The translations under genes and the position numbers were made by a program. A model generated the notes under the pieces. The model saw nothing but the letters and a program-made list of their open reading frames with translations. It searched no databases and was not told where the DNA came from. This document shows positions 1 through 64,000 of a stretch of DNA of 64,000 bases, one piece after another. The stretch comes from Escherichia virus ESCO5 (Duplodnaviria; Heunggongvirae; Uroviricota; Caudoviricetes). The stretch lies in IMG/VR virus record IMGVR_UViG_2974610597_000001; one strand, 5' to 3'. How positions within the stretch are numbered: the stretch's first letter is position 1; the number at the start of each line of letters is the position of its first letter.

Positions 1-1451
1 CTAGGGGTACTTCAACTTCTGCTGCTGGTTCTACATTAGCAATGAGTGCTGACCTTGGAGAAAACTGGAATTACTTAAGATTTCCTAACAACGTTCATCA
101 TACAAACCTACCATTTGCAAAAGTTGGTAACTACCTTTATATCTTTGGTACAGAACGTTCATTTGGAGAATGGGAAGGAGAAGAACTAGATAATAGATAT
201 AAAGGTACGTATCCTCGAACGTTTATGTGCAAGATTAATGTATCTGCATGGCCTGCATCTTTATCCGATGTTCAATGGTTTAATATCACCGATCAGATGT
301 ATCAAGGGCATATTGTTAATTCTGCATGTGGTGTTGGTTCGGTATGTGTTAAAGATGGTTGGTTATATTATATCTTTGGAGGCGAAGATTTCTTATCTCC
401 TTGGTCTATTGGGGATAATAGTAAAAAATTATGGTACAAGCACGATGGTCATCCAGCCGATTTATATAGCTATAGACTAAAGATTACCGAACATGATTTT
501 GTATCACGTGATTTCAAATATGGAGCTACGCCAAACCGTACATTGCCTGTATCTATGGGTACAGATGGGGTAAGGCATGTCTCAGCCCCTGTAACTTTTG
601 ATAATGATGTGCAAGTACACTCTTTAACAGTTACTGGTCTTGAGCATGATGGGACACAACAATCTGCCGTTAGAATAAAATTAGATGGTGATTATGGGGT
701 TGTTGCAAAAAATGTCCCAATAAAAAATCCTTCTGAACAGCGACTAATCTTATGTGGAGGAGAAACTCCTTACGTTACTGATGGATCGCTATTACAACTA
801 TATGGTTCAAACCATACGTATCCAAACAGAGCAGTTTTATATGCCCCAGGAGGAGCATATACCCAAAATAATTTCATGCCATATTTAGATGGACAAGTTG
901 CATTAGGTGGTGCATCTAACAGATGGTCAGAAGTGTACGCATCTACAGGAACCATTAATACTTCAGATGGAACATTAAAAACTAAACCTACAGAGATTGA
1001 AGATATTTTACTGAAAGCGTGGGAAGATATTCATGTAATCTCTTATCAATGGCTGAGTGCTATCGCGGAGAAAGGAGATTCTGCGCGTATTCATTTTGGT
1101 GTTATAGCTCAAGATGTAAGAGATATTCTGATTAATTATGGTTTAATGGATGAAAATAGCACTGATTGTAAGTATGCTTTTCTGTGTTATGATGAATACC
1201 CTGCTATGTACGATAGTGTTGTTACGGGACAAAAAGAAATCCCTTTATTTGATGATGAAGGGAATGTTGTAATTGATGAAGAAGGTAATCCAGTAACAAT
1301 CGTAGAAGATGTTGTAGAAACTATCGAAATAATTCCAGCAGGATCGCGATGGGGTATCCGCGCTGACCAAATGTTTTTTATTGAGATGGCTTATCAACGT
1401 AAAAAGTTAAAAGCTCTTGAAGAAAGACTTGCAACCCTGGAAAGTAAATAA
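1..1451 (+). CDS. Tail fiber/tailspike protein, C-terminal part with intramolecular-chaperone (peptidase S74-like) self-cleaving domain; 5' end outside window
   Basis: Frame of ORF 42..1451 stays open back to base 3, so gene is 5'-truncated. C-terminus (HFGVIAQDVRDILINYG ... coiled-coil KKLKALEERLATLESK) resembles the autoproteolytic C-terminal chaperone of phage L-shaped tail fibers/endosialidases. Confidence 0.55.
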   Translation, partial: RGTSTSAAGSTLAMSADLGENWNYLRFPNNVHHTNLPFAKVGNYLYIFGTERSFGEWEGEELDNRYKGTYPRTFMCKINVSAWPASLSDVQWFNITDQMYQGHIVNSACGVGSVCVKDGWLYYIFGGEDFLSPWSIGDNSKKLWYKHDGHPADLYSYRLKITEHDFVSRDFKYGATPNRTLPVSMGTDGVRHVSAPVTFDNDVQVHSLTVTGLEHDGTQQSAVRIKLDGDYGVVAKNVPIKNPSEQRLILCGGETPYVTDGSLLQLYGSNHTYPNRAVLYAPGGAYTQNNFMPYLDGQVALGGASNRWSEVYASTGTINTSDGTLKTKPTEIEDILLKAWEDIHVISYQWLSAIAEKGDSARIHFGVIAQDVRDILINYGLMDENSTDCKYAFLCYDEYPAMYDSVVTGQKEIPLFDDEGNVVIDEEGNPVTIVEDVVETIEIIPAGSRWGIRADQMFFIEMAYQRKKLKALEERLATLESK

Positions 1452-1499
1452 TACCGCTTAGGCGGTATTTCAATCTTTATATCTCACTTAGAGGTACTC

Positions 1500-1763
1500 A
1501 TGGTTAAAGAGAAAAACGGTTTTAAAAAATTTATTCGCGGAATGTTCTGCACTTACCCCGGCAACGGGGTAAGCTCTACGAAAGTCTGGAACGCTGTAGG
1601 CATGTCGGTTATGACAGGCATGTTTATCTTTTTAGGAATAGAAAAAGAAATTCCTGAATGGATGGGTTGGGCTTTTGTTTTCATGATAACCCCTTCTCGC
1701 CTCATGAAAAATCTTATTGATTTACGTTGGGGCAGATCACAATCTACCAAAGAGGATGACTAA
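1500..1763 (+). CDS. Small hypothetical protein, likely membrane-associated
   Basis: 87-aa ORF with hydrophobic stretch, between structural genes; stop overlaps next start. Confidence 0.3.
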   Translation: MVKEKNGFKKFIRGMFCTYPGNGVSSTKVWNAVGMSVMTGMFIFLGIEKEIPEWMGWAFVFMITPSRLMKNLIDLRWGRSQSTKEDD

Positions 1764-3250
1764 TGGACGAATATGGTTTGACAGATGCGGGATTTGTAAT
1801 CCCGACTTTTGACGATGTTTTAAACAACTACATGACAGCAGTAAAAAACACATTTGGTGCAGATGCAGCCACTTCGGAAGATACTGTGATCGGACAACTG
1901 TTTAGAATAATTGCATACACAGATTACACATTGTGGGAAGGTATGCAAGGGGTTTATAATACTCAAACACTGGATGGTGCAGAAGGTATTTATCTTGACG
2001 AAATCTTTTCTAAACGTGGTTTCTATCGAGCAGGGGCAGCAGCAAGTACAGGTTATGCATATGTTAAAAGTAATAACAAAGCAGCTTGGACTTACGAGTT
2101 AGGCACAGATATTTACTTCAACTCTGATAGCGATATGAACTACTATGTTAGCACACCAACTATGTTGAATGCTAAGATTGCAGCTTATCAAATTTCTCGT
2201 GCTAATGCCACTGCTACAGGTGTTCCAAATATTACTTTTTATGCACAAAGTGCGATAGATGGAGGACTAAACAGTAAAACACTTGCACCTGGTTCTTCTA
2301 CATTTATAGCCGATCTTGAAACTTTTATCAAGGCAAACTTAACAGAGGCTGATCGTAGTCTTGTATTTTCTGATTCTGGTAACTTGTCAATTGGTTTTAC
2401 TTCTTTAACCAGTGATACTCCAGTGGGACTAGTAACTCCTATCAAATTTTATGCTAGTGTTCCAGTTGGAACCAAATGGAGTGAAATTCCGGTAGTTGCA
2501 GCAGAGAAAGGATACAATCCGGTGGGTGTGGAGTCTATTACAGGGATATCTTCTACCTTTACAGGTTATCTTGATAGTGGTAACTTCTATTCGTTTTCTC
2601 CTGGTCGAGATGTTGAGACAGATGCAGAATTCCGCTCTCGTTTCAATGACAACGTTGACGAAGCTAACGCAGGGACACGAGCAGCTATTGTGAAAGCTCT
2701 GTTACTTACAGATGGTGTTACTAAGGTGAAGATTTATGATAACCCTACGTTACATGATCAAGAACATGCTCCAGCTATGACTTTCCAGACTATAGTCTAT
2801 GGAGGGAGTGCTGAAGAAGTTGCTGAAGTTATTTACAAAACTAAACCAATCAACAGTTTGACACATGGAACAACTAACATAACTGTTACAACGGAAGACG
2901 GAGGACAAGAAATTATTCGTTTTTCTCCTGGTGCTTCTGCTACGTATTCCGTAAAACTTGTTTATCAAACTGTCAACGGAACAACTTTAAGTGGAACAGA
3001 AAAACAAAACATTGTAGAAGCTTTACAAAACCTGCAAGCTTACTTTGAATTAGGTTCTTCAGTAACGAACGATCAAATCAAAGGTGTTATTTATGCAGCA
3101 CTTGCTTTTGGACGCTTGACTTCTCTTCGTGTTTATGTTAAACTTAATACTGAGGATGACAGTAAATATACAGAGAATAATATAGTTCCTGCTTATAATG
3201 TTGTCCCTTCTTTTGACCTTGATAACATTTCTTACGAGTATGGAGTGTAA
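1763..3250 (+). CDS. Virion structural protein (tail/baseplate component)
   Basis: 495-aa ORF, Ser/Thr/Asn-rich, in tightly packed plus-strand structural operon; no enzymatic motif. Confidence 0.4.
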   Translation: MDEYGLTDAGFVIPTFDDVLNNYMTAVKNTFGADAATSEDTVIGQLFRIIAYTDYTLWEGMQGVYNTQTLDGAEGIYLDEIFSKRGFYRAGAAASTGYAYVKSNNKAAWTYELGTDIYFNSDSDMNYYVSTPTMLNAKIAAYQISRANATATGVPNITFYAQSAIDGGLNSKTLAPGSSTFIADLETFIKANLTEADRSLVFSDSGNLSIGFTSLTSDTPVGLVTPIKFYASVPVGTKWSEIPVVAAEKGYNPVGVESITGISSTFTGYLDSGNFYSFSPGRDVETDAEFRSRFNDNVDEANAGTRAAIVKALLLTDGVTKVKIYDNPTLHDQEHAPAMTFQTIVYGGSAEEVAEVIYKTKPINSLTHGTTNITVTTEDGGQEIIRFSPGASATYSVKLVYQTVNGTTLSGTEKQNIVEALQNLQAYFELGSSVTNDQIKGVIYAALAFGRLTSLRVYVKLNTEDDSKYTENNIVPAYNVVPSFDLDNISYEYGV

Positions 3251-3252
3251 AA

Positions 3253-3882
3253 ATGGCAGTGAGTGTTGACCATGTAACAACTTGGGCCAGTATCAATGAA
3301 GATGTTAAAAACCTTCTGATTGAAGATTTTAAATCTTCTCCTAACATTGTCAAGCTCCTCTACATCGTATCCAGTGAAAAGCAAAAGATAGATCAGGCAA
3401 TGATCTATCTTGCTAAACACCGCTTGATCTCCACAGCCACAGGCAAATACCTAGATATCTTAGGAGAAGAAATGGGGATCGAACGTAATGGCTCTGATGA
3501 TGAAGAGTATAGAACAATATTAAAAATCAGGGCTTACCGCGTAGCCTCATCGGGGACTCGTGGTGACATAATTGATATCTTCGCCCGTTTCACAGGAACA
3601 GAGCGTGAAACGCTTAATACTTACGTAGGTTTGAATAAAACCTTTGATGTGTTTTTCTACAACCTGTGTCTTCAATCTGATCAAGCTTTAGAGCAGTTGC
3701 TAAGTGTTTTCCCTATTATTAGTAGCTACCGTCTTGGAGCAAAAGCAGGATCAGCTTTTGGTTTTAGTTCTTATTATGCTGCCAAACCGCCTCATGGTAT
3801 TGGTGGTTTAGGTTCCCTGTACATGGAATCTACTGGGGATGAAACAGGACGCATGTGTACGCTTCTCAAGCAAATAGATTAA
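3253..3882 (+). CDS. Hypothetical structural protein
   Basis: 209-aa ORF 2 bp after previous stop, same operon. Confidence 0.35.
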   Translation: MAVSVDHVTTWASINEDVKNLLIEDFKSSPNIVKLLYIVSSEKQKIDQAMIYLAKHRLISTATGKYLDILGEEMGIERNGSDDEEYRTILKIRAYRVASSGTRGDIIDIFARFTGTERETLNTYVGLNKTFDVFFYNLCLQSDQALEQLLSVFPIISSYRLGAKAGSAFGFSSYYAAKPPHGIGGLGSLYMESTGDETGRMCTLLKQID

Positions 3883-3891
3883 GGAGTTTAA

Positions 3892-4953
3892 ATGGCGAAG
3901 CCAATATATTATCCTGACTGGGCTACACAAACTGTAACGCTCCCAGGAACTTTAAACACAAACAAAATTAGACCTAAAGAAACCATCCGCACAATTGGTA
4001 TGGATTATGGTCAAATCATGACTTGCGAAGAAATGAACTGGATTCTTAATAATATCGGTTTATGGATTCGCTATTTGGTGGATGACTTTCTTCCAACTTT
4101 ACCTGATACTTACTTGCCTTTAATTGGAACTAAGATTACAATGGCAGGTGATGCTACTGGTGAGGCTACTTGGAATGGTAATAAAGAAGTTACTTTATCT
4201 ATCCAAGTTCAAGATAATAGTCATAATCACTTGTCGGCAAACATTACAGATGCCACTAGTTCAACAGTAACACCAAACGTGTTGGTAAAACGTGATGCAG
4301 GTGGTGCTATTTACGGTGGTGATATTTATGTTAATGGCACTTCCACAACAGATCCTGCAACACTGTTCTTCAAAAACTTTGCAGGACAAACGAATGGTGA
4401 GATTTCTGCCGAGTATCAAAGCGGAGGTCAGCTTTACATCTATCGTAGAAATCCTAGCACAGGTAGTGTATCGGCAGGTGTTCGTTTATATGATGCAGGT
4501 TATGTTCTAATAGATAATCCAAGATCAAACAGTGGACAAGACACTTCTAACGGAAATGCTTTAGTTCGTTTAGATTATCTGAACTCTCGTTTGACTTCCC
4601 TTCAGAATACATTGCAGACGAATATTAACACTGTTCAAAACAACTTGAATAATGTTAACAACAACCTCTCTTCTCGTATAAACAATGTAGAAAGTAATCA
4701 TCAAAGTCAGATTACAAATAACTACAACTATGCTAACGGAACCTTTGTAAGAGATATTCGTTATACTAGCCAAGGTGTGTATTATCCACCAGGGAACGAG
4801 GTTTCTTGGACTTATATCTGTTCTTCTGGTTATGTTCTTTCTGGTATTATCGTACAGGAAACAGGACGTAGCTCTGCGGATAACATCGGTGGGGTTTACT
4901 TCAAACGCCTCCAGCGCAACGTTAACGGAAACTGGTACGATATTGGAGGCTAA
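3892..4953 (+). CDS. Tail fiber protein (short fiber)
   Basis: 353 aa; Asn/Gln-rich heptad region (LQNTLQTNINTVQNNLNNVNNNLSSRINNVESN) typical of fiber shafts. Confidence 0.45.
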   Translation: MAKPIYYPDWATQTVTLPGTLNTNKIRPKETIRTIGMDYGQIMTCEEMNWILNNIGLWIRYLVDDFLPTLPDTYLPLIGTKITMAGDATGEATWNGNKEVTLSIQVQDNSHNHLSANITDATSSTVTPNVLVKRDAGGAIYGGDIYVNGTSTTDPATLFFKNFAGQTNGEISAEYQSGGQLYIYRRNPSTGSVSAGVRLYDAGYVLIDNPRSNSGQDTSNGNALVRLDYLNSRLTSLQNTLQTNINTVQNNLNNVNNNLSSRINNVESNHQSQITNNYNYANGTFVRDIRYTSQGVYYPPGNEVSWTYICSSGYVLSGIIVQETGRSSADNIGGVYFKRLQRNVNGNWYDIGG

Positions 4954-5499
4954 ATGATATTTACAAACTTTAAAAAATATATTCCTGAAGACCCTGAACT
5001 AAAAGAATTGGTAGAAGCAGAGAACATTCTTTTTCTTCGTTGCGATCAAGGTTACGATTGGTATGATTTACGTAGCACAGAATTCAATAACGATAAAATG
5101 AAAGTCGTTTTTGATGATCAAAATCGTATTGTGTTTTGGAATACTGATCCTACACTACTTTGCCCTGAAGATCTTTCTATAGCACAAGTAGACTTTAACA
5201 TAGATACTTTTGAGGATATTAGGAACAAGGTTCTGGATTTAGAAACCTTAACTCTTAAGAATAAAGAGTATTCCCGTGAAGAGTTGATGACACAAGCTAG
5301 TGCAAAAATTCGCTCTTTACAAGAAACAGCGGTAGCACTTATAACACCTTTACAGTATGCTAAAGATTTAGAAATGGCTACTGAAGACGAATTAGCTTAT
5401 CTTAAAAATCTTCAAGTTTATGTAGTTAAACTAAATCGTGTTCCGCTTCAAAAAGACTATCCTTACGCTATAGATTGGCCTACATTACCGACAGAATAA
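4954..5499 (+). CDS. Tail fiber assembly/chaperone-like protein
   Basis: 181-aa acidic protein immediately downstream of fiber gene (ATGA start/stop overlap); assignment by position only. Confidence 0.3.
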   Translation: MIFTNFKKYIPEDPELKELVEAENILFLRCDQGYDWYDLRSTEFNNDKMKVVFDDQNRIVFWNTDPTLLCPEDLSIAQVDFNIDTFEDIRNKVLDLETLTLKNKEYSREELMTQASAKIRSLQETAVALITPLQYAKDLEMATEDELAYLKNLQVYVVKLNRVPLQKDYPYAIDWPTLPTE

Positions 5500-5508
5500 G
5501 GGATCACT

Positions 5509-5844
5509 ATGGAATTTCAAGAAGCATGGGGACTTGCAAAGGATGCAATAATCCCTTTAATCGGAGTCATCTGGTTCTTTTTCAAACAAAAAATGGATAA
5601 ATTCGGCTCTGATCTTGAGGAAATGGAGGAGAAAAGTCGAGAGCTAGAGAAGAAGTTGGTCTTTGTTGAATCAACTTATGCAACTAAAGCCGAACTTACC
5701 CAGATGCTAAATCAAATTAACTCTACATTAATGGCAAATAATAACACTCTTGAGCAAAAAATTGAAAAGATTATGGACCTCAAGAATGCGACTATCCAAA
5801 TGATGCTAGATGACATAGTTAAACGTACACAGAATAAGGGGTAA
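5509..5844 (+). CDS. Small membrane-anchored coiled-coil protein
   Basis: 111 aa; N-terminal hydrophobic segment (IIPLIGVIWFFF) then coiled-coil. Confidence 0.3.
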   Translation: MEFQEAWGLAKDAIIPLIGVIWFFFKQKMDKFGSDLEEMEEKSRELEKKLVFVESTYATKAELTQMLNQINSTLMANNNTLEQKIEKIMDLKNATIQMMLDDIVKRTQNKG

Positions 5845-5847
5845 TTA

Positions 5848-8800
5848 ATGGCAACATTCCCAACATATCCAGCAACGTCTCTCGAACAGGGCGTAGACCT
5901 GGTTATTTTCTCATCTAACCAACTCCATGATGTTATTAATGGAAGTGCTACAGAGAGTATTGAAACAGAATCAGGGTTGATACCAACCCTGAGAAAATCC
6001 CTTGTTGACAACTTTTTCTTTAAAAGCCCATTGGATTGGGCGCAAGGCACAAACGAAACAGTTTTTAACCAACTACGTTATTTTCAGAATGGGGTATTGA
6101 GCGGTTATTATTATGCTCCTAATGCTACATTGGTAAACCCAATTCCTATGCAAGGGACTCCAGTAGGAGATAACAACTGGGTATTGTGGGGACTGAAGAC
6201 AGAACAACTAGCAACAGAAGTCACCCCTTGGGTATATTCTGGTGCAACTGGTTATGAAACAGTAATCAGTCCTCCCTACATCTTTGATAGTGCTATTGTT
6301 ACAATCAATGGTGTTATTCAGGTTCTGGGAGAAGCTTTCCGCATAGAAGATAGTAAAATCATTTTATCTGAACCTTTGGGACATGATCCTGCAACAGGAC
6401 TGCCAAACAAGCTTTTTGCCTATATTGGTAAAATCGTAGCTTCCGCAGATACAGATCCTAACTTAGAAAACCGTCTTGTCAGTTTAGAAACAAAAACTGA
6501 AGAACTGACAGAAAACATGGATAAAGTACCTTTACAAACTATTGCTCGTAAATACGGTTTGTTGGATGACGAAGTAGCTTACGCAACAGCGGGTCAATCA
6601 TTAACAGGGATTAAAGCTCTGTATGATCCGGTAGCACAATCTTCCTACACATTGCCTCCTAACATCACAGGGACTTTAACATCTTTGTCTGTTTCTGGAG
6701 TAATGACTTATTCTGGCGGATCTGTAGATCTTTCTGCATTAGCTGTTGAACGTGGACAGTTTGTTCATTTGCCTACAAGCTTTGGTAATAATGTAACTCT
6801 GACAGCTAAAAATCAGACGATTGGGCGTGGCGCTGGTCGCTATCGTTGGGCGGGAAGTTTACCAAAAAGTATTTTAGCTTCTGATACATTGGAAACAAGT
6901 GGTGGATTAGGTCCAAATGCATGGGTTCTAACTAATACAGAAGGACTGTTAACCCCTCGTGGTGGAACATACAACGATTTATTCGATGTTGTCCGCTTAT
7001 CAGAATTTGCTAACAATACAACTACCTATACCACACCAGAAGCAGCTTTCCAGGCGGCACTGTTAGCAGCAAAAGCTTCGAAAAGTAAGATTCTCGACGC
7101 TTACGGTTGTGATATGACTTTCACGACAAGCTCTTTTGATATTCAAGATATCACTTTGCGTGGGGGTGTGTTCCGTGGTCAACGCGATTATCGTGTGCAA
7201 AATGCTACAGTAGAAGGCACAACTTTCCGTAACTCTCGTGTTATGTATTGGGGTGGTGCTGTGCGCATGTTCGATTGTTTGTGGGACGGTGCTCCTCGCG
7301 CAGGTCAAGTTGGTAGCTTGGTATTCCAAGGAAACCCAATATCAGGTACTTTTGAAATTGATAATTGTACTTTTAAAAACGGGTTATATGGCATCCTTCA
7401 ACAAGGAACAGGGGAACCAGTAACACGCGGTGTCTTCCGTAACCTTACCTTCATGGACATGCAAGGTGATGCAATAGAACTGAACGTCATCAATAAACAT
7501 TATGATGATGGTTGTGTGATTGAGAATATTTACCTGTCTAATATTGATGGGACTAACGCTCCTATTCCTCTGTCCAACTGGGGTATCGGTATTGGTGTGG
7601 CTGGTAAAGGACCATATGGTTACGGAATTCCTGATGATCAATATTGCAAGAATATTACAATTCGTAACGTTTTTGCAAAACGTTGTCGTCAGATTGTCCA
7701 CGTAGAAGTTGGTCGTAATATTTCTATCGAAAACATTCATGGCGATCCAGATCAAACTGTATCTGTTGGGACAGGTTTGGCAACTGGCGCAGTTGTAATG
7801 TATGGAAGTAAAGATTTTACGATTGATGGTGTTTACGGAGAGCCTAAAACAGACGGTAGCACACTTGCAAGTAATATCCGTATGATTTATTTGGAGTGGG
7901 GAACTAACGCAGTTCTGGATGAAGAGGGCAATCCGGTAGTTCCGGCACAGGGCAGACCTTCAAACCCATGCTTTAACTATTCTGTTCGTAACATTCACAC
8001 CAAAACTGGGCGTGTTTTTGCAGGAGTTTCCGCTGGGCCAGGTTATGAAAACAGAGTCAGCTTTGAGAATATCCATTGTGCTGCGTTGCAGTTGTTCGGT
8101 GTAGCTTCTTGGCTTTCAATGTCTAACATCACCTGTAATATCTTTGATTGTGTTGGTCAACCTGAATCTGGTCCAGGGACATTTTATGATGGATTCTTCC
8201 GTAGAGAAAAATCTGTTCTTGAGATGGTTAACGTAAACTGTTACCCAGATGGCAAGACTATGGTTACTGGTCGCCCACAGTGGAGCCGTTGCCGTTACTC
8301 TGATATTCATCGTGTCAACTGTAATGTTGAAGCTAATATGTATACCAATATCGCAGGTGGTATTGGAGCTATTGTAGGGACAACTGGCAAAGTTTATTAC
8401 TTAGAGCCTAACCCTAGCCGAAACATTGATGGGATGCATTTCCCAACAGGGAAGGAGTTTGACAAAGGGGATATGATAGTCAAAGCGGATAATACGTTCT
8501 TCCTTGTAACAACAAGTGGGGCATACATTCCAGATATCCCAGCTTTCGGTATTCGAGCTACACAAGCAGGAGATACCTTCCTGACACAGAACTTGACTCC
8601 TAATGGGACAGCAACAAACGCTTCTTGGTTGTATCACTATCCTCTGTCAGCAGGAACACGTATCCGTATTCCTGGTGCTGGTGTAGGTGGAGCAGATTTG
8701 GACACAGTTATTACTCGTGCACCTTATCAAGATAATGATACGTGGACTAACCCAGTTAAAATAGACATTGCAGATCCAATTGTAACGCCTACGAGTGCTG

Positions 8801-8901
8801 GAGTTAGAATCAAAACCATACCTAACGATTCTAGTAATGTTTCTGTAGGTAATACTGCGGTTATTCGCCCAACACCAGTGGTAGATGTGCCAACAACCTA
8901 A
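5848..8901 (+). CDS. Tailspike-like protein with predicted parallel beta-helix (possible depolymerase)
   Basis: 1017 aa; recurring short N-I-x-x-x-N/V-x-I rungs (IENIYLSNIDGT, ITIRNVFAKRC, ISIENIHGD, SVRNIHTKTG, SFENIHCAA, MSNITCNIFDC) typical of pectate-lyase-fold tailspikes. Confidence 0.5.
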   Translation: MATFPTYPATSLEQGVDLVIFSSNQLHDVINGSATESIETESGLIPTLRKSLVDNFFFKSPLDWAQGTNETVFNQLRYFQNGVLSGYYYAPNATLVNPIPMQGTPVGDNNWVLWGLKTEQLATEVTPWVYSGATGYETVISPPYIFDSAIVTINGVIQVLGEAFRIEDSKIILSEPLGHDPATGLPNKLFAYIGKIVASADTDPNLENRLVSLETKTEELTENMDKVPLQTIARKYGLLDDEVAYATAGQSLTGIKALYDPVAQSSYTLPPNITGTLTSLSVSGVMTYSGGSVDLSALAVERGQFVHLPTSFGNNVTLTAKNQTIGRGAGRYRWAGSLPKSILASDTLETSGGLGPNAWVLTNTEGLLTPRGGTYNDLFDVVRLSEFANNTTTYTTPEAAFQAALLAAKASKSKILDAYGCDMTFTTSSFDIQDITLRGGVFRGQRDYRVQNATVEGTTFRNSRVMYWGGAVRMFDCLWDGAPRAGQVGSLVFQGNPISGTFEIDNCTFKNGLYGILQQGTGEPVTRGVFRNLTFMDMQGDAIELNVINKHYDDGCVIENIYLSNIDGTNAPIPLSNWGIGIGVAGKGPYGYGIPDDQYCKNITIRNVFAKRCRQIVHVEVGRNISIENIHGDPDQTVSVGTGLATGAVVMYGSKDFTIDGVYGEPKTDGSTLASNIRMIYLEWGTNAVLDEEGNPVVPAQGRPSNPCFNYSVRNIHTKTGRVFAGVSAGPGYENRVSFENIHCAALQLFGVASWLSMSNITCNIFDCVGQPESGPGTFYDGFFRREKSVLEMVNVNCYPDGKTMVTGRPQWSRCRYSDIHRVNCNVEANMYTNIAGGIGAIVGTTGKVYYLEPNPSRNIDGMHFPTGKEFDKGDMIVKADNTFFLVTTSGAYIPDIPAFGIRATQAGDTFLTQNLTPNGTATNASWLYHYPLSAGTRIRIPGAGVGGADLDTVITRAPYQDNDTWTNPVKIDIADPIVTPTSAGVRIKTIPNDSSNVSVGNTAVIRPTPVVDVPTT

Positions 8902-8965
8902 TGGAAATAGAGAGGGGGATTCCCCCTCTTCTTCCAATAGAATGGTCTAATAATAGGAGAGATAA

Positions 8966-10990
8966 ATGAATTTAACAAGACCTAATAGTGCGATAGCCGA
9001 TCTAGTAGAAGCTACTTATCGAAAACGTCGCAGTTTTGAGGCAGGTTTTACATTACGTAATTCCCGTGAAGTTTTGCTGTTAGCGGCAGAAGGGAATTAT
9101 TACCAATGGAAAGGAACTTTTCCTAAAGTAGTTCCAGCAAACTCTACGCCAGCCACCACAGGTGGTATTTCTTCCCTTGCATGGCAAAGTGTTGGGACCG
9201 CTGATGATATAGCAATTATCAATGCCAAGTTTACGGCAATGCAGCAACAGATTGATGATCTGTCGGAAACAATACCTGAAGCTGGTAAATCGGCTTATCA
9301 GATCGCACTTGATAATGGTTTTGTTGGAACAGAAGCACAATGGCTTGCTTCTTTGAAAGGGGATACTGGTGCTCAACTTAATATTAAAGGATCATTAGCA
9401 AGCACTAGTGAACTACCATCTACAGGTAACGTAGCAGGTGATGGTTATATTGTAGGAGATGTAATCTACGCTTGGGATGGGGCTGTTTGGAAACTTATCT
9501 CTTCTCTTGGGCCAGAAGGGAAATCAGCTTACGAGGTATGGTTAGCAGATGGTAATACAGGATCTGTTTATGACTTTCTTGCCTCTATAAAAGGTGATAA
9601 AGGAGACGTTGGTCCTACAGGTCCACAGGGTGCACCTGGTGTCAACGCTAATGGTTTTGATTACCGTGGAGATTTGCCTTCTACAAGTAACTTACCACAA
9701 CCTAACTCTGAAAACGTAAGCCAAGCTTATTCTATTAATGGTAATCTTTATGTCTCTAATGGGACAGCTTGGGTCAACATGGGTAATATTGTTGGTCCTC
9801 AAGGTCCACAAGGTGAGGCAGGTAAAGACGGTCTAGATGGAACAGATGGAGACGAAGGGAAATCTGCATATCAAAGTTGGCTGGATGCTGGTAATGAAGG
9901 GACAGAAGTAGATTTTATTGCCTCACTTAAAGGTCCAAAAGGAGACAAGGGTGATCAAGGAGAGCGAGGTCCACAAGGTGAACTAGGTCCACAAGGACCA
10001 GTGGGTGCAACAGGATCAGGTTTAGAGATTATCGGGGTTCTGAACAGCGAAGCTGAACTTCCTCCTACTGGAGAAGTAGGTGATGCATATAAAATTAATA
10101 ATGATTTGTATGTTTGGGTTCAAGATGCTACAGAATGGATGAATGTAGGCAGTCTTGGAGGAACATCAATTACAGCTAAAGGTCATGTTCCGAACAGTGA
10201 AGCTCTCCCTGTTTATAATAACTACGGTGATGCCTATTTAACTGAAGACACTAGTAATCTTTACATCTATACCTACGATCAAGACACCAATTCCGCATCT
10301 TTTGTTGACATGGGAAGTATTAAAGGCGACAAAGGTGAAAAAGGGGATAAAGGAGATAAGGGTGATCCTGGAACAAACGGAACCAACGGTACTGATGGGA
10401 CCAACGGTAAGGACGGCGCACAGTGGTTTGTAGCAACAACTAATCCAGTCACAGGAGACGGTGTTATCAATGATTACGCCTTCAATACTACCACTGGAGC
10501 AGTATTTAAGAAAACAGATTCTTCTACGTGGACACTTATAGGAACTCTTCCTAGTATACCAGAAGCCCCTCAAGACGGCTTGACGTATGGTCGTTCTGAT
10601 GGAAACTGGATCGAAATATCAGGATCAGATCCTACGGAAGCTATAACACCAACTAGAGTTACAGCAGGTTTCATGGAACTTGAAACAACTACTGCCAACT
10701 CTGGAGCATCTTGGACTCCTTCTGGAACTTCCAATATGTATGTTGTTACAGTAACTGACGCTCTGACAGTTGGAGCATGGCCTGGTGTCACTGGCTCTAC
10801 AAAACCTAAAGCGTTTTCAGCAATGATTTATTTGATTCAAGATACAACGGGACACACGGTTACACTAGATGCGTCTTATGGAGCACTAAATGATACAGAA
10901 ATAGCAACTACTGCTAACGCAGTAACAATTTTGCAATTAACGTATCCTGGTGTGGGTGATATCGTGGACATGGTTGTTGTAACACGATAA
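8966..10990 (+). CDS. Collagen-like repeat tail fiber protein
   Basis: 674 aa; Gly-X-Y runs (GPQGPQGEAGKDGLDGTDGDEG; KGDKGEKGDKGDKGDPGTNGTNGTDGTNGKDG) and three copies of a module GKSAYxxWLxxGxxG(T/S)xxDFxASxKG. Confidence 0.6.
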   Translation: MNLTRPNSAIADLVEATYRKRRSFEAGFTLRNSREVLLLAAEGNYYQWKGTFPKVVPANSTPATTGGISSLAWQSVGTADDIAIINAKFTAMQQQIDDLSETIPEAGKSAYQIALDNGFVGTEAQWLASLKGDTGAQLNIKGSLASTSELPSTGNVAGDGYIVGDVIYAWDGAVWKLISSLGPEGKSAYEVWLADGNTGSVYDFLASIKGDKGDVGPTGPQGAPGVNANGFDYRGDLPSTSNLPQPNSENVSQAYSINGNLYVSNGTAWVNMGNIVGPQGPQGEAGKDGLDGTDGDEGKSAYQSWLDAGNEGTEVDFIASLKGPKGDKGDQGERGPQGELGPQGPVGATGSGLEIIGVLNSEAELPPTGEVGDAYKINNDLYVWVQDATEWMNVGSLGGTSITAKGHVPNSEALPVYNNYGDAYLTEDTSNLYIYTYDQDTNSASFVDMGSIKGDKGEKGDKGDKGDPGTNGTNGTDGTNGKDGAQWFVATTNPVTGDGVINDYAFNTTTGAVFKKTDSSTWTLIGTLPSIPEAPQDGLTYGRSDGNWIEISGSDPTEAITPTRVTAGFMELETTTANSGASWTPSGTSNMYVVTVTDALTVGAWPGVTGSTKPKAFSAMIYLIQDTTGHTVTLDASYGALNDTEIATTANAVTILQLTYPGVGDIVDMVVVTR

Positions 10991-10992
10991 CA

Positions 10993-11019
10993 GAAGCCCC
11001 GAAAGGGGCTTTCTTTTTA
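10993..11019 (+). terminator. Rho-independent terminator
   Basis: GC stem GAAGCCCC-GAAA-GGGGCTTC followed by TTTTTAT, right after stop of collagen-like fiber gene. Confidence 0.6.
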
Positions 11020-11031
11020 TGGAGGGTTTAA

Positions 11032-13704
11032 ATGTTTCCAATTCCAATATTTACTATTATGACCAGCACTGGTGTCGTTCCTCTGCCAGCAGGTATTGTT
11101 AAAAAAGTAATCACTCTAGATTACCCAGATAATGCTGGCAATTCTAATAGCAGTTTAGCAATTTTGCTTAATGATGGTAGATTGTTTACTCAAGGCGCAA
11201 ACCTTTTTGGTGAGATTGCAGATGGAACTCGTAGTGCACGATTCAATAATTTCCACTTAGCTTCTACTGTAGTAGCGGATGTGTTTACCGCAGATCGTTG
11301 TTTTGTTATTAAAACTAACAGTGGGGGATGGCAATATTCAGGATTGACAGCAGGGTTGGTAGGATCTATAGCAGCAGGTGGTACGGATGCATGTGTAACT
11401 ACTTGGACCAGCTTTCCATCTGTAATAACAGGGACTATCTCTTTAGCCAATCTTAAAGAGGTTAAGGGAGGATATAACAACACTCTCTGGTTGATGAATA
11501 GTGGTGTTCTTTATGGATCAGGTCAAAACACAGTAGGCAGTTTAGGTGCAAGTACTACTAACGAAGTTTCTACTCCTCGTCAGATAACAAGTGCAGCAGT
11601 TGCTTTTGATGCAGGTTACAACCAATGCTCTTATGTCAACAATGTGGGAACCTTGCGTGTTTGTGGGGCTAGTAAAGGTTTAGCAGGTAATAATAACACA
11701 ACAACAGCTTTTGTCAATGCCAAGATATCCGCTACTGAAACAGTGTATGTCAAAGATTACATCAATACAGTTTCCCAGACAATAGTTGTAGGAGATACCT
11801 CCGGTGGCACGGGTACAGTAAACTACTTATATGTTAGATCTAATACAGAAACAACCTACACTAAACTGGACACCTTTGCAGCAGGTTTCTCAACATGGAA
11901 ATTTCCACCAAGCCGCCACTCTTTTTTCGTTGGGATCAATAATTCCTTGTGGGCTATTGGTAAGAACTACACTGCAAACTTAGGTTTGGGGTATGATTCT
12001 GCGAGCGGAGATCCACTCCAAGTGGGAAAACCAGTTAAACCTGAAGGAGTGGGTTCCTGGGATATAAACAAGCTCACAAGCGTTCATACACTGAATATGG
12101 ATGTTACTAACCAATTAGGTTATCAAGGAACCTTTTTCGTTTATAATGGAGATATGTATTATTCAGGTATTTGGAAAGATGGGAAAGCCTCGTATCTGTT
12201 CAATAGTGGTCTAAACTATAATAAATTCACACCAATAGCAAGCTCCGTGATTACAGGGGATGTTCTGGCAACTGGCTTAACTACAGATTCTTTAGGAATT
12301 TGTATTGTAGGTGGAACTAAACAGTTGACACATTCTGTTAGCCCAGAAGGAGGTAAACTTTTCAATATTAAATACACTTCTTCTGCCCCTGCAAACATGA
12401 CAATATCATCTACTGGTTTAATGACTTTCCATGCAGAAGGTGGTTTTGATGCAGGTATGACAGCCTTAAACGCTGAAGGAACAATTTTATCAGATACCTC
12501 TGGAGGATATGCTTCAACATTGAGTGTTTACACCCCTAGCTTATCTGCGATGGATGTAGGAACAACACAAACAATGGTAGCAGAAATAACACCAACAGGA
12601 GCAGCAAGCTTACCTGATATGGTTGTTGAGTATACAACTACAGATCCTAATGTTGCTACAGTAGATCCTACAACTGGTGTAATAACTGGTGTTGGTGATG
12701 GTGGTTGTAGGATTGGTTGCACAGCTACGTATCAAGGTGTTGTTACCGCTTCTGATAGTTCTTATTTAACGGTGAATGCTGTTGCGGGAAAGGAGTTAGC
12801 TCCATCTCCGAGTAGTAGTTTAACGGTTCTAAACGGATATTTCAACCACTCGGCAGATGGGGCAATTACGTTCCCAACTTTATCGGGTACTGTTACACCA
12901 GCTAACTTTGTAGTTAAGGTGGATGACGTTGTAGTTCCTTCAAGTAAAGTAATATTTAGAAACAAAGCTTTCTCTACAGTGGATAGTTATCCAGCAGGAG
13001 AATATAGACTGGCTATTGAATTTGCAAGTGCTTCAGTAGTTAATAGTGTGGAAGTGTCTATGGAAGCAAACCCAAGTCTTTTAGAACTTTGGGGCGGTAA
13101 TAGAATCAGTTATTCTACAAGCCCAGCCTCACAATTCTTAAAAGGTTGTGCTAACTTAAGACGAATAACTTCTGATTGTTTTAGTAACACATCTTACACC
13201 GGAACATCTATAAGCGGTATCTTCTCTGGCTGCACAAGTTTGACAGCTATCCCTGAAGGATTATTCAGTGATGCTTTATTTCCTTCAATGACAACAATGT
13301 CAAGCACGTTTGAAGGTTGTACATCTTTAACATCTATTCCTTCAGATTTATTTAAGAATCTGTCAAAAGTTACAAGATATTCTTACACCTTTAAAGATTG
13401 CACCTCTCTTGCAGAAGTTCCAGCAGGAATGTTTGATAATATTCCAACGAAAGTGACCTCTTTAACAGCTACATTCCAAGGTTGTTTAGGACTTACAGAT
13501 TTTAATAAGATCTTTAATGACAACCCAGGGTTAACTGTTTGTGGTAAACGTGGAGCATTATCTTCTTTCTTTAGTGGATGCACAAATCTTACAGGAACAG
13601 GAACAACATTAACAAATACATTAGGCGGAGTAGCTAATAGTTACCTATTCAGGTATTGCACAAAACTTTCTGATTATAACAACATTCCTTCCGGTTATAA
13701 ATAA
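11032..13704 (+). CDS. Tail fiber/receptor-binding protein with Big_2-like Ig domain and C-terminal BspA-type leucine-rich repeats
   Basis: 890 aa; VATVDPTTGVITGVGDGGCRIGCTATYQG (Big_2-like); C-terminus has 5+ repeats of F-x-GC-T-S/N-L-T-x-I/V-P (FSGCTSLTAIPEGLF, FEGCTSLTSIPSDLF, FKDCTSLAEVPAGMF, FQGCLGLTDF, FSGCTNLTGT). Confidence 0.55.
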   Translation: MFPIPIFTIMTSTGVVPLPAGIVKKVITLDYPDNAGNSNSSLAILLNDGRLFTQGANLFGEIADGTRSARFNNFHLASTVVADVFTADRCFVIKTNSGGWQYSGLTAGLVGSIAAGGTDACVTTWTSFPSVITGTISLANLKEVKGGYNNTLWLMNSGVLYGSGQNTVGSLGASTTNEVSTPRQITSAAVAFDAGYNQCSYVNNVGTLRVCGASKGLAGNNNTTTAFVNAKISATETVYVKDYINTVSQTIVVGDTSGGTGTVNYLYVRSNTETTYTKLDTFAAGFSTWKFPPSRHSFFVGINNSLWAIGKNYTANLGLGYDSASGDPLQVGKPVKPEGVGSWDINKLTSVHTLNMDVTNQLGYQGTFFVYNGDMYYSGIWKDGKASYLFNSGLNYNKFTPIASSVITGDVLATGLTTDSLGICIVGGTKQLTHSVSPEGGKLFNIKYTSSAPANMTISSTGLMTFHAEGGFDAGMTALNAEGTILSDTSGGYASTLSVYTPSLSAMDVGTTQTMVAEITPTGAASLPDMVVEYTTTDPNVATVDPTTGVITGVGDGGCRIGCTATYQGVVTASDSSYLTVNAVAGKELAPSPSSSLTVLNGYFNHSADGAITFPTLSGTVTPANFVVKVDDVVVPSSKVIFRNKAFSTVDSYPAGEYRLAIEFASASVVNSVEVSMEANPSLLELWGGNRISYSTSPASQFLKGCANLRRITSDCFSNTSYTGTSISGIFSGCTSLTAIPEGLFSDALFPSMTTMSSTFEGCTSLTSIPSDLFKNLSKVTRYSYTFKDCTSLAEVPAGMFDNIPTKVTSLTATFQGCLGLTDFNKIFNDNPGLTVCGKRGALSSFFSGCTNLTGTGTTLTNTLGGVANSYLFRYCTKLSDYNNIPSGYK

Positions 13705-13706
13705 GA

Positions 13707-13734
13707 AAAGGAGCCATTTGGCTCCTTTCTTTTA
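13707..13734. terminator. Bidirectional Rho-independent terminator between convergent structural (+) and replication (-) blocks
   Basis: Hairpin AAAGGAGCC-ATTT-GGCTCCTTT flanked by A-run upstream and T-run downstream. Confidence 0.55.
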
Positions 13735-13760
13735 TAAAAACTCTTTATAAATCAATAAGA

Positions 13761-14648
13761 TCAGAACGGAATATCATCATCGAAGTCCATCGGAGGTTCT
13801 TCTTGATTACTTGGAGTTGGTTCTGGTTGTGGTTCAGGCTTTTTAACTTCTTTCTTCTCTTCTTTCTTAGGTTGTTCTGCGGAACCACGAATGGCAGCAG
13901 CAACTTTATCAGACAGAGCCAGAACTTTACGAGCAGAATCAATCAGATCTTCTACAGATACAGTCTTAATGGTATGGTCTTTACAAGCATTAAGGATAGC
14001 GTGACCAACAGATGCCCCAAGATCATAATCATTAATATCAACGCCACGAGATTCAGCAATTTCAGATTTCAGCGTGACAGTTGCAGATTGAACAACCCCA
14101 GCGATATCGAAAGCATCGCCTTTAACACCATTACGAATCAGTTCCAGTGCACCATTTACTGCGTGACCAGTTTCCAGACCTACAGTATCACGTTTTTTAT
14201 AGGACTGTTTAGGAGCAGCATCGTTGGAACCTTTATTGCCAGAAGATTTGTTAGACTTCTGAACACCATCGGTAGACAATACTGTAATACGAGATTTTTT
14301 AGTATTGTAGTAAGTTTTACCGCCTTTATTATCAACGCGATCAATATCAATACTTACTTCTACACCTTTTTCAATAGTGATCCAGTTATCACCTTCTTTG
14401 ACTTGCAGGTTTTCATAACCTTCTTTCAGTTCAATGTCACCAAGAGAAATCCAAACACCTTTCTCCTCTGGTTTAGCACCTTTCTCTTTCAGAACAAGAG
14501 AAGCTCGGTGAGTTGAAACAATCGTTTTTCCTTCCCAATGAAAAGTTTTAGGTTCAGCGAATTTATCCAGTTTAACGTAGTCTACGATACCAGTTGCATA
14601 AGTTACGGTTTTGCCTTTACGATCAGTTTCAGTATTAATTACGGACAT
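13761..14648 (-). CDS. ssb: Single-stranded DNA-binding protein
   Basis: 295 aa; Gly/Ser/Lys-rich linker and acidic C-terminal tail ending MDFDDDIPF, the canonical SSB partner-binding tail. Confidence 0.6.
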   Translation of the reverse strand: MSVINTETDRKGKTVTYATGIVDYVKLDKFAEPKTFHWEGKTIVSTHRASLVLKEKGAKPEEKGVWISLGDIELKEGYENLQVKEGDNWITIEKGVEVSIDIDRVDNKGGKTYYNTKKSRITVLSTDGVQKSNKSSGNKGSNDAAPKQSYKKRDTVGLETGHAVNGALELIRNGVKGDAFDIAGVVQSATVTLKSEIAESRGVDINDYDLGASVGHAILNACKDHTIKTVSVEDLIDSARKVLALSDKVAAAIRGSAEQPKKEEKKEVKKPEPQPEPTPSNQEEPPMDFDDDIPF

Positions 14649-14664
14649 TATTATCTCCTCTATA

Positions 14665-15057
14665 TTACATTAATTTTGCACAGAAAGAGCGGAGTCTTTC
14701 CATATCATCTTGCTCTAACAGGTATTTACCTTTACCTATTCCAACTCCAATTTCACCGTTAGGGAAATGAACTATTTGCACTGGAAAACCTCCGAGTTTA
14801 ATTGTGGCAGCTTTGCCTTCTTCGTCTATAACGTTTCGGATTGTATCTTGCAGTGAAATGAATTCTTTGTTTGTAACAGTGGCTTCAATTATTTCAGAGG
14901 TTTCAACACGAGCCGTTAGCTTCTTGTCTCCACCTTGAATAATCAAAATTTGAAAATAAAAAGAGTTGTCAAGACCTACAACATTTTTCTCAACTAGTGT
15001 CAAACTGGTATAATTTCCATAAACAGTTTCAACAGCTATTTTAGAACGTTCAGTCAT
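14665..15057 (-). CDS. Hypothetical protein
   Basis: 130-aa ORF downstream of nucleotidyltransferase-like gene, same strand. Confidence 0.35.
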   Translation of the reverse strand: MTERSKIAVETVYGNYTSLTLVEKNVVGLDNSFYFQILIIQGGDKKLTARVETSEIIEATVTNKEFISLQDTIRNVIDEEGKAATIKLGGFPVQIVHFPNGEIGVGIGKGKYLLEQDDMERLRSFCAKLM

Positions 15058-15102
15058 TGAATGCTATCCTATCATAAAATGTTTAATATTGTCAAGCTTT
15101 AA

Positions 15103-15696
15103 TTACCAAGGAATATCTTCTTCTTCCAATTTGGTATCTACTTGAGGTGGACGTGGAACCTTAACCTCTTTAACAAAACGAAGATATGGAAAACGTGTAG
15201 CGATTTTAATAACATGTTTGGCATCTTCTCTAACATCTTTGTGCAAGAAGCAGATCCCTGTTTCCAAAGTTGTTTCAAAATCTTTAGAGTAATAACAATC
15301 CTTTCCATCAAATGCAGCCTGGCAGATGGACAGATCAAACTCATTCAGAAAGGTTGTCATTACATTTGGGTCCATAATCATAAGGTTGCAAAGCTGACCG
15401 TCACGTTCAAATTCAAAAACGTGTTTAAGACCAGTAACACCCTCGTAGTTATCAGAAGCCTCTTTGTTTCCTAGCTTACGAACATTAGTTCCCATTAAAG
15501 CAGATGCAATTAGTTCTTGTATTTGCTCTTCTGATCGATGTGCAGGAAGTGACGTATAGAAATCCAGATCACGTCCAGCAATATCAAGAATACGCCAATC
15601 ACGAACAGCACCGCCAGCCAAGACAGAATTAGGATCAGCGATCTTTAAGACAGTAAGAATTTCTTTGGCAATGTTGATTTGTTTTGATTTAGTCAT
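15103..15696 (-). CDS. Minimal nucleotidyltransferase-fold protein (Pol-beta superfamily, CCA-enzyme-like head motif)
   Basis: 197 aa; GGAVRDW ... DLDFYT matches the GG(A/S)VRD + DxD head motif of tRNA nucleotidyltransferase/polyA polymerase family; acidic C-terminal tail EEEDIPW resembles the SSB tail. Confidence 0.5.
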   Translation of the reverse strand: MTKSKQINIAKEILTVLKIADPNSVLAGGAVRDWRILDIAGRDLDFYTSLPAHRSEEQIQELIASALMGTNVRKLGNKEASDNYEGVTGLKHVFEFERDGQLCNLMIMDPNVMTTFLNEFDLSICQAAFDGKDCYYSKDFETTLETGICFLHKDVREDAKHVIKIATRFPYLRFVKEVKVPRPPQVDTKLEEEDIPW

Positions 15697-15907
15697 TGAT
15701 ACGCTCCACAGTTACTTTAACAATATCGTCCATATTAATCTCATCTCCCAAGACTTCAATAACACCTTCCTCATAAAGTCGAGCACATTCTTCCCATACT
15801 TCTGCTTCCGTCATTCCACCTTCAATCTTATTTGCAAGACCTTTAATAACATCTTCATTTTGTTCATCAATAAGAATTGAAACATTAAAGCTCACTAGTT
15901 TACGCAT
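15689..15907 (-). CDS. Small acidic hypothetical protein
   Basis: 72-aa ORF, start/stop overlaps with neighbours. Confidence 0.3.
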   Translation of the reverse strand: MRKLVSFNVSILIDEQNEDVIKGLANKIEGGMTEAEVWEECARLYEEGVIEVLGDEINMDDIVKVTVERIND

Positions 15908-16084
15908 TGTTTTCTCCTTATACCTCTAAACGGAAAGTTTCTTTAGATACAAAATCGTATCCACCTTTTTCAAGCCAGTCATTGTAAACCTCATCAGCTT
16001 GAGACTCTATCATAAAATACCGAGTGGTAATTTCGTCTCCGACAATACGCACAATTTTATAGCAAATCATGATACCATTTCCCA

Positions 16085-16276
16085 TTAATCTTCCTCCAGA
16101 TCAATTTCATTATAGCAATGTATGCAGTAGCCATCGTTGTGCATATGTTGTTCATAAGACATATCTTTACCACAAGACCAACAACGAATATCGCCATCGT
16201 CCCATTCACGTTCTTCTTCGCCTTCAAATGCATCTGGTAGGTAAGGCATACCAAGACAATCTAAATCGTAATGCAT
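16085..16276 (-). CDS. Small zinc-ribbon protein
   Basis: Start refined to ATG at 16276 (AGGAGG 6 nt upstream; the longer ORF 16085..16360 would run through the upstream hairpin); CWSCG ... CIHC pattern. Confidence 0.35.
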   Translation of the reverse strand: MHYDLDCLGMPYLPDAFEGEEEREWDDGDIRCWSCGKDMSYEQHMHNDGYCIHCYNEIDLEED

Positions 16277-16283
16277 ATCTCCT

Positions 16284-16308
16284 CCTATAAAGGGGCAGAA
16301 GCCCCTTA
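16284..16308 (-). terminator. Stem-loop/weak terminator downstream of DNA polymerase gene
   Basis: AAGGGGC-TTCT-GCCCCTT hairpin followed by short T tract on minus strand. Confidence 0.35.
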
Positions 16309-16325
16309 TAAAACAATATGTTAGA

Positions 16326-19300
16326 TCAATGACAGGATGCCCAGGAATTACCCACGTCATATCCGGCAGTAAGCTGAACGTTAAGATTGTAAAATTCTCC
16401 AGCCTTAGTAACAGCTAAAGCAGCAAGTTCACCTGCCCGACTATAAGCTGTAAACCATCCACCTTTGGGAGATTCATGAATGTTAGCCCAAATTTGCCCT
16501 GTCTCTTTTTCCTTATTATGCTTCCATTCTTCAACTTTAGCAAGGCATTCTTTATCAATTTTCTTTTGTTCTTCAGGATCGTCTACTTTCTTCCAACCTA
16601 ATGATTCAGGTGAAAACCATTTGAATTCTACAAGGTTACGAGAAACTTCAAGCTGGGCTTCATCGTGGTATGCAATCATTTGTTGCACGAAGTCTTTATT
16701 CTTCCAGTCATCTTTAAAGAAGTCAACACTTAGTCCTTCTTCTTCGATCATATCGTCATAAATAACCATTGCACGTTTAGCACAGATAACCCCACCACTT
16801 TGGAACAGAGAGTTAAGAATCGCGTGAGCAGAACGAGTAGGAACCTTACGACCGTCAATACCCAAAACATACTGTTTACCAGTCTTAACCCAGAAATCGT
16901 TTAAACGTTCTTTAAGACGCGCCAGTGGGAATGCAGCTTCCCAGAAAGCATCGAACACCAGTTGCCCTGTAAACTTATCGCTACCAATTGTTTTAGCAAC
17001 CTTGTCGGCTTGTGCACCATAGGTAATACCATACTTAACAGATTTAGCAGGACTACGTTCAAATTTACGTCCAATAGTTTCAGTGATACGTTTTGCCATC
17101 ATGGTATGAACATCGTTAGGCTTCTCTAACAAGAGAGCGTTACAGTATTCATGAGGCTCCGGTTCGTAGCGCCAACAGTTTCCTGTGATGGTAATGCAGT
17201 CTTTCTGACGCATGACCCACGTACCAAGTTCTGTTTGTGGACACCAAACATCCTCTACACCCCACTCTTCAATAGTCAAACTTTGAACAGGAATGTGAGA
17301 GCGGTTAGCCAATGTTACCACTTTTACTTTCTGCTCTTTTGTATTGAAAGCTACAGAGATATTGCCTCCATGCACCAGGTACGAGGCAGTTAAAGCTGCT
17401 TCAAAAAGTTCACCTGGGTTCTGCGCCCAACGCCAAACAGGTTTTTGTTTATGTTCATGCCAGTAACCATCTGCAATCAAGAAACCTTCCAAGAAAGCTA
17501 CACGCTCGGCATGAGACATATTAACTACACGCTCTACCCACGGAACATCCCATTTACCTTGTTGAACAGAAGTTAAACTATTTACCTGATCTTGTTCCAT
17601 GTTAAATGGAGCATTACAAATAATATTATCTCCTGTGCAAAGCTCGGCAGTTGTTCTGACTTTAGGCACATAAGTATTCCCTTTACTACGGGTATTAACA
17701 TACCAACGGTGATCTGCTGTTGCACGGTAAGTGTGTGATTTCCCTTTAATCTCAAACGTCTTACTATTTTTATAGAAGACCTTACCTTTTACTTTAGTCC
17801 ATTCTTTCAGACCTGTTTCAGCATTGTACCCTAAAATCTCATCCCCTTCCTTCAGGTCGTGATATCCTACCCAACCTTTACGAGTCAAAGCTTGAGCATC
17901 CATCGGCACACAGTAATGCGACTCAATCTTTGCTTCCAAAGAGTCGAAGTCATAACCGATCTGGAAATATTTAGGAACTTCTACACCAAACAAGTTACGC
18001 ATCTCCCATCCAAACAAAGATGTGACACGAGGGATATTGGCTACAGACCTATGCTTCATACGAGAGGTTGCAGCATCACATGTAGCGGCTGGGGTAGGAA
18101 TACGCCCATCTGCCCTTACTGCGGCTAAGAAACCTTTATCGTATTCTTGATCTTCTTCATCTTCTTCCCAATCAGCACCGCCACCTAAAATAGAGTTCCT
18201 ACGATGCTTATACGTTAAGTATTCTACAATCTGAGTAGCATAAGGAAATTTCTCACCCAAAGCTTGCAGGTTAGGACAGATTTCTTTTTCCTGACCTTTG
18301 GTAAAACATGGGTTAGTCAATACTTTAAGACCGCGACCTTTACCTTTTGCTATACGCTCTTGAATCTTCCTTTCCAAGGTTTCCGGTGCGCACTCCAGAT
18401 GATCACAACGGTCCTGACAAAAATTAGAAGATAAAGTTTGCTCAACGTAAGCTCGAATACCTTTCTGAAGTTCTTCCTCACTCTTTTTAATCTTGGTGCC
18501 AGATTTAAGAGTCAAATCTTTATCTTTATATTCCGATGGTACCCAACCTAATCCTACAAGCCAGTTTTTAATATGGGTTGTATCGTTCAATGTCGCAGGG
18601 ATGTTAGGATCACACAGAGGCTCATCTGCTGCAACTGGCAGTTTCCACTCTTTCCCCAACATAACTAACCACCAATCGCCATCCCTCTCTTCCAAATGAC
18701 CATCATGTTTTTTAGCAAAATTGATCATATGGTTAGTTGGTTCGAGGTTCTTTTTAATTTGCAATTTAGGCGGAATAAAAGCTTTAAGATAACCTTTTGT
18801 TGCTGGTTTAGGTGGCAAAATAGGCTCAACGAGTAAACGAAGACGCTCCATTTCTGCATCCAAAAAAGCAAGGTTCTCTTCTGCTTGCTTCATATTAAAA
18901 GCAAACCCACGGTGTTCCTGGCGCGTGATAATGTCTGCTACACGTTGTTCAAGTTCAAATGGACCTTCCCATTTATCATAATCACCCCATTCTTCCATAA
19001 GGTAGTTATATACGCTCGTATTGGCTTTGTTGTCATAGATACAGTAATAAAGCATATCCGCAGCAAAAGTCTTAAATCGATCTTCTTCTGGAATCTCTTT
19101 ACGGAAATCTATTTTTACATCACCACCTGCTTTTCGAGAAAGTGCTGCCAAGCTATGTCCTGATTTGCCCTCAATCTTTCGATCTGGGTTTAACACTTTA
19201 CTCAAAATCAAGGAGTCAATAAGTTTTACCTTATTTTTGCCCCACGTATTATATTTAACACTGTAATCTAATCCATAAAACAGTTTTGTAGCCAACCAGT

Positions 19301-19658
19301 CGTAGTTGATACCGTTGTGAGCCACAGCCATTTCAACCAGATATTCAGGCTTGTCTTTAAAATAACCTTCATGATTAATAAAGTCTGGGAAATCTTTTAG
19401 TTGAAAATGCGTGTAATCTTGCGCCACATACTCTTTAAGAACATATGTATATTTACCATCTGACTCTTCATAAGGACGCCCATCAAAGATGTATTTAGGG
19501 CCATCGTGGAAAGCTACTATTTCTCCTGTTTCATGGTTCTCTAAGACAATACAGTGCATTTGAAATGTGTCTTTGAGACGATAAGGACTAGCTAAATAAT
19601 CAATAGTGTCATTATTCAACAATCCGTTTGCTTCAATATCCCATGTAAACTTACTCAC
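16326..19658 (-). CDS. Family A DNA polymerase with 3'-5' exonuclease domain, interrupted by an intein
   Basis: 1110 aa; exo motif WDIEANGL; pol motif A IGYDFDSLEAKI; motif B RSPAKSVKYGITYG; motif C AYHDE; about 245-aa insertion between motifs A and B. Confidence 0.85.
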   Translation of the reverse strand: MSKFTWDIEANGLLNNDTIDYLASPYRLKDTFQMHCIVLENHETGEIVAFHDGPKYIFDGRPYEESDGKYTYVLKEYVAQDYTHFQLKDFPDFINHEGYFKDKPEYLVEMAVAHNGINYDWLATKLFYGLDYSVKYNTWGKNKVKLIDSLILSKVLNPDRKIEGKSGHSLAALSRKAGGDVKIDFRKEIPEEDRFKTFAADMLYYCIYDNKANTSVYNYLMEEWGDYDKWEGPFELEQRVADIITRQEHRGFAFNMKQAEENLAFLDAEMERLRLLVEPILPPKPATKGYLKAFIPPKLQIKKNLEPTNHMINFAKKHDGHLEERDGDWWLVMLGKEWKLPVAADEPLCDPNIPATLNDTTHIKNWLVGLGWVPSEYKDKDLTLKSGTKIKKSEEELQKGIRAYVEQTLSSNFCQDRCDHLECAPETLERKIQERIAKGKGRGLKVLTNPCFTKGQEKEICPNLQALGEKFPYATQIVEYLTYKHRRNSILGGGADWEEDEEDQEYDKGFLAAVRADGRIPTPAATCDAATSRMKHRSVANIPRVTSLFGWEMRNLFGVEVPKYFQIGYDFDSLEAKIESHYCVPMDAQALTRKGWVGYHDLKEGDEILGYNAETGLKEWTKVKGKVFYKNSKTFEIKGKSHTYRATADHRWYVNTRSKGNTYVPKVRTTAELCTGDNIICNAPFNMEQDQVNSLTSVQQGKWDVPWVERVVNMSHAERVAFLEGFLIADGYWHEHKQKPVWRWAQNPGELFEAALTASYLVHGGNISVAFNTKEQKVKVVTLANRSHIPVQSLTIEEWGVEDVWCPQTELGTWVMRQKDCITITGNCWRYEPEPHEYCNALLLEKPNDVHTMMAKRITETIGRKFERSPAKSVKYGITYGAQADKVAKTIGSDKFTGQLVFDAFWEAAFPLARLKERLNDFWVKTGKQYVLGIDGRKVPTRSAHAILNSLFQSGGVICAKRAMVIYDDMIEEEGLSVDFFKDDWKNKDFVQQMIAYHDEAQLEVSRNLVEFKWFSPESLGWKKVDDPEEQKKIDKECLAKVEEWKHNKEKETGQIWANIHESPKGGWFTAYSRAGELAALAVTKAGEFYNLNVQLTAGYDVGNSWASCH
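17178..17912 (-). mobile_element. Intein (Hint domain with LAGLIDADG homing-endonuclease motif) inside DNA polymerase
   Basis: Residues about 583-827 of the polymerase: starts Cys (CVPMDAQALT, block A), block B TADHRWY, LAGLIDADG-like LEGFLIADGY, ends ITGN followed by Cys; flanks ESHY / CWRYEPEPHEY..NDVH align to the contiguous T7-type motif A to motif B linker. Confidence 0.55.
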
Positions 19659-20452
19659 TATTCCTCCTTTCTAATGTTCTCCAGAACCCACTGAAGTTCT
19701 TTTAAACTTAAACTTCTTACTCCCGCAGTTTTACTAGCTTCAGCTTTAAGTAACGGGTAAGCCTCAATGATACGCGTTTTAAGATCAGAAGTCAAGGCTT
19801 TTAAAAAATAGGTAGATGCTTCAGATAAAGAATCTTCTTCTGATAACACTTTACCTGCACTTGCTCCCGCTCTCCTAACGGCTATATCGTAGTCTTTACT
19901 GTTACCTAATACGAATAGTCGATTCTCTCCTAAAACAACGGGAGAACGCTTCTCGTTGCGTTTAATCCATATCTGGAATACACAAGGAACATCCCAAGGT
20001 TCTCCATGAAGAATAAAAGATCCTTTTGGACATTCTTCTTCGTAAAGAAGATGCATGTGGGGATTTAGTTTGTGTGCAAAAAAGATTTTTTGAAATGTGC
20101 GAGGCAAGATAAAACAAATACCACCTTCGTTATCCAACATTTCAGCACAATGGTTAAAGAACTTAATGGCAAGACTAGCATTTTTTCCAAACGGAGGATT
20201 ACCGACAAAAGCAGTTACACTACCAACAGACTCAACAGATTGAGCTAAAAAATCTGCCTCAATACAATCTTCAAACTTAGGGTCAATATCAAAAGAAGTT
20301 ATGTTTTTAAAACAAGAAGAGAAAGCTCCTTCTCCCGCAGATGGTTCTACGTAGTTAGCTTCCTCTCCAAAAATTTCTTTGATCTTATCACATAAGAACC
20401 CCGCATAAGCGGGGTTAGTGTAATATTGATCAAGTGTGTTCAACTTGCTCAA
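19658..20452 (-). CDS. DNA N6-adenine (or N4-cytosine) methyltransferase
   Basis: 264 aa; SAM motif I VEPSAGEGAF and catalytic motif IV NPPF (D/N-P-P-Y/F). Confidence 0.6.
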   Translation of the reverse strand: MSKLNTLDQYYTNPAYAGFLCDKIKEIFGEEANYVEPSAGEGAFSSCFKNITSFDIDPKFEDCIEADFLAQSVESVGSVTAFVGNPPFGKNASLAIKFFNHCAEMLDNEGGICFILPRTFQKIFFAHKLNPHMHLLYEEECPKGSFILHGEPWDVPCVFQIWIKRNEKRSPVVLGENRLFVLGNSKDYDIAVRRAGASAGKVLSEEDSLSEASTYFLKALTSDLKTRIIEAYPLLKAEASKTAGVRSLSLKELQWVLENIRKEE

Positions 20453-20461
20453 TAGTCCTCC

Positions 20462-20893
20462 TTAGTTGTTAGCGAACTCAATAGTGAGGTCAACTTTACC
20501 ATCGTCAGAAATAACCATGTTTTTGGTATTTTTAAAGATGATATCTACTTTACCTTCACTTACACGACAGAATGCAACACCATCTGCAACTTTATCGATA
20601 TAATATTTGTAAGAAAGAATACCCACTTTACTACGACCAGCACCTTTTGTGAAAGAAGGGCTTACATCGAAACGGAAACCTTTAGAAGAAACAACACGGT
20701 AAGAACGTCCAGTTGGAAGATGTTCAATAACAGAGACATTGTTCTCAACAACTTTTACAGCAAACTCTTCAGGATGATCCTCAACAATCATATGTGGGAT
20801 GGCAAATGCCAACGCTTGTTTGTGTTTAATAACACCAGCACCCAGAGCACCAGCAGCTTTAACTTTTGCATTCAGATCGATTGTCATACGCAT
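20462..20893 (-). CDS. Hypothetical protein
   Basis: 143-aa ORF between primase-helicase and methyltransferase. Confidence 0.4.
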   Translation of the reverse strand: MRMTIDLNAKVKAAGALGAGVIKHKQALAFAIPHMIVEDHPEEFAVKVVENNVSVIEHLPTGRSYRVVSSKGFRFDVSPSFTKGAGRSKVGILSYKYYIDKVADGVAFCRVSEGKVDIIFKNTKNMVISDDGKVDLTIEFANN

Positions 20894-20959
20894 TTTTACT
20901 TCTCCTCTTGTTTGGTTGATGAGACAAGTATAAGTCCCTTCCGTAAAGTTGTCAACAGG

Positions 20960-20988
20960 TATTTTTAATAAAAGGGCCGAAGCCCTTA
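20960..20988 (-). terminator. Rho-independent terminator after primase-helicase gene
   Basis: Minus-strand hairpin AAGGGC-TTCG-GCCCTT followed by TTTTATTAAAAA. Confidence 0.5.
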
Positions 20989-22764
20989 ATAATTGCTATC
21001 CGTAGGCAAATTAGCAGGATTGTTGAAATACTGCTCTTTGTCATGCAGAGTTGCAGTTCTAATGTCATAGTAAAACTGCCCTGCCGGACCAGTTTCCGAG
21101 AACTCACGGTTTTTTAGGATAAAGCAATGAGTCGTATTGCGTTCTACAGGGTCTTCAGCGGCTTTATCTCGTTCCAAAGCCAAGGTAATACCAGCACCTT
21201 TAGCCAAGAAACTACTACCCATTGCATCGTCCTCTGTTAAGTGTTCATTGCCACCATTAGCCGATTTCTTAACGTGTGAGATGACGATAATAGTTATAGC
21301 ATACTCTTTCATGATGCGCTTCAACCATGTTGCTAACTCTTCCTGGGCTTGAACATCCATACCAGAAAGCAAATCAGAATAAGGGTCGATAACAAGAATT
21401 GTTACTCCAAAATAGATGATCATCTCCAAAACTTTTTCTTTGATAGACTCCACATCTGCTCCACGATCATCACACACATAAAAACGTGGTGATCCATCTT
21501 CTCTTTCGTAAAAATCCAGGATTTTTTCTTTATTCTCTTCCAAGATTTGAAATTTCTCTTCCGGTGTTTTCCTGTGTAGAGGAATATGCAGGAACGAGGA
21601 CAACAGGTTACGAGAATATTTCTTATAAGTTGCTTCCAAGGACAGAATACCTAGGGTATGTTCTGGGTGCGCAACAATAATATGTTTGGTGATCTCGTTC
21701 ACCATCAAAGTTTTACCGATACTGGTCTTTGCCAGGATGACTGTAATCTCTTCCTCTACTAAACCACCACCCAGCATATTTGCAGCAACACGCATAAAAG
21801 GAGGCAAGGTAATCATCTTGGATTCCAAGCATTCTAATGCAGCTTCATACAAGACATTAGAAGCATAAACACCTGCTGGGGTGTATAGACGAGCACTCCA
21901 AAAAGCTTTTACGAAATCTTTTGCACGACCTTCTTCCAGATACTGATTGGCATCCTTAAGATCCATCTGCATACGATAGACTTTGTTACGAGGCAGCACC
22001 TTAACAATATTTTCAAATGCCTCATTACCTGCTTTGTCGTTATCCATGCAAACAATAATCTTCTTAAATTTTTCAAAGAAAGGATATTGTGCCTGAACTT
22101 GTTTATACATACTGGTTTCACCAGTTGTGCCACTTACTACGGCTGGAAGCTCATATTTACTGTCCAAGTTTTCAGATAGCATTTGATAAGCTGCCAGAGC
22201 ATCGTGTTCACCACCTGTAATTACAACAGTATGAGAACGGTCTGCAAAACGAATTTGTCCAAAAAGATCTACATCTTTACCTACTTGACCAATAGGTTTA
22301 CTGAAATCTTTAGGATGAATACGACGCTTAAAACCAACCAATTCTTTACCGATGGTAGTCGGATATAAACAACTTTCTACTACCATCTGATCTCCTTCCT
22401 GACGGTATTCATAACGAACACCATAGAAAGATGAAACTTTTTCTTTAATGCCTCGATAACCACGTGGGTTGGTTGATGTTTCTTGAACAATTTTACGATG
22501 AATCTGTTTATTAAATTCCGAACCCACAATCTCCTCCTCTTCTTCTAAAACTTCACCATTTTCTCGTAACCATTCTACGCTAGGAATAGTGTATTCACAC
22601 GCAAAGCACTTAGCACCTTTATGCTCTCCATTAGAATCTAATCCGTAAACCATCAGGTTATTACGAGAGCGATCCTTGCCATTTTTCATGCAGCGCGGAC
22701 AACCTGTATGTCCTTCCTTGCTAAGATCAACATCAAATCCATATTTAGTTATAATGTGCGACAC
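20986..22764 (-). CDS. Bifunctional DNA primase-helicase (T7 gp4-like)
   Basis: 592 aa; N-terminal zinc ribbon CPRC...CFAC, TOPRIM-like middle, C-terminal DnaB-type helicase with Walker A (AKTSIGKT) and Walker B-like (VLVIDPYSD). Confidence 0.8.
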   Translation of the reverse strand: MSHIITKYGFDVDLSKEGHTGCPRCMKNGKDRSRNNLMVYGLDSNGEHKGAKCFACEYTIPSVEWLRENGEVLEEEEEIVGSEFNKQIHRKIVQETSTNPRGYRGIKEKVSSFYGVRYEYRQEGDQMVVESCLYPTTIGKELVGFKRRIHPKDFSKPIGQVGKDVDLFGQIRFADRSHTVVITGGEHDALAAYQMLSENLDSKYELPAVVSGTTGETSMYKQVQAQYPFFEKFKKIIVCMDNDKAGNEAFENIVKVLPRNKVYRMQMDLKDANQYLEEGRAKDFVKAFWSARLYTPAGVYASNVLYEAALECLESKMITLPPFMRVAANMLGGGLVEEEITVILAKTSIGKTLMVNEITKHIIVAHPEHTLGILSLEATYKKYSRNLLSSFLHIPLHRKTPEEKFQILEENKEKILDFYEREDGSPRFYVCDDRGADVESIKEKVLEMIIYFGVTILVIDPYSDLLSGMDVQAQEELATWLKRIMKEYAITIIVISHVKKSANGGNEHLTEDDAMGSSFLAKGAGITLALERDKAAEDPVERNTTHCFILKNREFSETGPAGQFYYDIRTATLHDKEQYFNNPANLPTDSNY

Positions 22765-22776
22765 TTTGTTCTCCTG

Positions 22777-23055
22777 TTAAAATGGTTCGTTAGTCTCCAT
22801 CATATATTCTGCTTCTAGTTCTTCCATGTGCTTTCTAAATTGGAAAGCAATTTCTGCTACAGTTACATTTAAATCTTTTTCAAAAACTTCTGTAGATCCT
22901 TCATAAAAACGAATACCGTCAATTAAAAGCCCTCCGTGGTAATCCCAATCGCTTTCACGAGAAAGTGGATTAGGTTCTTCATAATAGTAATCCACCTCCA
23001 CAACCAAGGCTTTCCCGTTACGAGTGGTGTATTCAAAATCAAAAGTGTTAATCAT
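22777..23055 (-). CDS. Hypothetical protein
   Basis: 92-aa ORF; stop overlaps downstream start. Confidence 0.35.
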   Translation of the reverse strand: MINTFDFEYTTRNGKALVVEVDYYYEEPNPLSRESDWDYHGGLLIDGIRFYEGSTEVFEKDLNVTVAEIAFQFRKHMEELEAEYMMETNEPF

Positions 23056-23999
23056 TATAGCTCCTCAAATAAAAGTCTACGACGCTCATTCAACACATCA
23101 ATGTGATAATGAGTCCTGACATACTTAGCTAATGCTAATCCTTTCTCCATGCAAACATCGGGAGCACTTAATAAGTATTCCGTAATATCTTTCCACTCGG
23201 AAGGTGTTTCAGCAAAGAATAACAAATCTTTAAACTCTTGTGTATGATAATTCTCACGAGGAGAGCAGATTAAAGGTAAACCCTTAGCACCTGCCTCAAG
23301 AATTTTAAGATTGCTTTTTGCATTATTAAACACGTTATCGATCAATGGTGCAAGACTGATTTGATGACCATCGTAAGATTCCATGTAGTAGGCATATGGT
23401 CTTACACCTTCATAAACACAAGTTGGTGCTACATTTTCCCTGATTAAAGACCATTCACGACTACTTAAAACTTCAGAATCCCTACGAAAACCACATATTG
23501 TAAGATCTTTACCAAAATCGGGCAAGATAGCCAAATCTTGTTTATGTGTTTCACTTCCAGCCCAGACTAATGGAGTTTTGGAGTAGCGATCACGGGTCAA
23601 CACAAATTGACCTTCATCGTAAGGAAGTCCATTAGGGATTATGTGCACATTATCATTGTATTGTGAAAGTTCAACTTGCAAGGCAGGTGTCGTAGTTGTA
23701 ACAAGATCACTGTGCTCTAAAAACCATTTTAAATGTTCACGAATACCTGATTCAAAAATACCTTCTAACATGTGTCCTTTTGGAATAACTAAAGAGTCAT
23801 CCAAATCCATAACCATTTTAAAGCCCAGGTTTTTAAGGGCTAAAAAGCCCTCTTTACCTTTTGTTGGCACTCCGTTAAAAACGAAAACGTTGTGTTTAGG
23901 TTGTGAAGAGAACTGCCTTGAGTAAGGCAGCACTACCCTATGGAAATCGCAGACACTATAATTGATTCCGTTACGATTGTCAAGAATTATTTGTCCCAT
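23055..23999 (-). CDS. Glycosyltransferase (GT-B fold, GT1/GT4-like), paralog 1
   Basis: 314 aa; C-terminal nucleotide-sugar motif NAKSNLKILEAGAKGLPLICS; paralogous to next gene. Confidence 0.5.
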   Translation of the reverse strand: MGQIILDNRNGINYSVCDFHRVVLPYSRQFSSQPKHNVFVFNGVPTKGKEGFLALKNLGFKMVMDLDDSLVIPKGHMLEGIFESGIREHLKWFLEHSDLVTTTTPALQVELSQYNDNVHIIPNGLPYDEGQFVLTRDRYSKTPLVWAGSETHKQDLAILPDFGKDLTICGFRRDSEVLSSREWSLIRENVAPTCVYEGVRPYAYYMESYDGHQISLAPLIDNVFNNAKSNLKILEAGAKGLPLICSPRENYHTQEFKDLLFFAETPSEWKDITEYLLSAPDVCMEKGLALAKYVRTHYHIDVLNERRRLLFEEL

Positions 24000-24006
24000 A
24001 CTTCAC

Positions 24007-24954
24007 CTACAAACTTTCAATAACCTGGCGTCGCAATTCGTTTGCATCTGCCAGATTATAATGTGTTCGAACATGTTCCGCTAAGAACAAGCCGCGATCT
24101 TCCCGATAGTTCGGATTGCGAAGAAGCTTAACAATTTCGTAATGCCATTCAGCTTTATTCTCTGCGTAAGCAACAGCGCGAGCATCTACAGGGTTAAAAT
24201 AAGGTAATACCTTAGAACAAACAATCGGAATACCTTTTGCCCCAGCTTCAAGGATTTTGAGATTACTTTTACAATTATTAAAATCATTGTCTACCAAAGG
24301 AGCTATAGCAATAGCATGACTTTCGTAAACACTCATGTAATTATCTAAATCTTTTACAGCAGCTTTATATTTGGCGTTTGGTAAATTTCTACGGATCTTA
24401 ATCCACTCTTGCCCTGTGATACTCTGCGATGCTTCATATCCTGCAATAGTAAGAAGTTCATCATCGAAAGTATTAGAGACTAGTCGTAAATCGGGTTCGT
24501 GACTAGCACCGCCAGCCCATACAACAGGGGTACCGGATGAACGATCATTTGACAAAGTGAATTGTCCGCTATCAAAAGGAAGTGCATTTCGGATCACAAC
24601 AACATTCCTATTTAAGTGACGGATCTTATATGCCAAATATTCCGTAGTCACAATGACCACATCGGCAAGCTTAACCATAGCTACAATAGCATGAGTGTTT
24701 GACTCATATAAACTTGCTAAATAATGTTCTGGATTAAGTTGGTAGAAATCATCTAAATCTACAACAATCTTAACACCTTGACGTTTCAGTGACAGAACAT
24801 ATTCTGCCCCTTTAGAATGAATACGGTTAAACACGACAACATCTTTCTTAGGCTGAAAATTATTGTTGTTAAATGGTATAACAATACGATGATAATCACA
24901 ACCACTGTGAGGTTTTGCATCAATTTTCAGTTTAGTCCATTTTTTATTTGACAT
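24007..24954 (-). CDS. Glycosyltransferase (GT-B fold, GT1/GT4-like), paralog 2
   Basis: Start refined to internal ATG at 24954 (GGAGG about 9 nt upstream); motif KSNLKILEAGAKGIPIVCS; N-terminus SGCDYHRIVIP parallels SVCDFHRVVLP of paralog 1. Confidence 0.5.
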   Translation of the reverse strand: MSNKKWTKLKIDAKPHSGCDYHRIVIPFNNNNFQPKKDVVVFNRIHSKGAEYVLSLKRQGVKIVVDLDDFYQLNPEHYLASLYESNTHAIVAMVKLADVVIVTTEYLAYKIRHLNRNVVVIRNALPFDSGQFTLSNDRSSGTPVVWAGGASHEPDLRLVSNTFDDELLTIAGYEASQSITGQEWIKIRRNLPNAKYKAAVKDLDNYMSVYESHAIAIAPLVDNDFNNCKSNLKILEAGAKGIPIVCSKVLPYFNPVDARAVAYAENKAEWHYEIVKLLRNPNYREDRGLFLAEHVRTHYNLADANELRRQVIESL

Positions 24955-25627
24955 GTGCCAGTGCCTCCTCATAAGAAATTCGGATTTTCCCATTTTTAAT
25001 ATCTTCTAAAGACGCTTTATATTCTTCCCAGTTAATGCCAATAGCAACTTCTTTCTCTTCTTTTGTCAGATTAGCAAAAGGCATAGGATTGTTTCCAAAA
25101 ACATCGTCTGGGTGGATATAAGCCATGATACGAAGTGGACAAGGTATTGCCTGAATGCCCTGATTCAAACCAGCAGCTTTCAAACGGTGTACCCATTCAG
25201 CATCTTCAAAACCATAGCCGTGAGTGTAAGGGCGGAAATAACCCATCTTCTCAACAACGGCACGAGAATACATTGCAAATTGACACATTGCAAGTTCCCA
25301 GAGAATAACTTCTCCTTTACTCCCAACAACTTTATCTTTGAAATACTCCGGCATACCAAAGAAATCCCATCCTCCAGAGACAGCTTGATCTACAAAATAT
25401 GTTTCCCATCCCTCCATGATTGGGTAGCAATCGTCGTCAAAAATAAACCAATAATCATAACCTTCTTCATAAAACTGGTGCATAAGTTCATTCCTGGCGT
25501 AAGCTACACCTTTACGATCTGGATCGTTGAATACTCGAAAATCTGCATGTGGATCTGTTACAAGGTAGTCTTTAAGTGGACGGACACCTACAGTGATAAC
25601 ACCCACTCCGATTTTAATATTTTCCAT
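24944..25627 (-). CDS. Glycosyltransferase-like protein (GT-A-like, acidic DDD motif)
   Basis: 227 aa; YDYWFIFDDDCYP resembles the DxD-containing core of GT-A enzymes. Confidence 0.4.
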   Translation of the reverse strand: MENIKIGVGVITVGVRPLKDYLVTDPHADFRVFNDPDRKGVAYARNELMHQFYEEGYDYWFIFDDDCYPIMEGWETYFVDQAVSGGWDFFGMPEYFKDKVVGSKGEVILWELAMCQFAMYSRAVVEKMGYFRPYTHGYGFEDAEWVHRLKAAGLNQGIQAIPCPLRIMAYIHPDDVFGNNPMPFANLTKEEKEVAIGINWEEYKASLEDIKNGKIRISYEEALAHVK

Positions 25628-25635
25628 TTTCTCTC

Positions 25636-26199
25636 CTAAATAGTTTTACTGTGATCGTGACAGTGTAATAAATGATGTATAGACCGTTGAGGATTTGTTT
25701 GACCTAATCTGTAAATGTGAAACAGATACATTCCCCGCATCAATCCTAACCTCTTTCCTTTTTCATGTAAAGTGCGAGAGAAAATTAAGTCGAATTGGAT
25801 AGATTTTTCTTCGAAAGGAATTTCATTCCACAATGATTTTCTAAAAAGCAAAAAGAAACCTGCCAGAGGTGTTCCGAAAGGAACTTCTTCAACACTCACT
25901 TTATGATATTCTCTTGCAATCTTAGCATATTCTATATGGTTTAGAATATCTGGATCATCGTTAATTTGGTTAGAGAAAAGCTGATAACCACTACCTAACC
26001 TGTTACAAGTTGCACCTATTACATCAAAAGGCGGGTTTGACATAACAAGCTCTTCAAGCATAGATGGTTGATCAGGCAGGAGGAACATTGTATCGGTATC
26101 TCTTAAGCACACCCAACTATCATCTGGAAGAACGGCAATAGCTTCATTGATAGCCTTGCCGATATTTCCTGTCAGATAGGGAGTAATATAATAAATCAT
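25636..26199 (-). CDS. Glycosyltransferase-like protein
   Basis: 187 aa; N-terminal Rossmann-like start MIYYITPYLTGNIGKAINEAI and CLRDTDTMF acidic motif; fourth member of cluster. Confidence 0.35.
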   Translation of the reverse strand: MIYYITPYLTGNIGKAINEAIAVLPDDSWVCLRDTDTMFLLPDQPSMLEELVMSNPPFDVIGATCNRLGSGYQLFSNQINDDPDILNHIEYAKIAREYHKVSVEEVPFGTPLAGFFLLFRKSLWNEIPFEEKSIQFDLIFSRTLHEKGKRLGLMRGMYLFHIYRLGQTNPQRSIHHLLHCHDHSKTI

Positions 26200-26215
26200 T
26201 CTCCCCTCCGTTATA

Positions 26216-26407
26216 TTAACTGTCAGCTACAATCCCACGTTTAATCATTTCTTGTTGGATTTGGATGACACGATCTCGTGCTTCCATATATTCTTTAAAA
26301 GATTCTTGGAGATGGTCACGAGCTACATCCCGTAGTTTAATCAGCTTGTCGTTTGTCACTTCTTGAAGAGAGATCTCGCCAGTTTCATTGGTCCCAAGCG
26401 TTTTCAT
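26216..26407 (-). CDS. Small hypothetical protein
   Basis: 63-aa ORF. Confidence 0.3.
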   Translation of the reverse strand: MKTLGTNETGEISLQEVTNDKLIKLRDVARDHLQESFKEYMEARDRVIQIQQEMIKRGIVADS

Positions 26408-26663
26408 TTACAACCTCCTTAATAGCTACTGCACAGTTCTTACAAATACATTGACCTTTGTTCTTAGAAATTTCAATGTAAGGTTCATTTTCGTTTTCTC
26501 CGCGTCGTGAATCGTATATTACAGTATTGAAGCAGACAACGCAAATGTTTTTAATAACAACATATTTTTGCACTTTTTGTTTAGTGCGAAAATTTACTTC
26601 AATGACTTCTCCCATCAGTGAATCTCCCCTAAAATGTTGTTTTGAGACATTACTGCGGAGCAT
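26385..26663 (-). CDS. Small zinc-ribbon protein
   Basis: CVVC ... CICKNC pattern; exact start uncertain. Confidence 0.3.
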   Translation of the reverse strand: MLRSNVSKQHFRGDSLMGEVIEVNFRTKQKVQKYVVIKNICVVCFNTVIYDSRRGENENEPYIEISKNKGQCICKNCAVAIKEVVNENAWDQ

Positions 26664-26962
26664 TCTACAGCATCATGAGTCCTTGCAAAACGCTCCCACA
26701 GCACAGCATCTACTTTAAGAACCACACAAGGATAAATACTGTCGTTGATCATATCAATGCTATATTTATCTACATCCTTTTCATCTTCCATAAACAAAGT
26801 AGCGTATGCTTCCAAATGTTTACGGGTGTAGTATACGTCCTCTTCGGTAAGACCGACAACCAGGTAACTTGCTACAACAACAGTATTATCTTCTTGCATT
26901 TTAACTCCCCTTTGGTAGATAGAAACCATGCACTTTATCTCGATAAACAAGACGCATATCAC
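26615..26962 (-). CDS. Hypothetical protein
   Basis: 115-aa ORF. Confidence 0.3.
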   Translation of the reverse strand: MICVLFIEIKCMVSIYQRGVKMQEDNTVVVASYLVVGLTEEDVYYTRKHLEAYATLFMEDEKDVDKYSIDMINDSIYPCVVLKVDAVLWERFARTHDAVECSAVMSQNNILGEIH

Positions 26963-27422
26963 GCTCCCAGTGTGTCCTTATATTCCGTTTCTTGAAGTAT
27001 AGAGCACCTTTAGTAACATCTAAAACAGACCGCAATTCAGGAAAATGTTTCTCTAAATAAAGTAAACGCTCCGCTATTGCTTTTGCTTCCTGCCATTTAT
27101 CTTTCTCTGTCACGTTAAAAGTTTTCGCATATGAGAATTGCCCTTTCTGGAACAAGACTCCCTTGACTGTGTTAGGGAAGTAGGCATCATTTCTTCTGTT
27201 GATTACCACATTCCCAACGGCATTCATTCCTTTTTTACCCAGACCGCGACCTTCTGCGTAAATTGCACAAGCTAATAGAATTTTATCATTATATTGCTTT
27301 GTACATTTGTGAACTACTTTAGCGGTTTTTACGTTTGCAGCTTCGGCTTTCGCCACAACAGGTGTAAATGTAAAAGCAGTTAAGGATAGTAACGCAACTG
27401 TTACAAAGTTTTTTATCAGCAA
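26901..27422 (-). CDS. Secreted cell-wall hydrolase, SleB-like (candidate endolysin)
   Basis: 173 aa; N-terminal signal/anchor MLIKNFVTVALLSLTAFTFTPVVAKA; LLACAIYAEGRG ... GNVVINRRNDAYFPNTVKGVLFQKGQFS matches SleB/Hydrolase_2 core. Confidence 0.6.
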   Translation of the reverse strand: MLIKNFVTVALLSLTAFTFTPVVAKAEAANVKTAKVVHKCTKQYNDKILLACAIYAEGRGLGKKGMNAVGNVVINRRNDAYFPNTVKGVLFQKGQFSYAKTFNVTEKDKWQEAKAIAERLLYLEKHFPELRSVLDVTKGALYFKKRNIRTHWERDMRLVYRDKVHGFYLPKGS

Positions 27423-27483
27423 ATTTTGCCTCCTTTTTAAGTTAACGAATTTCTAGTATAACACGATAGAGGCTTTATTGCAA

Positions 27484-27503
27484 GAGGGGGATTTCTCCCC
27501 CTC
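27484..27503. other. GC stem-loop in intergenic region (possible terminator after terD)
   Basis: GAGGGGGA-TTTC-TCCCCCTC perfect inverted repeat; no strong T-run. Confidence 0.3.
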
Positions 27504-27518
27504 AAAATCATTTGTTAA

Positions 27519-28121
27519 TTATGGACATTCATACCATTCTTTTTTACCACCGAAGGCCATTACCACATCGCAAATATCCAGACCAGCTTTACCTACACCA
27601 TATGCTTTCAGCTTCCATTCTCCATCTTCACGAACCAGGGAAGCCACGTGGCAGATTGTGTTGCCAGCTACTTCAGGAGCCAGGAAGTCAAAATCCAGAA
27701 TTTCCACATTACGCTCGGAGTCGAAGATTTTAAGCATACCTTCAGAAGCATGACCAAAACGTTTCAGACCTGTATCATCATCAATAGTCAGAACAAAGGC
27801 AATCTCTTGTGCATCAGGAGAGATTTTAGCCAGAGTAATATCAATCTGCTCCATGCTGCCAGTTCCATCACGAACATCGTCACCAGCAAAGGTAGAACGT
27901 TCAGGATCAAACTTATTAGCATAGCAAACCAGATGACGTGCAGACAGCATTTCAGGATTGCCAGCGGCATTGTGACGACAAACCAGTGCACTTACATCCA
28001 GATCCAGTTTAGAATCAGATTTCCAAGAGAACTCCAGGCGTAGTTCTTTCAGAGCCGGAGCAACTTTCTTCAGGGAAATTTTTTCGCTAGAGCCTTTTTT
28101 CAGGGAAATTTTATCAGTCAT
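27519..28121 (-). CDS. terD: TerD-family stress protein
   Basis: 200 aa; N-terminal ISLKKG...EKISLKK, DLDVSA, GDDVRDG, IAFVLTIDD, REDGEWKLKAYG match conserved TerD-domain blocks. Confidence 0.8.
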   Translation of the reverse strand: MTDKISLKKGSSEKISLKKVAPALKELRLEFSWKSDSKLDLDVSALVCRHNAAGNPEMLSARHLVCYANKFDPERSTFAGDDVRDGTGSMEQIDITLAKISPDAQEIAFVLTIDDDTGLKRFGHASEGMLKIFDSERNVEILDFDFLAPEVAGNTICHVASLVREDGEWKLKAYGVGKAGLDICDVVMAFGGKKEWYECP

Positions 28122-28136
28122 CTTTTGTCTCCTCTA

Positions 28137-28406
28137 TTATTTAAGTGTAATACCAGTTACAGTCAATTCTACTTCCAAAAGCTTAGATGTGTTTTGGATT
28201 GATACTAATTGTGCATGATGGTTTAGTTCTACAGCAGAATAATCATTTTCCCCATCATCTACTTTTAAATAAACAATGATTTCACTAAGGTCTAAACCAT
28301 TTTCGTCAAATGCATTTTCATAGACGAAAGTATCTCCTACATCCAAATCTTTAATGGTAAGGCATCGTTTATTTACTTTTTGCTCATCAATTTCGAAGTT
28401 TAACAC
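28137..28406 (-). CDS. Hypothetical protein (paralog of 29428..29772)
   Basis: 89 aa; shares DLDVGDTF(V/M)Y..A(F/Y)(D/E)(E/D)(N/A)GLD core with the 114-aa paralog. Confidence 0.35.
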   Translation of the reverse strand: MLNFEIDEQKVNKRCLTIKDLDVGDTFVYENAFDENGLDLSEIIVYLKVDDGENDYSAVELNHHAQLVSIQNTSKLLEVELTVTGITLK

Positions 28407-28635
28407 TTCTTCCTCCTAATATTATCTCCGGTTTATATATACGAAGAATTATAGCATTTTCATTTTCTTTGTCAACCCATTCTTCATAATCAGGCCATAC
28501 ATGAATCTCTACTCTACTTACAATATCTTCCATTCGCACAGTCCCAATGAAATACTCTTTGAGACTGCACATAATGAAAGCTTCTCTCTCGCGCCAATAA
28601 TTTTCTATGACTTGAGAGGCAAGCTCGTCGATCAT
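28387..28635 (-). CDS. Hypothetical protein
   Basis: 82-aa ORF with start/stop overlaps. Confidence 0.3.
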   Translation of the reverse strand: MIDELASQVIENYWREREAFIMCSLKEYFIGTVRMEDIVSRVEIHVWPDYEEWVDKENENAIILRIYKPEIILGGRSVKLRN

Positions 28636-29426
28636 TTTTTAGCACCTACTTTAACAACCCACTCTCCGAACTCTTCAGATAAGAGTTTGTCATAAAGCTC
28701 TGAATCTGTCAAGTCTAAATCTTTAATGCCAATAAAACCAACATTATCATAAGCATTTGCCAGTTCTTTCAGGAAGCCAAACTTCTCATTACCAACGCCA
28801 ACCATGAACCAATAAATAGGTTTATTCTTATTCTCTTCAATAAGACGACGAACAGCACTAGGATCACCATTCTCACCATCCGTCTGGAAGAATACAACAC
28901 CAGGGGTAACGTCAGCACCTGGTTCAGACACAGCTACAACCTTTTCACGCTCTACAGATACTGTTTCAGTTTTACCAAGCAGACGATTAAAGAAGCCTTT
29001 CTTTGGAGCCTCTTCTTGTACCACTTGTTTAGTGGTAATATATTTGGTAACAGTGCCAAAATACTCATCGTAGATATCTGCCATTACAGGGGCGTAATTT
29101 GTTCCACCTCCGATACGAACATTACGCATACATTTACCAACATAGTCATCGTAAACGTCTGCTGTTGCTGGAGTAAGCTCTTGGGAACTCGTATTGAAGG
29201 CCCACATATCAATTTGTTGATTATCGTCGAACAGCATACCAAAAGGAAGCAGTTTACCTACAAAATCACTCACTACCCCACTAGAATATAGACCATGCAT
29301 ACTACCAGAAATATCTAGAGCACATGCTACACGAAGAACAATCTTACCTTCATTCAGGTTCTTATTCTTTTTCAGAGAGAAAGCAAGGTTTTCTTGACGT
29401 TTTTTCAGGCTGATTTTATCGGACAT
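28632..29426 (-). CDS. von Willebrand factor A domain protein with TerD-like N-terminus (TerY-like)
   Basis: 264 aa; N-terminus MSDKISLKK near-identical to terD start; MIDAS motif ALDISGSM. Confidence 0.6.
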   Translation of the reverse strand: MSDKISLKKRQENLAFSLKKNKNLNEGKIVLRVACALDISGSMHGLYSSGVVSDFVGKLLPFGMLFDDNQQIDMWAFNTSSQELTPATADVYDDYVGKCMRNVRIGGGTNYAPVMADIYDEYFGTVTKYITTKQVVQEEAPKKGFFNRLLGKTETVSVEREKVVAVSEPGADVTPGVVFFQTDGENGDPSAVRRLIEENKNKPIYWFMVGVGNEKFGFLKELANAYDNVGFIGIKDLDLTDSELYDKLLSEEFGEWVVKVGAKK

Positions 29427-29427
29427 A

Positions 29428-29772
29428 TTATTTCTCCTTCTTAAGTGTAATGTTGGTAACTTCTAAATCTACTTCCACCATATTTGTATCTGGCGGGATG
29501 CAATGAGTATAGCCTCGTTGTGCTAGTGATCCATTAATACAAATCGCACTGTTTGTGGAATTTTTAATGAACACCAAGTTACGGTAGGTATCCAACCCTG
29601 CGTCTTCATAGGCATCATAATACATGAATGTGTCCCCTACGTCAAGATCTTCGAAAGCAATAGGTAAATCCTGACCTTTTTCTTCTTGAATATTGAATCT
29701 AAACACGCATACCTCCTCTACCAATTTTGAAGCCCAAATCGTAAGCTTCCTTAGTAATCTTTTGTAACTCAC
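29428..29772 (-). CDS. Hypothetical protein (paralog of 28137..28406)
   Basis: 114 aa; FEDLDVGDTFMYYDAYEDAGLD core shared with paralog. Confidence 0.35.
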   Translation of the reverse strand: MSYKRLLRKLTIWASKLVEEVCVFRFNIQEEKGQDLPIAFEDLDVGDTFMYYDAYEDAGLDTYRNLVFIKNSTNSAICINGSLAQRGYTHCIPPDTNMVEVDLEVTNITLKKEK

Positions 29773-30262
29773 TTATAGGAAGTGTTACAAGAGGATCATC
29801 TTCTTCAATTTCCATCTTGTCATCTTCTGTTTCAATGAGAGTATTATGCACTTTGTGATAAGGGTTGTCAACACGTTTAAACTTATTCTTTTCTGTGCTG
29901 AAAAAACAATCTGGATCTTCTTCACCATCACCCCAACCTTGATTAGGATCTCCGTCAGATTGTTCTGTAGGGATTTCACCTGTAAAGTACTCTTCCAGCA
30001 CCATAGCAATACCGTCCCTTGGATTTGAGGAATGCATTAAATCACAAACCTTACCCCAATCCATAGCCCATTCGAACCGTTCACGAACGCCATTTTCATC
30101 CTCTTTTCCAGAGAAAACACAACCATAACTATCATAGTTGCCATACATCTCTTCAATAACAACACCGTCTTTCAAAAGAAAGAGGTAGCAAGGTGATCCG
30201 TCGAAAGAAGTAGAAAGGGCAGCTTTGCCCGATTCTTTGCACAAAAAACTAAAACAACCCAT
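29699..30262 (-). CDS. Hypothetical acidic protein
   Basis: 187-aa ORF, Asp/Glu-rich C-terminal half. Confidence 0.35.
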   Translation of the reverse strand: MGCFSFLCKESGKAALSTSFDGSPCYLFLLKDGVVIEEMYGNYDSYGCVFSGKEDENGVRERFEWAMDWGKVCDLMHSSNPRDGIAMVLEEYFTGEIPTEQSDGDPNQGWGDGEEDPDCFFSTEKNKFKRVDNPYHKVHNTLIETEDDKMEIEEDDPLVTLPISELQKITKEAYDLGFKIGRGGMRV

Positions 30263-30465
30263 TACAAACCCTCCTTCAGATTATCAAGAGCTACAGTGGT
30301 TTCACAAAATTCTCCATAAGCTTTATGATGTTCCAGAAAAGCTTCGGGTCCACCCCAGTCATTATCTTGTGTATTCCAACCATCAATAAAAGCATCTTCA
30401 ATGATTGTGATCAGTTCTTGTCGGGTTAACTGGATAATATTAGGATCGTTATCGTAGTTAAACAT
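30262..30465 (-). CDS. Small hypothetical protein
   Basis: 67-aa ORF. Confidence 0.3.
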   Translation of the reverse strand: MFNYDNDPNIIQLTRQELITIIEDAFIDGWNTQDNDWGGPEAFLEHHKAYGEFCETTVALDNLKEGL

Positions 30466-30631
30466 CTTCTTCCTCCTCTAAAATATGAAACCCGTAATTA
30501 CAATAGTCCTGAAAGGTTTCGTGCGCAAGATCTTCTATATCCTCTTGAGACATATCATCTTCAATTTCGATATCCACAACCTCATTGCATCCACACCAAG
30601 CAGTTTCAATATTCACTCGTAATATTTTCAT
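30458..30631 (-). CDS. Small acidic protein (missed by ORF track, 57 aa)
   Basis: ATG at 30631 overlaps upstream stop (TAATG); MKILRVNIETAWCGCNEVVDIEIEDDMSQ...; fills an otherwise empty 170-bp gap. Confidence 0.3.
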   Translation of the reverse strand: MKILRVNIETAWCGCNEVVDIEIEDDMSQEDIEDLAHETFQDYCNYGFHILEEEEDV

Positions 30632-30828
30632 TACTCCTCCTCCTCATTGAAGTCAATATCTGCAAGGAGTTCGAATTTACGGAAGTTACGACAACCTTCA
30701 TAAATATAACAATCACGACAAACTGCTAGAACACTTGGGGGATATATGCCTCCCATCGGTGCGAATCGTTTTTCGTCATCATAACGGACACCAATGTCTT
30801 CATCAATTATATAGATACGGATTCTCAT
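30631..30828 (-). CDS. Small hypothetical protein
   Basis: 65-aa ORF. Confidence 0.3.
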   Translation of the reverse strand: MRIRIYIIDEDIGVRYDDEKRFAPMGGIYPPSVLAVCRDCYIYEGCRNFRKFELLADIDFNEEEE

Positions 30829-31937
30829 TTACCAAGCCCTCGTTTCACAGCAGCTACCATCCCGTCTTCCAGAGATTGAACTTCATTAATATAATCAACA
30901 CGAGCAGCACGGGCTTCCGTATTGATGCGGTTAGTTTCTTCCAACATCTTAACCAAGTTTTCCTGATCGTGACGCAGAGTTTCAATATCCAACACTTGAC
31001 GGTTAGCCAGTGCTGCTGCTTCGATCTGATTCTGTGTGGCAAGATCGCTACCTAGTTTAATTGCCAGGTTAAATTCATCAAGAACGTTATTCTGCGTCTC
31101 TGCTGCTTTCATTTGACGTAAGCTCTCGATATACATTGAGAAGTTAGCAGAGTAAGCAGGAATAACATTATTTACTATGTTACGCGCAGATCGCATTAAG
31201 CTTGCAGAAACTTTTTGCATACCTTGTACACGCGGTCCCATTTGGACACACAGTAGGCGCAACGCCTTTAAATCTGCAATACGAATCTCCAGGAGATCCA
31301 AAGTATCTCGGATCACTTGTCGCTGTTCTACGGCATCTTCTGGAAGAGCAGCCAAAGCTTGTTCTTCTTTTTCATAGGTTGCTGTTAGAAGCTGCATATC
31401 TCGGTTCAAACTTGCAGCATATTGTCCAATAGCTTGGTGTAGCTTTTCAAGATATACCAAGGAATCTTCTTCTTTGCGAATATCCATTTGAAGGTTCTTT
31501 ACCAACTCTTCAATACGGTTATTAACATTATCAAACTCCCCAAACAGGTCTTCTTTCATACCCATAACTTTTTTAATGAGTTTAGTAATACCCTTGCTTT
31601 GTTTAATAGAGTTTGGATCAAGTTGTTTTGCCTGTTTAATCAAGGCTGTGAGTCGTTCACTCATCTGATCGCCTTGATTACTACGTTGATGTTTTAACAC
31701 CTCGGCATTCAAGGAACGCAAGGTTGTTCCTGCCTCTGCCCCAATCTCTTCGATCTCTTGTCGGGTCATAGAAGGTAAAACTGGAACTTCTTGCGGTGCT
31801 GCTGGTGCATAAACAGGACTGGCATCTAACACACTTGGAGCAAATACAGATTTACTTGCATCTGTTGTTGCAGCGAATACACTCATTTCAGACTTCTTCT
31901 GACCACCAGTAGCTGCTTTTAAAAATGGACTTGTCAT
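30825..31937 (-). CDS. TelA-like (toxic anion resistance family) coiled-coil protein, tentative
   Basis: 370 aa, long alpha-helical/coiled-coil architecture with Ala/Pro-rich N-terminus; size, composition and Ter-gene context suggest TelA/KlaA family; no diagnostic motif verified. Confidence 0.3.
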   Translation of the reverse strand: MTSPFLKAATGGQKKSEMSVFAATTDASKSVFAPSVLDASPVYAPAAPQEVPVLPSMTRQEIEEIGAEAGTTLRSLNAEVLKHQRSNQGDQMSERLTALIKQAKQLDPNSIKQSKGITKLIKKVMGMKEDLFGEFDNVNNRIEELVKNLQMDIRKEEDSLVYLEKLHQAIGQYAASLNRDMQLLTATYEKEEQALAALPEDAVEQRQVIRDTLDLLEIRIADLKALRLLCVQMGPRVQGMQKVSASLMRSARNIVNNVIPAYSANFSMYIESLRQMKAAETQNNVLDEFNLAIKLGSDLATQNQIEAAALANRQVLDIETLRHDQENLVKMLEETNRINTEARAARVDYINEVQSLEDGMVAAVKRGLGK

Positions 31938-32524
31938 TCTTCATTCTCCTCTTCTGCATCTCTTATATATGGTGAAACACCGTACTCTTTAGCTACTTTA
32001 ACCCAATCATCCCATTTATACAACCATAATTTTCCTTCAGTTCCTTCTTTATCTGATTTCAACCACATGTTAGGTTGCTTGCCTGGGTACATGCGATTAG
32101 GTTTACGATTATAACCTCTAACACATCTTGTCGCAAACCTATCTACCAGAACAAGAACATATTTATATTCGTGGTTCAACGGCTCTTTGGAAGTGGCTTT
32201 AGGATTAGCTCCTAATTCTGCTGCCAGTTTTTGCCAATGAGCACCGTGTCTACTAAACTTACCCATACAACCATCAATAGCATGAGCAATTTCGTGCTTC
32301 ATTGTATCCACGATCATATCTCTTGTAGAGTTCTTATGCAAGTGCCAATTTACAACAACAATTTTATCTCGGTAGTTGCACCAACCGAAAGAGTTATTAA
32401 CTTTGTTTCTAACACAAGCTTTATATCCTGCTTCACGTAACATGTTGTAGTAAACAGGAAAATCTTCTTTTATTTCCTGCATCACTTCCCACCACAAGAG
32501 TTGCAAGTCTCTCTCGGTATGCAT
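31934..32524 (-). CDS. SprT-like zinc metallopeptidase domain protein
   Basis: 196 aa; HExxH motif in MKHEIAHAIDGCMGKFSRHGAHW, preceded by conserved Trp-rich N-terminus. Confidence 0.5.
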   Translation of the reverse strand: MHTERDLQLLWWEVMQEIKEDFPVYYNMLREAGYKACVRNKVNNSFGWCNYRDKIVVVNWHLHKNSTRDMIVDTMKHEIAHAIDGCMGKFSRHGAHWQKLAAELGANPKATSKEPLNHEYKYVLVLVDRFATRCVRGYNRKPNRMYPGKQPNMWLKSDKEGTEGKLWLYKWDDWVKVAKEYGVSPYIRDAEEENEE

Positions 32525-32527
32525 AAC

Positions 32528-33121
32528 TTACACCTTAAAAGCGAAATGCGTGGTCGTGGCTTCAAAATCAGGGCCAGATAAACTTGCACTGAAATCTGAA
32601 ATATTTGTAATTAAAAAGCTTTTATGCATACCTAACACAGCCACGCTTTCAATATCTTCTACTAACATTTCAATCATGTTAGAAACATGGCTGAACGTAG
32701 AGTTTTGTTTTTTGATGGTGTAGAAAGAAAGATTCCCACCTGCTATATAAGACACCTCTTCAAAATCTTTAATCGTATATTGTGTGCCATCAGTAAAGAA
32801 AATGGTAGCTTTATTAGTAGCACGTTTCTTGTTTTTTGGTCCTTTTTTACGTTTACTGCGAGTAGGCAAACCGTTTGGAAATACCGTAGCTACAAATTCT
32901 TCAGGAGAAACCTCCTTACCGAAATCATAACCGTAAGAAACAGCGTCTATAAACTCGTCGTCTTCATTTTTAAAATAATGAAAATAGGGCCAATTTGAGA
33001 GATTATCGAGCATCTTATGCTCATCCACAGCAGAGAACGTATCCCTCAAAGCACGTGTGATTTGCAAAGCATTAGGCAAACTTTTAACACCTGTAATGGA
33101 AGTACGAATAGAAATTGTCAT
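32528..33121 (-). CDS. Hypothetical protein
   Basis: 197-aa ORF with KR-rich central patch. Confidence 0.35.
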   Translation of the reverse strand: MTISIRTSITGVKSLPNALQITRALRDTFSAVDEHKMLDNLSNWPYFHYFKNEDDEFIDAVSYGYDFGKEVSPEEFVATVFPNGLPTRSKRKKGPKNKKRATNKATIFFTDGTQYTIKDFEEVSYIAGGNLSFYTIKKQNSTFSHVSNMIEMLVEDIESVAVLGMHKSFLITNISDFSASLSGPDFEATTTHFAFKV

Positions 33122-33135
33122 TGTTTTTCTCCTTA

Positions 33136-33573
33136 TTAACGTCGCTTGCTACGAGATGAACTCTTTTTACTTAAAGGACTATTGTAAGATTTACGAGTTG
33201 TATAGCTACTATTTGTTTTAAAAGTTTGTCTCGGCTTTTCATAAGTTTTTATCTCTTGTTTAGGCTTACTATAAAAATTAGTTTTCGGTTTAGGTGTATT
33301 ATAATGCTTATTAATAATCGTTCTGTTATCGTTATAATCCCCACTGCTACGATTACTACCGCCACTCATCATATGCCCTAACAACATACCTGTAGCAAAC
33401 TCACCAACACCGCTACTACTAGAACCGCCACCATTGTTGATAATAGTTGTATCTCCGTCAGATCCTTGTTGAGCGTATTGTTGAGGAGGTTGTTGGTATT
33501 GTGCAGGATTTGTTTCATCCTCGCAAGCTGTTAAAAAGATACAACCAATTAAAATCAGGGCTAGTTTTTTCAT
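33136..33573 (-). CDS. Lipoprotein, Gln/Gly/Ser-rich
   Basis: Start refined to ATG at 33573 giving MKKLALILIGCIFLTAC (signal peptide plus lipobox LTAC). Confidence 0.45.
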   Translation of the reverse strand: MKKLALILIGCIFLTACEDETNPAQYQQPPQQYAQQGSDGDTTIINNGGGSSSSGVGEFATGMLLGHMMSGGSNRSSGDYNDNRTIINKHYNTPKPKTNFYSKPKQEIKTYEKPRQTFKTNSSYTTRKSYNSPLSKKSSSRSKRR

Positions 33574-33760
33574 ATTTGCTTTCCTCGTTTTGGCTATTAA
33601 TACATCTGTGTTTGAAATCTCCAGAGAAGCAATAAAGTTGCTCTCCATCTCGGTATAAACTCACTTTACTGCCGTTGATTACGCTTGTCAATACAAAAAT
33701 TACAACAAACAACCCTATTGCAAAACAAATATTTTCAAACACAACCAACAAGTATTTCAT
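33515..33760 (-). CDS. Small membrane protein
   Basis: 81 aa with one hydrophobic helix (VVFENICFAIGLFVVIFVL). Confidence 0.3.
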   Translation of the reverse strand: MKYLLVVFENICFAIGLFVVIFVLTSVINGSKVSLYRDGEQLYCFSGDFKHRCINSQNEESKYEKTSPDFNWLYLFNSLRG

Positions 33761-34107
33761 TTTAAAAATACCTCATCATCAGTTTCATTATCCCAGAAGA
33801 ACAAGTCCCAACCATTCGGATCATTCCATTTAGCTGCTGGAGAAGTCCATATTTGCTCGATATCAATATTCAAAACTTCACCGTTTCGTTTTGAAACAGC
33901 TTTAGTTAATTCCCAACGGGATACAGGCTCCACTTCCCCTGAACCACTCCCACAACAAGCTACCACATTAGGAGGCAAATTAATTGGATCTTTGGTCACA
34001 ATCATAACGCTTACCCCAGGGTAAACTTTTGAAAGATAATCTAAAACGTAATCCACATCACCAGATAAATCCCAAACAAGTTCTTGAATTTCATCAAAAT
34101 TATTCAT
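33757..34107 (-). CDS. Hypothetical protein
   Basis: 116-aa ORF. Confidence 0.35.
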   Translation of the reverse strand: MNNFDEIQELVWDLSGDVDYVLDYLSKVYPGVSVMIVTKDPINLPPNVVACCGSGSGEVEPVSRWELTKAVSKRNGEVLNIDIEQIWTSPAAKWNDPNGWDLFFWDNETDDEVFLK

Positions 34108-34149
34108 AAGTCTCTCCTATAAAATAGCCTCCCGAAGGAGGCTCATCTA

Positions 34150-35223
34150 TTAAACAGCAGCTTCTTCTTTTTCAGGGAAGATAAAGCTTGCAATAACACC
34201 AAGAGATAATGTGCCTAGAACAATCATCAGACTTACGTTAGGGGAAATATCATGCGGGAGGAATGACCACTTGGCATGAAGTGTTTCACCGAACGGGTGA
34301 TACATAAGTTTAGCACCAACAAACACCAGAACCACAGCAACAGCTTTCTCTAAGTGAACCAGATATTTCACAGCTACACTTAACACAAAGAAAAGTGCAC
34401 GTAAACCAAGAACAGCCATCAGCATTGCAGAATAAACTAGCAGAGGTTCTTGTGTCACACCGATTACAGCCGGAACTGAATCAAAAGAGAAGACAATATC
34501 TGTAAGCTCAATAACAAACACACAAAGAAGAGCAGGAGTTGCATATTTAATACCATTCTTAATGGTAATGAACTTTTCACCATCTAGTGCATTGTGCACA
34601 GGCAGAACTTTACCTACTAAACGAACAGCCCAATGCTTAGAGTAATCAATATCCTCTTCTTCGTCACCACCTTTGATGATAGCCACGGCAGACCAAGCTA
34701 CAATCAAACCGAACAACACTTGGACCGACCAATGAAGGTTAAACAAAGCGGTCCCTGCTGCAACAAAAATACCTCGGAAGACAATGGCTCCTGCAATCCC
34801 CCAAAGTAAAATCTTATGTTGAAGATGTGTGCTCTTAATTCCAAAGCTTGCAAAAATTGCCATGAATACCATCAGGTTATCTACAGAAAGACTCTTTTCC
34901 AACACATAGCCACTTAGGAAAAGCGCGGCAAACTCTTTACCATGTTCTACCCAAATGAATGCGTAATATCCTAAAGCTAAAGCAATCCAAAAAACAGACC
35001 AAAGCAAAGCAGATTTAATTCCAATTTCTTTATTTTTACCATGTTCTACCCAAATGAATGCGTAATATCCTAAAGCTAAAGCAATCCAAAAAACAGACCA
35101 AAGCAAAGCAGATTTAATTCCAATTTCTTTATTCTCTTTATGACCAAAGAAATCGATACCAATAGACAATGCCAAAATACCAACTAAAACAACTACATCA
35201 ATAATTGGGAAACCGAGTTGCAT
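34150..35223 (-). CDS. terC: TerC-family integral membrane protein, containing an in-frame 33-aa tandem duplication
   Basis: 357 aa, multiple TM helices; signature LEKSLSVDNLMVF; segment KNKEIGIKSALLWSVFWIALALGYYAFIWVEHG occurs twice consecutively. Confidence 0.75.
   Translation of the reverse strand: MQLGFPIIDVVVLVGILALSIGIDFFGHKENKEIGIKSALLWSVFWIALALGYYAFIWVEHGKNKEIGIKSALLWSVFWIALALGYYAFIWVEHGKEFAALFLSGYVLEKSLSVDNLMVFMAIFASFGIKSTHLQHKILLWGIAGAIVFRGIFVAAGTALFNLHWSVQVLFGLIVAWSAVAIIKGGDEEEDIDYSKHWAVRLVGKVLPVHNALDGEKFITIKNGIKYATPALLCVFVIELTDIVFSFDSVPAVIGVTQEPLLVYSAMLMAVLGLRALFFVLSVAVKYLVHLEKAVAVVLVFVGAKLMYHPFGETLHAKWSFLPHDISPNVSLMIVLGTLSLGVIASFIFPEKEEAAV
34939..35136. repeat. Near-perfect 99-bp tandem direct duplication inside terC coding sequence
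   Basis: 34939..35037 and 35038..35136 identical over about 95 bp (accatgttctacccaaatgaatgcgtaatatcctaaagctaaagcaatcc...), diverging only in last few bases. Confidence 0.9.
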
Positions 35224-35240
35224 TCTTTTCTCCTCTCTTT

Positions 35241-35301
35241 GCGGGGAACTATTCCCCGCTTCATTTGATATATATCTTACTCTTTTTAAGAACTATGTCA
35301 A
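35241..35301 (-). promoter_or_regulatory. Promoter plus 5'-UTR hairpin cassette driving terC
   Basis: Minus-strand reading: TTGACA - 16 nt - TAAGAT, then hairpin GCGGGGAA-TAG-TTCCCCGC, then SD AGAGGAG and ATG; same architecture and near-identical hairpin as cassette at 57455..57510. Confidence 0.5.
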
Positions 35302-35304
35302 CAC

Positions 35305-35526
35305 TTATTTTGTTGAATGAGAGGAAAAGATTCCTCGTAATACCGCCAGAATAAACGAAACACAAACCACGGTCCAGAAGGTTACTGGGACAGTGATATC
35401 TGCATGACCCATAACTTCAGCAACATAGTTGTAAGCCAGCAACAGTAACCAAGCTGGAATCAAACTAAGCATAAAAGCAATAACAAAAAAGCTTACCACC
35501 GCAATAATACCTGCAAAAACACCCAT
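35305..35526 (-). CDS. Small membrane protein
   Basis: 73 aa, two hydrophobic helices. Confidence 0.3.
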   Translation of the reverse strand: MGVFAGIIAVVSFFVIAFMLSLIPAWLLLLAYNYVAEVMGHADITVPVTFWTVVCVSFILAVLRGIFSSHSTK

Positions 35527-35538
35527 ACTAATCTCCTC

Positions 35539-36012
35539 TTAAAGTTTATAAATAGTCACATCGTGACCTGTTTTTACTAAAGTTTCTTCAATCATCACTT
35601 GGATGATAGCCCAATTACCTCCAGCATATCCAGCGCCAATCATAGGTAAGCCGATCTTACATTTTTGGTCACGGAGAAGCACATCATTAGCCATAGCTAT
35701 TAGTGCATCGTAAAGTGCATCATAGTCCAACTGACGACCTTTAGCATTGTATCCGTAACGGTATTGCCCGTATAGATTATATACCAAAGGGTCTGATTGT
35801 TCGTCTGGCACCCCTAAACTAAAAGAACCTAACTTACTTTGATCACCAGCCATTGTGTCTAAATCTGCCGCATATGCATAAGGGAATGCTCGTTTAATTT
35901 GCGGAGCAATTCCTGCCCCCATATTACACATACAATTGCAACAATGAGCAATAACAGTTACTTCACCTGCTTTAGCGGCATCAATAAGATTACCTGTTTT
36001 CATTTTAAGCAT
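35539..36012 (-). CDS. Macro-domain protein (ADP-ribose binding/hydrolase family)
   Basis: Start refined to ATG at 36012 (TAAGGAG 6 nt upstream); VIAHCCNCMCNMGAGIAPQI and KIGLPMIGAGYAGGNW correspond to the two Gly-rich ADP-ribose-binding loops of macro domains. Confidence 0.55.
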   Translation of the reverse strand: MLKMKTGNLIDAAKAGEVTVIAHCCNCMCNMGAGIAPQIKRAFPYAYAADLDTMAGDQSKLGSFSLGVPDEQSDPLVYNLYGQYRYGYNAKGRQLDYDALYDALIAMANDVLLRDQKCKIGLPMIGAGYAGGNWAIIQVMIEETLVKTGHDVTIYKL

Positions 36013-36025
36013 TTTTAGCTCCTTA

Positions 36026-36853
36026 TTACAGAATGTGTTGTTTTGTGTAACGATCCAAGAATTCAAAGTTTTCAGCATACTTTGAAATTCGGTTGTAACC
36101 TTCTCCCAAACATCCGAAGAAAAGTTGCTCTACATAGTAGTGTGGCAATTGGCTAAGAATGATTTTGAAGTCTTCGTGATTTTGGCCCATAAGATACTTA
36201 ATAGGACGAACAAGACACTGTGCATCACGTTCTTCATTAATCATTTTAACAAACGCTTCTGGTGTATTGATATAGTTAAAATTCAGTTTAGCTTCAGTAT
36301 CTGCTTGATTACCTTCATATTTTGCAAAATACAAGAAGTAAACATCATTTTTAACTTGATTTTCATCAAGAATCTCAATCAGTTTGTCTTCATGAGTTCC
36401 GGTGATATTTACATCATCAATGAACACAAGCTTCTTATCACCCCAGAATTCTTTGTTGCAGTAGAATGTATCCCCATCAATAAGTTTCTTACGACTAGCT
36501 TTATCCAAGAAACCATAATCGTTGATATAGCTAACTTTACGATGAATAATATCCAGTTCTGCTGAACGACCTTGATCATATTGTGCTTGCAACATATTAA
36601 AGTAATTAATAAAATGATCTGTCATCATTGTTGCAGCATTGTGCACATGGTTATAAGGAGAAGGGATGATAACAAATTGTTCCCCAATATGTTTCATTGC
36701 CACTTGAGCAAAAAACTGAAGTACCAATTCTTTACCCATACGACGCGCAGCTTGGTTACTACCAAATTTCAATTTTGAATAGTCTTTGATATCAAAAGTA
36801 GCAGTTTCCAGGTCATCAAATTTATTTGCAAAAATTTGAGTTTGATTACGCAT
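36026..36853 (-). CDS. Phosphoribosyltransferase-like protein (type I PRT fold)
   Basis: 275 aa; PRPP-binding-type motif KKLVFIDDVNITGTHED (hydrophobic run, two acidic residues, then T-G-T). Confidence 0.45.
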   Translation of the reverse strand: MRNQTQIFANKFDDLETATFDIKDYSKLKFGSNQAARRMGKELVLQFFAQVAMKHIGEQFVIIPSPYNHVHNAATMMTDHFINYFNMLQAQYDQGRSAELDIIHRKVSYINDYGFLDKASRKKLIDGDTFYCNKEFWGDKKLVFIDDVNITGTHEDKLIEILDENQVKNDVYFLYFAKYEGNQADTEAKLNFNYINTPEAFVKMINEERDAQCLVRPIKYLMGQNHEDFKIILSQLPHYYVEQLFFGCLGEGYNRISKYAENFEFLDRYTKQHIL

Positions 36854-37502
36854 TTACAATTTCTCCTCTTTTAAGTTTCTCTAGTAAGTCGTTAGGGTTC
36901 TTAATATGACAGAAGTTAATCCCTATGTCAACACATTTACCATCAAATTCTTCGCTGTCCCCAACATGTAAAATCTCTTCAGCCTTCAAAGGAATGCTTG
37001 AATATGTGGCGGTCCTAACAAAGAATCTAGGATCTGGTTTACATAACAGATGTTCGTCTGAAAAATGCATAAATTCAAAACAATTCCAACTGTCGAACAT
37101 ACAAGCACGACGCAAAATATCCCCAGATATAAAATTAGTATTGCTTTTAATACTAAGATCATATTTACCAGACAAGTATAGCAAACAAACTGGCAAATCT
37201 AAAGCGATATGTGGAGGAAATTTAAGAAACCATTGCTCACAATCAAAACGCATTTGTGCAGATTCTACAGGGGTTAAACCTATCTTTCTTCCCAACATAT
37301 TCCATGCATATGCTACACCTTCTGCACACCCATTTAGTGCAGCATTATCCATAATTTCTTTGGCATCTTTATATGCTTCTTTTGCCGCACGTTCAGACAT
37401 TCTACCATATGTAGCAATAGTGTGCGTACGTGCATCTGCATAGTTTTGATTGGCAGAAATAAGAGTATTCCATACATCAAAAGAAATATGTTTTATTGTC
37501 AT
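36846..37502 (-). CDS. HAD-superfamily hydrolase-like protein
   Basis: N-terminal ISFDVWNTL (degenerate motif I), CKPDP (motif III Lys), HVGDSEEFD (motif IV); start codon uncertain (ATG at 37502 or 37520). Confidence 0.4.
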   Translation of the reverse strand: MTIKHISFDVWNTLISANQNYADARTHTIATYGRMSERAAKEAYKDAKEIMDNAALNGCAEGVAYAWNMLGRKIGLTPVESAQMRFDCEQWFLKFPPHIALDLPVCLLYLSGKYDLSIKSNTNFISGDILRRACMFDSWNCFEFMHFSDEHLLCKPDPRFFVRTATYSSIPLKAEEILHVGDSEEFDGKCVDIGINFCHIKNPNDLLEKLKRGEIVNA

Positions 37503-37503
37503 A

Positions 37504-38109
37504 CTAGGCCCACCACGCATCAAGATTTAAGTTACTGTCTACCACAACTTGTTCTATGTGGTAGCCTTTTATCTGTATCCCACTGTTCAAGAGCATATCA
37601 TATGCTTCATTGAAACGCAACTTATCTTCTGCGGAATATAAGCGAGCATTGTAAAATCGGTAATCAAGTTCTTCAGCATTAGAAGAAATACGGAAGAAGT
37701 TTGTTTCTACTTCAGGATCACTTGCTGAAGTTTTAATGTGAACTTCTCCGTAATTTTCTTTGCTTAGATCCATGAAAAGAACACAGGCAACATGTTTAAA
37801 CATTCGTTCCAGTTTGTAACGAACAACATTGAAACCTGCGTTCTCAAGTTTTTCTACACATTGCAACATTAACGTAGTGTCGAGATCGCTTTGATACTTT
37901 GTTAACATACGATCACGTTGAGACTTTGTATCCCGATGTAAATCAATTGTTGTGCATTTGGCACCAATGATCTTAGCTGCTTTCATCAACTCTTCAGAAC
38001 TAACGTTAGATAAAGTAAGATGAAAATGGGCTTTCCACACTTTTTTAGCAGGGACACCAAAAGATTTATCCCCACTATTCGGCATGTTGACTACTACACT
38101 ATGTTGCAT
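37504..38109 (-). CDS. Hypothetical protein (weak 2H-phosphoesterase-like features)
   Basis: 201 aa; one clear H-x-T-x motif (HFHLTLS), second motif degenerate (VHIKTS). Confidence 0.25.
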   Translation of the reverse strand: MQHSVVVNMPNSGDKSFGVPAKKVWKAHFHLTLSNVSSEELMKAAKIIGAKCTTIDLHRDTKSQRDRMLTKYQSDLDTTLMLQCVEKLENAGFNVVRYKLERMFKHVACVLFMDLSKENYGEVHIKTSASDPEVETNFFRISSNAEELDYRFYNARLYSAEDKLRFNEAYDMLLNSGIQIKGYHIEQVVVDSNLNLDAWWA

Positions 38110-38124
38110 TACTTATCTCCTCAC

Positions 38125-38349
38125 TTAAAATGGAAGTCTTTGAAGTTCATCTCCTCCGATATCAAGTAATTTAGCAACATCTCGATCAGAAAGCAACTCT
38201 TTTCTTTGTAAAATATCCACAAGGGTTGCAAGAATGTCCTTAACGTCCCGATCACTGTTCTTCAAAAGTTCTCCTGCCGTCCCTACCCTATCTCCTACAG
38301 CAAAATATGTAACCATAAAACCTCCTACGCTAATCTGATTGCCAACCAC
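38125..38349 (-). CDS. Small hypothetical protein
   Basis: 74-aa ORF downstream of nrdG. Confidence 0.3.
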   Translation of the reverse strand: MVGNQISVGGFMVTYFAVGDRVGTAGELLKNSDRDVKDILATLVDILQRKELLSDRDVAKLLDIGGDELQRLPF

Positions 38350-38800
38350 TCGCCGTTTTGGTCCATAATCTTTGATTATCTGACCCTCTGAAAGGTTTTG
38401 TGGTTGGATTGTTTATTTCATACTTTCCGTCTACAATAATGTCAACAAGATTTTTAATATACAAAGGCACTTCCTCAAAAGTATATCCTGTATACACCAT
38501 TATATCTTTGCTTGACCCATAAACGTCTCTAACCTTTTCTATAAGGTTTTTAACATTGTAAATATTCTGCGGATCTAATGGTTCTCCTCCTAAAATTGTT
38601 AAACCTTTTACAAACGGTCTTGACAAATCTTTTAAAACTTGCTCTACATTTTCGTTAGTGAACGGTTTCCCATAAGAATAAGACCAGGCTTTCTGGTTAA
38701 AACAGCCACGACAACCGTGGCTACAACCACTAACCCAGAGGGAGCACCTAACTCCCTCACCATTAATAAGATCTACAGGTTCATATCCTGCAAAATTCAA
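38330..38800 (-). CDS. nrdG: Anaerobic ribonucleotide reductase activating protein (radical SAM)
   Basis: 156 aa; radical-SAM cluster motif CSHGCRGC (Cx3Cx2C) near N-terminus; overlaps nrdD stop (ATGA). Confidence 0.75.
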   Translation of the reverse strand: MNFAGYEPVDLINGEGVRCSLWVSGCSHGCRGCFNQKAWSYSYGKPFTNENVEQVLKDLSRPFVKGLTILGGEPLDPQNIYNVKNLIEKVRDVYGSSKDIMVYTGYTFEEVPLYIKNLVDIIVDGKYEINNPTTKPFRGSDNQRLWTKTASGWQSD

Positions 38801-40611
38801 AGATGTTTCTCCCTTTGCAAAACTTCCTGCATTTTACCTTTGTTATAAGGCCGTGAATTAGGGGCAGAAAGATACCCTGATACACGTCTAACTACAGAAA
38901 TAGTTTCTTCTTCATGGTTGCCACAATTAGGACACTCAAACCCTTTAGCCGTTGCCTTAAATTCTCCATGAAAACCACACTTAAAGCATTGATCCACGGG
39001 CTGATTAATACCAAAATAGTGAATATGTTCATAAGCGTAGTCTACTAAAGTCTCCAAAGCTTCTAAGTTATTCTTTAAGTTTGGTGTTTCGACATAACTT
39101 ATGTTACCACCATTGCTAATCTGTGCAAAACCTGCTTCATAATCCCATTTTTCAAAAGGATTTGTTACCAACCATACAGGTTGATGAAAAGAATTAGTAA
39201 GATAGTCTCTTTCTACCAGACCTGGATATTTTTCATTTAAAGCTGTTGCAAATTTATAGCACAAGGATTCTGCTGGAGTTCCATAAAGACTAAATGCCAA
39301 CTTAGATCGTTCTTTAAACACAGCACACACATCTTTCATATGTTGCAGAATGTTTTTACCTAGTTCCTTTTTATCTTTTTCCTCTGGATAAAGGATTTCC
39401 AAAGCTTCGGCAAGACCTACATAACCAATACTAATAGAAGCATAACCACCTTCAAACAAAGCACCAATTTCATCGTTGGCATTTAAACGCGCTAAAGCCC
39501 CTTCCATGAAAAGAATAGGGTTTTCAGATGCTTTGGTATGTCTGATACGGTTTACACGTAGCATGTGAGCATCGTAGGCTATCTCCATATGTTTATTAAG
39601 AAGATCGGTGAAAGATTCTCCTTTACTTCTCGCTTCCGCAGCAATCAGAGGCAAGTTGATAGAAACTACTCCAAGGTTGAATCGTCCATCATATTTTTCT
39701 CCTTGTTCGGTGGCATAGTACGACAAAAAGGAACGACAACCCATACTCGTAACGGTACCATCTGCTGATCCCGTAACTTCTTTGTTCAAAGGAACAGAAA
39801 TAAAATCTGGATAAATACGATCAGCACAACATGCCAAAGCTTGTTGCTTAAGGTCGTAGTTAGGATCACTAGGTTTCATGTTAACACCTTCTTGTAAAAA
39901 GAAAATAACTTTAGGGAATACAGGCGTTACATGATCTTTACCTAGACCGTTACTATGCACTTTAAGATAGTTAGCTGTGATCATTCTGCCAAAAACAGAG
40001 GTATCCAGACCCATACTGATTGTAATAAAAGGAGATTGTCCATTAACACTCATTAAAGTGTTAACCTGATACAAAAGAGTTTGCATAGCGTCATATACAT
40101 CTTGTTCGGTCATTTCTAGGGCTTCTTTCCTTGCATAACAACCGTAGCGACGTTTGGTTATCTCCATGTTTTTAAGGAAACTGGCTTCAACATAAGGACT
40201 AAGACCTTTATCAATGTGCGCACACGTCTGACCTCCATACTGACTGGAGGCAACAGCTTGGATGATTTGAGTTAGCACTGTAGTAGCTACTCCAATAGAT
40301 TTTGGTTTTTCTATCTGTGCAGCACCGATCTTAAAACCATTCTCTAACATATCTTGATAATTAACAAGACAACAGTTTGTAAGAGGAGAGAGCAGATAAT
40401 CCAAGTCGTGAATATGTCCAAAACCTTCTGTATGCCATTCTGACAAGTTTTTTGGCAGTATCTGTGTCATTGCCATATGTTTGCTTAAAATCCCCGCCAA
40501 GAGATCCCTGTGCGTGTTAACAAGGTGGGAAGGTTTGTTTGCATTCTCTCTAGTGTATGTTTCTGAAGTGCGATCTAAAAAAGAAAAAACATCTTGGTAC
40601 AAATCTTTCAT
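38797..40611 (-). CDS. nrdD: Anaerobic ribonucleoside-triphosphate reductase (class III RNR)
   Basis: 604 aa; C-terminal zinc ribbon CFKCGFHG...CPNCGNHE and glycyl-radical motif RRVSGYL. Confidence 0.85.
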   Translation of the reverse strand: MKDLYQDVFSFLDRTSETYTRENANKPSHLVNTHRDLLAGILSKHMAMTQILPKNLSEWHTEGFGHIHDLDYLLSPLTNCCLVNYQDMLENGFKIGAAQIEKPKSIGVATTVLTQIIQAVASSQYGGQTCAHIDKGLSPYVEASFLKNMEITKRRYGCYARKEALEMTEQDVYDAMQTLLYQVNTLMSVNGQSPFITISMGLDTSVFGRMITANYLKVHSNGLGKDHVTPVFPKVIFFLQEGVNMKPSDPNYDLKQQALACCADRIYPDFISVPLNKEVTGSADGTVTSMGCRSFLSYYATEQGEKYDGRFNLGVVSINLPLIAAEARSKGESFTDLLNKHMEIAYDAHMLRVNRIRHTKASENPILFMEGALARLNANDEIGALFEGGYASISIGYVGLAEALEILYPEEKDKKELGKNILQHMKDVCAVFKERSKLAFSLYGTPAESLCYKFATALNEKYPGLVERDYLTNSFHQPVWLVTNPFEKWDYEAGFAQISNGGNISYVETPNLKNNLEALETLVDYAYEHIHYFGINQPVDQCFKCGFHGEFKATAKGFECPNCGNHEEETISVVRRVSGYLSAPNSRPYNKGKMQEVLQREKHL

Positions 40612-40689
40612 TATTAATCCTTATTTTGTGAGTAGAACTATTATTCTACCTCTTTCAACCGAAAAAAGCTTTGAGGGAAATCAAAAAAG

Positions 40690-40714
40690 GCGCAAAGTGC
40701 GCCTTTAAGTTTTA
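40690..40714 (-). terminator. Rho-independent terminator
   Basis: Minus-strand hairpin AAGGCGCACTTTGCGCCTT followed by TTTTTTGATTT, immediately after stop of 40715..42130. Confidence 0.5.
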
Positions 40715-42130
40715 TCATTTGGAGAGGAATTGTCTTCCCATGATCTTACCGTTCTTCACAGCGGTCCCATCGTGTCCATTGTAATCCCAGGTTCCATCGA
40801 TATTACGCAAGAAGCTATCACGAACAGTATAGGCTTTACCGTTCTCTACTTTACTTTCTTCCACAATGATTGCCATAACAAGCTTATTTTCAATTTCGGT
40901 AGTAACCGATTCTTTGATACCCTCTGTAACTTCACGATCATATTGGATATAAACTCGCTCCTCGGTTACTTGCACGTCTACCACATTTTTAAATGTGTAG
41001 GTCTGTTGCGTAGTGTAGAGGACACGAACGACACTCTTCTTACCTACCGGAGGCTTCTTACGAGGCTTACGGTAACGTGGTTTAGGGTTGTTAGTTGGAA
41101 GCCAACCAACAATATCCCGATCATATCCAACATGACCCCAAGTGAAATGCGTAGCCGATCCACTATCCGTAGTTCCGTCACGAAAGAGAACTTCTACGTG
41201 ACCACCACAAGGGCGGTGTCCACCATTATTATAGTTGTATTTTGCCGTGCGCGGGAGAATGAAGTATTCTTTAATCGCCCACTCTTCCAGATTGTCGATA
41301 TTCCAAGTGAATACTGTTCCCTTAGCAACATCTGTTTGACCATTGTTGAAGCGAACCTGCACGAAATCTTCCGAAGGCATAACACCTGTGTTCGGCAGAT
41401 ATTCAAATGCAGTATCTTCCGCTACAAACTGTTCTTCCTCTTGCTCCTCAATACTTGGCACAGGCGCAGCTTCATCGTATTTCGCAGCAAACATATTTTT
41501 AAATTCTTGAGCCGTGACTTCTACAAGGCCGCGATCACCAGTAGCAGCAGAGTGTGGGCGTGGTAAATCCCCAACTTCAATATGCATTGCATCTAAGCCT
41601 GCTTGACGATCAAAGAAGATAACCTTGCGGAATTGTTTATCTTTATATTGTGGCAGTTCATACATACTTGGATCGATTGTCTTCAAACGTTCAGCATCTT
41701 CTGGCTTCCAGAAGCTTTTACCTGTTGCAAATCTAAAGTCTACCAGTAGTTTAACAACATCTCCTAATGATAAACTATCTGCATCTACGAAAACGTCTTC
41801 GATTCCCAATAACCCTGATTTCTTAAGAATCAAATCTAACATGTAACCTCCTGTGGTTTGTTCTGCGTCTGGATAACGATCAACACTGGTGCTGGTTACA
41901 CCGTTTATTTCACCAGTGGAGGCATTGTAGGAAATATATGGGAAGGTCATATCGTTCATTGCAAAATCACCTGAACAGGTTGGATCATCTTCTCCCTCCC
42001 AGCCATACACCTTCACAATACCTTCACACAATTTGTCATACACACCAGCGCGACGTGCTGCTTCAGCAACTTCCTGTTTACGGGCAAATTTATTAATCAT
42101 GATTCCTCCTGTTAATTGCCATAGATGCAC
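40715..42130 (-). CDS. Hypothetical protein (471 aa)
   Basis: Long ORF, no recognisable catalytic motif; basic C-terminal patch PKPRYRKPRKKPPVGKK. Confidence 0.4.
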   Translation of the reverse strand: MHLWQLTGGIMINKFARKQEVAEAARRAGVYDKLCEGIVKVYGWEGEDDPTCSGDFAMNDMTFPYISYNASTGEINGVTSTSVDRYPDAEQTTGGYMLDLILKKSGLLGIEDVFVDADSLSLGDVVKLLVDFRFATGKSFWKPEDAERLKTIDPSMYELPQYKDKQFRKVIFFDRQAGLDAMHIEVGDLPRPHSAATGDRGLVEVTAQEFKNMFAAKYDEAAPVPSIEEQEEEQFVAEDTAFEYLPNTGVMPSEDFVQVRFNNGQTDVAKGTVFTWNIDNLEEWAIKEYFILPRTAKYNYNNGGHRPCGGHVEVLFRDGTTDSGSATHFTWGHVGYDRDIVGWLPTNNPKPRYRKPRKKPPVGKKSVVRVLYTTQQTYTFKNVVDVQVTEERVYIQYDREVTEGIKESVTTEIENKLVMAIIVEESKVENGKAYTVRDSFLRNIDGTWDYNGHDGTAVKNGKIMGRQFLSK

Positions 42131-42650
42131 GAGGTTCGGCTATGGCTGTTGCATAAATATATGGATGACCTTGTGGGGACAATCTTGTTCCGAATGACCC
42201 TAATTCTAAACCATTCATGTCTTCCACGTCAAGCCCTATTTCTGTTTCTACAATTCTTGTTTGGACTTTGTAGTAGGTCCAGAAGAAGTATCGCATTTCT
42301 TCGGCATACTCTTTCACTTCACCAAAGCTGGGATAGAACTCAATCAACTCCAGCTTCAAGAAGATGTTGAAGTGAGAATCATCCAACACTTCCTCTGTGC
42401 GGTAACATGGTGTCAGGGCCATGTAGGGATGACCAGCGATAAACTCGTAGCCATCCTTTTCCATTTGCAAGAATGATTGCTCGGCACTGGCAACATAAAA
42501 CTTCCCATTAGGATGCCCCAAAGGAGCATCTTCTTTGCCAGGTGGCAGTGTGAATGCCAAAATATCTGCATCCACTAAATAAGGAACATCTAACATTTCA
42601 GCAAAGCGTCCATAACTCTGGATGGCTTCGGCAATCACACCTGTGTTCAT
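42093..42650 (-). CDS. Hypothetical protein
   Basis: 185-aa ORF. Confidence 0.35.
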   Translation of the reverse strand: MNTGVIAEAIQSYGRFAEMLDVPYLVDADILAFTLPPGKEDAPLGHPNGKFYVASAEQSFLQMEKDGYEFIAGHPYMALTPCYRTEEVLDDSHFNIFLKLELIEFYPSFGEVKEYAEEMRYFFWTYYKVQTRIVETEIGLDVEDMNGLELGSFGTRLSPQGHPYIYATAIAEPRASMAINRRNHD

Positions 42651-42898
42651 GACCTTCCTCCTGTGCGGAAAGCGCGTTTAGTAATGTTGGACATAATGAT
42701 TAAATCTTGTAAAGTCATATCTGGGAACTGTTGTTCTAAAACTCCCTCGACAGCCCCTATAATATCTGACAATTCAACAAGTTGCATTATTTTGCAATCC
42801 TGCTCAACAGCATCAAAAAGTTCTTCTACTTCCTCTTTAATCTTTTCTATGCTGCCATAAGGTTGTTTCTTAATGTCTGTTATGTGATACCCTGCCAT
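42647..42898 (-). CDS. Small all-alpha NTP pyrophosphohydrolase-like (MazG-like) protein, tentative
   Basis: 83 aa; acidic helix pattern EEVEELFDAVEQ ... ELSDIIGAVE reminiscent of the EExxE/D metal-binding helices of MazG-like enzymes. Confidence 0.3.
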   Translation of the reverse strand: MAGYHITDIKKQPYGSIEKIKEEVEELFDAVEQDCKIMQLVELSDIIGAVEGVLEQQFPDMTLQDLIIMSNITKRAFRTGGRS

Positions 42899-44491
42899 TT
42901 AACGATCCTCTCTGATTTGATTAATCTTACGAGCAAGGGCAGCTATAAGCTTATCTTCTTCAGATACAGGAGCCGTGCTCTTACCTAAACGATGCATGTC
43001 TAAAATCTCTTGAACAGTTCGGTTCCATTGCAGACATTTAATACAACGTGTATGTGCAACATACAGAAGATTTCGTTCTGATTCTTCAAGACCTACCCAC
43101 TCACCCTTCTTATCGTAATTAGAAGGGAAGTCATTTGCAACAATAACCTGATCCCATTCCAAACCTTTTGATTTGTGGGCTGTAGTTAAAGTAACTTTAG
43201 CCGTTGGAGAGTTACGGTGCATACGTAAAGTGTATGCAATATTATTAGCTTTACCAGAAACAACAATGTTTAAAAGTCGTTTTGCATCAGGATCTGATTC
43301 TGCACACTCTACAAATTCTTCCCAAGAAGTGTAAGGTAGAACTGTCTCATGCTTAACTTTGTCCAAATCACCTCTACGTAAAGCATTAACACTATCAACC
43401 ATAGAAATGAAATCTTTGGTATCTACGTTAATAATAATCTCTTCTCCGTTAGCGATTCGGTCCATAGCTTCGAGCAACAGGGTCAAATTCTTACGGAAAA
43501 TAATGGTGTAAGGTTTACTATAATCTACCACATCAGAATGAAAACTTCCAGTGACAGTATCATAACCTTTCCCTACCAGCGGATGCTTCAGAGGTGAGCG
43601 ATCAGAAAGGATCGCATTAGCAATGTCCGCAACTTTAGGACCAAAGCGAAAACAAGCTGTCAGAGGCAACTCAACCCCATATGTAGCCGTTTGCTTCATC
43701 ATGTTCTGGCTTCCACGGAACTGATAAATACTCTGAAACTCATCACCCACAACAACAATACGTTTAGCCGATTTAGCATTGCGAAGGATAGACAGGAATG
43801 CAGGGTTAACATCCTGGAATTCATCTCCAAAAATAATATCGTATCCTAAATCTTCTTTACTCAATTCAAAGAGTTTCACATAGGTGTCATGAGTCATAAT
43901 GGTTTCTGATTTAGGATCAATACGCTCACGCCAAAGTTGCTTCGCATATTTAACAACTTCGTTAATAAGTTTTTGTTCGTTGATGTTCTTACGTTTAAGA
44001 TCTGACATATGCACTTTAGGAAAATGTTTATGTCCAATATATTCATCGTCAGAAAACTCGTATTTAGCTAAAGTTTGTTTTACCATTAACCCGATCATTG
44101 CACGAGTCAGTAGCACTTTACCATTCTTATCAATCAAGTTCTGAATCTTGAATTTTTTGGCAATCTCACTACCAGTTCCAGCTACGTTAACATATTGACC
44201 TTCTGGACGAGACAATTTGTGTCGAAGGTTTTGTGGAAGACGCTGGTAACAGATTGAATGTAGCGTTCGGCACATAACATTAGGCGGCATTTTACGTCGA
44301 GCTTCCTCTGCCATACTTTTGTTAAACGCCAAGTATAGAATACTATCATTTGTGCCATTAGCCAACATATACAGCGTTGACGTTTTACCTGATCCAGATT
44401 TAGCTTGAATTGTAACGAAACGATTTTCTTGATACCCACTTTCAATAGCGTATTGTTCGTCGGTAGGTGTAAAACTCAATTGTGTAGACAC
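42899..44491 (-). CDS. Superfamily 1 DNA helicase (UvrD/Dda-like)
   Basis: 530 aa; Walker A AKSGSGKTST, Walker B-like FGDEFQD, C-terminal motif VI LYVAHTRC. Confidence 0.75.
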   Translation of the reverse strand: MSTQLSFTPTDEQYAIESGYQENRFVTIQAKSGSGKTSTLYMLANGTNDSILYLAFNKSMAEEARRKMPPNVMCRTLHSICYQRLPQNLRHKLSRPEGQYVNVAGTGSEIAKKFKIQNLIDKNGKVLLTRAMIGLMVKQTLAKYEFSDDEYIGHKHFPKVHMSDLKRKNINEQKLINEVVKYAKQLWRERIDPKSETIMTHDTYVKLFELSKEDLGYDIIFGDEFQDVNPAFLSILRNAKSAKRIVVVGDEFQSIYQFRGSQNMMKQTATYGVELPLTACFRFGPKVADIANAILSDRSPLKHPLVGKGYDTVTGSFHSDVVDYSKPYTIIFRKNLTLLLEAMDRIANGEEIIINVDTKDFISMVDSVNALRRGDLDKVKHETVLPYTSWEEFVECAESDPDAKRLLNIVVSGKANNIAYTLRMHRNSPTAKVTLTTAHKSKGLEWDQVIVANDFPSNYDKKGEWVGLEESERNLLYVAHTRCIKCLQWNRTVQEILDMHRLGKSTAPVSEEDKLIAALARKINQIREDR

Positions 44492-44505
44492 GTATTTCTC
44501 CTCTC

Positions 44506-45015
44506 TTAATAAAAACTCTTGACAATCCTCATCATTTCCTTAGCTCTGCTGGCATAAGGTTCTTTTAGATTAGGTGGCAAATGTGCATTAATGTATCCCA
44601 TTTGTTTTTCCCATGTCCACTTATCTTTAAATCTTGGCATGGTATCTCCTGCTAAACTGTTTTCTTTTCGTGTTTGAATAATCCAATTACATGGAAAATG
44701 CACACCACCTTTACGGAAGGGAATATAATGTCCCAATGTGAATGCCTTATTGTTCTTTAAACGTCCAGCTAAATTAAGATTAACAATAAGACTACGAAAC
44801 ACATAGTATTGATAAAGATTGTCAACAGTATATACAGAGTAGTATGCTCTAAGTGCATTATCTCTACTAAGATTACCAACATCCAAACTGCACCAGTTTA
44901 AATTACTTGGATCATAGTTGTGATTATCAATCCATTCTTCTCTTTCCTCAAATTCTGCATTAACAGCAGATTGCCCTGCTGTAGATACAAAAAGAGAATT
45001 TGCATCAAAGAACAT
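44506..45015 (-). CDS. Hypothetical protein with HNH-like spacing, tentative
   Basis: 169 aa; LGHYIPFRKGGVHFPCNWIIQTRKEN resembles H...GG...N...N spacing of HNH nucleases. Confidence 0.25.
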   Translation of the reverse strand: MFFDANSLFVSTAGQSAVNAEFEEREEWIDNHNYDPSNLNWCSLDVGNLSRDNALRAYYSVYTVDNLYQYYVFRSLIVNLNLAGRLKNNKAFTLGHYIPFRKGGVHFPCNWIIQTRKENSLAGDTMPRFKDKWTWEKQMGYINAHLPPNLKEPYASRAKEMMRIVKSFY

Positions 45016-45025
45016 ACTCCCTCCT

Positions 45026-45436
45026 TTAGTTTACATCGTTTAGAGCATTACCAATCTTTAAGATAATAACATCGTTAAGGGCTTCTTCTCCATTAAGGCC
45101 AGAGAAAGCAGGAGTAACGAAAGTTACCATATAATAATGGTCTTCTTGTAGGATTGCGATAACGCCGTCTAGTTTAACATCTCCTGTGAAACGAAAAACT
45201 TTCAACTTTTGTTCTAAAGGAAGATCTCCTTCAACATTTAAAACCATATCTCCAACACCAAACTTTTCTGCCCCGATGTAGATGTAAGCTTGGTCCTCTT
45301 TTTTATGATAATACAGTGTTGCTTGTTTGTCTTGTAGTGTTGTGATACCAAACACATCTACATCAATAATATTTTTCAAAAATTCTCCTCCCAAATCCAA
45401 TAATTGTCTACATAAGTAGGATGCCTTTTGTCCCAC
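45026..45436 (-). CDS. Hypothetical protein
   Basis: 136-aa ORF. Confidence 0.3.
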   Translation of the reverse strand: MGQKASYLCRQLLDLGGEFLKNIIDVDVFGITTLQDKQATLYYHKKEDQAYIYIGAEKFGVGDMVLNVEGDLPLEQKLKVFRFTGDVKLDGVIAILQEDHYYMVTFVTPAFSGLNGEEALNDVIILKIGNALNDVN

Positions 45437-45744
45437 TCTTTTCTAGCCCAAGCCACGGCTGCTATCAATACATCTCCATGACAAGGTTGAGGGGAGCAGA
45501 AGCAAACTAAATCTTTCCCTTCTAGCTCTAATAAATCTTCAAGAGTGATCTTACCACAACGAATTTGCTCCCACAACCACTCTTTATACCTTTGTATAGT
45601 TGATCCTCGTGGTTCATCATCTTTTAACTTAAAAGGGTTTGCAAACTTGGAGGCTTTTAGTCCCATGTGTGGCATTGCTCTACCAATATAAACAGCACCT
45701 TCTGGGATTGTTTTGCCTAAATGGTAAAAGTTTAATACCTTCAT
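45376..45744 (-). CDS. Hypothetical protein with conserved Cys-x-Cys...Cys-His motif
   Basis: 122 aa; DLVCFCSPQPCHGDVL motif recalls a small domain common in phage genomes; function unknown. Confidence 0.3.
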   Translation of the reverse strand: MKVLNFYHLGKTIPEGAVYIGRAMPHMGLKASKFANPFKLKDDEPRGSTIQRYKEWLWEQIRCGKITLEDLLELEGKDLVCFCSPQPCHGDVLIAAVAWARKEWDKRHPTYVDNYWIWEENF

Positions 45745-45745
45745 A

Positions 45746-46108
45746 TTAACCTAAACACATACGTGCGATCAGACCTTGAATTAGTTTATCTGCTTCTTCT
45801 CGATCATAGTCGGTATCTTCTATACCACCATCTTCGTCACGATAAACTTTACCTTCCAGGTACCCAGCATCGATCAAACCAATAATCAAATCGAACTGCC
45901 AACAAGAATTACCGAAAGGACGTTTTCCACTGAAACTGTCTTCTTCTTCCCAAAGTGTAGAGAGCAGTCGTCTGAAATATTCACGCACAGTAACAGTGCC
46001 AAGATCATCGTCTTCAAAAACAACATCTAAAGCATCTGGTTCAGCTTTATCTACAACAGGCACATAACGTTGACCATTAATAACAACATCTACAATCGTT
46101 TCTCTCAT
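45746..46108 (-). CDS. Hypothetical acidic protein
   Basis: 120-aa ORF. Confidence 0.3.
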   Translation of the reverse strand: MRETIVDVVINGQRYVPVVDKAEPDALDVVFEDDDLGTVTVREYFRRLLSTLWEEEDSFSGKRPFGNSCWQFDLIIGLIDAGYLEGKVYRDEDGGIEDTDYDREEADKLIQGLIARMCLG

Positions 46109-46467
46109 TTTTCCTCCTTCTTGTATTCTAAGAACATGTCAACTTCATAAGCTGCCCGTTCATTAAATTTACTAGGATCTACTAAAATAAAAAGTTGTTT
46201 ATTTATATCTTGAAACTCTTTTACTACAATGTAAAGGTGTTTCTTACAAGAGAAGCCTGTTGCTTGATAAGCATCGCCCCAATCATCCACACCTTTTAAT
46301 GTTTCTACATACTTACATTTTATTTTATCTTTACCGTCTTGGTAAAGTGCTTCACCTCCGAACCATGTGAAGAATTTAGTGCGATCTGCCCCAACCTTAA
46401 AGCCGTCACGAGCAAAAACACCAGTAGAGGCTAATAACAGCAAGGCAAACAGCACTTTTCTCATCAC
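46105..46467 (-). CDS. Secreted hypothetical protein
   Basis: 120 aa; signal peptide MMRKVLFALLLLASTGVFA. Confidence 0.35.
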   Translation of the reverse strand: MMRKVLFALLLLASTGVFARDGFKVGADRTKFFTWFGGEALYQDGKDKIKCKYVETLKGVDDWGDAYQATGFSCKKHLYIVVKEFQDINKQLFILVDPSKFNERAAYEVDMFLEYKKEEK

Positions 46468-46775
46468 ATCTCCTCGTCGGACTTCAAGGCTTTAGAGAAT
46501 ACTACATTAAACATTTCACCGCAACCATTATTAACATAATACATGATGTAATTATCATCTTCGTCTACAGGCGCACGATACTCCAATTCATAACTATACA
46601 GATTAGAATTACTTGTGCAACCTTGTGGATACCAAAAGTAAAGTTCACCACAAGATTCTACCCATTTAAGACCAGTCCGATCTTCAAACACCAATGTAGA
46701 AGGGTTTTCTGAATCTTTCACAGCTTCTTCATACTGTTGATGTACCATAACTGCTAATGATAATGTACTCATCAC
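46464..46775 (-). CDS. Hypothetical protein
   Basis: 103-aa ORF. Confidence 0.3.
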   Translation of the reverse strand: MMSTLSLAVMVHQQYEEAVKDSENPSTLVFEDRTGLKWVESCGELYFWYPQGCTSNSNLYSYELEYRAPVDEDDNYIMYYVNNGCGEMFNVVFSKALKSDEEM

Positions 46776-46988
46776 GCCTCCAAATAGTGTTTACAAATGA
46801 CAAAACGCCATGTTTGTTTATAATAGTTTCTTTTTTCAAGAGCCTCTTTGTAAGAGGGTATACGTTGCGACAGAAGCATCCATTCACAATCTGCACCCAT
46901 TCTTCCATAAAGCGCGTAACGGATGTTACTTTGTTTATCTCCCATAAATGCCTCCTTAATCTTGTTTACAAGTATACCCTCTAATTAG

Positions 46989-47186
46989 TTACACTTTTTC
47001 CCAAGTACCAAAAGCACAGGAAGGGTAGATTCCAACTTGAGGGTTTCCGTTATCATCTTTGAAAGTAAAACTGTTGTTGTCTTTATCAAGAACTGTAGAA
47101 TAAATCTTACCAACAGTAACGCAGTTGGAAGCTTGACCCAGTTCAGTAAGAGTAAGACATTTCATTTTCTGTTTCTTTGTAGCCAT
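46989..47186 (-). CDS. Small hypothetical protein
   Basis: 65-aa ORF. Confidence 0.25.
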   Translation of the reverse strand: MATKKQKMKCLTLTELGQASNCVTVGKIYSTVLDKDNNSFTFKDDNGNPQVGIYPSCAFGTWEKV

Positions 47187-47268
47187 TTATAAAGTCTCCT
47201 TAGTAAGTGAATCTTTATTCTACACAAAGAGCTTTGCACATGTCAAGTAACTCTTTGTGAGATTAATC

Positions 47269-47538
47269 TTAATGATTGATGATGTTGATGACGATCTTAG
47301 TTTCAACCTTAGCCCAACAGGAATCTGCTTCATTAAAACGACTATTTGCAATGTATTCTCCTGCACGAGAACCTGTTAAGCAAACTGCACCTGTATCTGT
47401 AGCTAAGTAGTAGTCCCGTTCTTGTTCATTTACTTCTGAGTTGTAGTAATAGAAAACAGACATAGGTTCAATTTCAGATAAACGGTATAACTTTGGAACA
47501 GGGGATTTCTCGATAAACTCAACAGAAGTTTTACTCAT
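47269..47538 (-). CDS. Small hypothetical protein
   Basis: 89-aa ORF. Confidence 0.3.
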   Translation of the reverse strand: MSKTSVEFIEKSPVPKLYRLSEIEPMSVFYYYNSEVNEQERDYYLATDTGAVCLTGSRAGEYIANSRFNEADSCWAKVETKIVINIINH

Positions 47539-47771
47539 TTGTTTTCTCCTAGATCTAAACTAATTAAGAAGTCACGAAGGATGATCATTTGTTCTGTAGA
47601 CAATGATAATACACCTTCTCCATAAATATCACCAGACCATTCAGCAGTTAGATCTAGTGTACCAGTACCAGGAAACCAATCAATAGTGATCTGATTACCA
47701 TTAGAGTCAGGTAGTATTTCACTGACTAACATAACACACTCTCCTATTATTGTTCTTGATCTTACGATCAT
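47535..47771 (-). CDS. Small hypothetical protein
   Basis: 78-aa ORF. Confidence 0.3.
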   Translation of the reverse strand: MIVRSRTIIGECVMLVSEILPDSNGNQITIDWFPGTGTLDLTAEWSGDIYGEGVLSLSTEQMIILRDFLISLDLGENK

Positions 47772-47901
47772 CTACCGATAAGAACAAGTACTTAAATCTC
47801 TGTTCTTCGAACATCTAACGATAGAGATTAATCTATTACATAATCTATACTCGCTATCGCTCGACCCTTCGGGGTTAGGGTAGCATATTTTTTGAAAAAA
47901 G

Positions 47902-48258
47902 TCAACACTTATTTTTGGTAAGTAGATAAATCAATTGTTCACCTGCTTCTGGTGCATATAGTGCTTTAGTATCGAAGTCAAAGAAGTGAGTGACTCCTGT
48001 TACTTTGGATGCCTGAATAGATAATCGTGCAAGCTTAAGCAGATTATCCATTTCTGCAATCTTTGCACGAAACACTGCACGTGTAGCGTCAAAAGCTGCA
48101 TGTGGCATGTATTTACGATTTAGACTACTACGTTTAAATTTACGATAATCTGCAATGATCTTGTTACGTTCTTTGTTCAAGTGCTTTACCAGTGCAGTGT
48201 ATACATGTGGTTCTTTGTTAGCCATTGTTAATCTCCTCTTCATATGTTGGTAGTGCAT
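47902..48258 (-). CDS. Hypothetical basic protein
   Basis: 118 aa, Lys/Arg-rich. Confidence 0.3.
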   Translation of the reverse strand: MHYQHMKRRLTMANKEPHVYTALVKHLNKERNKIIADYRKFKRSSLNRKYMPHAAFDATRAVFRAKIAEMDNLLKLARLSIQASKVTGVTHFFDFDTKALYAPEAGEQLIYLLTKNKC

Positions 48259-48430
48259 GGTATGCGATCACAGGTGCCAAGTCAAAATAAAAATGACCAT
48301 TGATAACAGCTATCGTGCCATTGCGTGTTTTGTTAACTTCACAGAATCCCTTCTTGCCGTTTGCCATGATTACAAGCCACTCTCCGATAGGAACATCCTC
48401 GGTACCAGATACTTTAATCCATCCACTCAC
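48218..48430 (-). CDS. Small hypothetical protein
   Basis: 70-aa ORF. Confidence 0.3.
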   Translation of the reverse strand: MSGWIKVSGTEDVPIGEWLVIMANGKKGFCEVNKTRNGTIAVINGHFYFDLAPVIAYHALPTYEEEINNG

Positions 48431-48684
48431 TTTACTTCCCCTTTGTAATCGGACACTATACCAGGTCTTACTTTTGCCTTAAGATGTTTCAACTCTACCA
48501 TAGGAGTTGCCACTTGTATAGGGCTAACTTCAACCTTGTAGATAGTATATTCATAAGTCGCATATTTACCGATGGAATGCAAATACTTAATTGCGTGTTC
48601 AGGGGAATCTGCTTCAACATACCCTAAATCTTTCGTAGTGCGGCCTTCACAGTCGCCTTCTGTAGTTACGTGATAAAGTGTCAT
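48427..48684 (-). CDS. Small hypothetical protein
   Basis: 85-aa ORF. Confidence 0.3.
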   Translation of the reverse strand: MTLYHVTTEGDCEGRTTKDLGYVEADSPEHAIKYLHSIGKYATYEYTIYKVEVSPIQVATPMVELKHLKAKVRPGIVSDYKGEVK

Positions 48685-49004
48685 AAAACCTCCTTCTTGT
48701 TGGCTGCTTCAATCATAGCGTTAAGAGTCTCCATACCGCTTTCAACTGCTTGAGCAATCTCTTGGAACACAGACTTCTTAAAGATGTATAAAGACCCTGC
48801 CTGTAAGCGTTGCACACAGCATAAGATCGCTTGGTGATCCATCAGGAAGTCGCCGTAGGCTGAATCAATCTTACCTGTAATTGGGTTGTCTCGTGAGCGA
48901 GGATCGTATTCTAATGTGATATGCGTTACACCAGGTAAAGTAACAAACTGACAACGGATGTTGACACGTGGTGCAATTGACACGCTAAACAGACTGTTTG
49001 ACAT
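48681..49004 (-). CDS. Hypothetical protein
   Basis: 107-aa ORF. Confidence 0.3.
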   Translation of the reverse strand: MSNSLFSVSIAPRVNIRCQFVTLPGVTHITLEYDPRSRDNPITGKIDSAYGDFLMDHQAILCCVQRLQAGSLYIFKKSVFQEIAQAVESGMETLNAMIEAANKKEVL

Positions 49005-49151
49005 TTAAACCTCCTCATAGTAAGGCAAAGCTTTAATCAACTGTTCTGAAATGCCATTCTCTGTCCATGTAACCCCGTTGTCAAGAGAAACATACCCTTT
49101 CTTATCGATAAATTTACGGAGACAACCAGTGAACTTGTTTTTGTAGATCAT
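49005..49151 (-). CDS. Small protein (missed by ORF track, 48 aa)
   Basis: ATG overlaps upstream stop, own stop abuts next ATG (TAAATG); MIYKNKFTGCLRKFIDKKGYVSLDNGVTWTENG... Confidence 0.3.
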   Translation of the reverse strand: MIYKNKFTGCLRKFIDKKGYVSLDNGVTWTENGISEQLIKALPYYEEV

Positions 49152-49591
49152 TTCTTCTTTCCTTTCTTTAATTTGTTGTGACCTTTACCCTTGTAAAGCT
49201 TGTGATTACGAGCAGACGGGTTATTTTGGTTCTCCAGTCGGCTAACAGGTGTCTTCCAAAGATTCCCTGCTACAAAAGAGGCTGCCACAAGTTCTTCCAG
49301 GCATACAAAATCCAAAGCAGGCATCTTTGTTTCCCTCATCTCGCGTTCTACATTAGACAACACTCCTTCTTCCTTACTGTCTTCTTTTTCAATTACAGAC
49401 CAACCCTGTTCCTGCCAAGCTTCCCCTCTGAACCAAGTTTCCATGTTATAACCGTGTTCGTCGAGAATAACACCATCTCGCATCTCAAACCATTCGCCAC
49501 CACAAAAATGGCGGTGCTCAACACGTCTACCTTCCTTCATTGCTTCTTTAGCTTCGGGCCAAGTCAGTTTGATGTTTTGGATGTTTTGCAT
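49148..49591 (-). CDS. Hypothetical protein with basic C-terminal tail
   Basis: 147 aa; first gene of the minus-strand block, C-terminus KLYKGKGHNKLKKGKKK. Confidence 0.35.
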   Translation of the reverse strand: MQNIQNIKLTWPEAKEAMKEGRRVEHRHFCGGEWFEMRDGVILDEHGYNMETWFRGEAWQEQGWSVIEKEDSKEEGVLSNVEREMRETKMPALDFVCLEELVAASFVAGNLWKTPVSRLENQNNPSARNHKLYKGKGHNKLKKGKKK

Positions 49592-49705
49592 TTGTTTTCT
49601 CCTTTTGTTTGGTAGGAGTTGATCTTAACAAGATTAAAAAGTATGTCAATACTTGATCTGAAATTATTTTCAGGTATCATGTATGAACATTAACAAGAGA
49701 GGTAG
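49592..49705. promoter_or_regulatory. Divergent promoter region at strand switch
   Basis: Minus-strand reading gives TTGACA - 16 nt - TAAGAT upstream of 49591 start; plus strand has TTGATC - 16 nt - TATCAT and SD AGAGAGG before 49706. Confidence 0.4.
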
Positions 49706-49999
49706 ATGATGAACATTACTTTAGCAACTAAGAATATTTCTGAAACAATTAACGGTTTTGGTGTGATTGTAGCCTTGCACGGTAACAATGAGAAATGGTT
49801 GGCTTCTTTTGAAGAGGATCGTCAACACAACATTATTTTAGATGCCCCTATAAAAGTTATGCATATCGTTGGTGAAAGCAAAGTGCTCACTTCCTCCCGT
49901 TCAAAAGAACAAATTACAAATGAATTAGTAAAACTGCTTGACAATGTTCTTAACATGTTTGATAATGCACCCATCGATACAAAACGTGTCTTAATGTGA
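49706..49999 (+). CDS. Hypothetical protein
   Basis: 97-aa ORF, first gene of plus-strand operon. Confidence 0.35.
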   Translation: MMNITLATKNISETINGFGVIVALHGNNEKWLASFEEDRQHNIILDAPIKVMHIVGESKVLTSSRSKEQITNELVKLLDNVLNMFDNAPIDTKRVLM

Positions 50000-50011
50000 G
50001 AGGAGAACAAA

Positions 50012-50299
50012 ATGTACTATTCACAAGACGAAGTAGCAAACATTAAACTGGCAGTGGGAGATCTTATTGTGTCACCTAACTACTATTGGGATAACACAGA
50101 TTTGGTTGAAGTAGTAACCCATGTTGGAGTTGAAGGTATTGTGCTCTACACACTAGGTGGAGGTGTTGTTGGGGAAATGGAACGTTATACGACAACGAAG
50201 AAACTGGTAAGCTCTTATCACATGTTTTTACACCAAGGTTCGGAAGAGTATACAGCTTTCTTGTTGAAATTAGATGCAGATCGGGAGAAGGCACGATGA
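50012..50299 (+). CDS. Hypothetical protein
   Basis: 95-aa ORF. Confidence 0.35.
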   Translation: MYYSQDEVANIKLAVGDLIVSPNYYWDNTDLVEVVTHVGVEGIVLYTLGGGVVGEMERYTTTKKLVSSYHMFLHQGSEEYTAFLLKLDADREKAR

Positions 50300-50652
50300 A
50301 AATTGTACACGATGAAATTCAAATAGAAGAAAGTGACCTGATGGATTTGGATGCAGCTTTGGGGAAGGTAATCTATGCAGGAATTAAAGCCTTCCGTGAG
50401 AAGGCAAACAATAGCACGTTTGTCATGATCCCCACTAAACTGATGCGTGTTTTGTATCCAAATAGAAGTGCGCCGTATACAGATGAAGAAGAGGAGACAG
50501 GTAGAAGAGAGTGGTTAAATATTTTAGAAAAGATGGAGAATGCTTTTATTGATAGTGGTAATCCAGAAATCGTGTATGCTGAAGATCAAAGGAAGGCACG
50601 GTTAGAGGGCCGTCTTTTATTCGCTAGTTATTTTGATAATCTTTGGAGCTAA
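50296..50652 (+). CDS. Hypothetical protein
   Basis: 118-aa ORF, ATGA overlap. Confidence 0.35.
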   Translation: MKIVHDEIQIEESDLMDLDAALGKVIYAGIKAFREKANNSTFVMIPTKLMRVLYPNRSAPYTDEEEETGRREWLNILEKMENAFIDSGNPEIVYAEDQRKARLEGRLLFASYFDNLWS

Positions 50653-50831
50653 ATATGTCTGAATTCTTCACAATGGCTTTCTTAGGGATCTATCTGATTA
50701 TTAGTGCTGTTGGCTTAATCATGTCTCTAATAGAGGAAATGGGAATTAAGTGGAATTGTGCATTCGGTATAGCTCTTATGCTCACTCCAGTTTGGATCTA
50801 CATTTGCAAATCGGTTGAACTAATTGGTTAA
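50643..50831 (+). CDS. Small membrane protein
   Basis: 62 aa, two hydrophobic helices. Confidence 0.3.
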   Translation: MELNMSEFFTMAFLGIYLIISAVGLIMSLIEEMGIKWNCAFGIALMLTPVWIYICKSVELIG

Positions 50832-51180
50832 TGGAGGTAATATGTTTAGTAAAGAAATGAGAGAGGTGATCGCTACTCTGGTAGTTGATCATGGTGTTGA
50901 AGTTGAGCGTCACGTTTGGAAAGACGAGCCTCCTTTCTTTGATTTGGCATCACGGGCTAAAAGTCACATGTATCTCCTTGAAGATGATAAGGATTTTATT
51001 CTGCGTATGCGTTATGATCGAGAGTTTAGAATTCCTCTTGACACAGATCCTGATGATGTAGTATTGTGGTTGGCAGAGCATTTCGCATTTAACGCTCTAC
51101 ATGGAAGAAGTTTTGGTAATGAACGTTGGGATACCATTTGTCGTAAACATAATATTGAACCAGAATACGGGAGTATGTAA
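50824..51180 (+). CDS. Hypothetical protein
   Basis: 118-aa ORF. Confidence 0.35.
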   Translation: MVNGGNMFSKEMREVIATLVVDHGVEVERHVWKDEPPFFDLASRAKSHMYLLEDDKDFILRMRYDREFRIPLDTDPDDVVLWLAEHFAFNALHGRSFGNERWDTICRKHNIEPEYGSM

Positions 51181-51431
51181 TGTTAAGTATCAAACCTAAA
51201 ATGATTACTGAAGATCAAAAAGATTACATTTATAAATGTGGTCGGGTGTGGAAAGAATACACTAAAGGTAATGAAGTTATTGTAGTTACGGAACATGCTA
51301 TTTCTTTATCAGATCTTTTTGGTGATTATTTGCAAGTCATTAAAATTGGTATTGACAGAGGTTTGGTGCAGGTGTTAACATTATCCCAAGTTGAAGCAGA
51401 ACACTTAGACAAAATCATTGTCGAGTTCTAA
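51180..51431 (+). CDS. Hypothetical protein
   Basis: 83-aa ORF. Confidence 0.35.
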   Translation: MLSIKPKMITEDQKDYIYKCGRVWKEYTKGNEVIVVTEHAISLSDLFGDYLQVIKIGIDRGLVQVLTLSQVEAEHLDKIIVEF

Positions 51432-51609
51432 GAGGAGAAAGAATATGATCTCTTTAGAATCAATAGCTTTTAAGAAAGGGTATACCGCAGGGTTCAAGTT
51501 TGGTATGTTTAATAAAGTAAATCCATATTGTCCAATGACACACAAAAAGGAATTCGAAGAATGGGAAGATGGATTTTCTAAAGGCTATCAGGCAAAGGGT
51601 TGGTTGTAA
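51418..51609 (+). CDS. Small hypothetical protein
   Basis: 63-aa ORF; start may be ATG at 51435 after GAGGAGAAAG. Confidence 0.3.
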   Translation: MSSSKRRKNMISLESIAFKKGYTAGFKFGMFNKVNPYCPMTHKKEFEEWEDGFSKGYQAKGWL

Positions 51610-51618
51610 GGAGAGAAT

Positions 51619-51783
51619 ATGATTTTAAACTTCATCATCAACTTGTGTTTGACATTGGGACTACTTTGTGCAATAGTATCCCCTTTGGTTGGTGAATATT
51701 GTTCTGAATTGGCGATGTTTATAGTTCTTGGTGCGGCTATTGCTAATATGTTTGTCGCTGCGATTTGTATGTTGTGGGAATAG
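51619..51783 (+). CDS. Small membrane protein (missed by ORF track, 54 aa)
   Basis: SD AGGAGAG then ATG at 51619; MILNFIINLCLTLGLLCAIVSPLVGEYCSELAMFIVLGAAIANMFVAAICMLWE. Confidence 0.35.
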   Translation: MILNFIINLCLTLGLLCAIVSPLVGEYCSELAMFIVLGAAIANMFVAAICMLWE

Positions 51784-51794
51784 GAGGGAAGTTT

Positions 51795-52151
51795 ATGAAA
51801 AAATTAATCTTAGCCACATTGCTGGCTACCGTAAGCTTCACCACTTACGCTCAAAAATTTGTAGCAGTTAAAACGGATATTGGTAAAGATGTTGTGATCA
51901 CAGGCAACAAGTTTTACTATACACCTGGAAATGGTGTTCTAGAAGAGTGTAAAGATGTTGAGGCATATACAGGAAAAGAAGATAACACGGAACGTCCTTT
52001 TTATTCGATTATAGCTACTTGCAAAAATGAAATAGTAGCTATTAAACAATACAAAGATGCCCCTGGAGGAGAGTACTTATTAATCAAGAATATTAAGAGT
52101 GAAAAAACTGCAAAGTTTACAGTAATTATTTTAAAAGGAGAAACGTTCTAA
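51795..52151 (+). CDS. Secreted protein
   Basis: Start refined to ATG at 51795 after AGGAGGGAAG; signal peptide MKKLILATLLATVSFTTYAQ. Confidence 0.4.
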   Translation: MKKLILATLLATVSFTTYAQKFVAVKTDIGKDVVITGNKFYYTPGNGVLEECKDVEAYTGKEDNTERPFYSIIATCKNEIVAIKQYKDAPGGEYLLIKNIKSEKTAKFTVIILKGETF

Positions 52152-53290
52152 TGAAATACACTATTTTTGGAGATGTGGCTGTTGTAAATAAGGAATATGG
52201 CGTTGAAGCTAATAAACTTCCTGCTGGAGTTTGGGTTGTCAACTGCGATCCGCACGGTAACTACTCTTTAGTGCGTGGTGAAAGTTTCTCTCTTCCGAAC
52301 ACTCTTTATGGGGAAACTAAAGACCGCGCCGCACATGTTATTAAAACATTTGCTCGTCGTAGTAAAGAAGGTAAAAATACTGGGGTGTTACTGACAGGGA
52401 CAAAGGGCAGTGGTAAGACGATGTTAGCTAAACTGATTAGCATGTCCCTAATGTCCACAGAAGGTTTAGGTATTCCAACCATTTTGGTGACACAGCCTTA
52501 CACAGATGCTGGATTCTTAGAATTTATGAGCAAAATTACAGATCGTGCTGTTGTTTTATTTGACGAGTTTGATAAAGTGTACGCTAAGAAAGAAGATCAG
52601 GAAGCACTGTTGACCTTGTTGGATGGAACAGGAAGTGGAAATAAACTTTACATCCTCACTAAAAATAGTGGCTATATCTCGGAATATTTTGTAAACCGTC
52701 CTAGTCGTATCTATTACAGTTTCAATTACGATAAACTGTCTAGTGAAACTATGTTAGATTACTTGGATAAGAACTTGGTAAATAAAAAACACGTAGATAA
52801 CTTCCAACGTTTATGGGATGTTAGCACAGAGTTGTCTTTCGATGTTATTCAAGGCATTGTAGAAGAATTGAATTTCTATCCAAAAATGACTTTTAAAGAA
52901 TGTCTTGAAATGATGGGTATTTCTTTAGGGAACGATGCTAAATGGAATGTGGCTTCTATCGTAGCTAATGGCAAAACCTTGAAGGTGAATTGGATCAATA
53001 ACTGGCACGACTTCACCCCTACTAAGTTTTTGTCGGGTGCTTGTTCCCTGAACATCTATCTACAAAGTTTGAAAGATGATGAAGTGGAAGCAATGGAAAC
53101 CAACAGTTATGTTATCCTGGATGAAGATGGTGATCCACATATTGATCTATGTGCAACGGCTGATGGTCTAACTTGTGATCTGATTGAAGGTGGTAAGATT
53201 CTGGTTATGAGCACTACACCAGGAAACACTCTGCGAGTGGTGCTGGAGCCTGTAACACAACGTTCCACCACACTGGGTAGCGTGTTCTAA
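52151..53290 (+). CDS. AAA+ ATPase
   Basis: 379 aa; Walker A LTGTKGSGKTMLAKLI, Walker B VVLFDEFDK. Confidence 0.6.
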   Translation: MKYTIFGDVAVVNKEYGVEANKLPAGVWVVNCDPHGNYSLVRGESFSLPNTLYGETKDRAAHVIKTFARRSKEGKNTGVLLTGTKGSGKTMLAKLISMSLMSTEGLGIPTILVTQPYTDAGFLEFMSKITDRAVVLFDEFDKVYAKKEDQEALLTLLDGTGSGNKLYILTKNSGYISEYFVNRPSRIYYSFNYDKLSSETMLDYLDKNLVNKKHVDNFQRLWDVSTELSFDVIQGIVEELNFYPKMTFKECLEMMGISLGNDAKWNVASIVANGKTLKVNWINNWHDFTPTKFLSGACSLNIYLQSLKDDEVEAMETNSYVILDEDGDPHIDLCATADGLTCDLIEGGKILVMSTTPGNTLRVVLEPVTQRSTTLGSVF

Positions 53291-53294
53291 TAAA

Positions 53295-53320
53295 GATGCC
53301 CCGCAAGGGGCATTTCTTAT
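53295..53320 (+). terminator. Rho-independent terminator
   Basis: GATGCCCC-GCAA-GGGGCATT then TCTTAT directly after ATPase stop. Confidence 0.5.
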
Positions 53321-53331
53321 AGGATGAAATC

Positions 53332-54540
53332 ATGAGTAAAGCTAAAAGTTGGGAAGAATATAAAGCAGAATGCGAGATCATAGCTCTCTCTAAAGGATAT
53401 AAAATTTTAGGCCATAAAGAATGGAAAGGGTGTGAGACTAAACTCCTGATAGAATGTCCTGTGCACGGTGTATGGGATACTTGTAAAATATCTAACTTTA
53501 AAAGTGGGAAGTCTTGCCCTTCTTGTGGTGAATTAACAAAAAGGGAGAAGAGAACGAAGAGCAGAGAGGACCAAGAGAAAGAGTGTGAAGAAGAAGCGTT
53601 AAAAAGAGGTTGGCGCTTCTTGGGTATCTACGGAGAATGGCTGAAAGCTAAAAAGACACGAGTAATCTTACGTTGTGATAGGGGTCACGAGTTTAACACA
53701 TCTACCATAGACAACTTTAAGAATAATAAACAAGGTTGTCCAGTTTGTCGTTTAGAGGATATAGGTAAACACAATAAGCTTTCAGACGATCAGCACATAC
53801 AAGATTTCATGAGTACGGGTGTGTTTCCCGAAGGCACTACCTTCACTAATACAGGGGAAAAAGCTGGGAGGAGCGAAATACTTTGGAGTGTATTTTGCCC
53901 TATCTGTGCTATAGATGAGTTTTCCAAAGCTGGGGTAGGAACGGGATATTTTATCGGTAGAGGTAGTTCATTAAAACAGGGTATGCGCCCTTGTCGTTGT
54001 TCTGCCAGTTACAAATATTCTGAAGAAGAGATGACATTTAGAGCAAAAAGTGACGTAGAACGTAGAGGGTACGTGTGGTTGGGGTGGATTGGGAAAGCTT
54101 CTATACTTGGGGATTTTGAATATGGTTGCAAGGATCATGGGAAACATGTGTGTAGTGCTAACAATTGGTTAAATAAGGGGTGTGGTTGCCCTGGTTGTGC
54201 AGGTATGAATCAACAACAAGCCTACATTAATTATATTTACGATGAGCAAGATATTATCTGTGCACTGAAGTTTGGTATTGCTAATAATAGTAATCGCCGT
54301 ATGAAAGAACAAAATAGTCGTAATGTGTTTACTATGAAACAGAGCCAAGTGTGGCACTTCCCTACTGTGAAGCAATGCAAAGATGCAGAAAAGCGTTGTA
54401 AGCGTGTCCTTCACACGGAAGCAGTGAGCAAATATTCTATGCCAGATGGCTACACAGAGACAGTGGAGTTATCTTGCATGGCATCAATACAAAATATTTA
54501 TAAACTTTATGGTGGAACATTACAGGAGGAAACATGTTAG
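53332..54540 (+). CDS. Cys/His-rich repeat protein (three zinc-binding modules) with possible T5orf172/GIY-YIG-like C-terminal domain
   Basis: 402 aa; three repeats of K(G/R)(Y/W)..LG...W.G......C..HG ... GCP.C; C-terminal YINYIYDEQDIICALKFGIANNSNRRMKEQ. Confidence 0.35.
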   Translation: MSKAKSWEEYKAECEIIALSKGYKILGHKEWKGCETKLLIECPVHGVWDTCKISNFKSGKSCPSCGELTKREKRTKSREDQEKECEEEALKRGWRFLGIYGEWLKAKKTRVILRCDRGHEFNTSTIDNFKNNKQGCPVCRLEDIGKHNKLSDDQHIQDFMSTGVFPEGTTFTNTGEKAGRSEILWSVFCPICAIDEFSKAGVGTGYFIGRGSSLKQGMRPCRCSASYKYSEEEMTFRAKSDVERRGYVWLGWIGKASILGDFEYGCKDHGKHVCSANNWLNKGCGCPGCAGMNQQQAYINYIYDEQDIICALKFGIANNSNRRMKEQNSRNVFTMKQSQVWHFPTVKQCKDAEKRCKRVLHTEAVSKYSMPDGYTETVELSCMASIQNIYKLYGGTLQEETC

Positions 54541-54899
54541 TTGACGTTCAAATTATGCGCAACGAAAGAATGGACTTCTTTGAAGCAGTAGAGAAACATC
54601 TGATCCGATGGGACTATGAATTTGTTCCTGCTGGATGTGGACCAGTAGAGCATTTAGCGGAAGACGACGATGTATACATGATCATTCGTCAAGTGTACCA
54701 GACAGACCAGTGTGAAGAAACTCCCGAACTGATTTTGTTTGAGTGTAAAGATCTTGCAAAATATTTTGACTATGGTGGAAAAGAGGGTCATAATCTCTCC
54801 AGATACAATAAACGTCTACTTATCTTAGACTACATGCGGAACAACAAACACAAACTCATCGACGCAGACGCAGTTTATGGCTACTGGTGGATGGACTAA
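54534..54899 (+). CDS. Hypothetical protein
   Basis: 121-aa ORF. Confidence 0.35.
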   Translation: MLVDVQIMRNERMDFFEAVEKHLIRWDYEFVPAGCGPVEHLAEDDDVYMIIRQVYQTDQCEETPELILFECKDLAKYFDYGGKEGHNLSRYNKRLLILDYMRNNKHKLIDADAVYGYWWMD

Positions 54900-54912
54900 C
54901 AAAGGAGAAACT

Positions 54913-55092
54913 ATGGCACGTTTAGCAGACCATGAAATCTTTAAACCTATTCTGAACCACTATGATGAACTTAAGGCAGTGTTGGATTGTTATAGAGAGG
55001 ATGAAGAACGTTTGGAAGTGAATCTTAAGATAGTTCTGATGAAAGCTTTTCAAGACGGGCAAGCTGAAGTCTTAGGAGGCATGAAAAAATGA
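54913..55092 (+). CDS. Small hypothetical protein
   Basis: Start refined to ATG at 54913 after AAAGGAGAAA. Confidence 0.3.
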   Translation: MARLADHEIFKPILNHYDELKAVLDCYREDEERLEVNLKIVLMKAFQDGQAEVLGGMKK

Positions 55093-55631
55093 GAATAACT
55101 GATGAATATGTATTCTTCTTTTCACATAAAGATGTGTTTAGTAATTGGTATATTGCACCCTTTACAGAAACCGAACCAGGTTACAATCAGACATTTAATT
55201 GTGTCGAACAATACATGATGTGGCGTAAAGCTTTGCTTTTTAATGACCACAACACGGCACAGGCTATTCTGACTCATAGTTTGATACGGAAAGATGAGAA
55301 GATCCAAGCTTATTACAAACGTATGGGTAGGGCAGTGTCAGATTTTGATAACAACGTATGGGAAGAGAACCGTGAGCGTATTGTTATGCGAGGTTTATGC
55401 TTGAAATATGTACAGAATCCAGATTTGTATGCAGACTTACACCTTTACCAATACAAAACGTTTGTTGAAGCAAGTCCTTACGATAAGGTTTACGGTATTG
55501 GAATGGGAATGTATGAACCAGGGGTGCTAAATCCGGTCAACTGGAAAGGGCAAAATCTTTTAGGTAAATATCATAACAAACTGATCGAAATACTTTTCCC
55601 AGACAAAATACCGCAAAGACGATATTTGTGA
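55089..55631 (+). CDS. NADAR-domain (YbiA-like) protein
   Basis: 180 aa; FFFSHKDVFSNWYIAPF ... GYNQTFNCVEQYMMWRKALLFND and C-terminal NWKGQNLLGKYHNKLIEIL match conserved NADAR/DUF1768 blocks. Confidence 0.55.
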   Translation: MRITDEYVFFFSHKDVFSNWYIAPFTETEPGYNQTFNCVEQYMMWRKALLFNDHNTAQAILTHSLIRKDEKIQAYYKRMGRAVSDFDNNVWEENRERIVMRGLCLKYVQNPDLYADLHLYQYKTFVEASPYDKVYGIGMGMYEPGVLNPVNWKGQNLLGKYHNKLIEILFPDKIPQRRYL

Positions 55632-55686
55632 TATTTTAACTTTTTTCATTTTTAGAACAAAGGCGTCACTTTGTAGCACAGAAATA

Positions 55687-55722
55687 AGGCTCCTACAGCA
55701 CCGTAGAGAGCCTATTATTTTG
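55687..55722 (+). terminator. Rho-independent terminator ending the plus-strand operon
   Basis: Hairpin AGGCTCCTACAGCACCGTAGAGAGCCT followed by ATTATTTTG. Confidence 0.45.
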
Positions 55723-55875
55723 TCCTATACAAACCCTTGTCTTTTTCAGTTTGCATCACTAGGATTCGATCTGAGTGGGTTCCTGAAGGTCTGCCAATAA
55801 GATTAAAGGTTATCTCAAATTCCCACTACCTATTATCTCAAAAATCCCTCAAATTATTTAAACTTTTTAAGAATT

Positions 55876-56060
55876 TACAAAAGTGAAAGTTGAAAACCAA
55901 AATTTAAAGTTTAGGAAAATTATCTTAAAATGTCAGATACAAAACAAAACTCAAAAGTCAAGGAAAATTTTAAAAATTTTGCGCGCCCACAGTATTTAAA
56001 GTTTTTTTGCTTTTACAAAAATGAAAGTACAAAAGCAAAATTTAAAGTTTACAAAAATTT
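55876..56060. repeat. AT-rich direct repeats (about 45 bp, 2 full plus 1 partial copy)
   Basis: acaaaagtgaaagttgaaaaccaaaatttaaagtttaggaaaat (55876-) and acaaaaatgaaagtacaaaagcaaaatttaaagtttacaaaaat (56013-), with related partial copy around 55940. Confidence 0.7.
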
Positions 56061-56069
56061 ATGCAGATG

Positions 56070-56185
56070 GGAATGAGAAGAGTTCTCATATGGAAATGCA
56101 AATGATAATGATTCGCATTTAGGTTTATAAATGAGATTGATTCTTATTTGATAAGGTAAATGATAATCATTCTCATTTAGAGAAT
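56070..56185. repeat. Array of four about 29-bp tandem repeats, each carrying an imperfect palindrome AAATGAnA...TTCnCATTT (iteron/operator-like)
   Basis: Units begin near 56072, 56101, 56129, 56158: aatgagaagagttctcat / aatgataatgattcgcattt / aatgagattgattcttattt / aatgataatcattctcattt. Confidence 0.7.
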
Positions 56186-56436
56186 GACGCGCAGGGGCGG
56201 TGTTTGTCTCGCGCTCCCGTGTCCCCTCGCCATGTAATAAGAATAACAGATCCAGCCAGGAAAGCAAGCGATTATTTTATCTTTACATTTCTTTACAAAT
56301 ATATAGCGCCCAGCCTACCGGCGATCAACCTTCCAACCAGCGCCCTGGTATGTTAGCCCCGCCTTTACGCCGTGGGGGTGGCGCTTCCTCTTCTGTATGT
56401 AAAACAGTATAAGCCCGATCCCTGGGCTTGTCAAGA

Positions 56437-56703
56437 TTATTTTTTGTTTTCTTGCCAGGATAGGACACCTAACCAAAAATGCATATCGCCCCGCGCCCCT
56501 GGTGGGATCTTGCTTTCCCCGCCGCCACTGCAAGCCCATAAATAACCATCAGCGAACGGATCAAAGTTTTCTATTTCTTCCACCTTATGATCGCCCAGGT
56601 TGAGAACTGTTTCAACCTTTAAGCCCGTTGCGCTTGCTACCTGGTGCACCGTGCCGCCTTGCCAGCCTAATGAGTGCATAAGGTGTAATGTAGTATTCGT
56701 CAT
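56437..56703 (-). CDS. Hypothetical protein encoded in GC-rich island, opposite strand to flanking genes
   Basis: 88-aa ORF MTNTTLHLMHSLGWQGGTVHQVASATG...; ATG at 56703 preceded by AAAGAAAGGG; local GC clearly above phage average. Confidence 0.3.
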   Translation of the reverse strand: MTNTTLHLMHSLGWQGGTVHQVASATGLKVETVLNLGDHKVEEIENFDPFADGYLWACSGGGESKIPPGARGDMHFWLGVLSWQENKK

Positions 56704-56811
56704 GGTGTCGCCCTTTCTTTGTTGTGCGCCCTGGTTGGCGCGGTAGAAAGATGATAGCCCTTTCTTTTATATATAGCAAGCAAAAAGAAAATAAAAAGAT
56801 TGAAAAAGTGA

Positions 56812-56870
56812 TTGACGTTCGCCAGGTGGCGGCATAATATTTACCACGTAGGGCGGCAATGGTGCCGCTC
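56812..56870 (+). promoter_or_regulatory. Promoter-hairpin cassette 1
   Basis: TTGACG - 17 nt - TAATAT, then TTACCACGTA and hairpin GGGCGGCA-ATGG-TGCCGCTC. Confidence 0.55.
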
Positions 56871-56889
56871 ATTATTTGGAGTTAAAATC

Positions 56890-57087
56890 ATGGCAACATT
56901 GCACATTGTGGCGAAAGCTGGACAAATAAACGTGGTAGTAAACGGTTTTACTGAGTTCAGTCATCCCCAGGATGATCATGAAACGGTTTTATCTTTCATT
57001 GATTCTCTGTTAGAAATGGGAGTCATTACAGAAGACCAGCACGCTACAAAATGCAAGCGCGTTAATCAAATTGCAGGGATAGAATAA
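56890..57087 (+). CDS. Small early-type protein
   Basis: Start refined to ATG 56890 (SD GGAG upstream); ORF-track start 56812 would lie within the promoter. Confidence 0.4.
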   Translation: MATLHIVAKAGQINVVVNGFTEFSHPQDDHETVLSFIDSLLEMGVITEDQHATKCKRVNQIAGIE

Positions 57088-57093
57088 AAAGTA

Positions 57094-57155
57094 TTGACAA
57101 CAAACAACAACCTGATAAGATGTATCACATAGGGCGGCGGAATGGTCCACCGCTC
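57094..57155 (+). promoter_or_regulatory. Promoter-hairpin cassette 2
   Basis: TTGACA - 16 nt - TAAGAT, then GTATCACATA and hairpin GGGCGGCGG...CCACCGCTC. Confidence 0.5.
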
Positions 57156-57178
57156 ACAACAGAAGAGAGATTATAATC

Positions 57179-57451
57179 ATGGCATCATATAGCGCAACAA
57201 TGATCGTAGCTGGCACCACTGGTAAACCTATGAGCGGTGGCGGATCTTTCGCAAATATCAACATTGACGGGCGTTTATCCCTGGACGCAGCGATCACCGT
57301 GGCGCGGGAAACATTTAAGAAAGAATGTAAATTCAATAAACAAGATTATCTCGGTTTTGCTATTGAAAAAACCGCGCGCTTTGTTGATTATAAAAGCCCG
57401 AAGATGGTTGATACTACACTAAAAGCGCAAGATGTAGCGTTTTTGCTTTAA
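57179..57451 (+). CDS. Small early-type protein
   Basis: 90-aa ORF after SD AGAGAGA. Confidence 0.4.
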   Translation: MASYSATMIVAGTTGKPMSGGGSFANINIDGRLSLDAAITVARETFKKECKFNKQDYLGFAIEKTARFVDYKSPKMVDTTLKAQDVAFLL

Positions 57452-57454
57452 GGC

Positions 57455-57510
57455 TTGACATTAACGAATAATTTGTTAATATGTTACATAAAGCGGGAAT
57501 AGTTCCCGCT
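57455..57510 (+). promoter_or_regulatory. Promoter-hairpin cassette 3
   Basis: TTGACA - 17 nt - TAATAT, hairpin AGCGGGAA-TAG-TTCCCGCT. Confidence 0.5.
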
Positions 57511-57527
57511 ATTTGTAAGGTGGTAGA

Positions 57528-57785
57528 ATGTTTTACATCAAATTAAAAGGTCACGTGATCGCGTTCAAAGATAACGCTTTTTACAGATTAGCAAAATATG
57601 CGTTAATACATCCCCACTATGTTTATATAAGGGGGCGTGATGAAATAAATATCTTTGATCAAACAACATGCGAGAACATCGAGATCCGCAAGGTTGGCGT
57701 ACGTGATTATCGTACATCTTTCTACCCTTGCAAGGATTCAGCAAGTCTTTTTAAAGTATGCCAATTGTTGAAAAAAGGTGGTTAA
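57528..57785 (+). CDS. Small early-type protein
   Basis: 85-aa ORF after SD AAGGTGG. Confidence 0.4.
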   Translation: MFYIKLKGHVIAFKDNAFYRLAKYALIHPHYVYIRGRDEINIFDQTTCENIEIRKVGVRDYRTSFYPCKDSASLFKVCQLLKKGG

Positions 57786-57786
57786 T

Positions 57787-58344
57787 ATGGGCCGCGAATA
57801 TGTGATCCAGTCTTGGGTAAAACATGAAGCAGATGATCCGCGCATCATTCCCGATCATCTTATCGATGAATCCACGGGATATAGCGGTGAGCAAATAGGT
57901 AACAGATTAGCACGTAGTAACGGCAACGTAAAAGCGCGTTATGTGCGCCCTGGCTGGCTGGCAAATGGTAACGCTGATTTATCCAGTGCGGAAGATGCGA
58001 GCGACGGCGCGAAAGATAATCCTTTGTACAAAGTTGATCCGGCTTTTCGTGTCCTGGATGAATACCCCAGCAAGATAGCGGCGCTCGATCAGGCCCTGGA
58101 AAGTCAGCGCATCACCTGGACCGCTTACAACATGGCAAAAAACGTACTTGATGGTAAATTGATTCAAGCTGAAAGAAAATTAGCCAAAATTGCAGCCATA
58201 GCCCAGGAGGAAGACGAGGAGACAACGGAAGAGGAAGAGTACGAAGAGATCCCGCCGTTGTTGTGTGTTGATGCTTTTCCTGATTATCAGCCGACAGAGG
58301 AAGAAAAAAGGATCGCACTAGAAAACTTTGAAAATAGTCTTTGA
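57787..58344 (+). CDS. Hypothetical protein with acidic C-terminal region
   Basis: Start refined to ATG 57787 (SD AAGGTGG); Glu-rich stretch QEEDEETTEEEEYEE. Confidence 0.4.
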   Translation: MGREYVIQSWVKHEADDPRIIPDHLIDESTGYSGEQIGNRLARSNGNVKARYVRPGWLANGNADLSSAEDASDGAKDNPLYKVDPAFRVLDEYPSKIAALDQALESQRITWTAYNMAKNVLDGKLIQAERKLAKIAAIAQEEDEETTEEEEYEEIPPLLCVDAFPDYQPTEEEKRIALENFENSL

Positions 58345-58399
58345 CATATCGCCGCCACTGGCATAATATTTACCACGTAGGGCGGCAATGGTGCCGCTC
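58341..58399 (+). promoter_or_regulatory. Promoter-hairpin cassette 4
   Basis: TTGACA - 17 nt - TAATAT + TTACCACGTA + GGGCGGCAATGGTGCCGCTC; near-identical to cassette 1. Confidence 0.55.
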
Positions 58400-58426
58400 A
58401 TAGTGAAATTATGCAAGAGGCTTACA

Positions 58427-58522
58427 ATGATTAATAAAGGAAATAGCTTGACGGTTGGAACGATTAACGCTATCATTCTCGCCGTTCCATTTTGGGTTGT
58501 AGTAGCGGCTATTATTTTCTAA
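58427..58522 (+). CDS. Small hydrophobic peptide (31 aa, missed by ORF track)
   Basis: Own cassette upstream, SD AGAGG; MINKGNSLTVGTINAIILAVPFWVVVAAIIF. Confidence 0.35.
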   Translation: MINKGNSLTVGTINAIILAVPFWVVVAAIIF

Positions 58523-58531
58523 AAAATATTC

Positions 58532-58591
58532 TTGACAACGTTTTTTAATCTGATAAGATGTATCACATAGGGCGGCGGAATACTTCCCCGC
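58532..58591 (+). promoter_or_regulatory. Promoter-hairpin cassette 5
   Basis: TTGACA - 16 nt - TAAGAT + GTATCACATA + GGGCGGCGGAATACTTCCCCGCC; spacer near-identical to cassette 2. Confidence 0.5.
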
Positions 58592-58613
58592 CAAAACAAA
58601 AAAGGGTAACACA

Positions 58614-58976
58614 ATGAGCAAGCAAATCAATACTATCATGTTAAACCTGGTATCCTTCCGCGATGATATGAAAAATTTACCACGTGAAACGGTTGATATT
58701 CATGTTTCAGCTTATCGCGCCCTTATTGACATGTTACCGCTAAAACGTGATCAACATGCCGCTAATATGATGCTTAATGCTATGCTTAAAAAAATGATTC
58801 AAACGGATCTCACTCTGGCGTATGAGTATCAAGGGCGCTTATATGCAACTTACAACAAGGCGGTACCTGGTCTGGGAAGTACCGAAGAGTTGCACGGCTT
58901 AAACCTGGATCAAAACACTTGGGATAGTATGCGCCGCGTTATGGTATGGGCCGAAAGCGGTAAAATTTACGAATAA
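58614..58976 (+). CDS. Small early-type protein
   Basis: 120-aa ORF after SD AAAGGG. Confidence 0.4.
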   Translation: MSKQINTIMLNLVSFRDDMKNLPRETVDIHVSAYRALIDMLPLKRDQHAANMMLNAMLKKMIQTDLTLAYEYQGRLYATYNKAVPGLGSTEELHGLNLDQNTWDSMRRVMVWAESGKIYE

Positions 58977-58982
58977 AAACGG

Positions 58983-59042
58983 TTGACACTGTTTAAAATT
59001 CTAGTATAGTTTACCACATAGGGCGGGAAGTGGTTTCCCGCC
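58983..59042 (+). promoter_or_regulatory. Promoter-hairpin cassette 6
   Basis: TTGACA - 17 nt - TATAGT + TTACCACATA + GGGCGGGAA-GTGGT-TTCCCGCC. Confidence 0.55.
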
Positions 59043-59064
59043 AACAATGAAAAAGGTTATCATC

Positions 59065-59430
59065 ATGGCTATTAATATTAATGTTTCCTCTTATGCTACC
59101 CTGGCTAACACGGCTAAAATTGAATTATCCAGCATTGAGGCGGTGCATATTAGCGCCCGTCGCTGGTTTCAACAGTCCTACGGTAACACATATTTTTCTT
59201 TAATGGTTGACGTTGAGATCGGCGGCAAACTGATTGAAGTGGTAAACGTGCCGTTCCAATATGGATACGGGGATCACTTTGACACTGTAGCAATGGAAGA
59301 ATTTAGCAAGGTTATTAATATGGAAGGTAAAGAGTTTTCACGCGGCGAGTATCTTTCCCGTTTTTGCCGTGACAATGGGATCACTGTATACAGTCATGCA
59401 AGCGATGTTAAACGTAAAAAAGATCTATAA
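59065..59430 (+). CDS. Small early-type protein
   Basis: Start set to ATG 59065 by analogy with 59851 gene (same AAAGGTTATCAT-ATGGCT context); ATG 59047 also possible. Confidence 0.4.
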   Translation: MAININVSSYATLANTAKIELSSIEAVHISARRWFQQSYGNTYFSLMVDVEIGGKLIEVVNVPFQYGYGDHFDTVAMEEFSKVINMEGKEFSRGEYLSRFCRDNGITVYSHASDVKRKKDL

Positions 59431-59436
59431 AAAGCA

Positions 59437-59496
59437 TTGACAGCACGAATAAAAAGAGTAAACTGTATTACATAGAGAGCGGGAACACTTCCCGCC
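59437..59496 (+). promoter_or_regulatory. Promoter-hairpin cassette 7
   Basis: TTGACA ... TAAACT/TATTAC, hairpin GAGCGGGAA-CAC-TTCCCGCC. Confidence 0.45.
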
Positions 59497-59519
59497 TCAC
59501 TGAAAAAGAGAGAAAAATC

Positions 59520-59759
59520 ATGGCTAAATCTAAAATTTACAACGGTCACAAAAACAAAACTCATTGGAATGTAAGCCTTTGGATCAACAACGATGAAGGT
59601 TTTTATAATCTTGCGCGTGAATTTATTGCAGCTAACACCAATAAGAATGACGCAGCGCGTGATATGATGTTATTTCTTGAAAGTATGGATCAAGATAAAA
59701 CGCCAGACGGTTACAAGTTCAGTAAAACTGCAATCCGTGCCGCTATGGTAGGAATGTAA
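59520..59759 (+). CDS. Small early-type protein
   Basis: 79-aa ORF after SD AAAGAGAGA. Confidence 0.4.
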   Translation: MAKSKIYNGHKNKTHWNVSLWINNDEGFYNLAREFIAANTNKNDAARDMMLFLESMDQDKTPDGYKFSKTAIRAAMVGM

Positions 59760-59768
59760 TAAAATAGC

Positions 59769-59829
59769 TTGACACTGATTTTTATTCTGGTATAGTTTAT
59801 CACATAGGGCGGGAAGTGGTTTCCCGCCA
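59769..59829 (+). promoter_or_regulatory. Promoter-hairpin cassette 8
   Basis: About 85 percent identical to cassette 6 over about 88 bp incl. GGGCGGGAAGTGGTTTCCCGCC. Confidence 0.55.
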
Positions 59830-59850
59830 AATCAAAGAAAGGTTATCATT

Positions 59851-60078
59851 ATGGCTATCGTTATTGTTCGCGTATCCGGCACGGTTGGAATCTCCCAGGT
59901 AGTAGCAGTTATCACCGAGAAGAAAGGGGATGATCTTCACTCTTCCTTGAATAGCTGGGCGGTCGCTAACTTCGGGCAATGGTCGAGCGTCGAGTACATC
60001 GAATCCTACCAGGTGCCGACGATTAGCCTAACCGATCTCAACGTTGATCGCTTGTTGTGCCTGGATGAATTAATCTGA
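59851..60078 (+). CDS. Small early-type protein
   Basis: 75-aa ORF. Confidence 0.4.
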   Translation: MAIVIVRVSGTVGISQVVAVITEKKGDDLHSSLNSWAVANFGQWSSVEYIESYQVPTISLTDLNVDRLLCLDELI

Positions 60079-60088
60079 AAAAAGATTA

Positions 60089-60146
60089 TTGACACCGGAA
60101 AGAAAAAGAGTAGAATATATTACATAGGGCGGCAATGGTGCCGCTC
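60089..60146 (+). promoter_or_regulatory. Promoter-hairpin cassette 9
   Basis: TTGACA - 17 nt - TAGAAT + hairpin GGGCGGCAATGGTGCCGCTC. Confidence 0.5.
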
Positions 60147-60167
60147 ACAACTAAAAGAGAAATCATC

Positions 60168-60362
60168 ATGGCGCTTAAAAAACTAACAAGCAATACTCGT
60201 TGGGATGAAATTGACGGGGAAGTATACATTTTCGCCCGTAAACCAGGTGATCAAAAATGGTCAAAGGCTTTTACTTGCCACCCTGCAACAATAGACCTGA
60301 TAAAAAGGGAAGGTTTACGTGAAGCGGTAGCAAGAAGTTTACTGATCCCTTATAAAAAATAG
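60168..60362 (+). CDS. Small early-type protein
   Basis: Start refined to ATG 60168 (SD AAAAGAGA). Confidence 0.4.
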   Translation: MALKKLTSNTRWDEIDGEVYIFARKPGDQKWSKAFTCHPATIDLIKREGLREAVARSLLIPYKK

Positions 60363-60363
60363 T

Positions 60364-60426
60364 TTGACAATATGCTGTTATCTGGTAAAGTGTACGACAT
60401 AGGGCGGGGCAATAAGGCAACGCCCA
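60364..60426 (+). promoter_or_regulatory. Promoter-hairpin cassette 10
   Basis: TTGACA - 17 nt - TAAAGT, hairpin GGGCGGGGCAATAAGGCAACGCCC. Confidence 0.45.
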
Positions 60427-60443
60427 TTAATGAGGGTAGAATC

Positions 60444-60548
60444 ATGTTAGAGAAAATTTTCACGGTTGTAATAGTTGGCCTGGCGTTATCGGTTGGATTG
60501 GTTGCAACTATGGCTAACATGATCCTATCTTCCCACGGTATTGGATAA
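60444..60548 (+). CDS. Small hydrophobic peptide (34 aa, missed by ORF track)
   Basis: SD GAGGGTAG then ATG 60444; MLEKIFTVVIVGLALSVGLVATMANMILSSHGIG. Confidence 0.35.
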   Translation: MLEKIFTVVIVGLALSVGLVATMANMILSSHGIG

Positions 60549-60558
60549 GGTGAATCAA

Positions 60559-60774
60559 ATGATCACGAATAAGACAGGTAAAACAGAATTTTTACGCGGC
60601 TTGCAAATAGGTAAACCTGAGATCTGGCATTGCACTAAATCCGCGCATAATGAAATGAAAGATTTTACCGCTACTTTACAACGTGTTAAAATATCTATCA
60701 CACAGAAAAAAGCCTTGTTAGTAGTAGAAAACGAGATCCCGCAAACTATTATTATTGTCGAGCGTACAGCATGA
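60559..60774 (+). CDS. Small early-type protein
   Basis: Start refined to ATG 60559 (SD TAAGGTGA); track start 60541 is a TTG codon. Confidence 0.35.
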   Translation: MITNKTGKTEFLRGLQIGKPEIWHCTKSAHNEMKDFTATLQRVKISITQKKALLVVENEIPQTIIIVERTA

Positions 60775-61157
60775 AAACAGAAATCATTATTGAAATCATC
60801 AACGGCTATAAAGAAGCCTTTATTTTTGCTGAATCAGCAAGGGATCATGAAGGTAATTTTATTGATAACTTAGACGATTATGATTTTTCTCCTAGCGCGG
60901 ACGAACGGATCGCCCAAGATGTAACAGCCTTTATTAATGCTAATCTTGCCGCTATCTCTGAGGCAATGAGCGACGGCGCAACAGCCAACCAGATCGGGAA
61001 TGATTTACATTTTACCCGTAACGGTCACGGCGTAGGCTTTTGGGATCGCCCTGAAATATACACCACTAACACGGCGAACCGCCTAACCAATGCAGCTAAG
61101 TTTATGCCGAACGTGTCGGCTTACATTGGTGAAGATAATTTGATTTATATTGAATAA
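60771..61157 (+). CDS. Hypothetical protein
   Basis: 128-aa ORF, ATGA overlap with previous gene. Confidence 0.4.
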   Translation: MKTEIIIEIINGYKEAFIFAESARDHEGNFIDNLDDYDFSPSADERIAQDVTAFINANLAAISEAMSDGATANQIGNDLHFTRNGHGVGFWDRPEIYTTNTANRLTNAAKFMPNVSAYIGEDNLIYIE

Positions 61158-61163
61158 AAAGTA

Positions 61164-61220
61164 TTGACACAGATCGCCAGTGTGCTAATATTTACCACGT
61201 AGGGCGGCAATGGTGCCGCC
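61164..61220 (+). promoter_or_regulatory. Promoter-hairpin cassette 11
   Basis: TTGACA - 17 nt - TAATAT + TTACCACGTA + GGGCGGCAATGGTGCCGCC. Confidence 0.55.
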
Positions 61221-61238
61221 GATAATGAGGAAAGTAAA

Positions 61239-61538
61239 ATGGAAACTATCGCTATTGTTACCGTAGAAAAACTGGTTGTTGGTGATGTATTCGCGTTAAT
61301 GGTGCCTAACAGCAGCAAGCTGGGCGCTTATGAAGTAATGGATCATAAAAATGAATCATTTGGCGACGGTTGCACAATGGCGGTAAAATCTTTAAAGGAT
61401 GGAATCATCCGCCAGGCTAACTGGCACAAAGGGAATCAAGTCGGTTTAATATCAGCTAATTTCTTGCCAGAAGAGCAAACGTTAGACCAACTATCAGGCG
61501 GTAAGACGTTAGCCGAACTACTGGAAACAGCGATCTAA
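61239..61538 (+). CDS. Small early-type protein
   Basis: 99-aa ORF after SD GAGGAAAG. Confidence 0.4.
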   Translation: METIAIVTVEKLVVGDVFALMVPNSSKLGAYEVMDHKNESFGDGCTMAVKSLKDGIIRQANWHKGNQVGLISANFLPEEQTLDQLSGGKTLAELLETAI

Positions 61539-61546
61539 TCAACAAA

Positions 61547-61562
61547 GGGGCGGCAACGCCCC
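61547..61562 (+). other. Promoter-less conserved GC hairpin (RNA structure or U-tract-less terminator)
   Basis: GGGGCGGCAACGCCCC perfect stem-loop right after stop codon. Confidence 0.4.
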
Positions 61563-61582
61563 ACATCAGAAAGGAAAAGATT

Positions 61583-61819
61583 ATGAGTATTGCAACAGTA
61601 TTAAACGCCGTTAAAACCGCTGAATCATCCGGCTTGCATGTTGAGCTTATAGATCAACCAGGTGGCGATCTCCTTGTCCAGGTTTACCCGCCGAAAGTAG
61701 GGGATGATTATTATTGGGCTTATTCTGATACGTTCGAACAAGTAGACACGAAAGCGATCACGGCTTTTATTTTAAAAACTATTGAAGAAAATAACTTTCA
61801 TCATAACATCAATCAATAA
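61583..61819 (+). CDS. Small early-type protein
   Basis: 78-aa ORF after SD AAAGGAAAAG. Confidence 0.4.
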   Translation: MSIATVLNAVKTAESSGLHVELIDQPGGDLLVQVYPPKVGDDYYWAYSDTFEQVDTKAITAFILKTIEENNFHHNINQ

Positions 61820-61828
61820 ACCATAAGC

Positions 61829-61844
61829 GGGGCGGTAACGCCCC
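61829..61844 (+). other. Promoter-less conserved GC hairpin, second copy
   Basis: GGGGCGGTAACGCCCC, one base different from 61547 copy. Confidence 0.4.
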
Positions 61845-61873
61845 ATTAAACGCAATAGGAAGAGGATAGACGC

Positions 61874-62164
61874 ATGAAAAAGATGATCGCAGTAGTTGCC
61901 CTGGTTGTTGGTATTAACGCGCCTGTACTGGCTAATGAGTTGCCAGAATCCATCACGCTAACCGATATCAACGCAATAAACCGGATCGGCGTTAATTATC
62001 GCCTATGCCTTGCCGCTAAAACTTTCCAGGACGGCACGACAGAATACCACGGATTCGAGGGTATCCGCTGCGGTGAGCTTGCACGCGACCTTAAGGAAGA
62101 TCCAGACCTTGAGGCCATACCGATGACCGTAAACGGTAAAGCTTACGTAAACCGCCAACAATGA
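61874..62164 (+). CDS. Secreted/periplasmic small protein
   Basis: 96 aa; signal peptide MKKMIAVVALVVGINAPVLA. Confidence 0.4.
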   Translation: MKKMIAVVALVVGINAPVLANELPESITLTDINAINRIGVNYRLCLAAKTFQDGTTEYHGFEGIRCGELARDLKEDPDLEAIPMTVNGKAYVNRQQ

Positions 62165-62295
62165 GAAAGGTAATCATCACAATGGGGATCGTAGTAGCAA
62201 CGCTGGCGCTTATCCCCTTCATGGTTGAACATGTGCTGATCAGTGTTGTCCTTGTAGTCAGTGACCTATTGGAAACGGTTGGCACCTGGTTTTAA
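62161..62295 (+). CDS. Small membrane peptide (44 aa, missed by ORF track)
   Basis: ATGA overlap with upstream stop; MRKVIITMGIVVATLALIPFMVEHVLISVVLVVSDLLETVGTWF. Confidence 0.35.
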   Translation: MRKVIITMGIVVATLALIPFMVEHVLISVVLVVSDLLETVGTWF

Positions 62296-62303
62296 GATAA
62301 TAA

Positions 62304-62331
62304 ATAGGGCTTGCAATAGTCCTATTTTTTG
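62304..62331 (+). terminator. Rho-independent terminator
   Basis: Hairpin TAGGGC-TTGCAATA-GTCCTA (one G-U pair) followed by TTTTTT. Confidence 0.5.
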
Positions 62332-62469
62332 TTATACTTATTGAACGGGCGGCACCTGGGAGCAGGGGAAGATAATCACCGGAAGACCCCGCTATATATT
62401 GATAACTAACGCCTATCAAACAACAAAACATCAAAGGAACAAACTATCAAATCTTTACAATTCTACCTA

Positions 62470-62528
62470 TTGACACCGGATCACGCTTACATTATTATTT
62501 ATCACGTAGGGCGGGAATGTTTCCCGCC
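62470..62528 (+). promoter_or_regulatory. Promoter-hairpin cassette 12
   Basis: TTGACA - 17 nt - TACATT/TATTAT + TTATCACGTA + GGGCGGGAATGTTTCCCGCC. Confidence 0.5.
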
Positions 62529-62546
62529 TGATTTAGGAGTCATATC

Positions 62547-62780
62547 ATGATCGAACAAATTAAAAGCACTAAACCAAATGTTAACGGTAATGTTTCTCAC
62601 TTTATCGGGGATAATGAAAGAGGTACACCGTACGCCGCCGTAACCGTTCAACCGAACGGGGATTATTGGTTTACCGTGTACGGATCTTACTCTTTTGGAC
62701 GTTCGGCACATGATAAGATCTTGCAAGTGGTTAAGCCTACTGGGAAGAATATCACAGCAGAAAAATTTTATAAAAAATAG
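62547..62780 (+). CDS. Small early-type protein
   Basis: 77-aa ORF after SD TAGGAG. Confidence 0.4.
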   Translation: MIEQIKSTKPNVNGNVSHFIGDNERGTPYAAVTVQPNGDYWFTVYGSYSFGRSAHDKILQVVKPTGKNITAEKFYKK

Positions 62781-62781
62781 C

Positions 62782-62842
62782 TTGCTTTATAGCTCCTGTT
62801 AACTTATAGTTATTGCGTAGGGCGAGCAATACAGCAAGCCCA
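62782..62842 (+). promoter_or_regulatory. Degenerate promoter-hairpin cassette 13
   Basis: TTGCTT ... TATAGT + TTATTGCGTA + GGGCGAGCAATACAGCAAGCCC. Confidence 0.35.
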
Positions 62843-62858
62843 CAAAGAGGAAAATAAA

Positions 62859-63227
62859 ATGAGCAAATCAGCAATTAAAGCACTTGAAAAAGCACAAGAA
62901 GTGATCGCAACGTCAACCACTGGCGCAAAGGTTAATCTCGTTTGTTATCTGACAGATGAAACTATCCGTAAAAATTGGCGTAATGCTGATTTACTGGCTT
63001 GCTTATTGATTAATAGTGTCGCTAATGCTTTCCAGTGTGAAACAGCCGAGAGCCTGGAGGAAAACTTGTTTGATAATATGGATCAAGCCATTGAAACCTA
63101 TATACAATCAAACCTGGATAGCTGGAACAGTAAAACATGGCCCGACAATTTACGCGATACAACTGATCAACTGATCCGCCTTGCCCTGATGGTTGAACGC
63201 GATAACGTTCACAACCGCACAAAGTAA
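62859..63227 (+). CDS. Hypothetical protein
   Basis: 122-aa ORF after SD AAAGAGGAAA. Confidence 0.4.
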   Translation: MSKSAIKALEKAQEVIATSTTGAKVNLVCYLTDETIRKNWRNADLLACLLINSVANAFQCETAESLEENLFDNMDQAIETYIQSNLDSWNSKTWPDNLRDTTDQLIRLALMVERDNVHNRTK

Positions 63228-63235
63228 GATTATAC

Positions 63236-63260
63236 AAGGGCGCACTAAGCGCCCTTTAAC
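63236..63260 (+). other. GC hairpin/weak terminator
   Basis: AAGGGCGCACTAAGCGCCCTT followed by TAACG; paralog of terminator at 63800. Confidence 0.35.
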
Positions 63261-63292
63261 GTAAAGAAATGTAAATAATGCGCTATCCCCTA

Positions 63293-63321
63293 TTGACAGG
63301 GGATCGGCGTTATATTATATT
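63293..63321 (+). promoter_or_regulatory. Sigma70-type promoter without downstream hairpin
   Basis: TTGACA - 17 nt - TATATT; -35 embedded in short palindrome CCCCTATTGACAGGGG. Confidence 0.4.
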
Positions 63322-63366
63322 TAACTCACTGGCAGCAAACAACGAAATGAAACAAAGGATAACAAC

Positions 63367-63786
63367 ATGAACATTAAATCAAATAATCCGGCTTACTCTT
63401 TCGATAATGCTTTTTGTCACGGGAGCGCCGCTAAAGGCTTCGAAATTGAGGGTAAGCTGGTTATTGTGAACGTTGACGGGGAAGAGGTTGCAGTATATCC
63501 GGCAAACGATGTTAAAAGCCGTCTACAATGCCGCATGGATGTTACCGCATATCAGCTTGATCCGATCCGTGTAGTTGCCCTGGTCCTGGAGGAAGAGATC
63601 AAAGCAATGCATCATAGCAATAAGTTTATTGGTGACGCGCAGGACAATATGAAAGTATGCCGCAGTAAAGTTAACGAAGCATTGAAAGAATACGGTTTTA
63701 AGGATCTGATGATTAAACGTGATGAAAAATTCCGCTTTCGTAATGACCTGGCGAACCGGATCTACTCAATCTATGAAGCGTTATAA
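63367..63786 (+). CDS. Hypothetical protein
   Basis: 139-aa ORF after SD AAAGGATAA. Confidence 0.4.
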   Translation: MNIKSNNPAYSFDNAFCHGSAAKGFEIEGKLVIVNVDGEEVAVYPANDVKSRLQCRMDVTAYQLDPIRVVALVLEEEIKAMHHSNKFIGDAQDNMKVCRSKVNEALKEYGFKDLMIKRDEKFRFRNDLANRIYSIYEAL

Positions 63787-63799
63787 TTGACAACAAAAC

Positions 63800-63828
63800 A
63801 AGGGCGCACCAAGCGCCCTTTCTTTTTG
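63800..63828 (+). terminator. Rho-independent terminator
   Basis: AGGGCGCACCAAGCGCCCT followed by TTCTTTTTG. Confidence 0.55.
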
Positions 63829-64000
63829 CCCGAACAATGTTGATAGATTCCGCCTATGAAAAACCGACACAGAACAAAATTGCATAATTTGCGCTATCGA
63901 GCTAATCAACCAGCAAACGAATAACCATACACCCCAGGGTTACAGGCTGTTAGAGAGCTATTTAGAGCGGTTAAAATCGATCAACAACCAACAACAAACA

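Follow-up and report, generated by a model that had tools for sequence, protein, structure and literature searches.

A block of four glycosyltransferase genes in ESCO5

Four adjacent ORFs on the minus strand exactly fill positions 23055-26199 of the window, the 64,000-nucleotide stretch of the Escherichia virus ESCO5 genome analysed here. The first gene of the block, gp211 ('GTs', 25636..26199), encodes a minimal GT-A-fold glycosyltransferase (GT) of 187 residues. It is followed by gp212 ('GTA', 24944..25627), whose 227-residue product is predicted to be a GT-A-type glycosyltransferase, and by two genes for GT4-like GT-B enzymes. Of these, gp213 ('GTB2', 24007..24954, 315 residues) is the ancestral-type copy and gp214 ('GTB1', 23055..23999, 314 residues) is its lineage-specific paralog. 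All four genes are already annotated as glycosyltransferases. A sequence-only reading of the window had proposed four such genes over this span, and both the ESCO5 ORF list and HMM family assignment agree with it: each of the four proteins matches a PHROG 'glycosyltransferase' family (E=1e-78 to 1e-149). Their Pfam matches are sub-threshold only. The gp213 ORF is listed as 24007-24993. Its true start is most likely 24954: a GGAGG precedes this position by 7 nt, and the choice yields the 315-residue protein and agrees with RefSeq. Neighbouring GT genes either overlap or are separated by no more than 8 nt, and the four therefore form one operon-like block.

The start of a small conserved ORF, gp215 (22777..23055, minus strand, 92 residues), overlaps the GTB1 stop. 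[quoted passage not shown] It is at most an unproven candidate member of the GT system. The earlier reading also placed the block beside replication genes, and this holds: a primase/helicase gene lies at 20986-22764, with an N6-adenine methyltransferase gene next and DNA polymerase I nearby (RefSeq). A block encoding TerD, vWA-TerF, TelA, TerC, a phosphatase, a PRTase and a hydrolase lies 1.3 kb upstream of the GT cluster in the same direction. The GT block is part of an unbroken minus-strand gene run, and upstream of this run a sigma-70 consensus (TTGACA-16-TATAAT with an extended -10 TG, 12/12 match) is found on the minus strand at 28448..28475. This candidate may serve as an early promoter for the run, including the GT block; the promoter and terminator scan as a whole showed no enrichment over shuffled sequences (32 found, 25.2 expected).

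Between ESCO5 and PaulScherrer the GT genes are 66-77% identical at the amino-acid level and synonymous sites are saturated. Where it can be computed, dN/dS is ~0.08-0.10, the same as for the primase. All four GT genes are under strong purifying selection, and their conservation is far beyond chance. No transmembrane segment is predicted in any of the four proteins. Three have a pI of 4.9-6.0 and GTB2 is mildly basic (pI 8.5), although pI and hydropathy values are weakly informative on the acceptor.

Folds and motifs of the enzymes

GTB1 and GTB2 are 41% identical over 303 residues (E=4e-76) and share the motif KSNLKILEAGAKG(L/I)P, confirming the paralogy noted earlier. Both have the two Rossmann-like domains with a cleft between them that define the GT-B fold. 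GTB2 matches phrog_7162 (E=6.8e-149), with Glyco_trans_1_4 and Glyco_trans_1_2 of Pfam slightly under threshold. For Glyco_trans_1_2 (PF13524, cut-off 25 bits) GTB1 scores 24.7 and GTB2 20.6 bits, and a precomputed match to this family is present in many close homologs. Lys228 and Lys232 are invariant in the GT-B enzymes. The canonical C-terminal EX7E motif is incomplete: the first Glu is conserved (E235 in LEAGAKGLP) and the residue eight positions on is Leu or Ile. No specific likeness to the T4 alpha- or beta-glucosyltransferases (GT72/GT63) was found beyond the common GT-B fold. GTB2 is 44-51% identical to the GT-B enzymes of Serratia and Pseudomonas prophages, and GTB1 36-39%. Single-copy modules of other phages hold only the GTB2-type enzyme, suggesting that GTB1 is an added step. 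Hybrid GTB2/GTB1 proteins were considered as an assembly collapse on a DNA repeat. This explanation was rejected; within both genes, the sole direct repeat of at least 14 nt is a 14-nt pair in GTB2, off the shared motif.

gp211 has the single Rossmann-like alpha/beta/alpha domain expected of GT2-like GT-A enzymes, gp212 is predicted to have it, and both smaller proteins carry a conserved DxD. The DDD and DTD motifs that had marked them as GT-A-like are invariant across homologs: LRDTDT in gp211 (D34-x-D36-T37, 20-24 homologs) and FIFDDD in gp212 (D64-D65-D66, together with R45 and YG(F/Y)ED at 138-142, 15 homologs). Neither reaches the Pfam Glycos_transf_2 threshold of 23.3 bits (gp212 13.2 bits, gp211 zero matches), and the gp211 family is without a Pfam or NCBIfam model. 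The family of one module enzyme comprises 979 representative clusters not yet modelled by either database. gp212 matches phrog_2456 (E=1.2e-78) and has sub-threshold matches to TAGT, Glycos_transf_2 and Glyco_transf_7C in Pfam. Its TAGT (PF20691) score is 19.2 bits against a cut-off of 27.5. TAGT matches occur in 13 of the 15 gp212 family members, all below threshold (best E=3.4e-4), with GT2 matches about equal. It also matches phrog_842, a beta-glucosyl-HMC-alpha-glucosyltransferase family, weakly (E=5e-6 over 40 residues) and bears R..DDD..ED, a pattern known from DNA GT-As. Homology between gp211 and gp212 is undetectable by sequence, and hhalign relates gp212 significantly neither to gp211 nor to the N-terminal half of a Cellulophaga fusion protein. 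A sequence-profile search of both GT-A families against PDB sequences returned only noise, and NCBIfam profiles gave zero matches.

Structurally, the best matches are bacterial enzymes of the GT4 (retaining GT-B) and GT2-like (inverting GT-A) kinds, among them PglA, PimA, WaaG, WsaF, SpsA, RmlT and TarP. These act in O-antigen, LPS-core, teichoic-acid or protein-glycan synthesis, and several use dTDP-rhamnose. The ESCO5 proteins share with them the K-x3-K...E nucleotide-sugar motif (GT-B) and the DxD (GT-A). However, no more than 10-17% of residues are identical, EX7E lacks its second Glu, the phage proteins are much shorter (187-315 residues), and their families are essentially phage-borne.

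A phage pathway for dTDP-L-rhamnose

The phage dTDP-rhamnose pathway says more about the donor sugar than any other observation. Outside the window, in a nucleotide-metabolism region, the ESCO5 genome contains rmlABCD; RmlB, RmlC and RmlD pass the Pfam thresholds and RmlA is identified by annotation. The distributions of RmlC and gp211 match across ~130 Stephanstirmvirinae records, and the four GTs are strictly co-inherited with the pathway. Phage ESCO37 has lost rmlA and rmlB and kept rmlC, rmlD and all four GTs, which suggests dTDP-L-rhamnose as a donor. In the host, RffH and RffG of the enterobacterial common antigen (ECA) pathway supply dTDP-4-keto-6-deoxyglucose. The ESCO37 pattern fits a situation in which the host provides this intermediate and the phage needs only the rhamnose-specific steps.

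The module in unrelated phages

Very different phages share the GT-A/GT-A/GT-B module, which is mobile. Phages of Serratia, Pseudomonas and Cellulophaga and phages of the Bacteroidota type carry it among their late or structural genes, close to sugar-tailoring enzymes, and a base hydroxylase was not found near it in these phages. In a Serratia prophage it lies between lysis genes and HNH/TerS. In Pseudomonas lambdoid prophages it directly follows the gene of a Ser/Thr-rich Ig-domain 'structural protein' and precedes TerS/TerL; MT, TET and ThyA genes are absent within 10 kb. In Cellulophaga phage phi17:1 it is located between portal/head-morphogenesis and protease/capsid genes and adjoins a Methyltransf_24 enzyme. 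In about 50 Bacteroidota-type viral contigs the module is accompanied by genes for a GT2 and a hexapeptide acetyltransferase and lies ~3 kb before TerL, and one locus (L038) has an NDP-sugar epimerase/dehydratase inside the module. Ten environmental loci encode a C5-cytosine methylase close to a distant GT-B homolog.

A 148-residue ORF upstream of the GT-B gene in another locus (L006) was considered as a dNMP kinase, but 'nucleotide kinase' PHROGs match only ~65 of its residues, which is too partial. The search for a conserved acceptor encoded before the module yields at most a lead: the Ig-like protein of Pseudomonas prophages and a 105-residue Serratia protein share weak N-terminal similarity (pairwise E ~0.015) and have no ESCO5 counterpart. 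ESCO5 gp256, annotated as a 'DNA methyltransferase' between portal and scaffold, was considered as a methyltransferase of sugar or protein comparable to the enzyme that adjoins the Cellulophaga GT, and was identified instead as a prohead protease of the XkdF type.

Discussion

We tentatively favour a rhamnose-containing glycan on virion proteins as the product of the cluster, a reading to which we give somewhat less than an even chance. The four genes would encode a soluble, cytoplasmic glycan-assembly line made up of the GT-A enzymes gp211 and gp212 and the GT-B enzymes gp213 and gp214. Sequential sugar addition, suggested earlier from the paralogous GT pair, is a reasonable expectation from the gene content. 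Working in sequence, the enzymes may draw on phage-made dTDP-L-rhamnose and on UDP-sugars of the host and assemble an oligosaccharide of only 3-4 residues. Rhamnosyl transfer would most likely fall to the inverting GT-A enzymes, hexose or HexNAc would probably be added by the retaining-type GT-B enzymes, and GTB1 may provide an extra extension step gained by duplication. The acceptor would most likely be protein rather than DNA, so that virion proteins folding and assembling in the cytoplasm acquire a surface glycan coat. The location of the module in late and structural regions of unrelated phages is in line with a late, virion-linked role, but such a position is not discriminating because DNA-hypermodification clusters can also adjoin terminase or structural genes. 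Several observations count against glycosylation of virion proteins. The ESCO5 cluster lies among early/middle replication genes, behind a candidate sigma-70-type promoter, outside the structural module; the most consistent, if weak, likeness of gp212 is to the TET-associated DNA glycosyltransferase family; and a C5-cytosine methylase accompanies the distant GT-B homolog in environmental loci. We know of no virion glycoprotein reported for any Stephanstirmvirinae phage.

DNA glycosylation by this cluster was a speculation of Olsen et al. (2020), and hydroxymethylated bases were the first acceptor listed in the sequence-only reading. The location among genes for primase/helicase, DNA polymerase and adenine methylase, the mildly basic GTB2, the rml genes in a nucleotide-metabolism region, and the TAGT match, phrog_842 match and R..DDD..ED pattern of gp212 are consistent with it, as are the terminase-adjoining positions elsewhere. 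However, the TAGT matches all fall under the Pfam threshold with GT2 about as good, and the module occurs in small prophages without methylase, TET or ThyA genes within 10 kb. Known systems are recognised by a partner enzyme producing a hydroxylated base (PMC13326640). The absence of a base hydroxymethylase, noted before for the window, extends to the whole ESCO5 genome: neither the RefSeq annotation nor a scan of ~30 proteins for TET_JBP/ThyA revealed a ThyA-type hydroxymethylase or TET/JBP, the annotation lists no 5hoC synthase or extra dNMP kinase, and the sole thymidylate-synthase-like protein is ThyX. HincII digestion failed only for DNA of ESCO10, ESCO47 and ESCO58, implying that ESCO5 DNA is cut. 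The phi92-like BASEL phages Bas60-62, which carry the same four-gene cluster, are 'exceptionally susceptible' to type I, II and III restriction-modification and are hit by Druantia III and ARMADA II, two defences that in the authors' view act on unmodified DNA. The HincII result and the restriction sensitivity of Bas60-62 therefore disfavour bulk DNA glycosylation, including that of hydroxymethylated bases. Rhamnose or another sugar on a modified base would have to be low-density, sequence-specific or attached to an acceptor that some unrecognised enzyme produces, and we consider this improbable. The particular version in which the cluster rhamnosylates phage DNA sparsely or sequence-specifically, on an acceptor outside the hydroxymethylase, TET and 5hoC-synthase routes, is more doubtful still. 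If true, it would go unnoticed both in the HincII digest and in restriction assays of types I-III and would represent a new, dTDP-sugar-dependent chemistry independent of ThyA and TET.

Alternatively, the enzymes could remodel the host envelope, acting as peripheral GTs that build a rhamnose-containing oligosaccharide on an Und-PP-linked or LPS-core acceptor at the inner membrane face. This could alter the LPS/ECA receptor and limit superinfection or readsorption, or trap undecaprenyl phosphate in a dead-end intermediate. Among the highest-ranking structural neighbours of GTB1 are WlaC, PglA, PimA, WbnH, WaaG and WaaB, which use lipid or Und-PP acceptors, and the neighbours of gp211 include the O-antigen and teichoic-acid enzymes RmlT, TarP, TarS and AvpGT. 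The receptors of these phages are ECA/NGR glycans and LPS core. Following the established pathway, phage RmlC and RmlD would divert the ECA precursor dTDP-4-keto-6-deoxyglucose, and prophage GTs that alter surface glycans, such as GtrABS and TarP, are well known. On the other hand, temperate relatives hold the module in the late operon (lysis/terminase) and not in a moron position expressed in lysogeny, no flippase, polymerase or membrane component is encoded beside it, all four proteins lack a predicted membrane segment, and for a strictly lytic phage any change to the outer-membrane glycans would have to be made within a single latent period. We consider envelope remodelling rather unlikely. 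A small molecule or a non-structural host or phage protein, such as the nucleoside-like metabolite proposed for the Ter/PRTase/HAD genes, a defence signal or toxin, or a host factor, is a very unlikely acceptor. The Ter/phosphatase/PRTase/hydrolase block upstream of the cluster would suit such a role, and GTB1 has small-molecule GTs (BshA, sucrose-phosphate synthase, TreT, SenB and LmbT) among its structural neighbours. But Serratia, Pseudomonas, Cellulophaga and environmental phages have the module without Ter genes, and it travels without a candidate aglycone pathway. The presence of three to four distinct GTs also argues for an oligosaccharide rather than a simple glycoside.

Glycosylation of virion proteins has a phage precedent in mycobacteriophages of the Che8/Rita type (Freeman et al., 2023, as described in PMC11256854). 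The two systems have in common several clustered, phage-encoded cytoplasmic GTs without DNA-modification precursor genes, and for ESCO5 we likewise propose a glycan coat on cytoplasmically assembled capsid or tail proteins. ESCO5 differs in being a large lytic myovirus of a Gram-negative host with its own dTDP-rhamnose pathway and no demonstrated sequence relationship to that system. PBCV-1 and Mimivirus likewise encode sugar-nucleotide pathways, and giant-virus capsid and fibril glycans contain rhamnose (PMC9614988). Those eukaryotic viruses use UDP-L-rhamnose, not dTDP-L-rhamnose, and the likeness is at the level of fold only. The DNA glycosylation clusters of T-even phages and those dependent on TET/5mYOX or ThyA homologs (PMC13326640; bioRxiv 10.1101/2023.12.21.572611) also combine GT-A and GT-B enzymes, sometimes in series. 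Similar to these, the ESCO5 GTs lie among DNA metabolism genes, amid early/middle genes as in T4, with phage nucleotide-sugar enzymes and a weakly TAGT-like gp212. They differ in that ESCO5 is without an enzyme making a hydroxylated base, the DNA of the clade is restriction-sensitive, and the GT families are distinct and under the TAGT threshold.

Phapecoctavirus and phi92-like phages are among those broad-host-range coliphages that are put forward most often for therapy, and they are included in the BASEL reference set. All carry the four-GT block and the rhamnose supply, which together occupy ~6.4 kb (~4% of the genome) under strong selection. Among phages of Gram-negative bacteria, a glycan coat on the virion, if true, would be the first system of its kind. 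Anti-rhamnose antibodies are abundant in humans, and such a coat would matter for antibody recognition, mucus binding and pharmacokinetics. A cell-envelope or DNA product would represent a new route of host takeover or anti-defence.

Identity and layout of the gene cluster

The window matches Escherichia phage ESCO5 (NC_047776.2; Phapecoctavirus, Stephanstirmvirinae) at 100% identity, and adding 84346 to a window coordinate gives the ESCO5 record coordinate. The sequence-only reading had proposed four glycosyltransferase-like genes at 23055-26199, two of them GT-B paralogs with a common motif and two encoding smaller proteins with acidic motifs, and the searches bore out each of these points. 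Four ORFs lie end to end on the minus strand: gp211 (25636-26199, 187 aa), gp212 (24944-25627, 227 aa), gp213 (GTB2; 24007-24954, 315 aa) and gp214 (GTB1; 23055-23999, 314 aa). All four proteins match PHROG 'glycosyltransferase' families (E=1e-78 to 1e-149); every match in the Pfam search is sub-threshold, and the NCBIfam search gave no match. RefSeq labels gp211-gp214 'glycosyltransferase', and the original GenBank record labels them hypothetical. GTB2 and GTB1 are 41% identical (E=4e-76) and both contain the KSNLKILEAGAKG(L/I)P motif. The two smaller proteins carry one motif each, FIFDDD and LRDTDT, invariant throughout their families, and sequence comparison detected no relationship between gp211 and gp212.

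The spacers are ≤8 nt or the genes overlap, and the block is therefore operon-like. The most likely start of GTB2 is at 24954, with GGAGG 7 nt upstream, instead of 24993. The block runs on into a conserved small ORF, gp215 (22777-23055, minus strand), and then primase/helicase. A perfect sigma-70 consensus promoter (28448-28475, minus strand; TTGACA, 16 nt spacer, TATAAT, TG extended -10) stands at the head of a minus-strand run that takes in, among others, TerD, endolysin, the glycosyltransferase block and primase.

None of the four proteins has a predicted membrane segment, and their pI values are 5.7, 8.5 (GTB2), 4.9 and 6.0. In the GT-B enzymes, the conserved K228-x3-K232 and E235 appear to fit the diphosphate/sugar-binding region of GT4 enzymes; the second Glu of EX7E is absent. 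At least 572 IMG/VR hits fall in the GT-B family, whose motif is KSNLK[IV]LE. The R45...DDD...YGFED pattern of gp212, together with weak Pfam matches, marks it as a putative GT-A enzyme. All of these matches are sub-threshold: 13 of 15 members of the gp212 family match TAGT, the TET-associated DNA glycosyltransferase family, and GT2 and Glyco_transf_7C are each matched by 8 of the 15. The gp211 family, for which neither Pfam nor NCBIfam has a model, contains 979 representative clusters at E<=1e-3 (141 at E<=1e-30) and occurs in two architectures, as stand-alone proteins of ~180 aa and as the C-terminal half of ~400-aa proteins.

Conservation and distribution

In the phage collection 71 records, from Phapecoctavirus and its close relatives, match the cluster at the DNA level, and each of them includes at least 80% of it. 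All four genes recur beside primase, in unchanged order, in Justusliebigvirus, the genus of phi92-like phages such as PaulScherrer/Bas60. The proteins of the two genera share 66-77% amino-acid identity, with synonymous sites saturated; where computable, dN/dS of the glycosyltransferase genes is 0.076-0.096, matching that of primase (0.084). Records named as Campylobacter, Acinetobacter, Pseudomonas or Klebsiella phages (H3, H32/H150, H55-56 and others) are 97-99.9% identical to E. coli Phapecoctavirus/Justusliebigvirus here and are probably host mislabels or contaminating coliphages. In some assemblies (locus L112:4001-4948; proteins P0013, P0014 and P0020) the GT-B pair is replaced by a single hybrid, in which the N-terminal two-thirds are those of GTB2 and the C-terminus is that of GTB1, with the junction at the common KSNLKILEAGAKG motif. 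ESCO5 GTB2 and GTB1 have no DNA repeat of >=14 nt in common near this motif, and the hybrid is either a true inter-paralog recombinant or a chimeric assembly.

Beyond this group the module is mobile and takes varied forms. In a prophage of Serratia sp. M24T3, gp211-, gp212- and GTB2-like genes (41%, 34% and 51% identity) follow the ESCO5 order and are placed between the lysis cassette and HNH/TerS. Pseudomonas lambdoid prophages carry a gp212- and GTB2-like pair in the order lysis genes, Ser/Thr-rich Ig-domain protein, GT-A, GT-B, phage metallopeptidase, TerS-like DUF2280, TerL and portal, and over the 10 kb upstream of this there are regulatory, replication and Nin genes only. In a P22-like contig, TerL and portal flank GT-B and GT-A. 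In Cellulophaga phi17:1, a TOD1/MUCI70-type glycosyltransferase domain and a gp211-type domain form one fused protein; its gene is flanked by portal/head-morphogenesis and protease/capsid genes and adjoins that of a Methyltransf_24 enzyme. In about 50 environmental viral contigs of Bacteroidota type, GT2, a hexapeptide acetyltransferase and GT-B lie ~3 kb upstream of TerL, and in 10 of them (L105:6449-7408 and 9 other loci) the gene for a C5-cytosine DNA methyltransferase (Pfam E=6e-47) precedes the distant GT-B homolog by ~3.4 kb. Other large-phage contigs show a gp211-type gene followed by an SDR epimerase/dehydratase and then GT-B, a gp211-type gene followed by GT2 and GT-B, or a lone GT-B beside primase. 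The core of the module is therefore a GT-A(s)/GT-A/GT-B cassette for building glycans, to which sugar-tailoring genes are added interchangeably. GTB1 appears to have arisen later, by a duplication confined to Stephanstirmvirinae and their close relatives.

The Pseudomonas Ig-domain protein has a match in phrog_215 ('structural protein with Ig domain'). Directly 5' of GT-A/GT-B in Pseudomonas sp. App30 (prophage locus L011:8852-9271; also L012 and L040), it is ~140 aa long, Ser/Thr/Ala-rich and Big_2/Ig-like, and also matches major tail protein PHROGs. This protein is a candidate substrate for glycosylation. In the Serratia prophage, the 105-aa protein at the same position (L005:5118-5435) is only weakly similar to it.

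Donor sugar

ESCO5 has genes for RmlD, RmlC, RmlA and RmlB outside the window (record 30493-33771), with RmlB, RmlC and RmlD above the Pfam threshold. Across the phage collection RmlC and gp211 have matching identity bands and host labels. The natural Phapecoctavirus isolate ESCO37 (OM386659 record 32824-34226) has lost rmlA and rmlB cleanly relative to ESCO5 and still has rmlC, rmlD and all four glycosyltransferases (97.4% identity). Enterobacterial RffH/RffG produce dTDP-4-keto-6-deoxyglucose for ECA; therefore, only the rhamnose-specific pair has to come from the phage. On this argument the phage requires dTDP-L-rhamnose, presumably for use by the four glycosyltransferases.

Acceptor

It has been speculated that rhamnose is placed on hydroxymethylated nucleotides (Olsen et al., PMC7552041), and the sequence-only reading had likewise listed hydroxymethylated DNA bases among possible acceptors, while seeing no base-hydroxymethylase. 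All known routes of DNA glycosylation depend on a ThyA homolog or TET/5mYOX to produce a hydroxylated base (PMC13326640; bioRxiv 2023.12.21.572611). The RefSeq annotation of the whole genome likewise shows no hydroxymethylase. The 'putative thymidylate synthase' of ESCO5, its sole thymidylate-synthase-like gene, is a flavin-dependent ThyX (332 aa, RHR...S..R motif), and ~30 larger ESCO5 proteins, mostly unannotated, gave no Pfam match to TET/JBP or ThyA. In the study that characterised ESCO5, HincII resistance was reported for ESCO10, ESCO47 and ESCO58 only. According to Maffei et al., BASEL phages of the phi92-like type show exceptional susceptibility to RM systems 'despite a putative dTDP glycosylation machinery'. 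They are also sensitive to Druantia III and ARMADA II, thought by the authors to recognise unmodified DNA, and Bas60 among them carries the same cluster. Because of the negative hydroxylase search, the HincII data and these sensitivities, bulk hypermodification of the phage DNA is very unlikely. Sparse or sequence-specific DNA glycosylation would accord with the weak TAGT likeness of gp212, and we consider it improbable.

The soluble enzymes, the private rhamnose supply, the lack of a detected base-hydroxylating partner and the late/structural neighbourhood of the module in temperate and small phages together speak for a glycan-assembly line in the cytoplasm whose acceptor is something other than DNA. 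Virion proteins fold and assemble in the same cytoplasmic compartment as the enzymes, and virion glycans are the two clearest precedents for a virus-borne sugar-nucleotide pathway with glycosyltransferases, in mycobacteriophages and in giant viruses (PMC9614988). For both reasons virion proteins may be the most economical acceptor, a choice we make tentatively. Against this choice, the cluster in ESCO5 sits with replication genes, downstream of the sigma-70 promoter, and the structural neighbours of the glycosyltransferases are equally compatible with lipid-linked acceptors. Remodelling of the host envelope is a less probable role, and small molecules or other proteins are very improbable targets; part of the probability goes to none of these readings.

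The genes, their annotation and the idea of a 'dTDP glycosylation machinery' are already public, and we found no experiments on the glycosyltransferase genes in the searchable literature. A system of this known kind would not surprise a specialist. Which acceptor it uses is a well-defined question, amenable to direct test in phages of therapeutic relevance.

Other features of the genome

Further loci lie outside the window. At ESCO5 record 39755-41371, which also encodes ThyX, the adjacent hypothetical protein is an NT5C-type 5'-deoxynucleotidase. Among the other ESCO5 'DNA methyltransferase' proteins, two have no Pfam match and one, between portal and scaffold (record 63543-64022), is an XkdF-like prohead serine protease (Peptidase_S78_2, E=1.4e-11), its RefSeq name being a likely misannotation. 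Although the phage is strictly lytic, a 'hypothetical protein' at record 10017-10688 carries a serine-recombinase (Resolvase) domain at its N-terminus (Pfam E=5e-18).

Just upstream of the glycosyltransferase cluster and endolysin, a minus-strand 'Ter' block (window 27519-37403) encodes TerD (27519-28121), a vWA-TerF-like protein (28632-29426), TelA (30825-31937), a SprT-like protein (31934-32482), TerC (34150-35124), a phosphatase (35440-35913), a phosphoribosyltransferase (35927-36754) and a hydrolase (36747-37403). We take this block to resemble the Ter-associated nucleoside-metabolite clusters of Anantharaman, Iyer and Aravind. It is kept in phi92-like phages and is unusual in a lytic coliphage.

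Follow-up and report, generated by a model that had tools for sequence, protein, structure and literature searches.

A Ter-type gene module with a phosphoribosyltransferase and HAD hydrolase pair in the virulent Escherichia phage ESCO5

Escherichia phage ESCO5, a virulent member of the phAPEC8 group (Phapecoctavirus) and the source of the 64,000-nucleotide stretch of DNA analysed here (the window), raises the question of why a phage should carry a run of genes resembling the bacterial Ter determinants, and whether the enzymes encoded beside them belong to the same system. In the initial annotation this run was read as the phage's own form of the bacterial Ter module, with a phosphoribosyltransferase (PRTase) and a HAD-like hydrolase attached. 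All seven of its domain calls are recovered at the coordinates it gave, and all lie on the minus strand. TerD and TerC are assigned by profiles, the PRTase fold is assigned by structure search, and the gene linkage recurs elsewhere; profile, structure and neighbourhood evidence thus agree with its reading. We regard the gene identities as practically certain, and the best reading of the block is that of a functional, phage-encoded, abbreviated Ter system with a PRTase and HAD pair. The module was already known, as phage Ter modules have been both annotated and published earlier, and the GenBank records of ESCO5 and its relatives already carry the names TelA, TerC, PRTase and hydrolase.

Genes and signals of the block

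The Ter-type genes, their small neighbours and the candidate expression signals are as follows.

27519..28121, minus strand: TerD-domain protein, 200 aa (Pfam TerD, E 3e-28)
28137..28406, minus strand: p89, small protein, paralogue of p92, directly upstream of terD
28475..28448, minus strand: perfect sigma-70-like promoter match upstream of p89-terD (12/12, extended -10)
28632..29426, minus strand: vWA protein of TerF type, 264 aa (Pfam vWA-TerF-like, E 1.6e-37), with a TerD-like N-terminal strand motif
29428..29706, minus strand: p92, small protein, paralogue of p89, directly upstream of the vWA gene
29871..29843, minus strand: promoter-like site of p92-vWA (11/12)
29699..30262, minus strand: p187, conserved module protein (PHROG 14928)
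30825..31937, minus strand: TelA-family protein, soluble and helical, 370 aa (Pfam TelA, E 3e-33 over 59-361)
31934..32524, minus strand: SprT-like metallopeptidase (Pfam SprT-like, E 4e-9)
32528..33121, minus strand: p197, conserved module protein with a basic stretch
33136..33648, minus strand: p170, predicted lipoprotein with a low-complexity tail; from the annotated start, MKKLALILIGCIFLTAC
33515..33760, minus strand: p81, small single-pass membrane protein (TM predicted at 5-23), syntenic
34143..34126, minus strand: terminator-like site of terC (sequence signal)
34150..35223, minus strand: TerC/Alx-family integral membrane protein (Pfam TerC, E 4e-40; TIGR03718)
35241-35259, minus strand: 5' hairpin of terC (sequence signal)
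35301..35274, minus strand: promoter-like site of terC (sigma-70-like, 10/12)
35305..35526, minus strand: p73, small two-pass membrane protein (TM predicted) between the macro gene and terC, syntenic

The phage TerD aligns end to end with the solved Klebsiella TerD (2kxt; residues 5-183, 1.5e-15) and is 81% identical to its PaulScherrer orthologue, with a dN/dS of 0.13. The DLDxSA motif is retained, and the acidic Ca2+ loop (GDN..GDGDDE) is retained in part, which counts against the best reading. In the vWA protein the MIDAS pattern DxSGS...T...D is intact, and the DxSGS, GGT and TDG columns are invariant among nine phage vWA homologues. Its N-terminus does copy the start of TerD, as had been remarked (MSDKISLKK versus MTDKISLKK), and this motif is common to all phage vWA-TerF-like proteins, beyond ESCO5. 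The genes upstream of the two are themselves related (p89 versus p92, 35% identity, E 1e-14), and the duplicated DNA unit takes in the ribosome-binding site and the first nine codons of the downstream gene; p92 is also conserved in Justusliebigvirus.

The TelA gene belongs to PHROG 5890, 'tellurite resistance', and has a dN/dS of 0.10. Its neighbour p187, which gave no match in Pfam, NCBIfam or PADLOC, has a syntenic PaulScherrer orthologue (dN/dS 0.16), and p197, likewise without a match in family searches including NCBIfam, has orthologues in all Stephanstirmvirinae loci. The SprT-like gene is an accessory insert of Phapecoctavirus, being without an orthologue in locus L004 and absent from Justusliebigvirus. 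In RefSeq, p170 begins at an internal ATG; one hydrophobic segment is predicted in it, and the gene is syntenic in L004.

TerC scores 335 bits against the NCBIfam TerC/Alx model TIGR03718 (cut-off 246) and is 46% identical to plasmid TerC. Neither a Mn2+ (yybP-ykoY) riboswitch nor any other Rfam element was found upstream of its gene. The promoter matches are matches to consensus only, and their total number does not exceed that expected in shuffled sequence, which counts against the best reading. In the window, terC has its TM2 doubled by a perfect tandem duplication of 99 bp (34936-35133), which the public ESCO5 record does not have; duplication of a transmembrane helix should upset the topology of TerC in the window copy, a further point against the best reading.

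Upstream of terC and p73 lie the enzyme genes and an adjacent accessory gene.

35539..36012, minus strand: macro domain protein, 157 aa, of the TARG1/DarG/SCO6735 clade
36026..36853, minus strand: PRTase_3 (ComF-like) type-I phosphoribosyltransferase, 275 aa, with a C-terminal helical domain (Pfam, E 2.7e-41)
36846..37502, minus strand: HAD-IA (REG-2-like) hydrolase, overlapping the start of the PRTase gene
37504..38109, minus strand: p201, accessory protein, 201 aa (PADLOC 'AbiEi', 5e-13)

In the PRTase, the DDxxxTGxT PRPP loop is invariant, with DD..TGT kept across 65 homologues, and in a Foldseek search its AlphaFold (AF2) model (pLDDT 94) matches HGPRT (E 8e-7) and ComF, both type-I PRTases. 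The HAD protein (annotated CDS 36846-37502, within a 225-aa ORF at 36846-37523) is weak in Pfam, at an E of 1.4e-3 that lies below the cut-off. The call nevertheless stands, because motifs I-IV are conserved among 18 homologues and the protein matches the REG-2-like/HAD-IA models (NCBIfam REG-2-like, 1.4e-8) and the structure 2om6 (3.7e-5). A Trp occupies the Asp+2 position of motif I, where the general acid of bona fide phosphatases is absent; to call the protein a phosphatase is therefore an assumption, and this too counts against the best reading. The macro domain (annotated CDS 35539-36012, within a 179-aa ORF at 35539-36078) is borderline in Pfam (22.1 bits, cut-off 22.0); matches to macrodomains of solved structure (5e3b, 4.7e-13; also TARG1 and the DarG macrodomain) and to DarG profiles (PADLOC, 3e-10; NCBIfam, 1e-8, at 34.8 bits against a cut-off of 250) confirm the call. 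The AF2 model of p201 has a tandem ferredoxin-like fold, and a structure search with it found neither a convincing PDB relative nor an AbiEi-like fold; p201 is missing from Justusliebigvirus and probably lies outside the Ter module.

Conservation and linkage

Synteny extends over the whole block both in the sister genus Justusliebigvirus and in the IMG/VR relatives (L011-L015), and more than 60 phage records cover 80% or more of its 10 kb, all of which counts for the best reading. The dN/dS values of TerD, vWA, TelA, TerC, p187 and p73 are 0.10-0.19, with those of NrdG and SleB similar, and the set is under purifying selection across two phage genera (Ter genes, dN/dS about 0.1-0.2), which likewise counts for the best reading. 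In the window NrdG/NrdD abut the HAD-PRTase_3 pair, the ribonucleotide reductase genes being adjacent, and a gene for a SleB-like hydrolase with a signal peptide adjoins the Ter genes, as it also does in L023 and L029.

PRTase_3 is directly preceded by HAD in 24 of the 25 loci checked. These represent some 19 independent HAD-PRTase_3 lineages, about half of which have Ter genes no more than 10 kb away, their order shuffled: TerC, TerD, vWA and/or TelA are found at this distance, in differing gene orders, in L006, L007, L008, L017, L021, L023, L024 and L029, whereas no Ter gene is found within it in L002, L003, L005, L016, L018, L022 and L025-L028. The linkage of the pair with Ter genes that had been proposed is thus real yet not obligatory, and the two enzymes may serve purposes other than Ter, which counts against the best reading; the macro gene lies near PRTase_3 in just three lineages and is a neighbour only in this phage subfamily and a few others. 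Among 50,697 phage records, PRTase_3 occurs in 157 and TerD in 149, with host-name distributions that nearly coincide, and the Ter set recurs, its order shuffled, in unrelated large phages. The phiPsa374-like and RaK2/PBECO4-like phages have TelA, with or without other Ter genes, and no PRTase_3.

Relation to known Ter systems

Ter modules were reported earlier in phi92, phiPsa374 and the Klebsiella phage phiKp34. With these, and with the modules of vB_AbaM_ME3 (Acinetobacter) and of Caulobacter/Brevundimonas jumbo phages, ESCO5 has in common a core of TerC, TerD, TerF-type vWA and TelA, and all are virulent phages. The Pseudomonas phage phiPsa374 carries terC, terD, terF and telA; the coliphage phi92, a Justusliebigvirus, carries the orthologous block (gp172/173 TerD, gp178 TelA); and PRTase and HAD are added in ME3 and in ESCO5. 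Beyond the known phage modules, ESCO5 has the macro gene, the duplicated p89/p92, the SprT-like peptidase and the small membrane proteins. The phage Ter papers that we read do not discuss the PRTase-HAD link for ESCO5 or the phAPEC8 group.

In IncHI2/Klebsiella plasmids and E. coli O157 islands, the classical ter locus consists of terZABCDE(F) and a divergent terW-ATP-grasp-PRTase-...-HpcH operon. Phage TerD is about 30% identical to its TerD/TerE (TerC, 46%), the phage vWA protein resembles the C-terminus of TerF, and a PRPP-dependent biosynthetic module linked to Ter is an idea that applies to both. The phage has one TerD against five TerD-domain proteins and is without the TerZ/A/E, TerW, ATP-grasp, StiP protease, HpcH/HpaI lyase and DUF4236 components; its 275-aa PRTase_3 is of another family than the 380-aa plasmid PRTase, which phmmer does not match to it, and it has TelA, which the classical locus lacks. 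As the plasmid biosynthetic set is both different and larger, we call the phage version abbreviated. TerB, which is central in the classical system, was not found in the phage by profile search, and this counts against the best reading.

The envelope-stress operon yceCDEFGH of B. subtilis is like the phage block in its minimal set of TerD, TerC-family and TelA proteins (the TerD paralogues YceC/D/E, YceF/MeeF and YceH) without TerB, and in some phage records the TerD gene bears the name 'yceD, general stress protein 16U'. To our knowledge, the yce operon has neither a vWA gene nor a PRTase/HAD pair. The phage TerC is of the Alx/TerC subfamily, as against the YkoY/YceF type in yce; MeeF is described as a TerC-family metalation factor (PMC10550928). 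RK2 kilA/telAB (klaA-klaB/telA-klaC/telB) is without TerC, TerD, vWA and PRTase, and no TelB homologue was detected in the phage; the TelA family (Pfam PF05816) is common to both.

A possible role at the envelope

We postulate, with a probability of roughly 0.4, that the block encodes an early-expressed inner-membrane device that protects the envelope of the infected cell. Host RNA polymerase would read the module genes early from sigma-70-type promoters. TerC is a metal-ion transporter of the Alx/TerC type in the inner membrane and TerD a Ca2+-type beta-sandwich. PRTase_3 would couple some base or nucleophile to PRPP, the ribose-5-phosphate product would then be processed by its HAD partner, and the nucleoside-like product may be bound by TerD, vWA and TelA, which would work at the inner membrane together with TerC. 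The net effect would be an envelope guarded until lysis, with DNA entry by superinfecting phages excluded and pore-forming or depolarising insults blunted, and tellurite resistance as such would not be the role. Such envelope protection mirrors phenotypes of the plasmid ter locus, namely the phage inhibition and colicin resistance attributed to Ter in PMC7824862 and, for Whelan 1995, in papers that cite it. Phage Ter systems that include PRTase and HAD were described by Iyer et al. 2021 (PMC7824862), who suggested a part in superinfection exclusion, in competition with superinfecting phages, and TerC-family proteins are metal exporters or metalation factors (PMC10550928). The phiPsa374 authors stated the function of phage ter genes to be unknown, and our literature search turned up no experimental study of any such module. 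The Ter proteins match no PADLOC defence model, which counts against the best reading.

It is also conceivable, if unlikely, that the block, and especially the p201-HAD-PRTase_3-macro stretch, is a counter-defence island that neutralises host immunity rather than excluding other phages. It might strip ADP-ribose marks or signals, produce or degrade a nucleotide-like signal, or make the membrane more stable in the face of abortive-infection effectors. The TARG1/DarG clade of the macro domain and the AbiEi profile matches of p201 would suit such a role, as would the Acb3 and cREC genes near the Ter-PRTase cluster of L008, and PMC7824862 proposes that phage macro domains break down ADPr signals of the host. 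However, the NCBIfam DarG match is far under its cut-off, neither the p201 model nor its distribution fits, the macro gene is lineage-limited, and the Ter ligand and metal motifs are intact, as in working components and not decoys. We consider it equally improbable that two unrelated cassettes are merely neighbours, a Ter membrane module and, beside NrdDG, a HAD-PRTase_3 pair (with macro) serving phage nucleotide, NAD-ADPr or RNA-repair metabolism. The pair does abut NrdG/NrdD here, and it has no Ter genes as neighbours in a Rhizobium plasmid, in Brevundimonas phages and in XaC1-like phages (there beside RNA ligase, CCA-adding enzyme, Nudix, PTH2 and a DUF2828/DUF7788 protein). In L006 the genes that come after it encode YqeY, a PnuC-type NMN transporter and a NadR-like AAA_28 protein. 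Against this, seven or more unrelated loci of differing gene order have it directly beside TerD, vWA, TerC or TelA, although only about 0.3% of phage records contain TerD; PRTase_3 and TerD records share nearly the same host distribution, and XaC1 and the Brevundimonas phage group carry Ter genes elsewhere in the genome.

Metal homeostasis is a somewhat less probable purpose still: TerC would export or load Mn2+, Ca2+ or Zn2+, with TerD and vWA as buffers, so that exported phage proteins are metalated or cytoplasmic metal is kept right for phage enzymes such as ribonucleotide reductases. TerC scores above the cut-off of the TerC/Alx 'metal homeostasis' model, and PMC10550928 and PMC12054061 have TerC proteins metalating exoenzymes and affecting Zn/Mn. 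The neighbouring SleB-like hydrolase and ribonucleotide reductase genes would fit, although adjacency to the latter is ordinary in a replication module. We know of no SleB-type hydrolase that is a metalloenzyme, the absence of a yybP-ykoY riboswitch or other Rfam element upstream of terC speaks against this purpose, and TelA, vWA and the PRTase/HAD pair would be left unexplained. That the block is a tellurite- or xenobiotic-resistance 'moron' benefiting the host, as the PHROG and RefSeq tags of TelA ('tellurite resistance', moron/AMG) would have it, is highly improbable: TerB and the TerZ/A/E set, which the classical determinant requires, are missing, a virulent phage leaves no lysogen to benefit, and the phiPsa374 authors reached the same conclusion against a role in tellurite resistance.

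Domain content of the Ter-like block

Over its 10 kb the region matches Escherichia phage ESCO5 at 100% identity (KX664695.3 / NC_047776.2; adding 84346 to a window position gives the record position). ESCO5 is a member of Phapecoctavirus, subfamily Stephanstirmvirinae, whose isolation host is avian-pathogenic E. coli according to the database record, and the minus strand carries every gene discussed here. The initial annotation had described a Ter-like module in company with PRTase-, HAD- and macro-type genes, and profile searches bear out all of its main domain calls. TerD (27519-28121) is recovered with a Pfam E-value of 3e-28 and matches the solved TerD 2kxt at 1.5e-15, the vWA protein (28632-29426) is recovered as vWA-TerF-like at 1.6e-37 (Pfam), TelA (30825-31937) at 3e-33 (Pfam), and TerC (34150-35223) at 4e-40 (Pfam) and with 335 bits against the NCBIfam TerC/Alx model TIGR03718 (cut-off 246). 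An iterative TerD profile also drew in TerF (TerD+vWA), and its TerD matches on vWA ORFs were left out. The TerD protein aligns over its whole length with solved Klebsiella TerD, keeping the DLDxSA motif and part of the acidic Ca2+ loop, and the MIDAS elements of the vWA protein (DxSGS, GGT, TDG) are invariant across nine phage homologues. TerC is 46% identical to its enterobacterial plasmid counterpart. None of the TerD, vWA, TelA, TerC, PRTase or HAD proteins had a match in PADLOC, and as such they were rejected as components of known defence systems.

In its public-record form TerC has 9 predicted transmembrane helices, versus 10 in the sequence at hand, in which a 99-bp perfect tandem duplication (34936-35133; 2.0 copies, 100% match, TAAAGAG microhomology at the flanks) repeats the 33 amino acids of predicted TM2. 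As neither NC_047776.2/KX664695.3 nor any related phage has this duplication, it is either an artefact of sequence version or assembly, or an inactivating variant.

The PRTase (36026-36853) belongs to the "ComF-like" PRTase_3 family (Pfam E 2.7e-41) and carries an extra C-terminal helical domain. The residues of its PRPP loop, DD-x3-TGT (D146, D147, T151, G152, T153), are invariant in 65 sequences, and an AF2 model (pLDDT 94) finds HGPRT by Foldseek (E 8e-7, TM 0.38-0.46) as well as ComF 7p0h. Both the PRPP-binding loop and the fold of a type-I PRTase are thus present in sequence and model, and the corresponding activity is predicted. No relative of PRTase_3 was found in the PDB at the sequence level, and the naming of a substrate from structure was rejected because the structural neighbours are just 10-17% identical.

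The HAD protein (36846-37502) has REG-2-like/HAD-IA affinities, and conservation across 18 homologues reaches at least 90% for all four motifs (S-x-D, SN(T)NF, (S)KP and H-x-GD-x3-4-D), with the nucleophilic Asp and motifs II-IV intact. The Asp+2 general acid/base of motif I is replaced, by Trp in ESCO5 (FDVWNTL) and by an aromatic residue in all 18 homologues as well as in the HAD genes of comparison loci L002-L026; in this respect motif I resembles those of REG-2-like and dehalogenase-type HADs. Given this replacement the label "phosphatase" is an assumption, and the sequence suggests that the HAD partner may be no ordinary phosphatase. The macro protein (35539-36012), borderline in Pfam, matches solved macrodomains (5e3b, 4.7e-13; TARG1, 1.7e-6; the DarG macrodomain 5m31, 4.6e-6), with affinity to the TARG1/DarG/SCO6735 clade. 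At 157 aa and macro-only, with 34.8 bits against an NCBIfam DarG cut-off of 250, it was rejected as a DarG antitoxin proper, which would add a C-terminal DarT-binding domain to the macro domain and be paired with DarT; no DarT neighbours its gene.

The remark that the vWA N-terminus copies the start of TerD is accurate (MSDKISLKK and MTDKISLKK, respectively), and the likeness of the two units at the DNA level spans more than this, running from a small gene upstream through the ribosome-binding site to the ninth codon. The elements concerned, together with those flanking terC, are:

28137-28406, minus, p89 (small proteins are named by length in aa), preceding terD; promoter-like site at 28475..28448
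29428-29706, minus, p92, preceding the vWA gene; promoter-like site at 29871..29843
35241-35301, minus, terC promoter-like site (TTGACA-16-TAAGAT) and 5' hairpin, 8 bp and GC-rich (GCGGGGAA-tag-TTCCCCGC), just before the terC ribosome-binding site
34143..34126, minus, terminator-like hairpin directly after the terC stop codon

The proteins p89 and p92 are paralogues (35% identity, E 1e-14), and the match to the sigma-70 consensus upstream of the p89-terD and p92-vWA units is 12/12 or 11/12; consensus sigma-70-like sites thus precede three units, that of terC included. Since every phage vWA-TerF-like protein has at its N-terminus the strand motif with which TerD domains open, "hxLxK(R/G)...hxLxK", the N-terminal likeness is a trait of the whole family. 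It plausibly goes back to the TerD-vWA architecture of TerF, and a local duplication has sharpened it in ESCO5. An Rfam scan of 26500-39000 (E<=1) returned no match, including upstream of terC, and a Mn2+ (yybP-ykoY) or other riboswitch at this position was accordingly rejected; E. coli alx, in contrast, carries a yybP-ykoY riboswitch.

Conservation and gene linkage

The whole block is syntenic within the Stephanstirmvirinae. In the sister genus Justusliebigvirus (PaulScherrer/Bas60, phi92) the order is NrdG ... HAD-PRTase-macro-p73-TerC-p81-p170-p197-TelA-p67-p187-p92-vWA-TerD-...-SleB, an identical gene order is found in five IMG/VR relatives, and at least 80% of the block is present in more than 60 GenBank phages. 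Between the two genera dN/dS is 0.10-0.19 for the Ter genes, similar to NrdG and SleB, and 0.42 for the HAD gene, all values being rough as dS is near saturation.

Homologues of PRTase_3 were gathered from phage records, plasmids, metagenome assemblies and IMG/VR. In 24 of the 25 loci PRTase_3 has a HAD gene of the Trp-variant type as its immediate upstream neighbour, and the remaining one (L029) has a weak HAD-like ORF two genes upstream. Ter genes (TerC, TerD, vWA-TerF-like and/or TelA) lie within 10 kb of the pair in L006, L007, L008/L020, L017, L021, L023, L024 and L029, so that the adjacency of Ter, PRTase and HAD genes recurs in at least eight independent loci. The Ter genes are often contiguous and their orders differ, for instance TerC-x-TerD-x-vWA-HAD-PRTase and TelA-vWA-...-TerC-HAD-PRTase-TerD; proximity that is retained while order is shuffled is a classic mark of functional coupling. 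In a roughly equal number of independent HAD-PRTase_3 loci the surroundings hold no Ter gene; these comprise a Rhizobium plasmid, Brevundimonas phages, Xanthomonas phage XaC1 with its relatives, L016, L018, L022, L025 and L026. The linkage of PRTase and HAD to Ter genes put forward in the initial annotation is therefore genuine without being obligatory, recurring in shuffled order in the Ter-linked loci named above and missing in about as many. XaC1 and the Brevundimonas phage group have TerD/TelA elsewhere in the genome, and among phage records 157 are positive for PRTase_3 and 149 for TerD, with host-name distributions that are about the same except for eleven Rhizobium phages. The link to the macro gene is weak, as only the Stephanstirmvirinae have this gene adjacent, while two other lineages have it within 6-8 kb.

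In the large XaC1-like phages the HAD-PRTase_3 pair is adjoined by a DUF2828+DUF7788 protein (L005 12941-14527; L027 7152-8555; L028 10967-12562), and the neighbours are RNA-repair genes (RNA ligase, CCA-adding enzyme, Nudix, PTH2). The DUF2828+DUF7788 protein shows a DxSGS MIDAS-like motif, and hhalign on shallow alignments relates DUF7788 to TerF-type vWA with an E-value of only 0.13. Given this motif beside the pair, a vWA-type protein may be its common partner. Separately, the metagenomic phage contig L006 (12337-14612) has YqeY, a PnuC-type NMN transporter and a NadR-like AAA_28 protein after its Ter-HAD-PRTase_3 operon, an arrangement that hints at a link to NAD/nicotinamide-riboside salvage.

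Relation to bacterial Ter systems and candidate functions

The Klebsiella plasmid ter locus (L009) comprises TerZ, TerA, TerB, TerC, TerD, TerE and TerF remnants, with a divergent operon of ATP-grasp, a 380-aa PRTase-domain protein, a hypothetical protein, StiP protease, HpcH/HpaI lyase, DUF4236 and TerW. Unlike the classical terZABCDEF, ESCO5 has one TerD and a vWA protein with a TerD-like N-terminal remnant, its PRTase is of a family other than that of the plasmid locus, and its module includes TelA, which L009 lacks; ATP-grasp, HpcH/HpaI lyase, StiP and TerW, all present in L009, were not found among the block ORFs. A Pfam scan of the 20 ORFs of the block gave no match to TerB, a component that is optional in abbreviated Ter systems. 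In composition the set is close to the TerD, TerC-family and TelA content of the B. subtilis yce operon. On these grounds the ESCO5 module is an abbreviated Ter system, and not a copy of terZABCDEF. Of the core of the network of Anantharaman, Iyer and Aravind (2012), as summarised in PMC7824862, the block holds TerD, TerC, TelA with TerF-type vWA, and linked PRTase and HAD, with TerB missing.

Profiles, the PRTase structure model and gene neighbourhoods thus support the reading that the phage carries its own version of Ter. Such modules are known in kind already, and this one adds no novel type of element: in 2015 gp172/173/178 of phi92 were marked as TerD/TelA, phiPsa374 (terC, terD, terF, telA) and phiKp34 were reported earlier, with the role in phage infection called unknown there, and ESCO5 itself is annotated accordingly. 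RefSeq/GenBank labels for ESCO5 and relatives include "TelA-like protein / tellurite resistance", "integral membrane protein TerC", "putative (orotate) phosphoribosyltransferase", "hydrolase/phosphatase", "TerD family protein", "VWA domain-containing protein" and "macro domain-containing protein". A tblastn search for the locus of phage ME3 gave coliphages only among the matches listed. In the Ter network of Iyer et al. 2021 (PMC7824862), PRTase/HAD enzymes synthesize a signal, TerB/TerD are sensors, TerC is the membrane component, and TelA and TerF-vWA form sub-membrane structures; these authors proposed Ter as a means by which jumbo "and certain other related smaller tailed phages" counter superinfecting phages. 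Our literature search turned up no experiment on the function of a phage Ter module.

The block comprises intact genes under selection for a TerC transporter, TerD, a MIDAS vWA protein, TelA, small membrane and lipoproteins, and a coupled HAD-PRTase_3 pair. It is reasonable to postulate that the host polymerase would transcribe the module early, that PRTase_3 would use PRPP to synthesize a ribosylated small molecule which its HAD partner would process, and that TerD/vWA/TelA would perceive this product and act with TerC at the inner membrane, such that, up to lysis, the infected cell might remain energised and sealed. Plasmid ter confers phage inhibition and colicin resistance, and on this analogy our best single guess for the function is superinfection exclusion with envelope protection, at a probability of about 0.4.

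Several other roles may be weighed against it. Counter-defence, already suggested in the initial annotation, seems unlikely to us. We regard as unlikely to a like degree that the HAD-PRTase_3 pair is a metabolic cassette unrelated to the membrane module and merely beside it; the loci in which the pair stands without Ter genes would suit such an arrangement, and the recurrent proximity in shuffled orders argues for coupling. A role in metal homeostasis or metalation is quite unlikely here, and tellurite resistance of benefit to the host is very improbable. Therapy cocktails include such phages, and "tellurite resistance" labels have raised regulatory flags; our analysis suggests that this label is misleading.

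A bolder proposal, which we consider rather unlikely, is that the Trp-variant HAD and PRTase_3 constitute a dedicated two-enzyme pathway for an undescribed ribosylated molecule, with MIDAS-type vWA proteins as receptors (TerF-like in Ter-linked loci, DUF2828/DUF7788 in XaC1-like phages), and that with TerC/TerD/TelA they would equip virulent phages with a membrane switch of their own under second-messenger control, which would serve superinfection immunity or counter abortive infection. If true, the long-postulated "Ter nucleoside-like metabolite" would become directly testable in a tractable E. coli phage. Many bacteria have Ter systems, clinical Klebsiella and E. coli O157 among them; these systems have been linked to phage inhibition, colicin resistance, metal stress and virulence, and their function has been in question since the 1990s. 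A compact and strongly conserved phage version in easily manipulated coliphages is simpler than the 15-20-gene plasmid locus, and ESCO5, phAPEC8, phi92 and the BASEL Justusliebigvirus isolates are candidate systems for study of the PRTase/HAD product and of the role of TerC/TerD/TelA/vWA.

Genomic surroundings

The long leftward block around the module also contains SSB, DNA polymerase I, a methyltransferase, primase/helicase, four glycosyltransferases, a SleB-like hydrolase, NrdG/NrdD and further RNR and helicase genes. As replication and RNR genes enclose the module in this way, its description as lying in a virulent phage replication region was fair. Three neighbouring genes are:

26901-27422, minus, SleB/Hydrolase_2-type cell-wall hydrolase with an N-terminal signal peptide, directly downstream of terD
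31934-32524, minus, SprT-like metallopeptidase, overlapping the telA start in Phapecoctavirus
37504-38109, minus, p201 (201 aa), directly upstream of the HAD gene

In L023 and L029, too, the Ter genes have a homologue of the SleB/Hydrolase_2-type protein beside them. The SprT-like metallopeptidase has no counterpart at the same position in Justusliebigvirus, and the p201 gene is likewise present in Phapecoctavirus and absent from Justusliebigvirus. While p201 has no match in Pfam, NCBIfam or PDB sequences, it matches two PADLOC "AbiEi" profiles (5e-13 and 4e-12). Its AlphaFold model (pLDDT 82) consists of two ferredoxin-like halves in tandem, with the invariant residues H28/H30/T32 and E122/H124/K126 on equivalent strands, and has no convincing relative among solved structures.

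Last, five records named "Campylobacter phage" with C. jejuni as host (MG065639, MG065645, MG065650, MG065656 and MG065689) are nearly identical to E. coli Phapecoctavirus/Justusliebigvirus, with protein identity of up to 100%, which suggests mislabelled hosts or contaminating coliphages.

Follow-up and report, generated by a model that had tools for sequence, protein, structure and literature searches.

Ter systems occur widely on plasmids, on chromosomes and in phages, and have long been tied to resistance against tellurite, colicins and phages. Comparative genomics by Anantharaman, Iyer and Aravind in 2012 reportedly defined them as stress-response systems of tellurite resistance and phage inhibition. 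Phage-borne versions were noted by Iyer et al. 2021 (PMC7824862), and the available part of that source contains no mention of the co-varying N-terminal leader described below. The locus of Escherichia phage ESCO5 analysed here shares with Ter systems the component set TerC, TelA, TerD and a TerF-type vWA protein, but differs in that lineage-specific genes for small, predicted barrel proteins are interleaved with the Ter genes. TerF-type fusions (PF02342 plus PF10138) contain the same two domains as ESCO5 TerD and vWA in a single protein, whereas in ESCO5 each is encoded by a gene of its own, at a distance of about 1.3 kb and with two further genes in between.

The Ter module of ESCO5

The window (the whole stretch of 64,000 nucleotides that was analysed) was 100% identical to Escherichia phage ESCO5 (Phapecoctavirus), for which RefSeq supplies the gene annotation. 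Every gene of the region is carried on the minus strand and each of two small genes therefore lies upstream (5') of its partner, not behind it as the first-pass annotation had placed them. On this strand, small2 (ESCO5 gp202; 29428..29706; 92 aa, GTG start) is directly 5' of the gene for a vWA-TerF-like protein (gp203; 28632..29426; 264 aa), and small1 (gp205; 28137..28406; 89 aa, GTG start) is directly 5' of the gene for a TerD-domain protein (gp206; 27519..28121; 200 aa). Between the vWA gene and small1 sits gp204 (28387..28635, minus strand; 82 aa; phrog_22387, function not assigned), which overlaps the stop of the vWA gene and the start of small1, and the two units of small gene plus partner are thus not structurally identical. 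Among the lineages examined, gp204 was seen only in those that are Phapecoctavirus-like (ESCO5, L003 and L008/L009). The proposal that gp204 is a remnant of gp201, and hence part of a larger duplicated segment, was rejected as the similarity was not significant.

The same phage Ter module includes TelA (gp197; 30825..31937, minus strand; PF05816, 3.2e-33; phrog_5890, tellurite resistance) and a TerC-type membrane protein annotated in RefSeq (gp191; 34150..35124, minus strand, with RefSeq positions converted using an offset of 21399). Pfam assignments at the locus comprised TerD, vWA-TerF-like, TelA and SprT-like domains, and RefSeq lists a putative phosphoribosyltransferase and a phosphatase near the ESCO5 Ter genes. 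The module order is TerC ... SprT-like ... TelA ... vWA - TerD - endolysin, so that the gene neighbourhood by which a Ter system is recognized (TerC, TelA, TerD and vWA in one cluster) is present in ESCO5. An order of TerC ... TelA ... vWA-TerD-endolysin recurs in L004-L008, L012 and L016, with TerC upstream in related loci. The region is the vWA (TerF-like)-TerD core of the ESCO5 Ter (tellurite-resistance-like) module, and the window contains two small genes, one TerD and one vWA gene with no further copies. PADLOC models for anti-phage defence and anti-defence gave no match for the seven proteins scanned, and a literature search returned no Phapecoctavirus report of Ter-conferred tellurite resistance, phage inhibition or colicin resistance.

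The TerD-domain protein gp206 matched PF02342 (3.2e-28; 98.9 bits, cut-off 25.3) over residues 5-179, and its residues 1-19 form the canonical N-terminal motif pair KISLKKGSSEKISLKK, with a start that aligns to VSLSKGGNVSLSK of PDB 2KXT and 3IBZ. Near full-length alignments were obtained to Klebsiella pneumoniae TerD (PDB 2KXT/2KXV; 1.5e-15 for 2KXT), including the VSLSKGG-NVSLSK motif pair, and to a Streptomyces TerD-like protein (3IBZ; 2.9e-14). gp206 differs from these solved TerDs in its low sequence identity, and the acidic Ca-binding stretch GDNRTGEGDGDDE of 2KXT is only partly retained as GDDVRDGTGSMEQ. Among phage TerDs, G80, D82, D85, G86, G88 and E91 are invariant, while several acidic positions differ from 2KXT.

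The vWA protein gp203 matched PF10138 (1.6e-37; 130.1 bits, cut-off 29.4), the match being broken into two stretches by an insertion, and the model starts at residue 31. Residues 1-20, encoded at 29367..29426 (minus strand), constitute the leader MSDKISLKKRQENLAFSLKK with two hSLKK motifs. Residues 38-42 (DISGS) fit the MIDAS metal-site pattern (DxSxS ... T ... D), of which D38, S40 and S42 were at least 90% conserved and T109 and D183 invariant in the vWA alignment, and a putative MIDAS-type metal site can be assigned on this pattern. The insertion at about residues 125-169 is a long beta-hairpin with a KKGFFNRLLGK motif. In an AF2 model of gp203 (mean pLDDT 91), leader residues 7-20 were predicted as a helix and not as a TerD-like beta-hairpin; the closest solved folds were the copine-type vWA domains RGLG1/2 and BON1.

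Two small paralogues and their distribution

Comparison of small1 with small2 showed 30 of 89 residues identical (34%) in an ungapped BLASTP alignment (E=4e-14), matches of both to phrog_11278 (7e-45 and 7.6e-50) and a common DLDVGDTF(V/M)Y motif, which upholds the earlier claim that the two proteins are paralogous. The coordinates first given for small2 (29428..29772, 114 aa) were too long. The start is most likely the GTG codon at 29706, giving 92 aa, because an RBS (GAGGAGG) lies 5 nt upstream, the RefSeq call agrees and the homology of small2 with small1 and all relatives starts at precisely this codon. The last codons of small2, which encode a KKEK tail, contain the RBS (AAGGAG) of the vWA gene.

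Nucleotide identity between the two small genes was 49.4% and fell to 33.7% at third codon positions, near saturation, and on this divergence the small-gene duplication is judged to be ancient. The phylogeny that had been suggested as a check did separate the small family into two clades in a bootstrapped NJ tree (72% and 99% support), with Justusliebigvirus phi92 gp174 included in the small2 clade (99%); sisterhood of the two clades received only 38%. Small proteins were 43-49% identical where TerD was 90% identical, indicating that they are fast-evolving. The product of about 90 aa is predicted to be an SH3-like beta-barrel, and the candidate fold class comprises the SH3-like small beta-barrels of FeoA, the DtxR/IdeR C-terminal domain, Tudor/KOW and EF-P domain I. 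Library searches with the small proteins gave a sub-threshold Pfam match to DUF5006 (small1 only), nothing in NCBIfam or PADLOC, and a PHROG whose function is not assigned. Giant repetitive proteins were also matched by the small-protein profile (P0079, P0082, P0085, P0088, P0090 and others) and were rejected as summed low-information matches; P0085, P0088 and P0090 are, by Pfam scan, heterogeneous surface proteins (DUF11, HYR, fn3) that were matched over short repeated stretches.

Gene order around vWA and TerD varied among relatives. The ESCO5 arrangement is small-vWA-gp204-small-TerD, while small-vWA-TerD was found in phi92 and L015, vWA-small-TerD in L011, L012/13, L014 and L167, and a tandem pair (vWA-small-small-TerD) in L016/17; L166 has small-TerD on a contig that ends upstream, and the small gene is absent from L004-L007, L019 and L022. 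All nine family members retrieved independently via the small protein were located immediately 5' of either TerD or vWA. Phage vWA-TerD modules thus repeatedly carry the small family as a mobile accessory whose copy number (0, 1 or 2) and position differ from phage to phage. Many relatives without small genes keep vWA, TerD and the leader, so that the small genes are dispensable for core function. Unrelated small ORFs occupy the same positions, namely gp204, a 110-aa ORF in L004 and a 116-aa ORF in L007. Taken alone, the local duplication, an old pair of paralogues in a phage genus that is well sequenced, would be ordinary; the neighbourhood tie of the small family (phrog_11278 and distant relatives) to vWA and TerD, together with its variable copy number and position, suggests an accessory or regulatory subunit.

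A leader shared by TerD and vWA proteins

As had been noticed at the outset, the two partner genes share their first residues, TerD starting with MTDKISLKK and vWA with MSDKISLKK (8 of the first 9 identical). Beyond this leader the two proteins share no significant similarity: BLASTP gave E=0.033 over 20 N-terminal aa only, the hhalign probability was 12.6%, which lends no support to homology of their N-terminal regions, and each has its own Pfam family and fold. The first-pass annotation had attributed the region to segmental duplication of a unit of small gene plus partner, and of this the local duplication of the small gene stands while duplication of the whole unit does not, TerD and vWA being not paralogous. 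Self-similarity did extend past the N-terminal motif, as the two copies resemble each other across the DNA junction that runs from the 3' end of the small gene through the RBS into the first 9 codons (local alignment score 48, against 20.7 +/- 2.3 and a maximum of 28 for shuffles), and a repeat search recovered families D1 and D2 spaced 1300-1305 nt. This junction similarity is explained by a conserved C-terminus of the small proteins (V-x-L-x-V-T-x-I-T-L-K), a consensus RBS and a leader that already existed.

Alignment of 23 vWA-TerF-like proteins, including bacterial Neobacillus, showed the leader (h-S/D-L-x-K, spacer, h-x-L-x-K) to be kept in all 23, with L7, K9 and K20 at least 90% conserved. 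At the level of sequence, the vWA-TerF-like family carries an N-terminal leader of two or three hxLxK motifs that resembles the first motifs of TerD. It was found in phages without a small gene (L004-L006, L019, L022), in phages with one small gene (phi92, L011-L015) and in Accumulibacter and other bacteria, and hxLxK motifs also occur in the linker of the TerD-vWA fusions P0059 and P0062, immediately ahead of the vWA domain. The nearly identical N-termini of TerD and vWA are therefore not a product of local duplication; the vWA leader is an ancient feature of its family and not a recent event in ESCO5.

Judged from the motif sequences, each genome's vWA and TerD leaders co-vary at the protein level. 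In the related trio L004, L011 and L016, all motif copies of both proteins carry I, V or L, respectively, and in a gut-phage group M replaces L in all five copies (IDMSK/INMSK/IDMTK versus INMSK/ISMTK). Further matched pairs were ISLSK/ISLSK (L142), ISLTK/ISLTK (L149), VNLVK/VSLVK (L164) and LSLEK/MSLEK (L138), while matching was poor in L007 and L153/L162. A permutation test over 21 lineages gave 61 identical positions out of 84 in comparison to 43.4 expected, a value reached by none of 200,000 permutations (P<5e-6), and position 4 alone matched in 12 of 21 lineages in comparison to 5.2 expected (P=3e-4); these P-values are indicative only, as the lineages are not fully independent and the motifs were picked by regular expression and by eye.

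Three accounts of the shared leader and the small genes compete with the one we favour. The first-pass idea that the small gene and the 5' end of terD were duplicated, and that the resulting second TerD leader became joined to a vWA domain in this phage lineage, fits the paralogy of the small genes, the similar DNA junction and the 8 of 9 identical residues, but is very improbable given that all vWA relatives possess the leader, including those of bacteria and of phages without the duplication. Phage phi92 has both leaders and one small gene, its TerD having the same start though no small gene precedes it. The motif serine is encoded by AGC in vWA and by TCC in TerD, a split that holds in most orthologues. 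With synonymous sites of the small genes near saturation, an equally old leader would not be expected to remain identical at 8 of 9 residues without separate constraint. Repeated short-tract gene conversion between neighbouring genes could instead keep the leaders alike, as concerted evolution of DNA without functional coupling. The two genes are adjacent in most phage loci and several bacterial ones and no more than about 2 kb apart in some further loci, the motif copies all change in concert, and the first motif of L008 has identical codons in both genes (ATTAGTCTGAAAAAA). Such conversion is nevertheless improbable, as its tracts would be only about 15 nt, matching persists despite spacers of different length and sequence, and most lineages differ in serine codon class (AGY versus TCN) and at other synonymous sites where the amino acids match; the differing codon classes argue for coupling at the protein level rather than gene conversion.

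It is also rather unlikely that the small genes are selfish or neutral 'morons' inserted at permissive sites around vWA and TerD, and that the N-terminal similarity is generic, reflecting Lys/AAA-rich starts that favour translation. The frequent gain, loss and movement of the small genes, their absence from many relatives, their fast evolution and the use of the same positions by unrelated ORFs would all be accommodated. A functional link is, however, hard to avoid when, in phages that are very divergent, 9 of 9 retrieved members sit immediately 5' of TerD or vWA; the position-specific co-variation is significant, and the leader motif is also internal (the second copy and the TerD-vWA linkers), so that start-codon context cannot explain it. 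A bolder interpretation, which we hold only tentatively and consider rather unlikely, is that the hxLxK leader is a co-evolving interaction tag, for assembly of vWA with TerD or for a common Ter partner, amounting to TerF in trans, with the small barrels as tag-binding adaptors or chaperones that phages have duplicated and reshuffled to tune assembly. If true, the Ter system would gain a concrete, mutable protein-protein interface.

Our favoured and probably correct account is that ESCO5 possesses a vWA-TerD core with two anciently diverged accessory small paralogues, and that the leader is a family-wide, co-varying element that may serve in docking. A leader that changes in step across phages and bacteria points to a specific interface between TerD and TerF-type vWA proteins. 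As a shared docking or assembly element it would bind a common partner, or allow vWA and TerD to pair strand to strand, and may thereby give the free-standing proteins the cooperation that fusion provides in TerF; the helix predicted for residues 7-20 of the vWA leader weighs against this account. The small barrel proteins may be accessory subunits or regulators that are co-produced with the downstream partner.

A consensus promoter within gp204

A sigma-70 consensus promoter was predicted within gp204 (28448..28475, minus strand). Its elements are TTGACA, 16 nt and TGnTATAAT (extended -10), a perfect sigma-70 consensus, and the end of the -10 element lies 42 nt upstream of the small1 start codon. 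The small1-TerD pair of Phapecoctavirus may have gained, within gp204, a strong sigma-70-type promoter of its own. L003 and L008 keep the two hexamers, their spacing and the TG, though gp204 is only about 58% identical there, and in the 64-kb window this is the only exact match to TTGACA-N(15-19)-TATAAT.

Organization of the phage Ter module

The region 27400–30300 was 100% identical to ESCO5 (Stephanstirmvirinae, Phapecoctavirus; NC_047776.2) and matched approximately 65 further phage records at 95–99% identity. Every gene of the region is carried on the minus strand. Downstream of a putative phosphoribosyltransferase and a phosphatase that directly precede terC in the RefSeq annotation, the transcription order was TerC (gp191, about 34150–35124; RefSeq), a SprT-like protein, TelA (gp197, 30825–31937; PF05816, 3e-33), three tiny ORFs, gp201 (187 aa), the small gene small2 (gp202; phrog_11278), a free-standing vWA-TerF-like protein (gp203, 28632–29426; PF10138, 1.6e-37), gp204 (82 aa), the small gene small1 (gp205, 28137–28406; phrog_11278), TerD (gp206, 27519–28121; PF02342, 3e-28) and a SleB-type endolysin. 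Profile matches placed gp206 in the TerD family and gp203 in the vWA-TerF-like family, and across the window TerD and vWA are each encoded once and the small protein twice.

This TerC/TelA/vWA/TerD gene set, together with its RefSeq neighbours, therefore identifies a phage-borne Ter module. Such modules were already noted in phages by Iyer et al. 2021 (PMC7824862), where the role proposed for them is either to compete with superinfecting phages or to protect the infected cell from stress, a proposal of the literature that is independent of the present data. The module is thus of a known type, here accompanied by a duplicated small gene as an uncharacterised accessory.

Several minor features of the locus were also recorded. 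One of the three tiny ORFs, gp199 (30458–30631), had a DUF7167 match just below threshold (23.2 vs 24.4 bits), and its counterpart in the comparison loci L008/L009 gave the same weak match. Phage phi92 encodes an additional 200 aa protein, gp171 (L002:6788–7390), between TerD and the endolysin that is absent from ESCO5 and whose sole Pfam match, to Cupin_3, was weak and fell short of the cut-off (E=0.011). Gene content therefore varies at the TerD-endolysin junction as well. Records of Campylobacter phage B15 and Acinetobacter phage vB_AbaM_ABPW7 (MG065650.1, OP562383.1) were 98.3% and 98.5% identical to the region and the small1 protein of Klebsiella phage ZCKP1 (NC_047994.1) was 98.9% identical; all three host labels look doubtful.

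Paralogy and neighbourhoods of the small-gene family

The first-pass annotation had described two copies of a unit, each a small gene and a gene with a TerD-like start, arising by segmental duplication. The small proteins are indeed paralogous, aligning without gaps over 89 residues (34% identity, E=4e-14). However, in transcription order the small gene comes first in each pair, and the two units do not match in layout, as gp204 lies between the vWA gene and small1. The small2 gene had been taken to start at 29772; homology begins at GTG 29706, which is also the RefSeq start and has a GAGGAGG ribosome binding site (RBS) 5 nt upstream, so that small2 comprises 92 aa.

AlphaFold2 modelling on a 14-sequence alignment predicted with confidence (mean pLDDT 82.6) that the small protein folds into an all-beta barrel. 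A search of a viral structure set gave no significant match outside the small family itself, Pfam, NCBIfam and PADLOC gave no annotation, and the PHROG label is "unknown function". A word-indexed search recovered only about 15 clusters, all on phage contigs of 140–150 kb, and a further dozen distant relatives of 87–91 aa emerged from exhaustive profile searching. All nine members looked up via the small protein itself adjoin TerD or vWA, directly 5' of it. Gene orders included vWA-small-TerD (L011, L012/13, L014, L167), small-vWA-TerD (L015, phi92), vWA-small-small-TerD (L016/17), small-vWA-gp204-small-TerD (ESCO5, phiWec188, L008/L009) and small-TerD on a contig cut upstream (L166), while no member was found in close relatives such as L019 or in the more distant L004–L006 and L022.

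In the family tree, a small2 clade (before vWA) was common to Phapecoctavirus and Justusliebigvirus (99% bootstrap) and a small1 clade (before TerD) was restricted to Phapecoctavirus-like lineages (72%), but the sisterhood of the two clades received only 38%. Evolution is fast: lineages sharing 90% identity in TerD show 43–49% in the small proteins. The duplicated small gene belongs to a new, uncharacterised accessory family whose gene neighbourhood links it functionally to the vWA-TerD pair; the family is dispensable, and gain, loss, relocation and duplication of its genes have each recurred. Small acidic proteins of another, unrelated family take the slots used elsewhere by these predicted SH3-like small proteins, before vWA in L004 (L004:7653–7985, 110 aa, ending VVTGFIY) and between vWA and TerD in L007 (L007:8744–9094, 116 aa, ending VVSGFYM); by eye, the two look homologous.

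Origin and co-variation of the vWA and TerD leaders

TerD and vWA have near-identical starts (MTDKISLKK and MSDKISLKK), as the first-pass annotation had stated, and ISLKK occurs within the window in these two proteins only. DNA self-similarity at the junction, spanning the small-gene 3' end, the RBS and the first nine codons, scored 48 against 20.7 +/- 2.3 for shuffled sequence, and a repeat search marked the same similarity as families D1 and D2. Duplication of a small gene plus TerD-leader unit followed by fusion to a vWA domain was nevertheless rejected on six lines of evidence. The leader, comprising hxLxK motifs within residues 1–20 of vWA, follows the pattern x-I/V/L-S/D-L-x-K ... h-x-L-x-K in 23 aligned vWA-TerF-like proteins reaching down to 25% identity and including a Neobacillus protein, with L7, K9 and K20 at least 90% conserved. 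The Pfam vWA-TerF-like model starts only at residue 31, and the leader is therefore a conserved extension outside it. It is present in phages lacking the small gene (L004–L006, L019, L022), in phages with one small gene (phi92, L011–L015) and in Accumulibacter and other bacteria, and in TerD-vWA fusions it lies in the linker, immediately ahead of the vWA domain (e.g. database protein P0062, ...ISLSKQRLISLEK...LINLAKQVSTVLTK). The TerD start is itself canonical, aligning with VSLSKGG-NVSLSK of the solved structures 2KXT and 3IBZ, and phi92 TerD has the same start though no small gene stands in front of it. No TerD-vWA similarity was detected beyond the leader (hhalign probability 12.6%), and the motif serine is encoded by AGC in vWA and TCC in TerD, a split kept in most orthologues. 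Nucleotide identity between small1 and small2 was 49.4%, and only 33.7% at third positions. Judged from this divergence, the duplication is old. Taken together, the six lines confine it to the small gene, the leader being neither co-duplicated nor fused to vWA; junction likeness is then explained by leaders that were already present, a consensus RBS and the conservation of the small-protein C-terminus.

Comparison of both N-termini genome by genome showed that the leaders change together. In the related trio L004, L011 and L016 (vWA 66–70% identical) the four motif copies uniformly have I in L004, V in L011 and L in L016 (in L016, vWA MTEKLSLKKRSETVKLSLKK and TerD MAKLALKKSDGKLSLKK). In a wider sample of 80 more viral, 29 bacterial and 39 metagenome loci, a large gut-phage group had M for L in all five copies (vWA IDMSK/INMSK/IDMTK, TerD INMSK/ISMTK), and further vWA/TerD pairs included ISLSK/ISLSK (L142), ISLTK/ISLTK (L149), VNLVK/VSLVK (L164), LSLEK/MSLEK (L138) and IDLKK/INLKK (Accumulibacter); the match was poor in L007 and L153/L162. 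With motifs picked by regular expression and by eye, 61 of 84 residues at positions 1–4 of the first motif were identical across 21 partly related, not fully independent lineages (43.4 expected; reached in 0 of 200,000 permutations), and position 4 alone matched in 12 of 21 (5.2 expected, P=3e-4). Gene conversion between vWA and TerD could also keep the leaders alike, but is unlikely, since in the codon tables the two copies mostly use different classes of serine codon and diverge at further synonymous positions, which argues for selection on protein sequence. An exception is L008, whose first motif codons are identical in vWA and TerD (ATTAGTCTGAAAAAA; L008:5275–5310, 6570–6605) and, from the sequence, may record a local micro-conversion event. 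No description of a co-varying leader was found in the parts of the literature covered by our search.

Two metagenomic loci are recorded here. L139:2501–4100 encodes two tandem vWA-TerF-like paralogues with M-type leaders (LNMSK ... LNMRK ... LCMTK) and no TerD within the fetched flank. L111 (JAEZZU010000159.1, a 'Proteobacteria bacterium' MAG) has a vWA-TerD region with leaders nearly identical to those of ESCO5 and probably represents phage sequence assigned to a bacterial MAG during binning.

Possible roles of the leader and small barrels

The leader may be a shared docking or assembly element, which would allow vWA and TerD to cooperate as separate proteins, or to act on a partner shared by both, as in the TerF fusions. 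The distance between a small-gene stop codon and the following start is 1–15 nt, and the last codons of small2 contain the vWA RBS; this suggests co-expression of the small barrels with the downstream gene, for which they could serve as accessory subunits or regulators. The best lead is the co-evolving leader together with the neighbouring barrel proteins, which could be tested as an interface of the Ter system.

A perfect extended sigma-70 consensus (TTGACA-16-TGnTATAAT; 28475–28448, minus strand) lies inside gp204, its -10 end 42 nt upstream of the small1 start codon, and is the only exact TTGACA-N(15–19)-TATAAT match in the 64-kb window. Both hexamers, the spacing and the TG are kept in phiWec188 (L003) and L008, where gp204 is only about 58% identical, and all three share a rare ATA codon at the site. 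From this predicted promoter, small1-TerD might be transcribed on its own.

Residues 7–20 of the vWA leader are predicted by AF2 as a helix; the corresponding segment is part of the beta-sandwich in solved TerD structures. Within the vWA domain of gp203, residues ~125–169 form a long predicted beta-hairpin arm carrying a KKGFFNRLLGK motif. Clostridia-type and some metagenome relatives (L113, L119, L123, L160) place a comparable motif (M-x-LFGFFGKK / MGLFSKK) at the very N-terminus, ahead of the leader. A short peptide that may bind membranes or a partner seems to have changed its place within the vWA family.
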